Source: Octopus vulgaris (taxonomy: Eukaryota). From it: a stretch of DNA of 64,000 nt. The stretch lies in assembly GCA_951406725.2 (NCBI GenBank), contig OX597814.1, forward strand, positions 181,350,001 through 181,414,000. The letters are read 5' to 3'. The notes beneath the pieces were generated by a model. That model searched no databases and was not told the origin of the DNA. It was given only the letters and a program-made list of their open reading frames with translations. Of this stretch, positions 1 to 64,000 are shown piece after piece. The position numbers and the translations under genes were made by a program. Positions within the stretch are counted from its first letter, which is position 1; every line of letters begins with the position of its first letter.

Positions 1-260
1 AACCACAGAGCCCTTCCTAGGATGTCATCATTTTTAAACTCTACCAGCCCTTTATACAAAATCAAGGTGGTATTCCCACTGTTGGCCTTGCCTGTCTTGT
101 GGATTAGCACGAGTGCCTGTCGACACTCCTTTTGCCATTCTGTGAGATTACATCTTTTAATAAAACCGGGTTTGAATCTCTCCAAAGAGGCTGGTCGCGG
201 AAAGAATTCCTCCGCCAGCAGATTCCACACCTTGTCACCCTCCAGGTAGTGCCAGAGATG

Positions 261-2335
261 TCATAGCTTCAACGCATGTCTGCACATCATTAACCAGGGC
301 ATCCCTAACCCACCTTTTAACAGTTCCTGGCAGCAGACGAAGCACCTCACAAGTGGCTTTCCTCCTTTCCACAATAAGTGGAAGAGGAGGCACTCCAACT
401 TGTTTAGCCACAAGTTGGGGCAAGGGACAATGGTTAGGCGGTAGGTGATTACAGATGCAATAAACATCTGTACCTCCTCTACTCTTCCTTTCAGGGACAG
501 AGCCAGTCTGAACCAAGTTTGGACTACAGCCTCCACCCTGACTGCCACCTCACTCCAATTCTTCTCCGTTTGGTGTGTGTGTGTGGAGGGATCCGGTCCA
601 AACCAGACTCTAAGCAACTTAACAGGACCATCTGTCCAGTGACCCACGACACTGGATGATATTGACTTGCTCCTCTAGGTGCCAAGGCGCAAGCCGATGG
701 ACTTGTCCTTGTTAACTTTTGTCCCTGCGACTGCCTTGCATCCTTTGATAGCATCCTCTACACAAGGTAGCTGAGCCTCATAGGAGTTGACAATGGTGAT
801 GTCATCTGCATAAGCAGAGACTGACTTACTGCATCCAATCTCATTGGGGATGTGCCCCAAATTCTCCAACTTCCACAGTAATGGCTCAAGAGCCAACACA
901 TACAGAAGCAGGGATGGGACACCCTTGACGAACTGAGCACTTGATTGAAAATGGCTCCGACAGGTAGCCGTTTATCTGAACGGTGGATTTGATGCTGCTA
1001 TTCATTGTGGAGATCCACCTACGGAAGTCCAGACCAAGCCCAGCCGCTTCAGGGACCGCTGCCAGGTACATGTGGTCTACCTTATCAAAAGCTTTACTTT
1101 GGTATAAATGGACCAGTGCCCCACCTTTGCCGGTTAATTTACTCAACCTGTCTATGGTGTAGTGTATAAGCTGAAGATTGTTCTGGATTGACCTACCTGG
1201 AATGGCGCATGTCTGTGCCTTCCCTACAATCTTCTCCTTGACATGCGTCAACCTTTTTGCTAACACCTTGGCCAAAATCTTTAACTCTACATTGAGCAGA
1301 GTTATGGGCTTGTAATTACTTATAATGTCCCCCTTGCTCAGGTCCTTCTGGACCAGCGTCACCACTCCCCAACTCACAGATCTGGGAATCCTCCTATTCT
1401 GTTGCCAGTTTGTGTAGACACTTGCCAGCAGGTCCCCGAACAAGTCAGGCATGCTACAATAAAACTCAAAGGGTAGACTATCCAGCCCTGGCACACTCAG
1501 CCAGCACCTCTTTGACCTCCACAGGTGTAATCGGGTCCTTCACAGCATTCCGCCGCACATGCCGTGAGTCGCAGCCCACTGGCGAGGAAGCCCTTTTGGG
1601 ACTCGCCACGCTCAAGCATGTCACTCTGCCCAAACAACTGGGTGAAATGCTGGTGAAAGGCCTTTTGCATCTTTTTCTGTTCATAGATCTTGCGCCTCTG
1701 TTCATCAGTTAAAGACTTTATAGAGGCTTTTTTGCCCCTCTGACACTCCACATAATGGGCCCATCTGGCAACGTTAATATCTTCTCGGCCCACTGCACGT
1801 AGCTTAGCTCTAACTCTGCTGCCTTCGTGTTTGGCTTTGAGGTGATGGTACAAGACCGTTCTCGCTGCCAGCACTCTAGCTACAGAGCCAGATTCCATAG
1901 CCTCGTCTAAATTCTTAACTAGTTCCCTTTCTATTCTAAATCTATCTAAATTTAGCTGATTGCTAAATCTAAAAGACTCTAAATGAATGGCTTTCTTGAG
2001 GGCGTTGCCACCATCAATTATTAATGATGGCGCCACTTAGCTGGGCACGGAAGGCTTTACAAGTTAAAATGGACTTGTTCATTTTCCAGTACCCAGGTCT
2101 CTGTCTATGATATTTATCTATATGCATTTCACACGTCACAAATTTGTGATCCGTGTAAGGTACAATACAAAACTGGGGACAACTAAAAGTATATTCCTAT
2201 CTTTTTCTCTAACGAATACCCTGTCTATATAAGATCTGTGTAAGCTGTCATTATTACTCCACATCCACTGTGGAATGCTCAGCTCATCCAGTCTGTAATG
2301 GTCTATTAGATTATAGCTCTAGAGTAACTTACTAC
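261..2335 (-). pseudogene. Disrupted ORF2 (endonuclease/reverse transcriptase) of the L1/Tx1-type element
   Basis: ORFs 1497-2036, 886-1494, 675-899 and 261-647 are successive pieces of one RT-containing polyprotein broken by frameshifts and stops; the YADD motif is in 675-899. Confidence 0.88.
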
Positions 2336-2629
2336 TTGAGTTTTGGGAGGGGCTGCACAAATTCGGCTGCTTCCCCATCCTTTTCTTTTAATGGGGAAGC
2401 CACTGGGCTTTTCATTGGTGAAACCACTGGACTTGTTAATAATTTTTTTGTCTGCCATTTCGGAGCTAACATCTCTGATATCTTCCGGATACCTTCCCTT
2501 CAGCTCCAAAAATAGGCCTGCATCCATTTTTTTCAAATCTTTGTGTTTCATTTCACCTAGATTTCCACTGGTATTACCTTTTCCCATTGCAGGAAAATCT
2601 TTTTTTGATGCAATATTAAATTCCATCAT
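2306..2629 (-). pseudogene. Probable N-terminal remnant of ORF1 of the same LINE
   Basis: Lys-rich 107-aa ORF starting MMEF, lying downstream of a T-rich putative 5' UTR and directly abutting endonuclease sequence. Confidence 0.5.
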
Positions 2630-2990
2630 ATACTTTTTTTTTAAATTGCCAAAAATGACAAAATGAATTCACTACCCAGCAACGGGTAAAGAAAAACAGT
2701 TCAGCAATAATTTTTTTTTTTTCACAATGATTTCAAAACAGAATTTTCTGCTCCATAGGGCAAAAATTACTGTTCCATAAAGGACGACAGTTCAGTTCAA
2801 AGCAAAATACACAAAAATATCACAATAACAGACAAAAACACATGGATCGAACTCACATTACTTTGGTAACAGCAAATTACGATGCAAAAAATCCTAGTCT
2901 GCTAGAGACAATTGTTCAGCTAGAGGTGGCACCGTCAAATTCCCTTTCGAAATATATAGTTTTCAAAGTGACAGCTAGTCATGATCTATA

Positions 2991-3314
2991 AATTAGAAAA
3001 TTACTATTTTTAAATCTCACAACGAGAGATATTCAGCAGCAGTACTCTAGAGTAAAGATTGTTTGTCAACATAATATGGCAGTCCTGGTTTAGGACGAAT
3101 GTTGCTGTAATTTAGCCCCAGGAGACATTGTCTCCAGCTGGCTATACGACATGATCTGTGCTCTTATATTTTCAAACAAGGGAATCTAGCACCCTCACTC
3201 AGCTCAAAACAATATTTGTGTATCACGATGTTATGTTGGCAAACAATCTTTACTACAAAGTACTGTTGCTGAATATTTCTCGTTGTGAGATTTAAAAATA
3301 GTAATTTTCTAATT
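2991..3314. repeat. Palindromic (foldback) repeat, copy 1: full left arm plus the outer ~86 nt of the right arm
   Basis: aattagaaaattactatttttaaatctcacaacgaga... at 2991 is the reverse complement of ...tctcgttgtgagatttaaaaatagtaattttctaatt ending at 3314. Homologous to 14402-14830. Confidence 0.85.
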
Positions 3315-6094
3315 AGCTACTTCCAGGCTTTCAATTTTGAAGTAACTAGTTTGCTGCTTATTTTGTCCAATTTGTTGCTGGATAAAGTTCCTTGAAGATA
3401 TAAACTTTATTAATGGTGCAAGACTATTGGGCTTACATGTAGAATGTAAATATATATCCAATGCAATAACTGCAATAAACAGGGCCCTCCCCATTCTCTC
3501 TCTCCTCTCTCTCTCTCCACCCTCTCCCTTTCTTTAATTTTGCTTTACTTATTAATTATATGATGTATTTTTAAAGTATATAGTTTTTGTTATTTCCATT
3601 TGTTATTTCATTCTATAATTTTTGAATGTTCTAATAGTTCTAAAACACTTCAATATGTATGTGCTATTTAAATCCAGTACCGTTCTAAGCTCTTAAAGAC
3701 CTTCCCAAATTGATTTTTGTAATTGCTTTGTCTAAAATAGCCACCAAAGGTTCATAATTATACTGCAAATAGTAAGAGGGAAAGAGTCAAGTTAATTCTA
3801 TTTAAGTTGGTTAATGTTATACAATTTCTAGGTTTGTCATTAAAATTCATTATCATCATTGTTTCATCTTCATTTTTGCTACTCTAACTTCCATTGCTTT
3901 GCAAAACAGCATCTTTGCCTCAAAATCTGGCATCACTAGAAGGTCAGCATTATTTAGTGTGATTTTTTTAACTTCATCATTTCCTCCTTAGTTTATTTAT
4001 TACTTTCTTTTCTGTGACATCAGGTTGACATACAAACCCTGGTGACTTTGACAAACATTATGTGCTTGTCATGGAATTTTCCAAGGAAAGTACAAAAGTA
4101 ATTTTCCATTACCTTCCTTTGGATATTTTTTTTTTACAAGACACTATCTTATCAGTTAGATACAGACAAGTTTGCAACACATACCTGGTAGGGAAAGTGC
4201 CCAGAGCATAAAGTGTTAGAATAAACATTGCAAAGTAAATTGTCCATTGCTCTAACAGTTCCAGCAATTTATTGCTCTGGACTAATATTTTATTTTATTG
4301 ATCTTGAAAGATGGAAGGCTAAGTTAATCTTAAAAGGATTTGAACTCAGCATAAAGAAACACAACAAATTCCACAAGCCATTTTGTCTAACACATTGATA
4401 CTTTTGTTAATTTATTACCTTTCTGACCACTATAAATGGAACTTGACCAGAAGAACCAATGTGACATAGTGACAAGGTTGGACCTATAAATTATAAGTAC
4501 AATCCATTTCCATTTAATAAATGTCATAAACCAGATATGAGTCAACTGGAAACTATGGAAAATGACACTTGCCCAAGATGGCACACAGGGGGATTCATCA
4601 GACTCACCCTTATGAATTTCTTGACCATTTGGTCCTACAGCTGCTGCAATATTTTTCAATCTGCATGCATCAGTCATTCACATTAAATGTTTGCATTAGG
4701 GTAGATGCTTCACATATTTATAACATTGTTTTTGGTGTCTTGTCGCTTTGTCATATCACACTCAAGTAAATATCTTTTCAATAAAATTCCTATTGTGTTT
4801 AAGATCACAGCTATAAATTCAGAAACTCTAGTTTATCAAGTTCAGTACTTGAAATATTCTTATTAAAAAGCCAAATATGAATTAAGGTTTGAAAATGTTT
4901 TTGATCAGTACTTAGGCACTAGCTTTCTTTAAATTTGGTAAATTTTATTCACTTAGAATTGTAACATTTTATGTTGTCTTAATTTTTGGTACCAAACTCC
5001 AGATATATAGGTTTCTGATTTACTGTGCATTTTCTTGTCTCCCTGAGTAAGTCACTTAATTCTACTTGCCATGCAAATAAAGGTTTCATATCTAATTAAG
5101 AAATTATTATTATTGTAACCATCTACTTCAATTTCCTATCAACTCAGAGTTTTCTGAATCACTAATTACTTGAGAAAAAATTTCAAGTGTTAGCAAAAGC
5201 ACACTGTGAAAATTTGGCATAGATGCTTTGTATATGAAAAATACTTAACGTTGGTCCTAATTTTGTATGGCTTTTCATTGTTTTTAACTCCAGTAAATGA
5301 TAATAGGTGTTGAACCAGCCCAAAATAACTTGGACTTTGTACCAAATCAAGCTAACGGTCAGCTTATCTCTACTCATAAATCTATTTATGTCTACTTTTC
5401 AGTTTCTCAAGTTAAAAACAAAGTGTTAAATTGAAGACTAAAAATATTCTAATACTAATACACCAAGTAAATAATAATCTTACATTTTTCAATATTTGTA
5501 AATGAAGCTACAACAATAACTCACCCTCTCATTAAAGTAAAGGAAAGCCAACATTATAAGTTATTTATAAAGGAAAATTACTCTTAGTATTTGTTTGTGT
5601 ATGATAATGTAGAACTTTTCATATTACAGTATTTTTTTTCTCTTTGTCTCATAAAAGTATACCACAGTGATCTTAACATAGAATTGGTTACTTCTTTGAC
5701 CTCTTGTGAATATGTCCCACTTTGTGCCTGTATACACATATATGTACATTGGTGATTGCACGTGTATATATGAAGTTCAAGACTGAACACAAAACTTTTG
5801 CTGTTAAAAGAAAACTTAATAGGAAGTTCTCGACTTTTTAAGAGCTTTTACTCTCTTTCTCTCCCCCCACTCATCGTAAATACTTGTTTCTAACATTGAC
5901 ACTGGTCAAAAATGTTGAGGGATGGTCATAGTTAATTAAATTAAATCTTAGCAGTTGACTGATAGCTATTCTGTTAACCCCAGAAGAATTCAGGGCATTT
6001 TCAGTCCTTGCAGGATTTGAACAAAGAATATAAATACTATAATCCATATCTGTATCATTTCTGCTATTGACTGCCTTCATAAATAATAATAGTA

Positions 6095-6303
6095 ATAATA
6101 ATAATCCTTTCTACTAAAGGCACAAGGCCTTAAATTTTGGGGGAGGGGTAAGGCAATTATATCAACCCCAGTACATAACTGGTACTTATTTGATCAACCC
6201 TTAAAGAATGAAAAGCAAAGTTAGCCATGGTAGAATTTGAACTCAGAACATAAAGACAGATGAAATACTGATAATTTTGCCTGGCATGCTAATGATTCTG
6301 CCA
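6095..6303 (-). mobile_element. tRNA-derived SINE family B (Meta/MESC-like central domain, (TTA)n tail)
   Basis: On the minus strand: B-box GAGTTCAAATTC, central ctttgcttttcattctttaagggttgatcaaataagtaccag, and an (ATT)n tail. Homologous to copies at 12238-12850 and 8715-8905. Confidence 0.75.
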
Positions 6304-8200
6304 TAATAATAATGATATACATTTTTAAGCTATTGTAATCTTTATTTCTGCTTAGTTGAAGAAATGTAGGGCTATGGACTAAATGCTTTTTCTTTCTTAG
6401 TTTAAATTATACCTGGATCAATAAAATAAGTACCAAACATATACTGTGAGTTCCTCATAAGTTTGTGACTTTATGCTAGTGTAAGGAATTGTTGGTTAGT
6501 CTGAAGAAGTAAATTTGTATCTGTAGCCTCTGCAGACTCTCTTAGACTGTTGAAGTTGATATGGTTGATGATGCTTAAAATTCTGCAAATTGATGCTTAT
6601 AAGGAAGCTTGGGTAAGAAAAGACTTCCCGATAGTCTCAGTTCTCGGGGAAAATAATTATGCAAGGTGTTTAATACAAGGTCTTTGAGATAAGATAGCAG
6701 GGATGATAAGAAGATAATTCCAGCTGGGATTTAATGAAGGTGGTACAATTTGCTAGTTGAGTTAGTTCTTCTGTACTGTGCAAGTTGTAGCCTGTTGTTG
6801 AGCAAAGCAAAATGCAATTCAGAATGTTTGAAGTTGTAACGGCAGTAGTATCTCAGATGTATTAGCAGTAGTCTAATGTGGGATACACTTGAGCTTTGTT
6901 CAGAATTGAAGTGGTGTGGGTTCTGAAGGGAAAAGATAACCTTTGGGAAACAGTTTTGGTTACATTAGAAATGCATGGTTGAGCTATTTGGTATGAGAAT
7001 GATATCCACTTTTTAAAATAAAAGTTTTTAATGCATACTTTTAGAAAAGGCTGTAATTATATTTTGTATAGTATCTATTGTATATATTCTCATAGATACT
7101 GTTACTGCCATCACATTTTGTTCCATATTTTGGCTGGATTTGTAATATTACTTTTTCTTACTTACTCATTACATCAAGTCTAACTACTATGTACATATCC
7201 CTGCTAGTTTCCTTATTTTCTAGCTACAATCAATTATCTGTCCTTCACCTTAACACTCATAGTAACCTAACTTCTTTCTATACACACTTTTTTCTTAAAA
7301 TATACAAATCTCAAACCATGTTGTTCTTTGTTTTATTTATTTATTATTTATTTTGAAATTCTCTAATATTTACCTTAATGTCAGTCAAAGATTTGCAACT
7401 GCTGAATGAATATCATTGCAATCTCACAATCTCAGCAAAAAGTACACAAACACAAGTGTTACTTCTCAAATGTCAACACTGATAAATAAAACCATGGTAA
7501 CATCGTAACATATTTATAAAGACGCATGCAGTTGAAGATATTTTAACATCTTACACAATTTATCATTTTTGATTCATTGGCAACGTATTTATGTAAGCTT
7601 TGCAAGTTAGTAGTTCCTAAGACAAAAGAATTCTTAGGCAACTTTGGTATTAAAATAGTAGACACCAGAAGTTCATGATTTTTCTGTGTGCTTTGCTTTG
7701 AGAATTTTCAGTCAAAACAAGGTCTGCCAACCAACCCCAGTTTTTACTCATTTTAGAGATGTCTTTTGCCAGTTTAAGAATTTCAACCATGCCAAAATTA
7801 TTTGGATCTGTTCCATTTTATTTCTCAGTTATGCATTATCACCACTTAACTTACTTGATGATTATATTGATATGAAACTTGAACATTAATTCTGAATGGA
7901 AAATGAGATATTTTTCAAACAGTTTTTTTTTTCTCATTTTTTTTTCCTTTTGAACATTTTTTCCAAACTTTTTCAAACGATGAATGTATTTTTAAAAAAA
8001 ATCAAGACTTTATATGGGCTGAATTGCATTGGGAAAGGTATTTAAAGAATCAAGATATTTTTGTTCTATTGGAAACTCAGCAACAGACAGACTCACTCTA
8101 AAGATGTTTAAATTATTTATTAGTAAATCACAGTTGTTTATCAAGGCATTTGAGTATGCCACTTATTTAAACAAAATTTTAAAAATTATTATTATTGTTG

Positions 8201-8712
8201 TTGAGTGAGTGAGAGAGCATTGCATTCCATCAAAGTGACACTGGGGTACAAATAATACGAAGCCTAATATACCCATCAGGATCTCATATCAGGATAAACA
8301 TGATCTTGCAGGCGGGACTGAGTTAGAATTTTCGTCAGGTCAAATAGCCTATCCAGTTCCAAAGGTCCCTAAATAAAGTATTAAGGATGATGAATGAAAC
8401 ACCCATATTACCAGAGCTGAATTATTCAAATCCCAAAGAATCCCTCTCAACATATGGCTATGATGCTTCTGCACTTCTTGTGCTCATGATCAGAGATGCA
8501 CATATCATCAGCCACTAAAGGACATGCTCAACTGGTTAACGTTAAGCAACTGACAAGCAAATCTGTGGTACTGAGCAGAATATTTGCTGTAGCACCTCTT
8601 TTACTCCAAAACAAAACATGTACAGGATAACACTTCCAATCAGTTAAGATCAGAAGCCATGAGAGCCCCTGTCTGGTATTGCATTGGGCATTTATTATTA
8701 TTATCATTATTA
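8201..8712. repeat. Interspersed repeat of unassigned family, bounded by (ATT)n tracts
   Basis: Higher-GC block between attatt tracts with a retroposon-like tail; no second copy in the window. Confidence 0.35.
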
Positions 8713-8714
8713 AC

Positions 8715-8905
8715 TTGTAGAGTTGTTAGCACATCAAACAAAATGCTTACCAGCTCTTTACATTCTGAATTTAAATAGTGCCAAGGTCATCTTTTCCCTT
8801 CATCCTTTTGGGATCAATAAGTACTACAGTTGAACATTGAGGCCAATATAATCAACTAAACTCTTCCCTCAAAATTGCTAGCCTAGTGCCAAAATTAGAA
8901 AGATT
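8715..8905 (+). mobile_element. Degenerate SINE family B copy
   Basis: Contains ttagcacatcaaacaaaatgctta...ttttcccttcatccttttgggatcaataagtac...gcctagtgcc, matching family B in the forward orientation. Confidence 0.6.
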
Positions 8906-9607
8906 TATTATGATTTTAAAACACAATCATTGTTGATGATTCTGTGAGGTTGTTTCACATTTTATATCACCTCCTCATATCATTCTTGCAACTTTCAATC
9001 ATTATTTCTGGAGAGATTTTGCATGTATTTTAATATTTTCCCTCAAATTCCATACCACTAACTTTAAACTGTTTTCAATTAGTTTGTTTGGTCATGGTGA
9101 GGAGATAGAAAGTGAGGTTCAGCTGCTAAAATACTTGTATATTGACTAAAAAGTTAGGAATTCATTCCCAAGCACTGAACTCCTCTAACTAGTCAAGTTA
9201 CAACCATCATACATAATGCAGTGAAGGGGAAATTTTCAATAAATTAATAATACTTATATGGTGAGAAGAAAACATCAGCTAAATAATTACTATTAATTTA
9301 ATTTGATCTTAGTAATTATGGGCAACAACTCAAGATAGGTTTTGTTCTTGTTAGACCTCAGCAAGTTAACTGTAACCTATGTAACTAAGCTACGGTTAAC
9401 CAAATTTAGAATGAGTACCTTTTGTAATTGAAAGTTGAGCTGTTTGTGTTAGAAAGAACACCCTAATATAAAAGTTTAAAATTTTTTCTAAAGTATAATA
9501 GCTGAGTAATTATGTGCAGACATTAAAACAAAATTCTCACAAGCATTTATTTATTTAAAATTGTTGCTTTGGAAAAATATTGCACTGGCATAAAAAGGTT
9601 TATCACC

Positions 9608-9617
9608 CTCTCTCTCT

Positions 9618-9650
<33 letters not shown>
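9608..9650. repeat. (CT)n microsatellite
   Basis: Read directly from the sequence. Confidence 0.95.
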
Positions 9651-9653
<3 letters not shown>

Positions 9654-11117
9654 AAAGGAAGACTAACCATTGTCCTTATAGGTAGTAGAAATTTTCTGGT
9701 CTCATGTACTGATTAAGTAACTGGAAAAGTACATATGATCACTGGGCAAATGGGCGTAACAGTACATTTTGTTGCCTTCAAACAACACAAAAATTGTGAT
9801 ATTTAACAGGATACTGCTTGAATATTTCCCTACATTAGGTGTTTTAGCTATTGAAGCATATACTTTCTAGTGAATGAAGAACTGCTATAACTGTTTGGTT
9901 TTTGAAAATTTAATAGTCTTCATGTAAGGTAGGTTAGCAATGAATAAGATGAAGGATTTTACAGTCTGTACCAAAGCAAGGAAAATCTAAACTGTGATGA
10001 TAAATATTCACATTATCTTTTTTTAAATCTTTAGTGCAAGCATGGTTGTTTTTGTTGGGAGTTTACTTTGGACAAGAAACTTCTACTATTGCTTAGGATT
10101 GACCAATAGCTTACAAATGGAATTTAGTAGATAGAAACTGTGCAGAAGTCCATCATGTATGTGTGTGTGTATGTGTATATATATGTGTGTGTGTGTGTGT
10201 GTGTTTGCGTATTTATGTGTATCTTTCACCCAATTTATATCAGTCATCAGTGTGAGAGACAGGGAAAAGAGTAGTGCTTTACAAGGTAAGACACTAAGTG
10301 CATTGGGTTCAGTAATGCAGTAAACCGGTGATTGACTTATTGGAAATCTGTAACCAACAATACTTTGTTCACTAATTATTTGTTAATAAATTATTGTCCT
10401 TGATCATATTATTATTGCAAAAGAGTTACTTCTGATTATCAATTTCTAAGTTTCGCATATCCTACTGTAACCCAATATACCTTGTGGCTTCAAGTTTATT
10501 TTAAATTCTTCTTTATTTGAGATGACATTACTCAGATAAAATTAAAGAGATATAGACAGTGTTTTAATCAGGAGTGTTTTTTATTTGTTTTAAGGCAAAT
10601 CTTAATCTGCTTCATAGCCAATGATTAAGAAATATTTACTAGTTATTTAGTCTTGTTTGTTGTTCCAAACTAGATTCTGAAGATCTTACAATTTTCACTG
10701 CAATGACCACTTGTGTTTTTTCCTTCCTTTGTTACCGTTTTTCTCTTCTATTACAGTAGTCATCAATCAACCTTGCAAATGATCTTTGATTAGTCTATTT
10801 CCAAATTCCTAAGTAGTATCAATTTTAAGAGTTTCAGAGGGCCTATCAAAGCTATGGTCATAACCCCTTCTTCCAAATCAGACTAATGAAAACAAAATTT
10901 TGCAATCTTATCGTTTGACCTGTATCAAACATATCCAAACCATTGACCTAAAAGGAAATTTTTTGGTGACTAATATTCAGAGATAAAATTGTTGTTGATT
11001 TTGTTAGAAGAAACAATTGTAGAAACTCTCAATAGTTCATTTTATTGACTCTCCAGACCTCCAAAGTATTTAGATGTACAGACTTAACAGTTCTGGAATA
11101 AGGCCATTTCTTACCAG

Positions 11118-11440
11118 ATCATCATCATCATCATCGTTTAACGTCCGTTCTCCATGCTAGCATGGGTTGGACGGTTCGACCGGGGTTCTGGGAAGCCAGA
11201 AGGCTGCACCAGGCTCCAGTCTAATCTGGCAATGTTTCTACAGCTGGATGCCCTTCCTAACGCCAACCACTCCGTGAGTGTAGTGGGTGCTTTTTACGTG
11301 CCACCTGCACAGGTGCCAGGCGAGGCTGGCAACGGCCATGGTCAGATTGGTGTATTTTATGTGCCACCGGCACGGAAGCCAGTCGAGGCGGTGCTGGCAT
11401 CGGCCACGAGTCGGATAGTGCTTTTTACATACCACCAGAC
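11118..11440 (-). mobile_element. RTE-tailed non-autonomous retroelement with a (GAT)n tail and three tandem internal units
   Basis: The minus-strand 3' end ...acccatgctagcatggagaacggacgttaaacgatgatgat matches the 3' end of the RTE fragment at 58850-59164. Internal motif GGTTGGCGTTAGGAAGGGCATCCAGCTGTAGAAAC is present and CpGs are retained. Confidence 0.85.
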
Positions 11441-12237
11441 CAGGGATCCTGGCTGGGTTTTAAAATTTCATAGAAAAAAGAAAATTTACTTGTTACTGGA
11501 ACCTGTAACAAACTGGATATTGATCATAATGTTTTATTGGAAAATGTTCACAATATTTTATTTCTATGCATTGGTTAAGTTTACATTTGAGTTTGACACT
11601 AATTTCTTCTGTCACTGACTTTCCTAGTTTCTTTTATGTAAACCTAATATTTATTTCATGCTGCCAAAGTAAACATCTACATACATATTCCAGTCAGAAC
11701 TGGCATAGCAGAAATGTTTGTCTCACATTTTAAAACTGCTGTAATTTTGATCTAAGTGATTTTTGTCGCTGTAGAAAAGGGAATATGTTTATAAGTATTT
11801 TACTAATTTCAAAGCTTACATTCTTCCACTAATTACGGACGGGTTGCAGAAAACTTGTTCTTGTAAATTGTTATCATTTGCAAATATTTTCTTACAATAT
11901 ATTTGGCATTTTCAAAACTGAAACTGTGCCACTAGTTATTTCTTTTCTATCTCAATTTTATCTTAAAGTACCTTATTTATAATTTTTTATATATATTAAA
12001 CCTGCCCATTGAAATAGAAATTGTTGCTACTTTTTTTTTTATATGATTTTCATGTTTTCTCTTGCAACAATGGTTTCTGTCATTTTTTTTTTTTTAAGGA
12101 AAACTAATTTATGTAAGGAATAATATAAAATTAATCATTAAAATTATGAAATAAACAATAAATTTGGACCAAAATAAAAAAGGATACAAATCGTAAACAG
12201 TGTCTACAGATTGTCATTGTTAAAAGAGAATAATGAT

Positions 12238-12850
12238 AATAATAATAATAATAATAATAATCCTTTCTACTGTAGGCACAAGGCCTGAAATTTGTGGGGA
12301 GGGGTTAGTCAATTACATTGATCCCAGTGTTTCACTGGCACTTAATTTCTCAGCCCCAAAAGGATGAAAAGCAAAGTCAACCTCAGTGGAATTTGAACTC
12401 AGAACGTAGTAACGGCAGGCAAAATACTGCTAAGCATTTCGTCCAGCGCACTAACAATTCTTCCAGCTCACCGCCTTTATAATGATATTAATAATAGTAA
12501 TGATGATGATAATAATAATAACCCTTTCTACTATATAGGCACAAGACCTGAAATTTTTTTTTTCTTTTTGTGGCAGGGGTGTTAGTTGATTACATCACCC
12601 CCTATGCTCAACTGGGACTTATTTCATCAACCCTGCAAGGATGAAAGGCAGAGTTAACCTCAGTTGGAATTCAAACTCAGAATATAAAACCATGTGAAAT
12701 GCTGCTAAACATTTTCTCTAACAGGCTAGCAATTCTGCTAGTTCACTACCTTTAATAATTATTATTTCTACTATAAACACAAGGCATGGAATTTTGAAGG
12801 AGACTAGTCAGTTACCAGTACTCAACTGGTACTGATTTTATCAACCTCCC
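12238..12850 (-). mobile_element. Three head-to-tail SINE family B copies (12238-12475, 12511-12752, 12758-12850 partial)
   Basis: The unit (aat)n-cctttctact..ggcacaag.cctgaaattt...ggatgaaa.gca.agt.aacctcag..gaatt..aactcagaa repeats; the tRNA-like head GGCGGTGAGCTGG lies on the minus strand at 12475. Confidence 0.85.
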
Positions 12851-14401
12851 TCAAAATTTATAATTGATCTTCAATTCAGGAAAGTACAATATTCTGATTT
12901 GGAACTCCCTGGATAGTTGAATATTGACTTTTTATAGTTAGTGTAGTATTATTAAAATGGGGGGTTTTGATAATAAGACTAACTTCTGTTCTAAAGCACT
13001 CACACACACTTACAAATACAATACACCTCCTCACACTTACATAATAAAGAATCTTTTCAGTAGAAGGAGTGGGTGTTAAATTGATATATAAAATCTTGTA
13101 AAAAAAAAAAAAGTCAAAAGACTATTAAAGACTAAGTGAACTCTATCTTAATGCAACTTACTGACTTGTACTTAATATAAGCCCTATTTCTGATAAAGAT
13201 AAGTATGTAGTCTAACAGGATCAAATATAAAATTCAATTATCTTTTGAAAGTAATGTAATATTTATACCCTGAAAGATGCTTGATTTATTTTATATGTAT
13301 GTATATGTTTTTAATCATAAGATTTAGTTATTAGGTGATATCTCTTCATTTACATACTCTTTCCATACAAGTAAATTGTATGATATATGTATATTGTTGG
13401 ATAGTGGGTTTATTACACTAAAGTGAGTTTATGACATGCATTAATGGATTAGATATGTGATATGAATGGAGAGACAAGCCCTTAATGAGGTAGGAACCTC
13501 ATTACTTTCAGTTTTTTTGTCTGCAATTCTATCTTTGCTGCACTACTAATATGTGAAGACGCTAAATTGTTGCCTCTATATCTGCTTGGAGAATACACCA
13601 GCTGAAAGGCTGGTTAGTTCTATCTTATATATAGGATTATTAACAAATGCTAACTGGAAGACAGCATCCAAGTATATTTCTGTCTACATCTCTCTACATC
13701 TTGGACATGATTGTCCAGTTGTTTGACCATGTCCTCCGAGTTGTAAGCTTGAATTTAATCTTGTCTTCACATTTCTTGTGTTACAACTCCTATTGTAAGC
13801 ACTCTCTATGCTTGACAACTTTTTTTTTCTTTCTCATCTCCTTAATTCAAGTCAAGAGCTCTGTAGTATTTCTAAGTAGTAGAGACCCTTCTTCTTACCA
13901 CAGATGTTGACATTAACTCAGAATCTCATGATCTCTGCAAATATCTCTCTCATCATATCTGCTCGTTTTTAGGTTTGGCATCTTAAACCACTTTTGAGAA
14001 GATTTTGGTAACAGATGGACTGTGGTAGTTATCTTCACAAAATAATAATAACAAGAACAATGATAATAATAATAAGTTATTTTATCATAATTTTATATTT
14101 TGTCAAAACTTGTGAAAATGCTGATATGATTTGTTTTTCCCTAAGTTTAGCTAGCTATACAAGGAATCCATTACCGTGGTGAAATTATTATTAGTTGTCT
14201 AATAATGTCCAGCTGTAACAAAGATAATCTTTTTTAAAATTAATTCAGTGTTGCCATTTGATAAAAAAACCATCAGCAGTTATGGCAAACTACAAATCAG
14301 GATGTATTCTTTTATCTTTCGATTAAGAGTAAGTTATTAAGTTTCAAACATTACAGCAAGTTTCAATAATTAAACCATTTATTAAAATTGTGACTTATTT
14401 T

Positions 14402-14830
14402 AATTCGAAAATTACTATTTGTAAATCTCTCAATGAGAGATATTCAGCAACAATACTCTAGAGTAAAGATTATTTGCCAACATAATATGGCAGTCCTGGT
14501 TTAGGACAAAAGTTGCTGTAATTTGGCCCCATGAGACATCGTCTTCAGCTGGCTGTAGGACACGATCTGTGTCCTTATATTTTTGAACAAGGGAATTTAG
14601 CAGCTCCCACTCAGCTCAAAACAATTTGTGTGTATCATGATTTCTGGGTTATACACAGATATTGTTTTGAGCTGAGTGAGGGTTCTGAGGGTTCTAAATG
14701 CTCTTGTTTGAAAATATAAGGACACAAATCGTGTTGTATAGCCAGCTGGAGATGATGTCGCCTGGGGCTAAATTACAGCAACATTCGTCCTAAACCAGGA
14801 CTGCCATGTTATGTTGGCAAATAATCTTTA
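14402..14830. repeat. Palindromic (foldback) repeat, copy 2: ~175-bp stem with a 15-nt loop
   Basis: 14464-14635 pairs with 14651-14830 (for example ggcagtcctggtttaggac / gtcctaaaccaggactgcc and cactcagctcaaaacaat / attgttttgagctgagtg). Same family as 2991-3314. Confidence 0.9.
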
Positions 14831-16072
14831 TTTTAAATTCATTTGCTAGTTAAAACCAGTTAGCTGTGGCTGTGCATAAGACATTGTTAATGAAAAGTTA
14901 TTTTAGTAATATTTCTTTGAACTTCAGATCCAATAAGATGACCATTATTTCTGATGAGATAAGCATACAACACATTTGAACAATTAATAAATTATCATAA
15001 CTTGTGAATAAATTCTTGTTTTACCAAATAAGGATACTTCAATACTGAATTGAAAAAAGTATCAGAATTAATTATTTGGATACTGATAAAAGCAAGAATG
15101 ATTTAATTAGTTTGTTATGATCAAACAGCTGATTACAAGATCACATGACAAAACAACTCGCTTCTTTTTTTTTTTTTTTTTGTCAACACCATATTTCATT
15201 CTCTTGTTATTGATGCAGATTTAAATTTCCTGAGTTTTGGTTATTATATCTAATATTCACTAAATTATGTACAAGCTACCAGAGATTATAGCAGTCAAAA
15301 CTTATGAATTGTAACTCCTTCTTTATAATTCTACTGTCATTGTACTTAACAACAGCAGGGAGTATAATTGAATTCAAGGGCATACAGAATAAGGATTCCC
15401 TCATATGCTGGTCACATATGAAAATAAATTAGCAGGTTTTAAGTGTACATTTAGCAACTACCTTGGAGATAAGGTATGCTCCTAGCAAATCAAACTTGCA
15501 ACCCACCTTAGGTTCCAGGATGAAACTCATTCAGCCTCATTTATCTTTCCTTCTGAATCATTCTTCACTTGTTGCTGCTGATTAGAAAACATAAACAAAC
15601 ATTTGGTGCCTGACTCACCAGCATGTGTCATCCATCTATTCTCTTATTCAAACCACTGCAGTTTTGTCATTCTCAACGATGCAGCTGATAATTTATAGTA
15701 TCAAAATTTTTAACCATTTAAGTAGCTCTAATGGTAGATCAATCTTTGATAGAAATAAAATTGCTTATATTCCGTACTTTGTTTGCTAACATGTCAGTTG
15801 ATTAATTTACACTGTGTATCCTTAAGTCATCAGACAAGTCTGTTTTTTTTAGGTTAGTATTATATTTAGCATTTTGCTACAGACAAATATGTTGGTCAAA
15901 AATGTTAATTCTTTAACTAACAAAAATACATAAATGTTCAGTTGTGTAGTTACTTTATGAAGCAACTGGTTTGTAATACAAAGGCAATTTTTGTTAAACA
16001 ATACAAAAAATGTATTTGCTATTTTGGCTTTTAAAATATCTAAAATGCTTTTATATAAGTTTATTGTCTTTT

Positions 16073-16089
16073 ATATATATGTGTATATA

Positions 16090-16137
<48 letters not shown>
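16073..16137. repeat. (TA)n/(TG)n microsatellite
   Basis: Read directly from the sequence. Confidence 0.95.
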
Positions 16138-16142
<5 letters not shown>

Positions 16143-17801
16143 ATGAAATATATATATGTATTTAATGACAATTCTGTTTCAACAAAAGCTTTTAAAATGT
16201 TTCCCAAACCACTCCATTTCCAACTAAACTATATAAAGTCTTTGAATTCCTCACATCATTTCCTATGTTTCTACTTTGTTATGTCAAGTCCATAGTGTTA
16301 GAAATATGAATTCTGAGTTTAATCCCAACTAAGGGTGTGGGTGTGTGTGTGTGTGTGTATGTGTGACAAATTGGCATCTAAAAACTAAAGACCATGCACA
16401 CACACACAGTATGTGAAATGGGGGAGGTGGGTAGACAAAAAATGGCTGAATAGAAATTTTCTGCAATATTTGAAATTCTAATCAACTGCACCCAACCTTC
16501 ATCAGGAAGATAAATATATATATATCATTTACATTCATATTATTTCATTTCATGAATTAAAGTTCTTCCTTCCTCAAATTGCACAAACATACAATAATCC
16601 CTTAGCACATAGCTCTGAAGATACATGATTTGTTGAAGTGGTTCATCTGCAAATATCACAATTATTAAATACATATTTTTAAAAAATTTGTATTGTTTTA
16701 GGTTTTTATTTATCCATAATGATATAAAAGAAAACATTTTTTTCATGGTTCTCTTTGTTAGACATAATGAATTCATTAACATTATGAATGCTCATACTGA
16801 GAATAAAAGGAACTTCAGCCAATCAACAGATCTGAATACAGTTATATGTGTAACAATAGGTTGAACATTCAGCACCTTAGCAAAATTAGTCAAAAAATGA
16901 GCTTGGAAAACATTTGTACCTTACTCACTTCTTAGGCTTATATATATACAAGGGCTGAAATGGAAAACTTCCACAATATTTTAATTAGTTATATGTTACC
17001 TTTCTCTTCACTTCTAAATGTTCTTAAACGTTTAGACGCTTTCCCAAAATATCTGTAACCAGGATCAGGTGCCTCAAATACCTAAAAAAATTAAATATTT
17101 CCTTCCAACTTGAAAATTGTCGTATCAATTTCATTATGATATAGCTATTAGAAGTTTCAGATGTAATTTAAGCTTCCTTTGTATATATGTGTATGTTTGC
17201 ATGTTTAGGAATGTTTTTCAGCATTTGTGTGCAAGCACAGGGGAATATTTGTTTACATATGTTGTATGCATATATGTGTGTATGTATATGTGTGCTTTTT
17301 AATGTGTGTGTGTGTGTGTAGAAGCACTTCTCAATCTTATACAAGGATGGAATATCAGATAAAGTTTGGGCATAGTGTTATCAGAAAAAGTTGATTTATA
17401 GAGCACCCATGTAGAAACTATTTGTTTACTATTTTGGCAGCTGAAATTTCTATTTAGCATTTTCAAATGTGGAATTGTCAAAGTCCATTTATAGCTCTTT
17501 GTAAGTGTTAGAAAGTTGACTTTACTAGTCAGAATTTTAGTCTACTTAATGTTGGTTGGATTTTCACTCATTTATGCTGAGGAAACATATCAATATTTCT
17601 GTAGATTTTTGTATGCCTTTTTAATATTCAATATTGAGGCAAGATTTTAAATGGTAAGTTGTCCACAAAGATATGCACCCACACACACAAACTTTTGCAT
17701 TCTTTTGTAATAAATAATAAATTCATTGTAAGATCTTTTCATTTGTAATTTGTATATCATTTTAACATTATAAATTTATTATAACATTTATTTTCTTGCA
17801 G

Positions 17802-17974
17802 GATGTGGACAAGCTAAAAATTGAGGTAGACCATGTCTATAAATCCTTAAAGTACATCAAGGAAGTAGTTGACAAGGAAACTTTACAAATTCTCCCAGCA
17901 ACTGCATCTGCTGTGTTAGAAACTGTAACTGGTGTCTTTACACTTCTCAGCAATTTCTTTTCAAACCAAGACAG
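17802..17974 (+). CDS. RAPGEF1: RAPGEF1/C3G-like exon A (N-terminal domain), phase 0-2
   Basis: Acceptor ttttcttgcag and donor AG|gtaaaa. DVDKLKIEVDHVYKSLKYIKEVVDKETLQILPATASAVLETV resembles the C3G NTD (recalled human LRYFKTIVDK...LEMLPGSASKVLEAI). Confidence 0.9.
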
Positions 17975-18757
17975 GTAAAAAAAAATTTTTTCATTTTGTT
18001 TTTATACAGAGGATGAAGTTTCTGACTTTATAAAAGATAATTCTAATATTCTGATCATTCTGATTGCTTTTTGTTGCATCTGTAGTTCTGAGTAAAGCAA
18101 ATTCCCATCCATTTTATTTGGCTGTCTGACAGTATTCAAATGTAAATATTTTCATATAATTACTTATATTAACTAGTTTATTCAAAAACTTTGGAATGGA
18201 GAAACATTAAAGATGCCAGTAATGGAATACATATCATGGAATTGGTTCTTTATTTCTGCCAATTTCACTTTAAAGGCTTATAGTACTTTCGTTTTAAAAG
18301 TTGGCAAGTGAGAGAATTTATCTAAGAAGAATAAGTTTGAGTTTAAAACAGTGTAATTTTAAAAAGCTTAGATTTTTCCTTAATGTGAAAAGCAAATGGA
18401 CCCTTAAATCTGCTCTTCACAAACTAAGTCAGTAAGAGAGCTGTTATTTGTTGGTTGACTTGCTAAAATAGCAACCTAATCTCCTTTAAATCATACCCTA
18501 CTACCTTAAAAAAGGAAGCACATACTGGATAATAAATATATCTTGGTTACACTCTGCAAAAAAAAGTTAGTATGATCACAGATGGAATACTGGTTGAACA
18601 ACCACCAGTGATGACTCTTTAGTTTTGTGCTGGTGTCACTATAAAATGCACCCCTTTGCTTCCTATTCTACTCTTCTGGACCTATATATATATATATATA
18701 TATATATAAACCTTAATGATACTCACAATCATGCCACTTATCACACAACACCATTGA

Positions 18758-18960
18758 CCCTTCTGTCACCATATTTCTAATGAAATACATTGTCATTGTT
18801 TCAATTGATTTTGAAAATAATGAAGAATTAGTAAAATAACTGTCATTATTAAGTTGGTGTTTGAAACATGAAATTTTAATGAAAGGCTTTAACTTAAAAC
18901 ACCTTAAACAGAAAATTCATTGAACTAAAGACAGTCTCAGACAGGGTGGTATCAAAGGAG
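18758..18960. mobile_element. Degenerate piggyBac-type MITE
   Basis: ttga|cccttctgtcacc ... ggtatcaaaggag|ttga gives decayed CCC/GGG termini with TTAA-like target duplications. Confidence 0.5.
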
Positions 18961-18970
18961 TTGATATATA

Positions 18971-19351
18971 GGCGCAGGAGTGGCTGTGTGGTAAGTAGCT
19001 TGCTTACCAACCACATGGTTCTGGGTTCAGTCCCAATGCGTGGCACCTTGGGTAAGTGTCTTCTACTATAGCCTTGGGCCGACCAAAGCCTTGTGAGTCG
19101 ATTTGGTAGACAGAAACTGAAAGAAGCCTGTCGTATATATATGTATATGTTTGTGTGTCTATGTTTGTTCCCCCAGCATCGCTTGACAACCGATGCTGTT
19201 GTGTTTACGTCCCTGTAACTTAGCAGTTCAGCAAGAGAGACCGATAGATTAAGTACTAAGCTTACAAAGAATAAGTTCTGGGGTCAATTTGCTCAACTAA
19301 AGACGGTACTCCAGCATGGCCGCAGTCAAATGACTGAAACAAATAAAAGAA
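18971..19351 (+). mobile_element. tRNA-derived SINE family A, full length (CORE-like domain, internal (TA/TG)n)
   Basis: A-box TGGCTGTGTGG, B-box GGTTCAGTCCC, CORE-like ggcaccttgggtaagtgtcttct and 3' end gcagtcaaatgactgaaacaaataaaaga. Many copies occur in the window. Confidence 0.9.
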
Positions 19352-20885
19352 TATATATACCACCAATATACACCACCACACCTCACTACAACACACTGAA
19401 TACAACTGAAGAATAGATCTCTATACAACTTTTGAGCAGAGCTGAGCTAGGACTAAACAATAACAACAATTTTCCTTTAAAACTTAACAGGTCTTATAAA
19501 CAAGAAAGAAACAAATATTTCTCTTTTTTTTTTAAAGTTAAGGGACAGTTCTTGACCTCAATAGAAAACTTTTGTTGCAAGTTATTTTATTAGGTTGATT
19601 TCTATTTCACTTATGATAAGCAAACTAATGCAACTCTTACAATAAAATATGAAAACATGGTCTAAGCTTTAAGAGTTTATGATACAAATTTACATACACA
19701 TAGCACAATATTATTTTGAAGGTATTGTTTTATTATTATTATTTGTGTGAAGTATGTCTAAATACAATGATCATGCTCCTTTTCATTGATAACGAATAAA
19801 AAATATTGTAAAAGTGTTATTATTAGGGGGTTGTTGAATAAGGAGTGTAACTGAGTTAAAGCAAGAAAATCTAAGAATTAGCTCTAGTGATTCGGTAAGA
19901 ATCTAAAAATGAGTTTATGTTTGTACCAGAAAATACTACTTAGCATTCGTGACTGACTGAAAAATTTAAGGTCTGATGAACTGAAATATGAGAATAGGGG
20001 AGAAAAGCTATGGGTTCTGACAACTTGACAACTGTTTAGGAAGTGCATGAAGAAAGGTCAGGTTTTGAAATATGCCTTAAGGGAAGTCTTTGATTTTCAT
20101 GACTGTTGCCAGACTCTCCTTCAAACCCTCTTCATCATATCTGAAGATGTTACACAGATTCATGACTAGATGCCGTAGGAACTTCGGTATGCAGGCAACT
20201 TGGCTCTTATTTCAGGAGCTGCAAGATATAAGTGAAATTTAATATTGTATAAGCAATGTATTTCTGGAGTTTGCAAATGATGCAGTGGGATCTTCGGTAG
20301 ACTGACTTGGAATCAATATTGTAAATGTATCACATGCACTACATAAACTAAGTAGGCAAGCAATAAAAATAATGAACTGCCCAGATTACTAACAGGAAGT
20401 AGTAGATATATTCTGATACTTATTTTCTTTTATTATTGATGTGTATAGCTTGACAGTTGTCAGTCATAGCTAAGCAAATTTCTTGTCAAAAGCATTTCCA
20501 TTTTTTTCAAAGATGACAGGGTATGACGTGAGGAAAATTTTGCTGCTATTTCTAGCAGATTGAACAAGCAAGTAGTGCTCCTCTCCTCATTAGCTTGTTT
20601 AGTGTACAAGATTAAGAAGCTTCAAGAACTGCGCTTTATGATGTGGTTAAAAGAATTTTTTTTTCTGGTAAAAAGAGCAGCTTTTATAATGCACATATCA
20701 GATGTGTGGTGCTTTAAAGTACTGCACTATTTACAACAGTGACAGAGGCTTTACAGCCACAAAGGAGAAATATATTAAGTAAGAGTTGTGAGACATGCAA
20801 AATGAATTTAGAAAGTTAAGATTCATGGAAAGATATTGTATTGCAGATATTTCTTGTATCTGTATAGGAAAATATGTTACATTAA

Positions 20886-21106
20886 CCCTTTAGCATTTAA
20901 ACCGGCCATATCCGGCCAAAAGTATTCTGCCTGTTTTATGTTCAAACTGGCCGTATCTGGTCTCTTACACCAACCCTACAATATCGTTTTAAAAATTAAC
21001 GGCTACCTCATCAAAATCTCCTAGCTACAAGATAATGCATTATTAGTTCAAAACAACATGGATAAAAAAGCCTTAATTTTAGCAGAATGACGTGAACACT
21101 AAAGGG
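20886..21106. mobile_element. piggyBac-type MITE
   Basis: TTAA|CCCTTTAG ... CTAAAGGG|TTAA gives TIRs and a TTAA target-site duplication. A second copy lies at 40366-40578. Confidence 0.9.
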
Positions 21107-21776
21107 TTAAATTAGAAATATTGTGTTATTTTAATTGCTCTTATTTACATATTTTGAATGGTAAAAATTTTTTCAGTGGTATTTATAGAAATCATTGCTT
21201 AAATTTTGTTTTAATCTTTTGATGCAATTCACTATAATCACCAAATTTGTAGAGTAAACAGTTAGAAGAGTTTTACATTAGTTTGTAGTTAATATTTGCT
21301 TCAGTTATCTGTGAATTAGATTTTATATAAAATATTTATAGTGAATACCATAGTTAAGCTGGTTTACAGCAAAATAAAATTGTCTACTGATAAGTATATG
21401 GTTCTTGGAAAGAGTCAGGAATTGATAAAAACAATGTTTTACAAGTGCAGCAAATTTTGTAATTGAATATAGCTCTAAAGAATTATGGGGAAAATATAGC
21501 AGTAATGACAAGAACAAGGTCAAGACAGGACTGGCATACTTAAAGGTTTATCATTGAGTAAAGACCTGCTTCTATTTCATTTTGTTATTTTTGCTAAGTT
21601 CTTTGTTAATTGCTACACTCTGGAACTATTATATTTGTATCTTAACTTGAGTTGTTGTTTACAGATGTTGTCATTATTCTATTTGATCATTGGCATTTAC
21701 ATATACAGTGTTATGATAATGTTGTTAAACTGTTATTGTTCCTTTCCTGCTAAGTGTCCCATGTTCTGTCTTGCAG

Positions 21777-21924
21777 TAGTATGATGCTATCCCGTCACAA
21801 TCAAGTGTGCCAATGTTTAGCACACTTGATTCGTTGGGCTGACAAGATTCTGCTGTATGGTAATGACCAACTTAACAAAGATAATGCTCATGAAGTTATT
21901 AAGGCACTGGCAGATGGAATGAAA
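21777..21924 (+). CDS. RAPGEF1: RAPGEF1/C3G-like exon B, phase 2-0
   Basis: Acceptor ttgcag and donor AAA|gtaagt. HNQVCQCLAHLIRWADKILLYG...VIKALADGMK matches recalled C3G YSRVYQSLANLIRWSDQVMLEG...VIKGVLDGVK. Phase continues from exon A. Confidence 0.93.
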
Positions 21925-22104
21925 GTAAGTGGTGTTATTTCTCAAGAATATTGTCTTTATCTTGTTTAGTTTGCATGGGAATTTTACTCTAAATTCTAAG
22001 TGTTACATCTTAATCTGAGAACATTCATGTAATATATGTACAAACATTTAATGACATGGGAAGCCTAACTTGTACAATAGTGATGATAAAATTATTGGTG
22101 TCCC

Positions 22105-22395
22105 TATTAAGATGTAATGTGCTTGAGAGAAGCCTGCACTGGTACATGTATGTGATGTGATGGAGGATACATTTGTAGTGCTCAGCACTACATGTGCTGA
22201 GCACTTGCAGTGGATAGAACCTGTGGAAGAGAGGACCTAGGAAGACATGGGATGAAATGGTGAAAGACTGACCTCAAGAAGCTGAATCATGAATAAGTAG
22301 ATAAAAAATTATGATGATTAGCAAAATGCAGTACTGGAGAAGATCAGCCCACCTGTACATGTATAGCAATTGGTAATTAAAATAATAATGATGAT
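22105..22395 (+). mobile_element. Highly decayed RTE LINE 3' fragment
   Basis: ctgcactggtac...gaacctgtggaagagaggacctaggaagacatgggatgaaatggtg resembles RTE C-terminal LHWYGH...GRGRPRKTWDE. Homologous to 58850-59010. Confidence 0.6.
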
Positions 22396-23019
22396 TGTGA
22401 TAGAAGTTGAGAAGTATAATGTATATCTAAGTCTTTCACCATTTAAGTTTCCATCTACTTTGTTACCCTCTATTCTGTCACCCTCTATCCTATTCATTGC
22501 ATCATACCACTAGTGTTCGATGTGTCTGTATTCAATCCCTCTGATATCACCCATTACCATTTTCACTTTGCACTTCCATCTCTATGCTTCTGAAACAAGG
22601 GATGATAGTAAATCCATTAATATTCAGTACATCCTACTGTCACCTTCTACCATCTTCTCTCTCTCCCCCATGTAGCTCTTAGTTGAGATATACCTATCTC
22701 ATTTACCAGCAGTTTTTCTATCCATTACTCATTCTCTTGCCATGATACATCTTTATTGCTCTCCCATCATGTTGCTCATGCTGTTTTATATTCCATCTCT
22801 TTACTAACAACCAACATGTAGCTATCACTGTCTCTCTTCCATTACTCCTTCTTTTAACATTTTGTTACTCTGTTTTTCCCATCACACTCATACTCTCCCT
22901 TTTATTCTCATAGTCATCATTCCTCCTTTTATTAACATTCTCTGTTAGGTTTGCCTTGAAAGGACAAAGACTACATAGAGTAGCGATGACATTTTAGTCT
23001 TGTCAAGAGCATGATAATC

Positions 23020-23245
23020 TCTCTAATGCTGGTGCCACCATAATATGCACCCAGTGCATACTGTATAGTGGTTGGTGTTATGAATGGCATCCAGCTATAA
23101 AAATCATGCCAAAAATGGAATGCTCAAGTGAGATTTGATATACCAACTCATCTAGAAGAGCAGTAACTCCAAATAAGAACCCAGTGTGTAATGTCCCATA
23201 TAACCCATATCAGCATAGAAAGGGGATGTAAAAATAAATTATGAC
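23020..23245 (+). mobile_element. Old RTE-tailed non-autonomous element (related copies at ~29955-30170, 40920-41095, 37359-37480 minus and 56700-56900 minus)
   Basis: gtggttggtgttatgaatggcatccagctataaaa ... cccatatcagcatagaaaggggatgtaaaa are decayed versions of the motifs in 11118-11440. Confidence 0.65.
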
Positions 23246-23351
23246 AAAAATCTATGCTCTTCTAGTATTGCTTAAAACAACACTTTTTAGATTTGTATTC
23301 CCCCTTCTCAAAAAACAGCTAAAAACCCACCATTCTTATACTAATTGTTAC

Positions 23352-23595
23352 CACTGATTCTCAACACCTATTTGCCTATGGATCAATTTTATTCCACTGG
23401 ACCTACATAATCATTCGATGTATATAAAAAAATCCTACTGTATTTTTATAATTAAATATTATTAGGAACTGCATAGAAAAATTAAAATAGTTTGTGCATT
23501 GTAGAAGTATAAACAGTTTATTGTGCATAATTTTAACAACAAAATTTCATATGGAACTCCCCCTGGGCCATATGGACCCTTGTTAAGAACCACTG
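23352..23595. mobile_element. Degenerate hAT-like MITE
   Basis: Imperfect TIRs cactgattctcaac / gttaagaaccactg (CAGTGGTTCTCAAC type); no convincing TSD. Confidence 0.5.
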
Positions 23596-24280
23596 CCTTA
23601 AACAATCACTTCTCTCTCTTAACTGTTTCCTTGTATTCTACCATTAGATTTTTTTCTTATACTATATATCTTGAATGGCACTGCTAAAGTTAATTATTCT
23701 GTGACCTTTCACTAAAATCAGATGTTATCTAATGCTTTTCTCATTGCTTGTGTTATGGTCTAAAAGAGTTTATTATAAGTATCAACTGGTGGACTTGCAC
23801 AGCTATGACTACAACTTTGACTTGAAATTTAAATAAAATAGTAAATGGATCTTATGAATTTCCCACAAGTATTAAAAGAAGAAATCTATAAATATGTACT
23901 TGCATTCAAGTCTGCCATTGATTCAGCAAAATCTTTCATAGAGTTTGCCACAGTATGTTTTTTAATACATAAGGGACAAATAGCTGTAGCACTTAAATTA
24001 CAACCATTTTGTTAAATATAAAAATATAGGTTAAAAAATTAAGGAATTAAAACATTAATATAAAAAAAAGCAGTATAAGAACAAAAATGAAATCTATAAA
24101 ATACATTACTTTCCCCTAATGTATTGTGGTTTTATCCAGCCTAAATAGTGTGAAAAAAAAAGAGGAAATTGTAAATTTTAAAAAAAGTGAAATTTTATCT
24201 CCATGCATTTTTTTTTTTAATATTAAAACATTGTGATATTTCGTCTTTAGTGTTTTCATACAATAACATTTTTATTATAG

Positions 24281-24375
24281 GAACTTGCTCAAGCTTCAAT
24301 TGATAAATTAGAAAATCGGAAAAATGGTATTCCAAGATCTCCTGGTCCAATCAATGCACCATTTCATCAGGAAAG
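24281..24375 (+). CDS. RAPGEF1: RAPGEF1/C3G-like exon C (absent from the ORF track), phase 0-2
   Basis: Acceptor tttattatag and donor AG|gttcgt. ELAQASIDKLENRKNGIPRSPGPINAPFHQE continues ...DGMK-EL as in C3G DGVKELVRLTIEK, and the phases fit on both sides. Confidence 0.85.
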
Positions 24376-26753
24376 GTTCGTCAAATCACTTATCTTTTCT
24401 AATCACTTTGCCCCCTCCAAAGAAACCTTTTTTTGATAAATGGTCATTTGACTCACTGTTGTAAATCTTTAAAGTATAACAAAATTTAGAGATACTATAG
24501 CAGTTCATGACCTTATTTTTATATATTTCATATCACGATAGTTTTGCACAGACAAACCTGCATGCACTTTTTACATCAGTAAATTCGTTCTTAATTATCT
24601 ATTTTCTCACAGTATTAGGAATATGTTATGTTATGTAAAATGAAAATGCATTCTTTCTAGTTCATAAAAAGATAAAATTGATACAAAACAAAAAATATAA
24701 ATGCATTCTCAAATTCATTTTAAAATCTGTAAATAAAATGTAAAGAGGTAATTTTAACTTTATTATTATCTGAACTCAGTTTTTATTCTATCCTTTTAAT
24801 TATATTTTGTAAAGCTTTATTGTAAACATAAGAACATACATGCTTTCAATTTTAACATTGAAGTAACTACTCAGCTTTTTTTTAATTTTATATTGAAAAT
24901 ATTTTTAATTAAATGATGATCACAATTATAATTTTTATTGCTAGCTTTCTTCAATTTCTTGCTATGATTTTCTTTTACAAAACTGCTTTATACTTTGAAG
25001 CTAAAGTGACCAATTTCCCTTCTGTTTCTTTTACTATTTCTGCAATAGAACCTGCTCTTGAGGACATGCTAGTTACACTGAATCTCCACATAAACATATC
25101 TCTTACACCTACCTGTCTGCTGCTTGCTACACAGTGTACACCCTTCTTTATTATATCAAACTATATATTTATCATATCGAACTATATATTGAGCCATTCT
25201 AAGAGTCACTGCTCTGTAGAACTGTTCTCTTTTTCTCGTAACCATGCAAAACACCCTTTGAAATTCTATATTAAATGTAGCATAGACTGCAATGATCTTG
25301 GATTAGAATCAAATGTATTAGTGAAGTTAACGTGAAACTTTAAAGGCTGGGGTTTAATATGTTTTAGTAACAGGTGGGAGGGAAGATGGTTTTATAGTGC
25401 TTCAATATTCGCTGTGAAGCGCTGCAGAAAAAGTTTAATGAAGTGCTTAGATAAAGAACAGAATGTAGCAAAAATTTGAATTATTATTGGAATGATATTA
25501 CATGGACACTAGACTTTTCAGTAATTAATGACACCGTAAAAAATTCCTGAAGGAAGCCTTTTGTTTGAAATGCATATAGTTAAATGCAAACTGCCATACT
25601 GAAGATGACGAGTTTAAACAAATTTGTAGTAATTATAACCATCAAGGGAAAGTCAGTGCTAATGAAAATTATTGTCAAATAATACAAGGGACAGAACTCT
25701 CGAAATTTCAATTGACCAGAAGTTAATGAGATATGCAGTGGCAAGTGAGTCTAATCTTTGGTAGCTAGGGTGGTGTGTTTCAGTTTTATTAGAGCTCTTT
25801 AGCAAAGCATAGTTTTCTCGCAGCTGCCAAGTACTCAGAAAGACTAATAGATATGGTTTGTTTCTTTGTTTTTTGCTAGGGCTTTGTTTTTGTGCATTTG
25901 TGTGTGTGTTTGTAGTAGATGACTGGTTTAGATGGAAACTAGTTTTGATCTTTCTGGGATTAATTCAACTTTTGATCTTTAATGAAATAAATAATAGTGA
26001 AATACTAGAATTGAATCAGTTGGTTGTAACTTTGCCCCATATAAATGTTTCCTTGAGCTTAGTTAAAAGATTAGAATAATTATTATTATTATTGGTGTTG
26101 TGTGTTCAGTGTATTGGTGTCAAGAATTCACATTTCCAATCAACTTTGTCATTCACTTTTATAGAATAGATAAATTAGTACCAGACACTAATGTAAGCAT
26201 TCAATCAATTACAATCCCTCACAAGTTTAACTGTGTACATAATGAAATAATAGTAATTATTATTATTATTTTTGAAGAATAATAGTGGTAAAAATTTAAG
26301 TTCAGAATTTCTGGTCTTATTTTTAAGCAATAATACTTATTCCATAAAAAAGAACATGCAAATATACAAAAAATATAAAAATGTATTATTGTTCAGGTAT
26401 ATATTATTGTTAATAGGTTTATATTGTTTTTAAATCATTAGAATTATTTTAGATTTAGGTTTACCATGATCCTATAACTATTCACTGATTTGATTTTAAA
26501 TTATTTGTCAATATTATCCAAATCTATCTTGTTTACATTTCTATGAAAGCCCTATTTAACTTTTATCAACATATACAAATTTTCTTCTGTTGTTCATAAA
26601 CATATGAAATATTTTCAGTCACTTCGTTTATTAATGTAATTTTTTATGTAGTTTATCACACATTTTTTTCTATTTGGCATATTTCGAAATATATTTAATT
26701 ATGTATACATGTTTAATGTATGCTTGAGTATGAGAGTGGATGTGCATAATTGT

Positions 26754-26900
26754 AGGCATGGCTGTGTAGTTAAGAAGTTACTTTACAACCATATGATTTG
26801 GGGTTCAGTCCAACTGTATGACATTTCAAGTATGTCTTCTATAGTAGTACCTTGTGAGTGAAATTTGGTTGACTGAAGCTGTATAGAAGTGTGTATATGT
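26754..26900 (+). mobile_element. Truncated SINE family A
   Basis: aggcatggctgtgtagttaagaag...gggttcagtccaactg...ccttgtgagtgaaatttgg matches family A. Confidence 0.7.
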
Positions 26901-28127
26901 GTTAATTTACTTGACAATTCTCCCAGTTCTAAACCAAAAATATGGAGTTTGGTCCAAACTTCATTCCTCAGACACAAGTCTCCTATCACATCTTCCTCCT
27001 GAAATGCAAATCTCTCATCATCTACCACTAATCTAACTGGTGTCCAAGCTATATCTTGTATCTTAATTTTTCTCTGGTCAGTGGTTTTTACAATTATGTA
27101 AAATTCTGTATCACCACCACACATCTTTTTACATTGAATCTCTGTAACAACATTTCCAAAGTCTTATTCCTCTAAGTTAGACACATTCTAGCACTCTCCA
27201 AGCCCCTCCAGAAACTATCATTTATTTAACTCCCTCACTTACCCTATTGATGATATCTATCTCACCTTACTCCTCTTAATCATCATCCTATGTCACTTCA
27301 ATGTACACAATTCCCTCTAGCTTTGCACTCCTCATTTAGTGATGCAACTAACACAGAGACCAGATCATTTCACATTCTGACCTGTCTGCACTTGCTGTAT
27401 TCATGTATACCTATATCCATGATAAACACTTTGACATATCTGATAACTTGATGTCTTTGTTGTCTTGGTCATCACCATTTCTGCATCTATCAGATTATTT
27501 GATCACTACCTAACCAACTTGTAGGTTTGGTTAAGAAGCTACCTTCACTATCACATTGTTCTGGATTCAATCCCACTGTGTGGAAGACTGTTTGTGTGTT
27601 TAAATATTTGTATGTATACATATATATAGTTATTTGTGGGTATCTTGATGATATCTGTGAAGCATATAAACTATGAGAACACTATAAAAAAAAGGTACTC
27701 TTTGAACAAAGTCTCTTAGGATATTTGTTGTGTACCAAGCTAGAGACACTTTCTTGCCTTCAAAATTTCAATGAATCGAGGCCCATTTGAAACCTGTAAA
27801 CCAATGATGCTATTGTTCCAATTAATGCTATTAGAAAAGTAAATTGAGACAAAACACCTCATACATTCCTTGTTCATAACAGTTGCACAGACCCAGTCAT
27901 TATAACCACTCTGGTATTTCAAGTTAGCTAATTAGTTGGAGCAGATAAACCAGATGGTTTATCTGTTGCATTAGAGGCAAAAAACATTGCCTATAAAACC
28001 AGGTGGAAATCACACTCACCACCACTATCAGAGAGGCTGTTATTTACATCTGCAATGTCTGCAGAAAAGCAAAGTATTTTTTCATGCAACACAACACAGT
28101 CTGTAAATTCTCTCTCTCTCTCTCAAG

Positions 28128-28315
28128 AGTATCATGAAATGTCTAGGTGGAGGCCCAAACTTCCGAGTTCTTTTACGGGGCTTAGAAAAACTGAAGGGCT
28201 ACTGCAATAAGTGTGTGAATCTGAGTGGGGGAGTATGTTGAATAAAATCATAATTGACTTGTCTTCCTGTATTTTCTTTTACCTAAAGCCAGGAATTTTT
28301 CAACACCCCTTCATA
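28128..28315 (+). mobile_element. Tc1/mariner 3' remnant (transposase C-terminus and right TIR)
   Basis: Reads GLEKLKGYCNKCVNL..G.YVE* (mariner W.KC...G.Y.E end), followed by aagccaggaatttttcaacaccccttcaTA. Confidence 0.75.
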
Positions 28316-28319
28316 TATA

Positions 28320-28486
28320 TCATCATCATCATCATCATCATCGTTTAACGTCCGCTTTCCATGCTAGCACGGGTTGGACGGTTCGACTGGGGTCTGGGAA
28401 GCCAGGAGGCTGCACCAGGATCAGTCTGATCTGGCAGTGTTTCTACAGCTGGATGCCCTTCCTAACGCCAACCACTCCGTGAGTGT
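28320..28486 (-). mobile_element. 5'-truncated RTE-tailed non-autonomous element
   Basis: (cat)n-cgtttaacgtccgctttccatgctagc...aacgccaaccactccgtgagtg, the same family as 11118-11440. Confidence 0.85.
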
Positions 28487-28684
28487 ATATATGTATTTAA
28501 TATTTTCTAAAAGGTGCAGGAGTGGCTGTGTGGTAAGTAGCTTGCTTACCAACCACATGGTTTCAGGTTCAGTCCCACTGAGTGACACCTTGGGCAAGTG
28601 TCTTCTACTATAGCCTTGGGCCGACCAAAGCCTTGCGAGTGGATTTGGTAGACAGAAACTGAAAGAAACCCGTCGTATATATGT

Positions 28685-29048
28685 ATCATCATCATCATCA
28701 TCGTTTAGCGTCCGTTTTCCATGCTAGCATGGGTTGGACGGTTCTACTGGGGTCTGTGAAGCCAGAAGGCTTCATCAGGCCCAGTCAAATCTGGCAGTGT
28801 TTCTATGGCTGGATGCCCTTCCTAACGCCAACCACTCCGTGAGTGTAGTGGGTGCTTTTTATGTGCCACCCGCACAGGTGCCAGACAGAGCTGGCAAACG
28901 GCCACGAACGGATGGTGCTTTTTACGTGCCACCGGCACGAGGCCATTCGGGGCGGCGCTGGCAACAGTCGCGAAACGGAAGGTTCTCTTACATGCCACCG
29001 GCACTGGTAACACATCTGCAATTTCCATTGATCGATTTCGATTCTGAT
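28685..29048 (-). mobile_element. RTE-tailed non-autonomous element with three tandem internal units, nested in SINE A
   Basis: (cat)n tail, aacgccaaccactccgtgagtgtagtgggtgc, and three tgccacc.gcac units. Confidence 0.85.
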
Positions 29049-29054
29049 CCTCCT

Positions 29055-29201
29055 CATCATCGTCGTTTAACGTCCGTTCTCCATGCTAGCATGGGTTGGA
29101 CGGTTCGACCGGGGTTCTGGGAAGCCAGAAGGCTGCACCAGGCTCCAGTCTAATCTGGCAATGTTTCTACAGCTGGATGCCCTTCCTAACGCCAACCACT
29201 C
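29055..29201 (-). mobile_element. 5'-truncated RTE-tailed non-autonomous element, nested in SINE A
   Basis: 29064-29201 appears identical to 11135-11272. Confidence 0.88.
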
Positions 29202-30192
29202 ACTTGCATATATATATATATATGTTTGTGTGTCTGTGTTTGTCTCCCAACATCACTTGACAATCGATGCTGGTGTGTTTATGTCCCCGTAACTTAGGCT
29301 TACAAAGAATAAGTCCTGGGTTCAATTTGCTCGATTAAAGGCAGTGCTCCAGCATGGCTGCAGTCAAATGACTGAAACGAGTAAAAGTAAAACTACATAA
29401 AGACTAGGCTTCCTACTTAAGGCTAGACAATATTTCAACCATTGTCACTTGCTGACCCTCTATAAAAGCTCAAGTAAGACTCACACTGGGGTATTGGTCA
29501 CCTGTCTCAGAACAGTACTGCTGCTACTACTCACACAAACATCCAAGATGCTTCTTAAGAGATGAGTAAATACTCACTCACCATAACACTACAATCTACT
29601 CGTGCATGTACTATTTCCACTCTTTACCTCTTCAGCCACTACTTCAACAGACTTTCACCATCTATTGCTAACCATAATTCCTCCTTAGATGATTCATCTT
29701 TATTGTTATTTCATCATGCTGCTCAAACTTTTTTTGTATCCCATCTTCTTACCAAGAGCCACTGTTATCACTGTCACTCTTCCATTACTCTCCCTCTCTA
29801 CTATCCTATCACTCCTTCCTCTTCATCACACTCATACTTTCTCCACTTTCGCCATCTTGATCATTGCTTTCATGTATCTCAGATACATTTGGCATGAAAA
29901 AATGGAGATGATATGAAGAAAGTGAGGGCACTTTTGTCTTATAGAATGCTACTACTCCACTGTTGGTGTCATGATAAAAATGTAAGACACTCTGTAAAGT
30001 GGTTGATGTCAGAAATAGCATTCAGCTATAGAAACTATGCTAAAATGGCACATATGAGCAAGACATGGCCCACTGATCCATCTAGAAGAGTATATCCAAA
30101 TAAGTGACTTTAATGACCTCTCCAGCCCATGAGAGTATGAGTAATGGATGTAAAATGATGATGAAAATGATGTATGTATGTATGGTATTGTT

Positions 30193-30233
<41 letters not shown>

Positions 30234-31076
30234 ATTTATGCATACATATCTGTGTGCAAGTGTATGTGTGTGTATAAATCTGCATCTATGTGTGTGTTTG
30301 TATACACATTAATGTTATCACACACATCAGGCCAGTGATTAGATATTTTTGGCAGCTGACTTGGCCATAGTCTGATGTACACATCTACTGTATCCCGTAC
30401 CCATGATTACAAATAACTTTCTTATTGAATGTTGAAGATTTTTTTTTACACAGTTAAATATCAGGATTTAAATTTCCTACCTGAAAAACTTTGCTACATG
30501 CAACCCAATAATATGCTTAGAATTTTTGAAAATGCATATCCAGAAACAGAAATATACATTCAAAAAAATATGTTATTTTTAACAATGACAGTAAAATAAA
30601 GTCAACAGTCAAGAGCCATGTGCATTCATGAAGATATGTGTAACATTAAGCTGTGCTGTCACAACCAAACTTGGTTTGTGATACAATAACAGTACATATA
30701 AAGCAATTCAATGTTATGACATGTACAGCATGAATGTAGATATGACCATTTGGTTAAGGAGTTTGCTTCACAATCTTGTATTTCCCTGTTTGATCCCTTT
30801 ATATGGCACTTTCAGTAAGTATATTAAAGTGTTATGAGTGAAATTTGGGTACTGGTAACTGTGCAGAAGCTCACCAGATACTTCAGTAAATGGATGACAG
30901 AATCAGTAGGACCTTAGACTAGATATGTTGTGTTAATTGATTCTGTATCAGTTACATCTCTTTGTGGGGACTAGATGAAAGAAAGAAGAGGTGTTAATCA
31001 AACTGGATCAACATACCAGTTATACAACCTCAACCTTTCCTAACAAAAATTACTAGTAGAGCATTATTTTAGTTTT

Positions 31077-31139
31077 GAATCACAATCTGTATTGACTAGT
31101 TCTACTTGAATCACAATCTGATTTGACTAGTTCTACTTA
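31077..31139. repeat. 31-nt tandem duplication
   Basis: tgaatcacaatctg(ta/at)ttgactagttctact occurs twice. Confidence 0.85.
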
Positions 31140-31224
31140 TTCAAAAATATTTCAGATTTGAAAATTGTTGATTCTATTTTAAAGATATTTAGAAGTTTAC
31201 TAAAAGAGATCTGTCTAATATTTT

Positions 31225-31487
31225 GAGCAGGCGTAGCTGTGTGGTAAGAAGTTTGCTTCAGCCCTCATTGTGTGGCACTTTGGGCAAGTGTCTTCTACTA
31301 TAGCCTCGGGCCTACAAAAGCCTTGTGAGTGAATTTGGTAGATGGAAACTGAAAGAAGCCCATCATATATATATAGGTGTATGTATTTGTGTCCCCCTGC
31401 CACCACTTGACAACCAGTGCTGGTGTGTTTACTTCCCTGTAATTTAATGGTTCAGCAAAAGAGGCTGATAGTATCAGGCTTTTAAAA
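31225..31487 (+). mobile_element. SINE family A, internally deleted and 3' truncated
   Basis: gctgtgtggtaagaagtttgc...ggcactttgggcaagtgtcttctactatagcctcgggcc matches family A. Confidence 0.85.
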
Positions 31488-34400
31488 ATGCCTATATCAG
31501 ACATTGTTTTGTTCCAAATTGTATAATATGTAGACGTAAAATACACAGCAACCTTTTAAACTGTACCTGTTATTAGCTGATAGACCAAACTTGTTGCCCA
31601 ATTTATCACCACCACCTGGTTCATGTGTGCCTTTAGTAATGCCAACTGTTACAAACTCTTGGATCAGGTCTCTCTCAGAGGATTGATAAATCAGTGTCTT
31701 GATTCACTGGCTCACACAGTAGCAATATACAAGAACCTCCCTTGTACAAGTCTTGGATGTTCTGCTAAAAGTCATGGACACTGTCCCTTCTTGTAGGCCA
31801 TAAAATATCTAAATTAGTCCTAATTAAGCTGACCTTGTGATAAGGCATTGTAGCTGTAACCATCTAGTATTTTTTTCTTTTTCAGACCTAGTGTATCCTT
31901 CTCCCCCCCCCCCACTTTTTTTTTTTTTTTTTTCTAAGAGAAGAGTTTGTTTTGAGGGAGACCTAGATGCTATCCCTATATTAGCTCATTACAGCTTGAA
32001 TATATGGTATTATTTTCCCTCAACTCTATTCCTCAATTCTAAAGGTTCTTTTTTTTTTTCGTGATAGATTCAATTCAGACCCATTTGATTGTATCATACA
32101 TTTATTGGTATTGATTGTAGACATGTAGACACTTTTGAATCCTTATAATTTCATTTCTCAAAGAATATTGAAATTTAAAAGTGTAACATAACTGTTGATA
32201 GTCTCATTCTGACTACTAATGTTTTGTCAGTGTCCCACTATGTAATGTGGATTAATGATGGATCAGCTATTTTTAACTTAGTAATGTTTATTACAGCAAT
32301 TGTACTTGCAAATTACACATTAGTCTTTATCAAATTATAAATGAAAGAAACATATCAAAGGTGAAAAGTGAGCAGACTATGTAAATTGGTTGATTGTTTC
32401 AAATCAGGGATTTACCTTGAACTAACTAACTAACACTGTTCTAGCTATGTTTAAAGATCTTGTATTATGTGGTATTGAAACTAAATATTAGGTTCACAAA
32501 ATCATTATTTTATCTTCTCCACTTATGACTAATTATTATAATCCCTTAATGTAACTTTTCTACATGAGATAATTTTTTAATTCTGAAAATCTAGTTGTGA
32601 ATATTATCATAAATTACAGGATGTAACTTATTTGGATTTTGTTTTTTCTGTAATTAATGTAGTAGAGATGGTGCTGTAAGTAGACAGTTGGAGTAGCTGC
32701 TTTAAAATATCTAATCTGATATTTCATAATTGAAAATCCTGCCTGAATCATTAAATACCAGTAATACATTGAGAAGAAATTAATTCCACTATATTATCTT
32801 TCAAAAAAAATTAACCTATTGCCCCCTGAAAAATGTTAGCATGCAGTTAACTTATACCCTTGTCCTTGCTAAAAAATGGAACTGAAGATTTGTGGAAGGC
32901 ACTATGATGCAACATTTAAGATCTTCATTGACTGAATCCATGTTTTGATTCCAATTCTTTTTTAGAGCCACTTTCTAATGCTTTGAAGAAAGACATCAAA
33001 TATCACCATTCAAATATTGGATTGATTTAATTGATTACATTTGTCTCTCAAAACTTTGTAAGAATTCTTCATTATTGTTGTTGTGAACTGAATCTCTGAC
33101 CTTATTTTAATTCCTGGTCAGTTGGAATTCCTCCACTTCACAAACATCTACATTGACTCTCTTTCTAAGATGTAATAACCTGTGTAAAAGACAAAAAAAC
33201 CCCTCTTCTTTATTACTCAGTTATTAGATCTTTATATTAAGAGACCAGTTTTAGTGAAGTGTTTTCTGCATATTGGAAAACATTGTGTCTAGCTCTTTCC
33301 CACTCCAAAAAATAAGGATAGATGTAACTAGACATCGGTCTTGAACATGATGGATTGAATTATTTTATAAATATTATTATTTTTAGAAATCAATTTTTCA
33401 ATATTTGATTGTTTTGGTTTTTTTTTCTTTTCTTTTTCTTTTTGTTTGTTTTTGGCAGTTTTGAATATATTAATTTTTTTTTCCTAAATTATAATTTTAT
33501 TAAATGGCAACATACCTACCTAACAAGCAAGAAGAGGAAGAAAAAGCTTGTGCTTAGAATTGAATCATGAATTTCAATTTTTATCTTTATGCACAATTTT
33601 ACTTTGTTTATTTTGTTATTTATTTAATATATACATGAATCTAATAGCACTATTTCATTGATAAATTATTTGCACCATATGTAGTTTTATATAAACTCTT
33701 CACTGGTTTAGCAAAAGTAGTTTAGGATTAAATAATTTATTATTATACTTACACATTTTATCTATTTAGTTACTCTATCTGCATTTTATGCTACTCATTT
33801 CAATTGGGTATGGTGATTATCTCAGATTGGTTTACATTTTGTGAGTGTTTTTCATTGGACATTACTTGGCATTCTGAGCAAAACTGCAATCTAGTGGGTA
33901 CTGTTTCCTCATAGGGCCTTGCTATTTGTCAGCTTTCTCCTGGAACATTACATATGCGTGTATGAAGTTTAAAAAATAAAAGAATAATTGTTTATCACTA
34001 AAGTGGTTTGTGAATCTACTGTTCTCAGGACATGAGAATTTACACATTGTAAATTCTTTTACTTCCTCCATTTTTCAGACAAGTGTTCTCTGTAAGAAAC
34101 ACAATTAGCTTATTGAATCCATGCAACATTTAGATATCCTGTTTCAGTATAGTTCTAAACACACACACACCTACATACATACATAGAAATATTGGGACCA
34201 TTTTATTAGTTCAGGAAACTCTTACAATTATTAATTTAACTGTAGTTGAAGTTATTTCTGTCAACATTTTCTAAAATTTCAATTAATCCATGTCAATTTT
34301 GTTGCAACATTTAAAGTTTATTTTTTATACTATTATTTTGAAATATATTGTTAAAGAATTAGAATTTTCTTTCTTCTGAATTCTGTAATTCAAATTTCCA

Positions 34401-34728
34401 AATAAAGATTTCTCCTGGAATATTATCACACATTACAGTACTTGTGAAATAATTAAAGTACAAAACCATCTTATTAAGAATATACGTTTATATTTACAGT
34501 TTGATTACTTGATACTAATAATATTTCTGTTTAGAGTTAGACAGTTAATTATGATTACTTTTAGCTATTTTTTAGGGCATGCGGGTTTTTCTTTTCTTTT
34601 TAACTGAAAGAAAAAATAATGATAATTTAGGCTATAAAATATTTCTCATTTTCAATTCTTTTACTACTGTCTTTTTTCTGCTCTTTTTTTTCTTATTATC
34701 ATTGAGAGTGTATGTTTCATTGTTATAG

Positions 34729-34914
34729 CCCCAAAAGGTCATCACTACCTGATATCCCATTGACTCCCAGGGAGCAGGAGATCCTGGACTTAACCAGCAG
34801 ACAGCTCAACGATGGCCCCCTATCCCATTCCTCTGACAGCATTTTAGATGATCCTGATGATTCCCCACCTCCCAAACCTCCTCTCCCCCCAGGCATGGAT
34901 ACTCAAATACCCAG
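34729..34914 (+). CDS. RAPGEF1: RAPGEF1/C3G-like exon D (first proline-rich motif), phase 2-2
   Basis: Acceptor tgttatag and donor AG|gtaatg. SLPDIPLTPREQEILD...SPPPKPPLP matches C3G LPLTDREVEILN...APPKPPLP. Confidence 0.93.
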
Positions 34915-34927
34915 GTAATGGCTATTG

Positions 34928-35045
34928 TTGCTACTACTCCTAATACTACTACTACTACTACCACCACACTACTACTACCACCACCATTACTACTACCACC
35001 ACTACTATTGCTACTGTCACCAAACTATTTAACCATTACTGATAC
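34928..35045. repeat. (CTA)n/(CCA)n imperfect trinucleotide repeat
   Basis: Read directly; lies immediately 3' of exon D. Confidence 0.9.
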
Positions 35046-36009
35046 TATTAATACCTCTACATCTATATAACTGTCTCATCTTCCCAATATTGTACAAGAA
35101 AATTAAAAATAAAATATCTCCAGGTATCACTGAGACTGCTAACCACTGTATATCTGTATAATGATTAGGGAAAGTTCACTCTTACTGATATAAGCTTTAT
35201 CAAGAAGATGTGATTGGGCAGTTTAAAAGACACAATTTTTTAAAATATTTTCTATTGCTTGCTTACTTATACAGGAGAAAGTGATAAACCTATTGCCACA
35301 TTAAAGAGGTTACTAATTTACAACTTGATGAATTTGCACTGTTTTTTATAGTTCTTTAGATTTAATAAGTTCCCCTAGCTAATGTTTATACTTCCTATTT
35401 TCAGTGCCTCTTTGAAATTCTTATTATTGATATATTTTATTATGTATATGTAGGGACTAGGGACAGGCAATGTTGTTGGTAGAGCAGAGTTGCATAGAGT
35501 ACTCTTTATGGGTAGATAAGTAGTTATATCATGGTGGTCAGCTTTGCACTTCATTATGCTAGTATCATTAAGATAAAAGCCATTTTAGTCAATTGGATGT
35601 ACTTCCATCCTAACAAACCATTGGTTATGTAAGAAATAAGGAAATAAAGTATGCATCCAAATATCCTTCTTTCCCAAGCTTGAGATCCTTTTTAGATGTT
35701 TTATCTTTCATATGTCTTTTTATTAGTTAGTATGAGGAATTGGCAGAAGAGGAGCACTCTCAATAGTGAGAGATAATATAGCAGCAGAGTAAGTTTAATA
35801 CAGTTGATATTCAGTTGGAATTGTAACTTATGGTTTGAGAAGAAAATATAGACTGGAACAGAATTTCAATGGGATACAAATCCAAAGAGAAATAGGAAAA
35901 AGTGTTTCATACTTGATGGGAATTAAAATTAATACCAGTTGTATTAAGTAGCAAAGCATAACTTGTAAAATATTATGGAGGGGAGGGGAACCTACATTCT
36001 CCAAATATA

Positions 36010-36360
36010 GGCACAGGTGTGGCTGTGTGGTAAGAAGCTTGCTTCCCAACCTCATGGTTCCGAGTTCAGTCCCACTGCATGGCACTTTGGACAGGTGTCT
36101 TCTGCTATTGCCTCAAGCCAACCAAAGCCTTGTAAATAGATTTGGTAGATGGAAATTAAAAGAACTATGTTGTGTATGTGTGTGTGTATTTGTGTCTGTT
36201 TGTCCCCCACCACCTCTTGATATGTTGGTATGTTTACATCCCCCATAACTTAGCAGGCTTTAAAAAAAGATAAGTACTGGAGTCAATTTATTTGACTAAA
36301 AATTCTTCAAGGCAGTGCCAAAGCATGGACACAGCCTAATGACTGAAACAAATAAAAGAT
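36010..36360 (+). mobile_element. SINE family A, near full length
   Basis: Runs from ggcacaggtgtggctgtgtggtaagaagcttgc to taatgactgaaacaaataaaagat. Confidence 0.88.
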
Positions 36361-39300
36361 AAAAAATAAAATACAAAATTTTGTCCTTTCAAGAGAGTTA
36401 AAAATGTAACAATTTTTTTTGAAAAATTAACAAAGCATTTAGCACGGCATTTTTAGGAAATGTACTTGAAGAAGCTAATACTGATTAATATGAGCAGCAT
36501 TATTTGGTTTTTTTTTGTTTTTGTTTTTTTTTTACATTTGCTTTTTCATTCTAGAATAAGCTAACCATTTCTGAAAATTGAAACCTTTCATAAATTTGGA
36601 GACACTATAATTTTGCATCTATAAGCACACATTTGAAAACTAATATTTGTTTTGAGATCATTTGAGACAATAACAGAAATTCACTGAATGTTTCTGAATC
36701 CATTGCTAAGCCAGTGGTAATTTAAACAGTCAACCATTTGGTTTATTTATTAGTCCAGTAACTTAACTATTTAACTAGTCTATCTTGTGTATGAAGACTC
36801 TTGAAGGTGATGTGTGATAACTAATCAGTTGTTTGAACTTGTCAACCTGTATATAACATTATTTTTTCAAATACAAAATTGTATATTATATTGCATAATA
36901 ATGATAAAAAATAAAACTAACATTGAAATTTGTAAAGAAAGTAGATGTAATTTAAGTTTTAATGAGGAAAAAATTGAGAATTTGATATTGACTAGTAGCA
37001 TATTTAATTTGATTTTGAATATTATATCAAGCAGTATCATTGTATTGCTTTTATACTGATCTTTTGTTTGTCTTTCCCACACGTGCATGCACATATACAA
37101 ATACAACTTATAAAATATAATCTGACAATTATATTTTATAATTAGAATAAATGAAATAAAGAAAATTCAGTAATTATTACATTCATTGTAATTAATATAA
37201 AGCAGATTTTTATAAGATTTAAATTCAAGTTTCTTTTAAATTATATGTCCAAATGTGCCATTGTCATTTTCTTTTTAACACAAGTTCTGAATTTTTTATG
37301 ATAATGTCTAGTAAAAAGCTTTTTTTTACCATATTTGGTAAATATAACTTATAGTAATCATCATCGTTTAATGTCTGCTTTCTATGCTGGTTTGGGTTGG
37401 ACGGTTTGACTTAGGACTGGCAAGCCAAGAGGCTGTACCAGGCTCCAATCTGATCTGGCAAGGTTTCTACAGCTGGATATATCTTTAATACAACATAATA
37501 GTTTTATGTATGTTGTGAAAAATCTAATAAAGAGTTATTTATATTTAAACTGTAACTATAGTTTACATTGCACTGTGAATAATGAACTTACAAAAATATG
37601 AAATTTCATGAAAATTGACCCTTTGTAGGCATTGATTGTCTAAGGTAAAAATGTCATTTTTATATAGCTACCTTAATGATTAAGGGTTAGAAACATTAGC
37701 ATGAATACAAGCCATTTACAAGCTTTACAACTTCTGGCAATGCTCTTTTTGTATTATAATAGATACTATTGGGAGCCCATCCTAAAATAGTTTGAGTTAT
37801 TATCAGGATCTAAGCTATAATAAAGCTGTTGTAAAAAATTGTTTTGACAGTGTTGCACATGCAAAACTAGCTTGCGCTAAGATAAAACTCCAGTTGCTGC
37901 TATAAGTTAGCTAATTTTGGAATGTTTTAAATAAACAAATCTCAATGAGAAGGGAAAATAGCATATCTTTAATCTAAAAATAAGTATTAAAAAAAAGGAA
38001 AAGAAAATATTTACTATAGCTTCACATAAATTTGTTAATTAATTCTGTTTAATGTTCAGACAATTTTATATGTGCAAGATCTAATTTAACAGTTTTATTG
38101 TATTATGTTTGTGTAAAGTAGTGTGGGATTATAATTATTTACTAAAAGTATGACTGCGTTTCTTATCCGGTCTATTTCATTAGACATATTTGGAGTATCT
38201 CAAATTTATCTTCATACAAGCTTCTGTTTGATATATAATTCCAATACTATTTTCTCATTAACAATGTGTGAAAAATTCTGCATCTTTTTCCAGGTTACTA
38301 TTGACAGTTATATATCTATTCCTTCTATTATAAAACTTGCAGGTCACTTTCTTTTGTAACTAGGCAGGGGAATATTTGATTGCAATTCTTTAGGTTCCAT
38401 TTCACTGTTTTTTGTTTATATCTTCAATAATTTCAAAATTGATTTCACAGCAATTTTTAGAATTTTATTTTCAAATAGTGATATACTATTACTGGTTTAA
38501 CTAAAAGATTTTTTTGATGTGTTTTTGGAGTGAAAAAATATTATAAAACCTTTTTGTAAGCTATTCGAAAGAGTGAGTTGGGTAATAATGGGATACAGTG
38601 GATTATAATTCCTAAGACAAGGCTAGAAACTGCTGAGAAGCAACTATAATTTTAAATTCTTTAGAAAAGAGACAAGGTTAGTATAGCTCAGAGTGGACGA
38701 AAGGCTACAGGTTATGAGTACTAGCAGATTTGCTCTTAAAGCATATCACTTTGTATTTTCTTACCCAATTGAAAATATAAATGGATATATGTCATTCTGC
38801 TAATAAGGGCAAAAGTCTGTGAATTTTTTTTTTCAAGAGTTTCATTTAACATACATAGAAAATATTATGATGGAATAATGTTGAAATATTTCAACTTGCC
38901 ATTAATAGAGGAAGCACAATTGGGAAGAAAACACAATAGCTACTGTCAACTTTGTGATAGGCATGACAATTGCCTATCACATTTGATAACCATCAAACTC
39001 AACAATTCTGATGTCGTTTATTTTGTTACATCACACAATTAGTGGTTCAGTACATTTTTTGGTAGCTATCTCACATATAGTAGACATCTTCCTCTGACTT
39101 AAACTTCAGCCATTTCACAAAATTCTATAACCTGTTAGTTTATATTTTAATTATATGTAATTTTAGGGAACAACTAACTTTTAAACATAGATCATCTAAT
39201 TGTAAACAGAAAAATTTAATAAAATAGAAAACAAATGAGAAACCCCTAGACTGTTCCACTCTATTTATATCTAACAACAGCATAACTTTTCTGAACATTT

Positions 39301-40365
39301 TTCCTGATGTAATTAGAGAAAAAGGGGTATGTTGCTGTGACAGTTAGAAGGATAAAGTACAATGATAGATGGTTGACTGGGTGAATGTTTTATACTGAGA
39401 ATGGCAATTCTTCTCCAAGTACAGGAAGATGTCATTAACAAGTGACAAAGAGGCACTCAAGTTACACAAGAAGTCTTTTGTGTCTGTATGTCTGTCTGCA
39501 TGAGTGTGCATACAGATGTCCGTCAGATTAGTGATGTCATGAGATGTGTATGGTTTTAGTCTTTATAAATTGATAATTATGTGTTTAAGTTATATATTGT
39601 GGGGTTTCCTGTTCACAGTTCTATAAGGATGTCTTCATTAACTTTAAATAAGTAGATGAAGCTCTTTTTTAAAAAAAAACAACACACATTTAAAATTGTT
39701 TTATCTATGAAGGAAGGGTGCTATCAGTAGCATAGCTTATGTGATCTTTGTCATTGTGGCTTAGCTCCAAGCCAGCTCTAACTGAGTAGATCTATGATGG
39801 CAGGCAATTCAGCTATCACCATACTGGTTTCTATGTTGTCTTTCTATATTTAGGCAGTAATATGTGATTTGAAAAAAAAATTGGCTGCTATTTCTAGTTG
39901 ATCAAGCAACCAAAGAGAAACTCCTTCATTAGCTCATAGAGGCCTTTGGAAATCAAAAAAATGTAGGGAATGGATATAATCCTTTTTTTTTTAAATTTAT
40001 TTTTAGTAAGAGCAGGACAGTGTCCATTTCATTTGTACACTCTTCTACATGAATGAAACAGTGACATAGTGGATTAAATGTAAAGGAATTTAGTGGAAGT
40101 AATGACTATTAGTAGTACAAGAAACAGTGAGAGAATGTTGGTCAGTGAGCATTTGCTTATCAAGAATAGATGGTTGCACTTTTAAATGTAGATTGTCATG
40201 CTTATATGCAATGTGGAATGTAAATAATATGCAATTCTTACTCCAAAGTAAAATAAACTTGTACTTTGTATTAGTTTACTATTAGTTTAAAGCTGTAGAA
40301 TTTTTCCTAAAGGAAACCAAGTTCTTGTGATATACTTATCAGAAATTGTAAAGTCTAGCATTTAA

Positions 40366-40578
40366 CTCTTTAACATTTAAACCAGCCATATCCAGCCCAG
40401 ATATTCTCCATGTTTTATGTTCAAACTGACCAAATTCATCCTTTTACACTTACCATATAATGTCATTCTAAAAATCACATAACTGAAATTTATAGCCAGC
40501 GAGATAATGCATGATGAATTCAAAACAATTTGAATAAATAAACATTATGCTCGACAGAATAATCTGGGTGATGAAGGG
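40366..40578. mobile_element. piggyBac-type MITE, older copy
   Basis: ttaa|ctctttaacatttaaaccagccatatccagcc ... gaaggg|ttat; collinear with 20886-21106. Confidence 0.8.
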
Positions 40579-43094
40579 TTATAAGGAATAGGATGGCTAC
40601 AGCTCAGCATAATTGAAGGAAAACATGGGAGAGAAAATAATTTCATATGCAATAGTCTTTAGATTCTTTCTTTGAATTAAAAAAGATCACTTAAGGAATA
40701 AACTGAGTTAAGATGTAAATACTAATGTTGGGTAGCCTTGTATCTTTGTTACAAGATACCTGGGCTTGTTCTTACATCACACACACTAGCCTCTCAACAC
40801 CTGGCATAGAATCATTGCCCTTCCTCCCTCTTTCAAATACTAACCTTCCCAACCCCCATTTAGTTTTGGGAGCTTTTTCCTTTCTCTCTCTCCCCATCCC
40901 TTGTTCTTTATTGTTCTCGCAAGTTACTTGGCAACCTTGCTAGTGCCAGTGACATGAAAAATGACCTAGTACATTCTGTAAAGTGGTTGCCAAAGCTGAC
41001 ACTGGAGTCCAACTTGGCCCTACAGCTCACCCGAGCCTGTCAAACTATGCAACCTCTGCCAGCATGGAAAATGGACATTAAATGTTGAGTATGATGTTGT
41101 ATTTAAATATGAGCACATATGAAATGAGAAGTGGTAAATAAGTGCTATAATGATCTCATTGTGTAATTCTTGATAGAAGTTTCCATGTATTACAAAAGAT
41201 CCCTACTTTCTAACATCCATAGGTCTTGGCCCTAATATTTTATGGAGACCATTTATCTCTTCAGGTAACTGTAGGCTCATTTCATTTTAATAACATTTGA
41301 TACAAAATTTAACTATTATTTACTCCTGTCTTATAATGAGGAGTTGCTCTGAGGATGAATAAAAGTGGGCAGAAAATTACCATGTTCAATAAAACTTCTT
41401 AAAACTTGTCCAACACTGTGGTAGACAAAGAAGAATTATATTGAAGCAAACTCTAATCTGTCTTTGAATTAATAAAGTTGTAATAGGGGAGGGCAAAGAA
41501 TTTCACTAATGTTTGAGGTGAGGAGCTGGGATTTGCCAATTTAAAACTGCTAGTCTTCTCCACAGTTTTGATGGTTGAAAATAAAATATTGTATTTTATA
41601 AGTTAGAAATTAAAACAACCCACAGTGTTAGTGCATTGATTAATTTTGTGCACTTATGTTCACCAGGAATCAATCTGTTTCACTTCATAATGGAATGGGA
41701 ATGTACCAGGGATAGTATCTAGCAATAGAATACCTGCTTTATTCTAAAAGCAAGTATCAGTGTAGTTGTCTGAAAGGAACTCAGGCAAACATGACAGAAT
41801 ATAAGTAAAGCCCAGGATTATGTGATCTAATGCTCAAGAATGTTGGACAATGAAATATTAGTCAGTTGACTATTTTCTCAAATGGAAATACTGTAAACAG
41901 TGCATTGTTAACACACATTGTATAAATGAACATGAGTAGCTTTCTTAGTTAAATATCTACAATTGAAAAGGATTCTATCAGTAATGTATGCTAGTTAAAT
42001 TCTCTCCTCTCTCTTTCTTTCTCTCTCTCTCTCTCTTTCTTTCTTTTGACCTTTAATTCCTTTGTGCAAAGAGGAAATGGCATCTTAGTAAATCTTAATT
42101 GCACTCTCATATCTACAACTGAAGAAACACTGATCTAAGTATATTAAAATAAATAAAAGGAAGTAGTAGTCATCTCCAAGGCACTGCCAACTACTTTCAC
42201 TGAGAACTTCCTTCTCTTAGCAAATGCACCAACATTATCAACAGTTTGGAAAATACCATCATTGATACTTTGGGAACTACTATCACCATCCTCATCATCA
42301 TCATCATCACTATAAGCTGTCACAAGGAAGTTTTAGCATTGTCATTTGACATGCTGGAAATAGCAACCTATCTTCCTTCATAAAAAAAGAAAGGGCATAT
42401 TGGATAATGTAATGAGGTGGTTATGACTGAGATACTTTTGGTCATAGTTCTGCTTGATCCAAGTTAGAGTTAAGTAACAAAAAAGCATCACAACATCATA
42501 GTGCAGTTGCAATAAGTTTTAATTATTTAATGTTTACAAGGAAATGTGAAAACGGGTTTTTAAAAGCCTGGAAAATACTAATTGCCAATCATTAAATTTT
42601 GTCTGAAAACACAAGATCATTGGGTAAACCAAAGAACTGTTCCTCTTCTCCATTTAATTTCTGTTAGCTGTTTCTCAATGCAATAAATTGTCTCCCCACG
42701 CTTCTTTAACTTCAATTTCCAGACTGGCTGTACATTGTGTTCTTGAGCAAAACACTTTATTTCATGTTACTCCAGTCCACTCAGCTAGAAATAGGTAAGT
42801 TTGGGAGGGATTGGCATACAAGGGTGAGATGATAACTTTGGAAAATCACCTAAATGAGGTCTTGTGAGCCACATTTTGTATTCAGTGAGTAAAAGAATGA
42901 ATAGTACAACCTGTACTGTGAATCAGACTGGTTGGGACTGATTATTCAACTTCGTCAAAGGTCAATCAGTCAGTCAGTTAATCAAATCTTCATCTATTAA
43001 TTTTCATATCTTCCAATCCTTTAATGCTCTCAAATCTACAGAATTTTATTTTTATTCATGTATTTACTTTGTCTAGAGGAGAAACAAACACACA

Positions 43095-43270
43095 CACACA
43101 CACTTACATAGAGGCTTCTTTCAGTTTCCATCTACAAAATCCACTTGCAAGATTTTGGTCAACCCAGGGCTATAGCAGAAGATGCTTACCTAGGCTGCAA
43201 CACAGCAGGATTGGACTCGAAACCTTGTAGTTGAGAAGCAAACTTCTTAACCACATAACTACATCTGCAC
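43095..43270 (-). mobile_element. SINE family A 5' half, inverted
   Basis: ggcttctttcagtttccatctacaaaatccacttgcaag...aaccacataactacatctgcac is the reverse complement of the family A head. Confidence 0.8.
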
Positions 43271-43342
43271 TTTTGTATGTATGCATACATACATAAATAT
43301 ATATACATACGCACACAAACAAACATATATATACATGTATGC

Positions 43343-44120
43343 CAGTGGCATATGGTGGTTGTTATCATTGGGTGTGCTGCCACACTGACCATACTATGAC
43401 TAACATTAGTATTACTTAAATTAGACATACAAACTGTGTATTTCTATTCAAAATGCAGGATCCAAAATGTAAATAATGTAAACTTAATTCAATTGGGATA
43501 CAGATATATGGCACTAAAGTAAACTGAATTAATAATACCCTATAAATTGTAAGCATCCTAAAATAAGCCATAATTTTCTTAGGCGCACATACTGAAAAAT
43601 AAGAAACCATATAATTTTACTTACTTAAATTACTTATATGTAAGTTCTGTTCTTCTTCAAGGTGTAAAATGTTCAATAACCTCATTGTACAATGAACCAT
43701 TTTGATCTTAATTTGTTTTCACAACTAATAATAATGTTATGTGATGATATTGTAAGAAAAAATTATTGCAAAAAAATGTTAGTTTTAGTTTAGGAATTTA
43801 AAATTAATTTAAGCATACAACTCACCACAAAAACAAACGTGGCCGTACAGTCAAAGCTGTTGCAGACTCATTGCCTTTAATTTGTTGCCATTCTCCCATT
43901 ATCCTACAATACGCCCGGTACCATATTATGATACAATGTTCTGTGAGGTGTGCAGTGTTATTTCAGGACACCCACCAACAAATTTCAAGCTGGGGTATAA
44001 CAAAAGTTTTCCATTGTGATTTGTAATTGAATTAATGAATAAGGTTAATATTTACAATGAATTTGCTATTTTCAGTGGGTGTGCAATGTACATGTAGCAC
44101 ACCCAAAGTATACACCCCTG
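43343..44120 (-). mobile_element. Decayed hAT-superfamily DNA transposon with an 8-bp TSD
   Basis: Imperfect TIRs CAGTGGCATA / TACACCCCTG, flanked on both sides by ATGTATGC (43335-43342 and 44121-44128). Subterminal gggtgtgc motifs occur at both ends, with a faint minus-strand resemblance to the hAT dimerisation region (TALTV...LKL) near 43800-43860. Confidence 0.75.
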
Positions 44121-44129
44121 ATGTATGCA

Positions 44130-44162
44130 TATACACACACATACACACGCATATAGATGTAT

Positions 44163-44225
<63 letters not shown>

Positions 44226-44226
44226 C
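44130..44226. repeat. (CA)n microsatellite
   Basis: Read directly from the sequence. Confidence 0.95.
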
Positions 44227-44564
44227 AGTATAGGAGAATGTAGGGTGAAATTATTTACTTATAGCATCTTTATATGTGATTCAATAACAATTACAGTTGT
44301 CACATGTAAAGGCACTATAAATAAATAACTTCAGCCTGTATACTCTGACAATTACAGTCAGCAAAGTTGTAACATGGAGCCATGCTACAAGTATGGTACC
44401 ATAATTCCATGTTCTTCCCAGAACATAATGAAATATATGGAGCGCTAGCTGATGGACAGGTGACACAACTTGTCCCAAATCCCATTTAGGGGCAATGGAC
44501 ATTAGTGTTTTATCATTTTTGTTGTTTATCAACATCAATTTATATATATATATATATGTGTGTG

Positions 44565-44812
44565 TATTAAGACTACCATTGGTTTTGATGTTAAGAAGAT
44601 TATCTCAACAATTTTTCAAGCCATCACATGGGGGAATGGTGTTTGTCTCCATAACAGAGATGAACACCATTCCTCCATGTGATCAGCTTGAAATATTGTT
44701 ATGATATTAAGATATTTTTCTTAACATGAAAACAATGGTAACTTTAATAAACAAATAAAGAAATTTTATCCACCAATGTAGTGTTGAGCACTCATTCTCA
44801 TTGTTCAACATT
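44565..44812. mobile_element. Palindromic Penelope-like derivative with a degenerate hammerhead-like motif
   Basis: Arms 44565-44649 and 44657-44749 enclose the loop cataaca. There is a one-sided tail to 44812 and flanking (TA/TG)n and (CA)n. The terminus is shared with 46255-46297. Confidence 0.6.
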
Positions 44813-45224
44813 TACACACACACGCACACATATAATAAATCATCATCTACATACTAAATAATGAGAATCAAAACAGTTGATTTGCGTACTTGTTCATAAT
44901 ATATTCTGGCAGATTCAAATGTGAATATGCTAGTCAACATGTTAGGTGTGTATGTGTGCGTACTTATACGTATATATATATATACACATGTAAATATGTA
45001 TGTATGTATATGCTCAGTAGCTAACAAAACAGAAATTAAATGTAGCTACCAAACCAAATTTAGATCAGATCTGCCTTAAAAAATGAAAGTACAGTTGGAT
45101 AATGTAGTTCTAGGTTATAACTGTAATGTTGGTCATAAGTTTAGTCAATCAGAGCTGACTTGTAGCTAAACAACTGTAAGAGCTAACTTGCTGGAATGTC
45201 TATGAACACCATGGGAACATGCTA

Positions 45225-45470
45225 TTCATGTCCATGAGGAAACTGGCTGTTGTATTTAATATTAGCAAAGCCTGTTACTAAGTATGATATGTAAACCTTG
45301 GAGCCAAATGTGTTTTTGAATTAATAAATTAATTATCTGGATCTAAAACTTTCACACTGATCAATGTTTTCAAGGGCCTGTCATCTTCCTAAAATTAGTT
45401 ATCTCATATCAATCCTCACTAATCCTATTACAGACTATGTAAATAACTTGACTTTATATCCTTCTTTTTA
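45225..45470 (+). mobile_element. Very old LINE reverse-transcriptase relic
   Basis: gctgttgtatttaatattagcaaagcc (AVVFNISKA, like DISKAFD), caagggcctgtcatc (like QGSVI) and tatgtaaataacttgact (like YADDST) occur in the expected order. Confidence 0.4.
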
Positions 45471-46561
45471 CATCCCACTTCTAAGTCCTGTTCACTTCCA
45501 AATTTCAAACTTTGTCAAATACACATCAAGATGACTGTTTTTCCTTTTTTTCAAAACTAAAAAGTTTTATCTATGAACAACTATAATACTCCTCAATTCC
45601 CAAGTATGTTCATTTGCAGAGCACTGTCTCTCTTATAGCTTTGCACAAGGCTTTTTATCATTGGCTATTCCTCTCTTTAACTGAACCACTTTTAATTCAC
45701 TTTGGTAAGAGGATCTCCAGGGACACTAGATGATCTCCATTTTCTTTAGTCAAGGAAAATGAGGGAAAAAAATCTTATTTTTATTTTATGATTTCCCTTT
45801 TAGTTGCAATCATATTTTTTCTGCTTCTGTGTTTAGTTTGGTCTGGGTTAGAGGTTTTATTTCTTTAAGGGCATCTTATAATGACACAGTTTAGCATAGT
45901 CTACAATAACATATGGCTTAATCAAATCTTAAAGATGAATTTATTGTTGATCTCTTTTGTGTTGCACCAAATTTCTATTGTACACTATAAATATGCTTCT
46001 TATGAATCACTTGCAACCTTGATTTTTATCCATAATATTAATCATTTCACTTCTTTTATGTCACAATTTATACACAATTTTTATACACAATACACAATTT
46101 GTACACAATTTTATTTTACTCACTCATAAATCGAAGCTTATGTAAAAAAAAAAATTTGTTGCTTCCATTTAGGTATCAAGATTTAACAGCATTTGCAATT
46201 TAATTTTTCATTTCTCCATGGGAGATATATATATATATATATACATATATAACATGAACAGTGAGAATGAGTACTCAATAGTGGATAAATATTTTTTACT
46301 TGTGGATCAAAAGTGTTACCAATGGTTTCATCTGGAAAGAATTTCTACACTTTTCCAAGTGTTCAGTTAAAAATGTTGGTAATTGCCTCCATTTTGGATG
46401 GGACAACTCGAGATTACACAAGATAATTCATGACATCAAAATTAATAGATACACAGATAAACATAAGCAACTTATTTAGAGACTTAATTAACTATTATTG
46501 ATATTGAGCTTTTTGCAAGAATTTGTATTCAACACAGATTAATTGCATTATCCATGTGCAC

Positions 46562-46604
<43 letters not shown>

Positions 46605-46606
<2 letters not shown>

Positions 46607-47050
46607 GGAAATGAAGAAAATGCTGACAAAATAATTTAAGTAAGGGAGAGTGTATTTAATTAGGTGAAAGTTCTTTTTACCGGTTGCGCATTTGTTATGC
46701 TTATCAAAAGATATTTTTTTAAGAGAGATAGAGTTCCTTTCTGATAGATTTTTTTTTCTCTTATCTGACTTTATGTTGGGTTTGCTGTCTCTTATGAGAC
46801 TTTATGTTGGGTTTGCTGTCATAAGAGACAGAAAACCCAACATAAAGTCAGATAAGAGGAAAAAAATCTATCAGAAAGGAACTCTATCTCTCTTAAAAAA
46901 ATATCTTTTGATAAGCATAACAAATGCGCAACCGGTAAAAAGAACTTTCACCTAATTAAATACACTCTCCCTTACTTAAATTATTTTGTCAGCATTTTCT
47001 TCATTTCCTTTTTTTATATATCACAACTCGTGTTCCACATCTCCTTTTTA
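46605..47050. mobile_element. Young near-perfect palindrome (~192-bp arms), Penelope-like derivative inserted in (TA)n
   Basis: 46605-46797 and 46819-47010 are reverse complements with about 3 differences by eye. There is a one-sided tail to ~47050 and (TA)n on both flanks. Confidence 0.8.
46904..46943 (+). ncRNA. Variant minimal type I hammerhead-ribozyme-like motif (mirror copy on the minus strand at ~46668-46710)
   Basis: tctt-TTGATAA-GCAT aacaa ATGC-GCAA-CCGG-TA-aaaaga has hammerhead topology with a U3-A8 core, a 4-bp helix II and a palindromic CCGG loop III. A13 is C. Confidence 0.5.
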
Positions 47051-47075
47051 AATATATATATATATATATTCTAAA

Positions 47076-47345
47076 TGTACAGTATTATATATCCATTCAC
47101 CCAATCTTTCTTACCAGTTGGTTTCACACTAGGAGTTCAATGAGGTGTTAGGTGACAGCCTGATTATGTGACCCTGCACTGCTATATTTCATTTCATAAC
47201 TGCCATCTCTGAAGAGTGCAGTGTTACTTAACACTCCATTGAACCCCTAGTGTGAAACTGGTAAAATTGGCTGTAATGGATATATAATACTGTACACTTT
47301 GATCAGTATACCCACTCTATTGACAAATATATGAGTGCATATTTT
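47076..47345. mobile_element. Palindromic Penelope-like derivative with a canonical hammerhead core
   Basis: Pairing arms tgtacagtattatatatccatt / aatggatatataatactgtaca and gtttcacactagg.gttcaatg / cattgaac.cctagtgtgaaac; adjacent to (TA)n. Confidence 0.7.
47202..47271 (+). ncRNA. Decayed minimal hammerhead ribozyme
   Basis: gccatct-CTGAAGA-gtgcag...ctagtgt-GAAA-CTGG-TA-aaattggc has both core boxes intact; helix II and loop III look CpG-decayed. Confidence 0.55.
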
Positions 47346-48848
47346 CTTTTGACAGTTTCTTAGATGATACAAATATGTATACATGTACATTTATGTATAT
47401 AACATGCAACACATACCTGCATTTTGTGGATGTATATGCATCCATATCTTGAACATAAAATAGTCACTGAAATTCTAAGTTCAAAAAAATATAAGTTACA
47501 AATCATGTGATATCTTAAATATATGTGTTATGTATAACACATGTGTAATCTCATATAGTCCTATCCAGAATGGTGGTGATTACCAACATTTTTAAGTGAA
47601 TATTTGAAAAACTGTGGAAATTCTTTCCACATGACATCATTGATAGCACTGTTAAACCACATATATGAAATAAAATTAGGTAATTTCACATATTGTTGAA
47701 GTATGTATCACTGCATTTAGTTTCTACTAACCAACCACCAAGTAATAGTTCAGAGTGAGGCAAGTAGAGGAAGTGAAGCTTGCCTGAAGCCACAGCACAC
47801 ATGCTGTAGCAAGGCTTCATGCCCATGTAATTAATATTTGAACACATCAGCCACTGTGCTTTTTCTTTCAACTTTTAATTCCCTCTTTCAATGTATGTGA
47901 TACCTTCCAAATTCTGTTAAGTTTTTCTACCATTTCTATAACTAGCAATGGTATTTCTTTCTCTAGAAACAATCTTTTAAATGACTTTACAATTATTTAC
48001 ATGTGAATGGGATATTCTATAATTGAGTGGTTAGAACACGGTACCCTGGTTAATTTTATTTAATGATTTATGGCTAATCAAATCATAATTAATCACAGAT
48101 TAATTTTAAGTCTTTTTCTTACTTCTACATGCTTCAAATGCTACCCACAGTCATATGCCCCTGATATTTTCTGGTTTCCTTTGCCAAGGCAGAACAATAG
48201 AAACTATATATGTTAATTATAAGTCAAAACTGGGCTTCGTTAACATTATATATAGGACTTAGAAAAGTGTAATTAAAGATATATAAAAAAAGAAAAAGAT
48301 GAATAGGCAAGAATGAAATAAAAGGACTTTAGTTACTCTACCCTGAAATTTAATCCACAATGAATTCCATCTTAATACAAGTGTCTTAATGTATTTAATA
48401 AACCAAAAAAATTGTTGTGTAGCTTTGGATTATCACTAATTGTTGGAGTTAATATTCTGCACCTTTTAAATAAATATTTATTTATGTATTTATTTTACCA
48501 ATTTTTTTACTTATTCAGATTTAACTAGACCCATCAAATACTCAGAAAAATTCTAATTCACAATTTGAGTGACATTCTAGAAGTAAACTTAATTATTTAA
48601 TTATGTCCCTTTTATTGTAAAATACTCAGCCAATGTTGTCATTTACAGCAATGACAAGCCTGAAATTGTTCTTCTGATGGAAGATATAACCAGATGATAT
48701 AAATATTCAAAAATTTCATAGAAACTCCACTGACCTTAAGAGACTATTATTTTCATAAATAATGATTATCATCATAGAGATCCATGTTTATTGTTCGTTT
48801 TCTTCCTGATAAGATCAGTAGGAAAGTAGTTGTTCTAATAGAGTACTT

Positions 48849-49216
48849 TTTTATCTTTTCTCTTTTATTTGTTTCTGTCATTAGACTGTGGCTATGCTGT
48901 GGCACCACCTCGAAGGGTTTAGTTGAACAAATCAACCCCAGTACTTTTTTTTAAGCCTGGTACATATTCAATCAAACTTTTTGCTGAATTGCTAAGTTAC
49001 ATGGACATAAACAAACCAATGCCAGTTGTCAAGCAGTGGTGAAAGAAATACACACACACACATGCACACCCATACTCACATAAACAACAGGCTTCTTTCA
49101 GTTTCTGTCTACCGAATCTACTCACAAGGCTTTGGTCAGCCCAAGATGCCACATAGTACTACTGAATCCAGAACCATGTGGCTGAGAAGTAAACTTCTTA
49201 TCACACAGTCACACCT
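48849..49216 (-). mobile_element. SINE family A, inverted, near full length
   Basis: ttttatttgtttctgtcattagactgtggctatgctg ... ggcttctttcagtttctgtctaccgaatctactcacaaggctttggtc ... tcacacagtcacacct is the reverse complement of family A. Confidence 0.85.
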
Positions 49217-52200
49217 CTAAATTGTTCTTTGAAAGTTTATTGTTAACAATAAAGAACAGAACTATTTATATCACTGCAGTTGCTGAAAATTATATATAAG
49301 CAGTATAAATCAATAGAAAGAAAAAAATCTGGAAATGGTTAATGTTAGACATGCTAATCGTTATTCTAAGAGGACATTACTATTTGGCCCTTTTCCGTTG
49401 AAATCCTTTTTTTTTTTTTTTCTATCCTATATTAACATTGTTTACGTATATCTTAAATTGAAAATGTCAAGCTCTATTCTGTAAAATTCCTATAATATAG
49501 TTTACAGTTTGGTTCACATAAGTTAAGGGTTTGTCAAATTTACAAAACTAACCTTTAATACGCTTGGAATATTTGAAAGAAAATTAACTTAAGGAGTACA
49601 CAAGTTCAGATAGTTTAGTAAAATAGTGTTTACCAGTGAGCAGCAGCTAGTCTACAAAAGCTTTTTTTATCAATACATTGCTTCCCTCCTTACTAAGAAG
49701 CCACTATAAACAATCCAGAGAAACCAGGGAACATTTGGATATAAGTAATTATACTAAATAAAGTATCAGACTGTTAAAAGTAGAATCACCAACTTTAAAT
49801 CCTCTAAATCTTACATTTATCAGTAGTCTGATATTGATTTAGCTTACTCTGTTTAAAATTTAACTTGCACAAAGATTGTTGAATTTGTTCAGCAGAAATC
49901 CAAAATTATATTAAAATTTTTGTCTAGCATAAATCTTTTTGGTTATATTCGTAGCAAGAGCTTAAAATTATTCCATTAAGATAGCATACAGAACAAAAGT
50001 TATGTGTATAAAGATCTATTAATCACCCATAAAATGATGATATTATTGAAGATCTACTGAAATGTTATAACTTTGAAATAATTAGTGCCTCTGCATTCAC
50101 ACTTTATCCAACAAATACTGTCAAAGTAAAGTATATAAAATAATTCCTAATAGTTATTATGATTTAGTAGAAATACAGTAATATTTTCTTTAGCAGCTGG
50201 GATTTTGAGCATAAATTAAAACTATCATGCAATACTATTGAAAACTCCTTATTAATTCTTCGTCATATTTTCTATTAGTTTATAATTTGATTCATGCCTA
50301 TCAATATAAACTTGCAAAACTTTTGGATTTTTTTTTTTTTTAGCAGGAAGGGTAAGGAAATCTAACTGTAGCACAACTGTCTTTTTCATACAAGCTCATA
50401 TACACCTCCCCATACAGACAGCTGGTGTATATTTTTTCATAAACTTTATGAATATCCTGCCATTATATATTTCATCTTTAAAAAAATATTTACAACAGAT
50501 GATTGGAGAGTTAGCTATCTGAAAGTAAATATTTGTTTTTTAACGTGACTATTCTTGGCAGTTAATTTTTATACTGAGATTTATTTGATAAAATGGTCAT
50601 AGCTTAGGAGAGTAAGTAGGATTGTGATTTTTGTTATATTATCCTTCAGGGTTTAAGCCTCCAACCTTAATATACTATTAGTAATACAGTATATAAGACA
50701 GCTGAGCAAGTCAAACAACTATAGAATTCTAAATATTTGTTAACAGAAGCATTTTTTAAAAAATCATTATCTTTGGTGTGTAATGTATTGCTTATTTCTT
50801 ATTATAGCTTTTTTGAAGCAAAATAAAAGGGAGTGAAATAAGGGCTGTTATTTAAGTATAGAGGCAAATGAAGAATTGAAATATTTACTGGAGTTGTAAG
50901 TTCAGTTGACTCCAAGCGCATCGTTAGGTTTTTGGAAAGAACAGTTTATTCTACATTACTTTGGTTGTTGAAAGTATGTGGAGGCAGATGTTGGTATACT
51001 TTAACAATACATAGAATTTCAATTTCTGTATACTCCAGTCATACATGTACTCTATCTGTTTTCTAGAAACCAAAAATCTAGTGGCATCTCTTTTAATCTC
51101 TTTTTATGTGAGGATACTCAAATTTCTCGTGAACATTATTACATTTTTCAACATGACAAACATTTGTTTATCTACTGGTAGCATATGAAGGTAGAAAAAC
51201 TCTTACTAGCACTAACTGTAGATATGATGGTGCAATTGTTTAAAACCAAATCTTACACTATTTGCTAGCTCCCTAAGGACCATCTCATTGTGAAGAGTAA
51301 GTAAATTGATAACTTCACTGCAGAGAATGCAGTGTGAGGGTATGAAAGAGGGAAAGGTAAATATATGCCCTTTACAGTTACATTTCAAGAGAGTGTCTGA
51401 TGAAGGGCCTGTGGTTAGAAGGTTAGCATGTGACATTAGAATTTGTTTTAAATATTTGCACCTTCATTATAGATGAAGGTTTGGAAGGCTGTTTCCATCT
51501 TTATAACAGGATTTTAATTAATAAAGGTGGGAATTTACTCAAGATTACTAATATGTAGCCTCTTTTAATCTAACAAAATAGATAACCCATCATGGGTCTG
51601 AAACCAAGGATGCTGGAAAATTGATGTTCTGTGTATAGCTTAGCTTTGATTTCACTATATTTGTTTCATGCCCATATGCTCTTACATATATGATTCACAA
51701 AATATACAGTATCCTAAATGTTTATTGAGAACCTAAATTTCATGTTCCATCATAGATGGGACAAGACAACTTGATTATTGAAATGAGTAGTGATAACAGC
51801 TAAGCCAAGCTTAATCAAGTATCTTCTCTGGAACATGAAACTTAAGTCATTGCCAGTGAACATCTAAGATTCTGATTATGAAATATTTATAACTCTCAAA
51901 TGTATTGGGTGCTTTAATTTGCTGTGCCTATCAACAAATGAACAATGAGTGTGCAATTTTTTTTTAAATGAATATGTGGCCTTTTCTAAATAGGTTTATC
52001 TTTTTACATAATCAGAAGTGGAACTTTATCTTATGAGACTAAAAGGAAAAGCTATGCCATTCCAAGAGGGTTTATGTGAGTCTTGCTCATAGACACAGAA
52101 ATACACACATTGATATTTTAAAGCACAAATTTGTCCATGATTTTTAGTTTTAACTTGATAGCTATGCATGTATTTTTTTGGCATTAACACTTCAGTTGAC

Positions 52201-53049
52201 AGTTATCTCTGAAATAATTATGCTTGTGCATGCACACACACAAACACACACACATATGCACACAGTCATTCATTGATTCATATTTAAAATAAGCTTTTCT
52301 TTGTGTATGCAATAAATACTGTGAGGAGTGATAATCATCAACATATAACAAGATCAAGAATACAGAAATGCTACAAAATCTTTTGATATTTCATAATAGA
52401 TTATTAAGTAATAATGTGAATTAAACAGTTTTTATGTATTCTTAAGTGACTAAAATGACTTCAATGATACAAGGATATAAAGCATTTCAGAAACAACACT
52501 CTATCATTTCCATGATTCACCTTGAAAATATATATTTGTTGAAAATAGAATTGAGAAAATAAAGAATAAAACATGTTAATTACTTTTGAGAAAGTAAATG
52601 ATTTTGATGTTCACAATATAAATATATTCTGCCAAAGCATGATGAAATTTTTTTTTGGTTTTCCTTTTAATTTAAAAATATATTTGTTATTCATAATACT
52701 TGTAGTTTTAATTATTTAATATCACTAGTTTTTTAAGTACTAAAATATCAATTTTTGTTTATTCTGTTGAAAACTGTTTTAGAATGTTTGGCATTTTTAT
52801 CAAAAGACTCATAAATAATGAATTATTCTTTTATTTAGGAATTAATAAGAAATATAATTTTAAAGCTTCGATTATTCAAGTGTTCTTGTATAAAGTATCT
52901 AGTATTTCAAACTGATTAAAAAACTTGTAATAATATTTTATCAAATCTTCTTATTGTATTGATAACAAATAGGTGTTGTGCTTCTACCATCCGTAACAAA
53001 TATTGTCAATTGTGTTTAACTTTTTTTTCTCCATTTTTATCTTTTATAG

Positions 53050-53433
53050 AATGATGAGCAAATCTTCAACTGAAGAGAGTGAGCTTGAAACTCCTCCTCC
53101 TCTTCCGGAAAAGCAGCGCATCTCAAGTGCCACCACCTTAAACATGATGGGAAGCAGCAAAGGAGATAGCAATGGCCACTCTTCTTCAAGCCAATCCCCA
53201 CTTAGTAGCATGCTTTTTCCTAGTCCTTCTCAAGACCATTCTCTCGGTGGTTGTAGCAATAGCTCAGGACTAGTAACTCCATCCAGTCAATCGCCACGCA
53301 GTTGTTCCCCTTTAAGTCGCTCTCCCGCCAGCAGTATTGGTTCTGGTCTCAACCAATCGATGGATGATTTACTTAGCAGTAGTAATCGAAGTAGTAGAAC
53401 TAATAGTTTTTCTTATGCATCTTCAGATTCAAG
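53050..53433 (+). CDS. RAPGEF1: RAPGEF1/C3G-like exon E (Ser-rich, PPPLPEK motif), phase 2-2
   Basis: Acceptor cttttatag and donor AG|gttagc. TPPPLPEKQR and SPLSRSPASSIG...SMDDL resemble C3G SPRLSPCSSIG..SDEQL. Confidence 0.9.
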
Positions 53434-53829
53434 GTTAGCTTTCATTCTTATTTCTACATAATTTTATTTCCATATGTAAATTCATTAACTTACTTCTATA
53501 GGGAAAACAATCTTGCACCATTCATCTATGAATCAATATAGCTCAATTTAAAGTATTATAAAATTAATCCATTTGCCAACTGTATTAAAGAAACAATATT
53601 GTATTAAATAAACTATGTTTATTAATGATATTTTTCTTTTTAACTTTGCAATTGTAAATACATAAAAATATAATTTCAAAAATTTAAAAACTTTCTTTGA
53701 ATCTTAGTAAATTTTTCTAATTTTTCTATTTTTAAAAATATTTTGTCCTTTTTTTTCTCTTTCCTATTTACAAAATTTTAATCTGAAATATCAAGATTTC
53801 ATATGTTTATATCAAATGTTTAATTGCAG

Positions 53830-54347
53830 GAGTGCTACGATGGAAAGCAGTGTTGAATATGCTCTTGCTGTTGATGAAATTAACCAGCTGACCAAAAAGA
53901 TCAACCAGCTAACAACAAGCATCAAGGATGTTCCACCTCCTGTGCCTGCAAAGGGTTCAAAATCACCCCGCTTCCCATCACATTACGACAATGTACCACT
54001 GGGAGAAGGTTCTGGGGGCTTACCGGTCAGTGGCTTGGTGGGGATATGTGCTAATACTACTGGCATGAGCCAAACCATCAGTCACATGAGCAGTCATAGC
54101 ACTTCTTGTAGCAGTAGCAGTAGCCTGAATACACGCATGGTCTCTCATTTCAACAGTGCTATGGCTGGTGCCAGTGGCATGCCATCCTTCTCACACTTTC
54201 ACTCTCATAAATCCAGCTCTTATTTCTTCTCACAAAGTTCACAAGAAACCATATCCAGTTCAGAATTCTCATCTGGTATCAGTCATTCAAGTTTGGAGAG
54301 TTTACATCAGCATGGACCACCACCATTACCACCAAAGAAGAAACATA
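53830..54347 (+). CDS. RAPGEF1: RAPGEF1/C3G-like exon F, phase 2-1
   Basis: Acceptor aattgcag and donor A|gtatgt. Contains PPPVPAK, RFPSHYDNV (like human RHPSQYDNI) and PPPLPPKKKH. Confidence 0.92.
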
Positions 54348-55505
54348 GTATGTGGTTTCAAATTGTTTTTCTACATTTTTGTAATGTTACAATACTTCTC
54401 CAAATTTAGAATCTCCAAATTAAAAAAAAAATTTTTTTTTAGTAGGATAAAGAATTATACTTTATATTAAGAAATAACAAAACACAAATCTTATATACTA
54501 AAATTTATTGGGCTTCTTTTTTACTATATGGAGATGGAATTAAAAAGAAGAGTTTGGGTTATGGGAAACTGATGACCTTACCAGATAAGTAAAGCAGTTT
54601 TCATCTTGGAAAAACTGAAGTTTCATTGACTTTTACTGAAGGATTATAGATAGCCAAAAATATTGCTAAGCAAAATTAATAACATGACAAATTGCTATTT
54701 TGTTATGTTATTAATTTGCTGCCTTATTCCTATTTCACATCACACCCACATTAATGTTTTCTGTTCCTTCTTATGAATCACCATTACTTTACACCTATTG
54801 CCTGAAAAGACAAAAATGATTTACTTTTTGTCTTTCACTGCACTTTCACCTTCAAAATGTAACTGCAATGATGTTTTATTCTCACAATAGACTAATGGAA
54901 TTAGTTATTGTGAACTCATATCAGTGTATCACCACTTTCACCACCAATTGCATAAAATACAGAAACTATGTCCTCATGATCTACTCAAGTTTAATCTCCT
55001 AACTACACAGAGTTTTAGTAACCTACTGAAGCTCTCAACAGTCTACTGAGCTAATTTGGTGACATCTGATGAATAAATCAAATAACAAGCAAACAGTTAT
55101 ATACACTCATGCATTGTTATATCGGAACATTATTTTTAACAGTTAACTAATAAGGTAACAAATTTACTTGAAAGCTAAATTATTTGGGATTGATTACATT
55201 TTATATAAAGTTAAAATAAATATCACCAAATAGGTTTTCATTTGCTGTTTTCTTGAGTAGGGTCCAAATTTCATTTCATCCCCATTTCAGTATTCAAAAT
55301 TAATTTTTTAGGGTTGGGGGGATCCAAAAGTTTTTAGAATCCTATTAAATTTCTTTTCATTCCCTTTATTTTTTTCACCTACACATTTTATCACTATTTT
55401 GGTATTCATTTTGTATAGAATTGATAATAAAATAATTTTTGTCTTAGTAATAACAAATCTTTGATTTCATCATTAATATAATTCCCTTTTACGTCTGTTT
55501 TCCAG

Positions 55506-55765
55506 TTCAAACGTATATGCAAACATTTGGCTCCTGTGTGCAGCCTAATGCTACAGAATTAGCGCACATATCTCGCCGATCACTTAACTTCTTCGAGGCT
55601 GAATGGAAACATCACCAGAAAGAGTTACATAGGTCAATATATCCTCGATCTAATACTATCAGTGTCATCTCTGATATCTCTAGTGGAAGTTCAGATAATA
55701 CGTCTGGCATTGGCTCAGCTGAAAATATGGGAACTCCTCCTGCACTTCCAGCTAAATTGGGACGA
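55506..55765 (+). CDS. RAPGEF1: RAPGEF1/C3G-like exon G, phase 1-0
   Basis: Acceptor gttttccag and donor CGA|gtaagt. The junction gives KKKHIQTYMQTFG (like human KNKHMLAYMQLL), and the exon ends in PPALPAK. Confidence 0.92.
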
Positions 55766-57689
55766 GTAAGTATTCCAGAAAATAACTGGACATTTTGAAT
55801 ATTTAACATGCACAAAACACCACTGAGAAAATTGTTTGTAATTCTATTTTTGTTTAATTTATATATATATACTGTTTGGTAAAAGTTTTCTTTATAACCA
55901 TGTGATTCCAGATTTTCATTCTACTGCAATGCATGTTGGGTAAGGATCATCTATCATAGCTTCAGGCTGACCACTCTCTTACCAGTGAAATATAGTAGAT
56001 CAAAACTGCAGTCCACGTGTGTGTTTGTATATAGCAGTGTAAAATGCATATTTAAATCCATGGTAAGAGAGGTTACTCTCAGAAGGGACATAAATCTGAT
56101 CAAATTTATACTATTACATAAACATAGATATAATTAATAGCAGTCTACACCAAATAAAATAATGTTTCCATGTCATTTTGCCATCATTAACTGCTGCCTT
56201 CTTGATCTATGAGTCTTGAGGACCAAGTACTGCAGGAAACTTTTTTATGAATTAACTGGGATATCATTATTAATGCAGGAGCAGAAGAAGGAACTTTAAA
56301 AAAAAAAAAACATAAAAAATTGAGAGTTAAAGTGAAAATAGCAAAATGATTAATACTTAGAAATTTCATAGACTATTCATGAAGCAGTAGTATTAATTAT
56401 GTGTCAGAATGTGTGTTGAATGTATGAATGACATTATTCTAAAATAACCAAATTAAGTTTGTAAAAATATATAACCAGCTGGAATGATAAAAGATGTATA
56501 TGAATTTTTATATAGAGATTAGAATATAAGGCAACCTGAGTCTTATAAACACAAGATTAGAGTCTGGATTATTGGCAGAAAGTGATTCAGGTGCTGCATT
56601 GCTGTTTAAAATGAACTGCAAACATCTCTGTTACAAGCATGTTTCCTTGATTTATTAGTATTTTCTAAGAAAACAATGTTTTTCATATAAAATAATACCA
56701 GTTATCATTGCCTTCCATGCTGCCATGTGTTGGACTTACTCCAACTCACGATGGTCTTTTTTTTTTTTGTTGGAAGTCACTGTTTTCATAGATTGGTGCT
56801 AATACATGTCATTTGACTTGGCTTCTACAGTTGGATGCTCTTCCTATTGCCAACCTCTTTACTGAGTATGTTGGTGCATTTTCTTGTAGCACTAACACAG
56901 GAGCAGTTGAATAGTCTTTGGCACAAGCTGCATAATATTATATATTATTGGCTAATAACTCATTTTATACAGTGATATTTTTAACAAAATTTAAATAACC
57001 TTATATTTCAAATTTTTAGAGAAGTTATGAGGCAAAAATTATTTAATAGACTTACATAAGAGCATTTTAAATTGTATACAAAATACTAAGATATAACTAA
57101 ATAAAATAAATTATAGCTTTATGAAACCAGTCAAAATTATGATTATTTGTGAATTTAATCAAAAGCATATAGGGGCACATCTTACTTAGAAGTATAGTAA
57201 CAAAACTTTTTGTATGTGTGTGTGTGTTAATACCAGCTGGTGAATTCTCATAATGATCTAAATATATCAATCAAATTTTAAATTAATTTGCTGATGAAGA
57301 AGACTATGAATGTCAAGCAAAAGCATCATTTATAAAATATTTTCAAGAAAGGGCCTGCTAAAATTGAGCCCTAAATATACTTTTTGAGTCCTGATTATAC
57401 TTTCCAACACAGCATTTTACCATTTATTGTGTTCATTTATCATCTTCTCTATGAGGGTTGACATTCTGAGATTAAATTTCACCATTTCTGTCCATGCATG
57501 TCTTCCTTGATCTTCCTCTTCCACAGTTTCCTTCTACTTGGAATTTTCCTAGCTCTGTACCCATTTAGCATCAATACCAATGTCTTCAACTATCAAGCAT
57601 TCTACATCTGATGCCATTTTTGCCTATTTTTCTCTCAGCTCATTTACTTGATTCATTCAATTATTTTAACAAACCATTTTTGTAATTAG

Positions 57690-57826
57690 TCTTCTAACAG
57701 ACAGAGCCAAGCATCTACAATATCCAGCCAATCAGATGCCTCAATTGAAGGTCCTGCAGAAGTAGTTCGAGAAAAATCTGCTAGTATGATAGAACCGCCA
57801 GTTGTTCCACCTACAACTCCTGAAAT
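57690..57826 (+). CDS. RAPGEF1: RAPGEF1/C3G-like exon H (absent from the + strand ORF track), phase 0-2
   Basis: Acceptor ttttgtaattag and donor AT|gtaagt. The open frame is SSNRQSQASTISSQSDASIEGPAEVVREKSASMIEPPVVPPTTPE, and its phases bridge exons G and I. Confidence 0.8.
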
Positions 57827-58240
57827 GTAAGTAAAATACAATATACACTGATTCATTAGTATAACTATGTTAATGCTATAGTCATACAATGGGGTTTTAG
57901 AGTCAAACTCTTTTTTTATTTATTTAACTTTTCATCTCAGAAAACCTATGTGTATGTACATATATTTCGTAACCAGTGGACAAAGAGGTACTTGCCTAAA
58001 ATAATGTACTAATTAATTATTATACATTCAGTGTACATATACTTTTGTCAGTGTCAAATTTTGCTTTGCCCAACATAGAATTTTGGCATATGCTTGACTA
58101 TTAAAAATTAGAAGGAAGTTACCCCATTGCAAAATTTCAGTTATCCAAGTGAAAAACTGATTTTACAACTTAGAATATTCAGCAATACACACCTTCACTT
58201 TTATATATGAAGATTACTTTTGTTATTCAAGCCTTCATAG

Positions 58241-58427
58241 AAATCAATTGTCTTATAGGGAACTGAAGCGGTCATCAGCCCCTGCTGAAGTTAGTGAACA
58301 GACGAAAAAAAATGATAAATCCGTATCTCCAAAATCGGAAATCCTTAAAGATGCTGACTCAGACTTTATAGAATTGAAACCATTAGATGATGTGGATGTT
58401 TCTGATCAATTGATCAGAAAAAGACAA
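58241..58427 (+). CDS. RAPGEF1: RAPGEF1/C3G-like exon I, phase 2-0 (alternative in-frame start at 58259)
   Basis: Acceptor ccttcatag (or tcttatag) and donor CAA|gtaagt. LKPLDDVDVSDQLIRKRQ resembles the pre-REM segment of C3G. Confidence 0.85.
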
Positions 58428-58849
58428 GTAAGTATTGCATTCTCTATTTCTACACTAGAATAAGAACTTGATACACTCACCACTCTTTAAAATGAAATTT
58501 CTCCTAATCATCCTTCTTCTCCAATTTAGATATCTATAGCCTATATAGACATAGATATCTAAATTGTAATGGATGATAAATGGAAAAAAAAAATAATTTG
58601 AATTCGTAAGTTTCTTGCTCTTATTTCTCTGATCCATCTGATGAAAAATAGAGCACTGGAAAACTGAGAAAATTGCAGGATGTTAAAAGCATCAGTTAGT
58701 GTTCATGTCTGGGACACATACATTGAAATTTATATATGCTACTAAATGGTAAGTGTTGTGTAAACAGTACAATGTGCCTGTCAGAGGAAATAGTATGCTC
58801 ACAAACAAAATGAGATTTGTAGAGACTTGCTATGTTACAAATAGTCCAA

Positions 58850-59164
58850 CTTTAACACTGTGGAAAGGAATCCGGAGCAGAGGTAGACCCAAGAAGACAT
58901 GGGATGAGGTGGTCAAGCATGACCTTTGTACATTGGGCCTCACAGAGGCTATGATGAAAGACCAAGACCTCTGGAGATATGCTGTGACTTCGAAGACCCA
59001 ACAAATGAAGTGAGTTCATGGCTTGCAGGATGGCCTGCCATGCTGCCCTTAGATCATAGAGTGACCTGCTGTGCTTGAAGAGACCTATTGAGTCAAGTGC
59101 GTCAATACCAACATCAACCCATGCTAGCATAGAAAACGAATGTTAAACGATGATGATGATGATG
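58850..59164 (+). mobile_element. RTE-clade LINE 3' end (ORF C-terminus, 3' UTR, (GAT)n tail)
   Basis: GIRSRGRPKKTWDEVVKHDL..LGLTEAMMKDQDLWRYAV is a typical RTE C-terminus. The element ends acccatgctagcatagaaaacgaatgttaaacgatgatgatgat. Confidence 0.88.
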
Positions 59165-59421
59165 AATAGCAACTGTGCCTCAGTTGCATTCAAATCATAC
59201 ACACATTAGATATCTAGTATCTTTCCTTTCTTTTGTATCTACACAGATACTCAAAGAGAAAATATCAAATTCAAAATGTTTCTTCATTCCTATATAGATT
59301 GACACTATTTAATAGATAGGTATTTAACTCTTATTTATTACTTGATTTCAGGCATTCTTATATTTCTCAATAACTACTGACTCATCTAATTTTCCGTATT
59401 TGTCATGTTTCTATCTTTTAG

Positions 59422-59497
59422 ACAGAAGTGGGACCAGAAATAAGAGGTGGATCAGTCGATGCTCTTCTTGTGCATGCTACAGTTGCAAGCAAAAGTG
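59422..59497 (+). CDS. RAPGEF1: RAPGEF1/C3G-like exon J (start of REM domain), phase 0-1
   Basis: Acceptor atcttttag and donor G|gtaagt. TEVGPEIRGGSVDALLVHATVASKS matches C3G DGPDVRGGSGDILLVHAT. Confidence 0.93.
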
Positions 59498-60318
59498 GTA
59501 AGTCACTTTAAACTTTTTACTTCCTAATTTCATCTATTATTATGAACTTACACATTCAAAAATATTAGTCGTATTACTTGAGACATGGATTATTTTTCTC
59601 TATTCTTCATTCCAATAAACCTACCATCTACCTTTGGTTAAATTTATACTCTTGAAGATTATTTTATTATTGTTTTATATTTATCACAATTTTACTTAAT
59701 TATAGCCATTTTTACTTTTCATAGAAAATTTATTCAGTGATGAAATATTTTGGTTTCATGGATTTCAATTGCTCTATATATTACCAAGGCAGTTTCAATT
59801 ATGTTTTTGTAATTGATTTCATTTCTGTTTAACCATTATATCATTTATTATCATTACTGTGGGCACTCTGAGAATTGCATCCTGTTAAAAAAGATTTTCT
59901 TGGCCATTCTGCAAAATGTTGAGAATTCACCTATACATGTGTGTAGAAAGGTGGATGCACGGATAGAAAGAAGGAAATGAAATAGCCTAATTCTATTGCT
60001 TCTAAATGAAATTTTTTAAATACTTAAAGAATAATTTCTCTTTTCCACAAACTCAACTTATTTTGTAGAGTAAAATTTCTGAACATTTTATTTAGTTTAT
60101 TAAAATTCTATAACTTGTTTACATGTGACTGTAATTTATTTCAGATAAAAGAACAAATTTTCTCTATCCAGCCTTTCTTATTATGAAATATATAATCAAA
60201 TTTAATATGCTCATTTCTTTAGTTATCATTTGACAAAAATCCATTTAGTGGATATAGTTTTACCACCATTTTCACACAATTTTGCTTTCTGATCAATTTT
60301 AAATCTCCTTGTTTTACA

Positions 60319-60369
<51 letters not shown>

Positions 60370-60882
60370 GTTAAACGGTGATGATATATATATATAAGCA
60401 ATTTCATTGTGTTAATCATTATAACTTTTAACACATATATACTACTGTATTCATTTTTATTATTATTTCATAAAAATACAATATTCATTTGCATCAAACA
60501 CTTTCATTGGACATCTACAATCTAGTCGCAGTGAAATACTTTGATAAAGTAAATACAGCAATATAATATACATACACATCTTTATTTTTCATTAAAATTT
60601 TCTTACTCATAACTTTTATTTAATTTTCATCACTTTTGTTTCTAAAAAAAATTTTTATAGGCACAGGTATGGTCAATGTCCAAGACTGGAATCAGTAAAA
60701 TTTTATGTGTATGTATATATATTGAATGTGTGTGTGTATTGTTTAATGTACACAGTTGAAAAATACAAGCCACTAATAGTGTTTCATGGATTAGTAGCTC
60801 ATATCTTTACACTATGTATATTAAATTATATTTATCTCACACTGGATGGAGTAGTTTTTTTTTAAACTTTAACAGGACAATA

Positions 60883-60924
<42 letters not shown>

Positions 60925-60927
<3 letters not shown>

Positions 60928-61075
60928 AACATAACTGTGTGGTAAAGAGGTTTGTATCCCAACTACATGGTTTGAGTTCAGACCCAATGTGTAGCATGTA
61001 TATTCTACTATAGTACAGGCCAACCAAAGCTCTCAAGGCCTTGGTCACTGGAAACTAGAAGATCCCTATTATGTG
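60925..61075 (+). mobile_element. Degenerate SINE family A following a (TA)n tract
   Basis: aactgtgtggtaaagaggtttg...catggtttgagttcagaccc...ttctactatag...accaaagc matches family A. Confidence 0.65.
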
Positions 61076-61147
61076 TGCGTTTGTATGTATACTGTTCTTT
61101 CTGAGATAACATTTAAATATTTAGCCTAGTCTTGAGAAAGAAATCAG

Positions 61148-61497
61148 CCACAGGCATGACTGTGTGGTAAGAAGTTTGTTGCCCAACCACATGGTTCCGG
61201 GTTCATTCCCACTGCATGGCACCTTGGGCAACTGTCTTTTAATATAGCTTCAGGATGACCAAAGCCTTGTGAGTGGATTTGGTAGATGGAAACTGAAAGA
61301 AGCCCATTTGATGTGTATCTCACTACCATTGACAATTAGTGTTGCTTTCTTTATGCCCTTGTAACTTAACAGTTCATCAAAAAGAAGCTGAAAGAATAAA
61401 TACAAGGCTTAAAAATAAATACTGGGGTTGATTTGTTTGACTAAAGCCCTTCAAAGTGGTGTCTCAGCATGTCAATAACTGAAACAAGTAAGATAAA
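61148..61497 (+). mobile_element. SINE family A, near full length
   Basis: caggcatgactgtgtggtaagaag...ggttccgggttcattcccactgcatggcaccttgggcaa...ctgaaacaagtaagataaa matches family A. Confidence 0.88.
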
Positions 61498-61809
61498 ATA
61501 ACTCTTAGATATATTTATTCAGGTTAACTGTTGTTGCTTCACTTCAAATTAGCCCTGCTTGAATATTTGTATGGCACATACAACTAGATGTGATCTTCAT
61601 ATCTATTGTCCCAGATAAACCATGCCTAGGAGACTATGCAGTGGTATACTTTATAGTTTGAAGCAGCATAGATGTCAATAAACTTATTTAATCTTATTTA
61701 AACTTATTTAATGTGCTCGATAACATACTGAGGTATATTTCTATATATCTATATTGACATGTAGGGACATCAATTCAGAAGTACCTTAATCTGATTCATA
61801 CTTAGCCAA

Positions 61810-62155
61810 GGTACATGGCTCAGTGGTTAGTGTGTCAGGCTCACAATCATGAGGTTATGAGTTTGATTCCTGAACCGGGCTGTGTGTTGTGTTCTTGAGC
61901 AAGACACTTTATTTCATGTTGCTCCTGTTCACTCATCTGTAGACATGTGTTGCAACATCATTGGTGCTAAGCTGTATCGACCTTTGCCTTTCCCTTGGGT
62001 AACATCGGTTTTGTGGAGTGGGGAGGCTGGTATGCATGGGTGACTGCTGGTCTTCCATAAACAACCTTGCCTGGACTTGTGCCTCAGAGGGGACCTTCTT
62101 ATGTCCAATCCCATGATTATTCAAAACCAAAGGGGGTCTTACTCTTTACCCTTAT
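61810..62155 (+). mobile_element. tRNA-derived SINE family C with a CORE-like domain
   Basis: A-box TGGCTCAGTGG, B-box GAGTTTGATTCC and CORE-like ttgtgttcttgagcaagacactttatttcatgttgctcc, which recurs at ~42735-42790. Confidence 0.8.
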
Positions 62156-62969
62156 TTAGCCAAATACAATCAATAATAATTAATTGAAATTTAATTGATT
62201 CAATTTGGATCTTTTTATGATGATTTTGATTGAATTTCTCAGTTTTCCTGACTTTAAAAAAAAAAAGAAAACAAATTGGTAAATTCCATGTTTTCAGCAC
62301 ATTCACATTTCGTATCATTTTCAAAGTAATATCTGATGTCTTTATGTTATTTTAGAAGTTGTATTTTAATAATATTTCCCTCCCAACCATTACTAATGAT
62401 ATGTCTATGCATGAAGCAATATCAGGTAATATTATTATTTCATGCTTGCATTATTTACAAGTTTATTTTCCTTGTCTTGATTTTATTTTTAATTGTGAAA
62501 ATTAACTTGCTGAAAGAGGTGCATACCACTACTATTTACATTTTATACTCATTACATATAATTGAATAATTCATGTTACAAAATTGCATGGTAATTTAAT
62601 AGTACCAGTTACACTATTCATGCACTCATGTTATTGTATGTACATATTCAATGGAATTACGTAATATATACTTATTTTGGATTGGACTGGAACTTGGAGG
62701 GTCTAATCCATAGTGAGTATTTCAAATTTATTTCATGCAAGTGTATTCACTTTAATGAGAACTATTACTAGATTTTAATTTCAATTTTGACTGTTTAGTA
62801 AATATAGATATTGTTACAAAAAATCTACTCATATTAGTAAAATGTAGAATAATTAATGAATTTTAATAACCTGCTACTTGTTACAAGTAACTAACAAACT
62901 CAATAAAGTTAATGTAACTAAATACTTGTTATACAGAGTACAAAATAAGCTTCTTCTGATCCAGTTCTA

Positions 62970-63062
62970 TATTTAAGAGATGAGGAATTGTGTACATTAT
63001 TTATATTCGACGGATAACAACAAACAAGATGAGGGCAAATATCTGTCGAATGTAAATAAAGC
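62970..63062. repeat. Short inverted-repeat remnant
   Basis: ttatttatattcgacggata (62997-63016) pairs with tatctgtcgaatgtaaataa (63040-63059). Confidence 0.6.
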
Positions 63063-63667
63063 GTCTTCTGATTCTCTTGTTAAAACTCTATTCAAGTTAA
63101 CTAAGTAGTCTCTAATCATACCTGCAATTCAGGCTCTATTTGTAAGATGTATAGCACTGATTTTTCAGCTGTAAAATCAGTTTCAAAGACAAAAATGCTT
63201 TGTAGCTTCAGAAAGATTTGAAGCAGTTTATAAGCAGAAAACCTTTTTCTAATTTTTTTTCCCTCTATTTTAAGGAAGATAAAATATATACCAATAAGGA
63301 ACCACAGGAAAGGATTTTTTTTTTACTTTAATAAAACAAAAGCTGAAGTGTGCATGAAATTAGTAAACCTTTTTTTTTAATATATAAGAATCAATGTTCT
63401 GGATTAAATTCAAAACTTATTTCCAACTGTTTATTTCATTTTAAATTACTATTTTGAACCATTTCATTCTATGCTTTAAAAAAATTAAGTTAAAGCTCCA
63501 TCATCATTTCTTCATACTTAAGGCTCACAAGAAGACTTGGTTAATGAAGAAGGTAAGGTTTTGCCTACTCTATCAATATATGACTACAGACTAACCCTAG
63601 CCCTAGTCAACAAAATAAGAGAAGCCTTCATCTGCATTTTTATCATTGTTTGCAATATAGGTGTGTG

Positions 63668-63708
<41 letters not shown>

Positions 63709-64000
63709 ACACATGCATAACTAACTCTTTTTTTTTTTACTGTTTCTCACACTCATCATTTATTTTGTTCTTTTTTATTTAACTTTAAGTTACATGTTAT
63801 TGCCTTTCTGCTTATAACCATATCTTTATAATACTAATGCTTGTTTATTTAACTTTTTATTTTAACCCTGCTAAATTTCACTTTGCTGCTAAACCAATTT
63901 TTATTATTGCAAGTGTTTAATAATTCTAAATAATGCTTTTAGTAATCACATGGCCAATATGTACTCTATTATTTTCTCTAAAATCAAATTTATTAGGAAC

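Follow-up and report, generated by a model that had tools for sequence, protein, structure and literature searches.

TA-flanked palindromes in Octopus vulgaris DNA as probable truncated insertions of hammerhead-bearing Penelope-like elements

Insertions of Penelope-like elements (PLEs) typically comprise an adjacent, inverted, 5′-truncated copy and an optional tail of 30 to 40 bp (PMC8557442, PMC3846280). The tail corresponds to the stretch separating two RT start sites, and hammerhead cleavage is dispensable for PLE insertion in vitro (PMC11167929). Hammerhead cores with a U3:A8 pair, UUGAAAAA and UUGAUAAA among them, are known in Schistosoma mansoni. Here, we analyzed 64,000 nt of O. vulgaris DNA (the window), in which a preliminary description had singled out a cluster of palindromic elements as a candidate for an undescribed system. 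That candidacy did not survive comparison with the literature, since an inverted 5′-truncated copy with an optional tail of that length at (TA)n is a described form of PLE insertion (PMC8557442, PMC3846280, PMC11167929). The four elements, E1 to E4, are likely ordinary truncated PLE stubs and no new kind of element.

As the preliminary description had it, inverted-repeat comparison revealed four inverted repeats at about 44.5 to 47.7 kb, each made of two arms of 90 to 195 bp placed head-to-head. The hammerhead motifs of E1 to E4 point outward, and in all four palindromes one arm is extended by a tail (30–57 nt); the E2 tail (46255–46300) lies outside the interval first described. Ungapped arm identity is 86% for E1 and 78% for E2, while the E3 arms are 99% identical (190 of 192 aligned pairs, with one indel) and the outer arms of E4 are 90% identical with four gap events. 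Fold z-scores were −13.7 for E1, −42.0 for E3, and −11.1 for E4, with no shuffle folding equally well. E1 has a center of 7 nt, its sister E2 one of about 1.1 kb, and E3 a duplicated 21 nt, and the E4 arms are unequal. The comparison of E1 with E2 scored 92 against a shuffle maximum of 42 (n = 200) and no other pair rose above its own shuffles, so that, as judged from their sequences, the elements form the three families that had been proposed: E1 with E2, E3, and E4.

A lack of credible reading frames was confirmed, as Pfam gave no matches in the 11 stop-to-stop frames of at least 62 aa between 44284 and 47874. No RT or GIY-YIG frame was found in the window (124 of 162 frames searched), nor was a transposase frame found there, a DDE transposase being the link that had been named as contrary to the retroelement reading. 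Exact-pattern scans of metagenome contigs and viral contigs yielded no matches, and ESM Atlas gave no usable match for a nearby exon. The proposed PLE affinity is supported, as is, most clearly for the E4 family, a type I hammerhead that has a palindromic helix III and points outward along the strand with the tail. We favor, with a probability of roughly 0.8, the reading that each palindrome is one PLE insertion into a TA repeat, in which a short, 5′-truncated, hammerhead-bearing 3′ end stands head-to-head with an inverted, tail-less copy.

The left arm of E1 (44561–44649, minus strand) is inverted and tail-less and carries a worn hammerhead motif (44574–44619) with a damaged second box and the helix III ACCA-A-TGGT. 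Its right arm (44657–44754, plus strand) has a worn motif at 44688–44740, with an 8-nt insertion in helix II, and continues into a 57-nt tail (44755–44811, plus strand) that is homologous to the E2 tail and has a small terminal stem-loop (z −2.5). In E2, the left arm (46301–46425, minus strand) bears the 46-nt tail, on the same strand, and a worn motif (46317–46358); the tail-less right arm (47540–47661, plus strand) has a motif at 47604–47645 with a perfect 8-bp helix II and a GACA box, which a C>A change at 47635, found in 13, 9, 8, and 3 contigs of four other runs, turns into GAAA. Counted by coordinate, helix II has all eight pairs in three of the four E1 and E2 arms and six of eight in the remaining arm, and three pairs are altered on both sides between the two elements, that is, in a compensatory manner. 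The box is of the U3:A8 type, and the window copies show weak pairing in helix I. A CTGAACA box considered in the E2 left arm was dropped, as a TTGAAAA box aligns across all four arms. The tail-less arms of E1 and E2 end at about the same aligned position.

Alternatively, the E2 arms could stem from two independent insertions of the same family that flank a TA-rich stretch, which would make the cluster a hot spot with no nest. The inner flanks of the two arms are unrelated (805 of 1000 shuffles were as good, and an inward extension of the arms was rejected on that result), and the sister element E1 lies merely 1.5 kb away, showing that the family clusters locally. However, E2 combines one tailed and one tail-less arm, head-to-head, just as E1 does, and its arms resemble each other (78%) more than E1 resembles E2 (about 64%). 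We consider separate insertions rather unlikely.

The preliminary description placed every element against a TA-rich tract, which proved true of most ends: an alternating purine-pyrimidine run of at least 12 nt lies within 15 nt of seven of the eight element ends (window background, 5.0%) and a pure TA run within 15 nt of five (background, 1.4%), with neither near the right end of E2. E1 has a (TA)n/(TG)n tract on its left (44541–44566) and a CA/TA tract after its tail (44813–44834). A (TA)n tract adjoins the E2 tail (46225–46250), a (TA)20 tract forms the left target flank of E3 (46564–46603), a (TA)9 tract (47052–47069) is common to E3, on its left, and E4, on its right, and E4 is bordered on its right by a worn tract rich in TA/CA (47373–47441). 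Words shared between flanks, compared as a test for target-site duplication, were pieces of the TA repeat, and (TA)n would mask a TA duplication. The suggestion that the elements insert beside or inside one another stands as far as repeated insertion into TA tracts is concerned; E3 and E4 are likely nested within a single E2 insertion, although the inner flanks of its arms are unlike.

The left arm of E4 (47073–47180, minus strand), inverted and tail-less, ends inside the first core box and retains helix II and the GAAAC-III-GTA half (47112–47125). The right arm (47181–47303, plus strand) carries a hammerhead at 47202–47271 (box 47209–47215, GAAAC 47254–47258, GTA 47261–47263) that has undergone two deletions when compared with other copies, and the hammerhead is broken in both window arms. 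Contigs of the E4 family in four of four other runs have a full type I hammerhead comprising CUGAUGA, a 54-nt helix II, GAAAC, a near-palindromic helix III, and GUA, with the pairing in the loose-end consensi judged by eye. The loose ends read CTGA(T/A)GAG.. before 47222 (38, 23, 43, and 12 contigs in the four runs) and ..GCGAAACCGAT before 47259 (65, 50, 95, and 11 contigs), and a majority A>G change at 47265 in the other copies restores one helix I pair, also by eye. Hammerhead topology, whose absence from family consensi had been named as an outcome against the proposal, is thus present in other copies of E4. The E4 tail (47304–47372, plus strand; stem-loop z −1.4) is clear until 47345 and bears a loose likeness to other copies until about 47372. 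Opposite-strand joints in contigs were set aside because the two arms of E4 can themselves generate them.

The hammerhead motif ascribed to each element is accordingly intact in other copies of the E4 family, a variant in E3, and worn in E1 and E2, and an intact canonical core was found in none of the window copies. Rfam gave no match at the gathering score over the whole window, and its 56 matches to the region at E ≤ 10 were mostly miRNA hairpin models, with no hammerheads. A strict GAAA-box descriptor matched no window locus. A relaxed descriptor passed both arms of E3, and a second, looser one, adjusted after the motifs had been seen, added the right arm of E2 together with two unrelated places. 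A 13-nt helix III pattern with two mismatches was not enriched (9 occurrences vs 6.3 expected), and single motifs folded freely gave weak z-scores (0.9 to −2.4), as expected of minimal hammerheads.

In E3, variant hammerheads lie at 46678–46707 in the inverted, tail-less left arm (46604–46797, minus strand) and at 46908–46937 in the right arm (46819–47010, plus strand). The 21-nt center between them (46798–46818) repeats left-arm sequence, and the resulting 31-nt tandem duplication (46757–46820) may record a template jump at the fold-back. The tail (47011–47051, plus strand), which has no stem-loop, measures 41 nt by arm comparison and 30 nt when taken from the short end (47021) of other copies. 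The right-arm core has U3:A8, a 4-bp helix II, a GCAA box, a GUA site, the perfect palindrome ACCGGT, a helix I of only 2 bp, and a C at position 13, which deviates from a conserved position of the hammerhead core (PMC3088659). The motif with a perfect palindrome occurred at two loci, the two arms, which count as one event, and in none of 40 shuffles. In run X3, 893 of 3250 contigs matched the stretch at 99% or more, and a young, numerous family therefore lies within it. Summed contig depth is far above the spacer over E3 and uneven along it, depth being no measure of copy number or of a truncation gradient; in run X14, six of eight bins over E3 were uncovered and no contig joined across, which was not counted as absence of E3. 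It is possible, though we hold it only tentatively and think it more probably wrong, that E3 represents a short, non-autonomous PLE family that expanded recently and in which a C13 hammerhead became fixed with U3:A8, helix II, and the palindrome kept, either as a new working variant of the core or as a fold retained for dimerization or protein binding after catalysis was lost.

The contigs also reveal two types of 3′ end. Loose ends run into (TA)n at 47021 in 23 contigs (X3) and at 47303 in 18 (X8) and 27 (X14) contigs, giving a short end followed by (TA)n, whereas other contigs cover the E4 tail to 47345. Beyond that position, shared sequence continues behind the tail in 54, 35, and 74 contigs, and shared sequence also stands ahead of the E3 center, before 46821 (three contigs, X8) and before 46859 (12 contigs, X3). 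Because the centers of E1 and E2 differ and contigs extend past the limits of the window copies, the evidence points to E1 to E4 being stubs left by longer parents. The parent was most likely a Hydra-clade PLE, with Neptune as the alternative; the Hydra clade is defined by protein motifs (RWK and DKT in the RT, an endonuclease without CCHH, and a CxCX5C linker; PMC8557442).

From PLE biology, we infer that a GIY-YIG endonuclease would nick (TA)n and that the RT could start at either of two RNA sites, producing a short or a tailed end. Synthesis would halt after 90 to 200 nt, and a jump or fold-back would create the mirror copy afresh at each insertion, a step for which the four palindromes of the window and the ends of contigs are the basis, no further complete palindromic copy having been seen. 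The template RNA may have come from a full coding element or from a shorter derivative. TA tracts would persist at the insertion ends and be targeted again, with E2 presumably inserting first, E4 then within E2, and E3 last. The hammerhead would act in the parent transcript, and the stubs would be dead ends.

Another explanation, close to that of the preliminary description, is that the palindrome itself is mobile, as short non-autonomous elements with a fixed center whose hairpin RNAs are copied in trans by PLE proteins. This is most plausible for the young E3, whose arms are nearly identical and non-coding, and a young, numerous family lies in the stretch that so many X3 contigs match closely; non-autonomous PLE derivatives are known (PMC8557442, 10.64898/2026.07.22.740005), and a second family in the window (14402–14830, 2991–3314) hits an identical center twice. 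Against it, the sisters E1 and E2 differ in their centers, the E3 center duplicates arm sequence, other shared sequence precedes that center and follows the E4 tail in contigs, and the ribozyme would pair with its own complement in a perfect 190-bp hairpin. We regard this explanation as improbable.

We also compared the cluster with DNA-level non-autonomous transposons, either Helentron-associated (HINE/DINE-1) or TA-targeting MITEs with long TIRs, for which the hammerhead likeness would be incidental. HINE/DINE-1 elements share with E1 to E4 an asymmetric inverted repeat, which in HINEs lies 38–60 bp from the 3′ end, a 3′ extension, and a nearby microsatellite; they also have a terminal stem-loop (PMC4067079), of which a counterpart was seen in the E1 tail, and (TA)n would conceal a TA duplication. 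However, their subterminal repeats are 12 to 15 bp, their targets TT, and their ends fixed, and they have no ribozyme (PMC4067079), whereas the arms here are 90 to 195 bp, the flanks (TA)n, and the tail optional, which speaks against this assignment. A TIR transposon or MITE is likewise disfavored, as inverted repeats do not form both ends and a family-specific tail follows one arm in all four elements. Moreover, the E3 tail lacks a stem-loop, there is no transposase frame in the window, and both the full hammerhead in E4 copies and the compensatory changes between E1 and E2 would be unexpected. A DNA-level origin is therefore very improbable.

If the PLE reading is correct, such stubs resemble MITEs and evade Rfam and standard descriptors, the 54-nt helix II region of E4 being an example, and they may be wrongly classified in repeat libraries, with PLE hammerheads counted too low as a result. 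With the young E3, whose core is altered, beside older families with a canonical core, the role of PLE hammerheads becomes testable, and a fixed C13 core in E3, if real, would offer a test set by nature of whether a PLE can spread only if its hammerhead cleaves.

Among known systems, the Naiad clade, which has no canonical hammerhead, was rejected since the E4 family has a canonical core; the 3′ ends of Naiad_Obim and Naiad_Ovul showed no match by eye, and a motif search of the supplement gave no relevant match. Non-LTR retrozymes (10.64898/2026.07.22.740005) are likewise short, non-coding, PLE-derived, and equipped with a type I hammerhead, but they form head-to-tail tandem repeats with ribozymes in the same sense, whereas the copies in E1 to E4 are head-to-head; no tandem unit in the cluster contains a hammerhead motif, and this candidate was rejected. 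Closer are the minimal hammerheads that Cervera and De la Pena described in PLEs (PMC4209133), which share U3:A8 covariation, an extra nucleotide before helix II, and a palindromic helix III; a 2-bp helix I in Drosophila virilis is comparable to that of E3, and opposite-strand motif pairs 100 to 700 bp apart, attributed to truncated PLEs, are comparable to E1 to E4, while the C at position 13 of E3 was not seen in the parts of that work consulted. At 54 nt, the stretch between the two boxes of E4 is far longer than helix II generally is, and PLE-X1_sMoe is listed with a long loop 2. With Hydra-clade PLEs (PMC8557442), the elements share (TA)n targets, a hammerhead close to the 3′ end, a T before GAA, and a helix III of odd length, and the helix III of the E1 left arm is also that of Hydra-1_Obim, whose 3′ end belongs, by eye, to a different family from E1 to E4; the listed Hydra-clade cores are all C3:G8, in contrast to U3:A8 in E1, E2, and E3. 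The EN+ PLE insertion units (PMC8557442, PMC3846280, PMC11167929) differ in that the arms of E1 to E4 are only 90 to 200 nt long with no frame, and the tails of E1, E2, and E4 (57, 46, and at least 42 nt) exceed the usual 30 to 40. They are alike in the head-to-head inverted copy, the one-ended tail, the two 3′ end points, the type I hammerhead on the sense strand close to the 3′ end, clearest in the E4 family, and the lack of a clear target duplication in microsatellites.

The cluster lies in AT-rich, microsatellite-rich animal DNA with dispersed repeats and comprises four inverted-repeat elements, each with two head-to-head arms: E1 (44561-44811), E2 (46255-46425 and 47540-47661), E3 (46604-47051), and E4 (47073 to about 47372). 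All four inverted repeats of the preliminary description were recovered, with arms 78-99% identical without gaps (E1, 86%; E2, 78%; E3, 99%; outer arms of E4, 90%, with four gap events), and E1, E3, and E4 folded far better than all shuffles. As had been claimed, a tail extends one arm per element (57 nt in E1, 46 nt in E2, 30-41 nt in E3, and at least 42 nt in E4), and no credible open frame was found, as none of the 11 frames of at least 62 amino acids at 44284-47874 matched Pfam. The TA microsatellite said to adjoin each element was present as a pure TA run at five of eight ends (background 1.4%), and an alternating purine-pyrimidine run lay within 15 nt of seven (background 5.0%), but the right end of E2 adjoins neither; one TA tract is common to E3 and E4. 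Pairwise comparison with shuffles made E1 and E2 sister elements (score 92 versus a maximum of 42 in 200 shuffles) and related E3 and E4 neither to these nor to one another, bearing out the claim of three or more families. Comparison of the flanks gave no readable target duplication at the four elements. Elements that move as DNA, such as HINEs (described in the cited part of PMC4067079) or MITEs, are a very improbable source.

The anatomy of the four elements is that of Penelope-like element (PLE) insertions. In the sections cited here, a PLE insertion has an inverted 5'-truncated copy beside its 5' end and a tail of 30-40 bp, often at one end only (PMC8557442); the same anatomy is described in PMC3846280, where the head-to-head junctions are ascribed to self-priming. 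Excerpts of PMC11167929 describe the tail as the stretch between two reverse transcriptase (RT) start sites, an endonuclease preference for AT-rich DNA, and insertion in vitro that still occurs with hammerhead mutants. The cited part of PMC4209133 describes PLE hammerheads in which the core has U3:A8, one in D. virilis whose helix I is 2 bp long, and opposite-strand motif pairs 100-700 bp apart, attributed to truncated PLEs; PLEs tend to insert into or beside earlier copies according to that of PMC6765202.

We propose that a parent PLE endonuclease would nick (TA)n, that RT would begin at a short or tailed site and halt after 90-200 nt, and that a jump or fold-back would then write the inverted copy. 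A junction formed at insertion fits the centre of E3, where 31 nt of the arm are duplicated in tandem, and the unequal arms of E4. The centre measures 7 nt in E1 and about 1.1 kb in its sister E2; that a fixed hairpin unit was moved in trans is improbable. TA tracts would survive at the element ends and become targets again, so that repeated hits on persisting tracts would explain the cluster and no dedicated mechanism of nesting would be needed. Judged by arm divergence, E2 was inserted before E3, with E4 likely, if less surely, between them in time. That E2 itself is one insertion is likely but no more than that, the inner flanks of its arms being unrelated.

The hammerhead motifs claimed for the arms, whole or decayed, held in part. 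An Rfam search found no hammerhead in the window or the cluster. A relaxed descriptor, which required at least 4 bp in helix II, allowed either C3:G8 or U3:A8, and took GAAA or GCAA as the second core box, found three window loci versus a shuffle mean of 0.9 and, when a perfect helix III palindrome was added, the two E3 arms (one event) versus none in 40 shuffles. A second descriptor, tuned after the motifs had been seen, gave no window locus with a strict GAAA box, so an intact canonical core is absent from every window copy; with one box mismatch it gave five loci (both E3 arms, E2 right, and two unrelated places), and 60 shuffles gave a mean of 0.43 and a maximum of 2. The core boxes of E1/E2 are alignable in all four arms, and helix II is paired at 8/8 positions in three arms and 6/8 in the fourth. 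From E1 to E2, three of these pairs have both partners changed; helix I pairs poorly in the window copies.

Other copies were sought in 24 runs under five organism labels; 20 of the runs contain part of the region. Contigs of four runs (in order X3, X8, X14, and X10, with X14 from organism E) were aligned at 80% likeness to 46798-47720, which excludes E1 and the left part of E2; loose-end figures refer to the 24 of 664 loose ends and 15 of 41 joints listed. Among these, E4 loose ends before 47222 carry CTGA(T/A)GAG and, after it, about 16 nt missing from the window right arm (38, 23, 43, and 12 contigs), and those before 47259 terminate in GCGAAACCGAT (65, 50, 95, and 11 contigs). Once A>G at 47265, the majority letter in other E4 copies, is included, the E4-family consensus from the loose ends listed forms, by eye, a complete type I hammerhead. 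Its helix I has 4 plus 3 bp, followed by CUGAUGA, GAAAC, a near-palindromic helix III, and GUA, with 54 nt between the boxes closed by G10.1-C11.1. In E2, C>A at 47635 gives GAAA in 13, 9, 8, and 3 contigs. A single X14 contig spans 47319-47720 unbroken (21 other letters, 5 gaps), so organism E, too, has the E4 tail end, spacer, and E2 right arm side by side.

The E3 motif (46908-46937) had no letter changes in the 40 of 77 rows listed. Both C>A places of X3 (47482 and 47635, two in total) lie outside this motif, so C13 is the E3-family letter in X3. Core changes such as loss of A13 cut hammerhead activity strongly. The E3 core departs at A13 from the conserved hammerhead core, among whose positions the cited part of PMC3088659 counts it. 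That E3 is an expanded short non-autonomous PLE family, its C13 core a candidate working variant or a fold kept after catalysis was lost, is possible but doubtful. A search for "hammerhead" with "A13C" returned no paper, but notation varies, which makes this negative a weak one; published data on PLE hammerhead variants, Repbase, or a supplement file of PMC4209133 may already include such variants.

Two types of 3' end occur among the loose ends listed. Short ends pass into (TA)n, at 47021 in 23 contigs of X3 and at 47303 in 18 of X8 and 27 of X14; contigs with tailed ends span the E4 tail to 47345 and continue with partly shared sequence (54, 35, and 74 contigs; agreement 0.51-0.55). Among the ends listed, 3 contigs of X8 have shared sequence ahead of 46821 as well, and 12 of X3 have it ahead of 46859. 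By eye, an ATG in the E4 tail (47332-47372) opens a frame of about 15 codons into the X14 loose-end consensus at 47345-47346; this could be the start of the parent PLE's frame, which in some PLEs has its first codons within pLTR plus tail (PMC3846280, in the part cited).

The Pfam scan covered 124 of the 162 window frames of at least 62 amino acids, the 38 omitted lying mostly over dispersed short repeats or microsatellites. No parent RT/endonuclease frame was among the 124, and the sole find was a LINE-like RT at 678-1539 (RVT_1, 678-971 and 889-1539, minus strand), within a broken LINE-like RT in several frames at 261-2036 on that strand, unrelated to E1-E4. A second palindromic family (14402-14830 and 2991-3314, copies 88-90% alike) has no TA flank and no match to the relaxed hammerhead descriptor. 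The arms of the first copy are 82% alike, and its left arm exceeds the right by about 62 nt. Both sides of the second copy extend to that same end, with a right arm of only 87 nt, a left arm ending at the centre of the 14402-14830 copy, and AATT at both boundaries. This family is either a PLE stub, that is, a short 5'-truncated insertion with an inverted tail-less copy, or a TIR element. A weak palindrome at 44234-44345 (72% over 114 columns), just past (CA)27 and 200 nt before E1, likewise gave no match to that descriptor. Two abundant SINE-like families of short dispersed repeats, often adjoining microsatellites, lie at 11117-11436, 18966-19350, 28307-29392, 31228-31460, 36005-36371, 43078-43305, 48849-49216, and 60930-61491. 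Exon-like frames on the plus strand (52997-58460) have proline-rich motifs that we take to be like those of C3G/RAPGEF1; an ESM Atlas search with a nearby exon gave no usable match. If the cluster is intronic in the gene of these frames, E3 would fold within the pre-mRNA into a double strand of 190 bp. Two 45-nt palindromes, at 54673-54717 (84%) and 58522-58566 (91%), lie between exon-like frames.

The preliminary claim of an undescribed system did not survive: the kind of element is known, its anatomy being that of published PLE insertions (PMC8557442 and PMC3846280, in the parts cited), while the three families may be uncatalogued. Literature searches listed no paper on the E1/E2, E3, or E4 families. 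Penelope families of an octopus are catalogued in PMC13282606, in the available part of which "hammerhead", "palindrom", and "hairpin" do not occur. Exact-pattern scans of metagenome and viral contigs gave no match, and no further complete palindromic copy was seen beyond those in the window. Tandem retrozymes, as described in the cited part of 10.64898/2026.07.22.740005, do not fit the head-to-head copies seen here. The 3' ends of Hydra-1_Obim and of two Naiad consensi, as far as the published material cited gives them, differ by eye from the E1-E4 families.

The tails of E1 (44781-44795), E2 (46265-46280), and E4 (47310-47322) contain the words GAGCACT and CCACTCTAT. By eye these resemble the Hydra-2_Amil sequence in the material cited, within its final 40 nt, a likeness that may reflect a common end signal or chance. 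The cited part of the PMC8557442 supplement describes (TA)n targets, T-GAA, and an odd-length helix III in Hydra-clade PLEs, and by these three features that clade is the closest match to E1 and E2.
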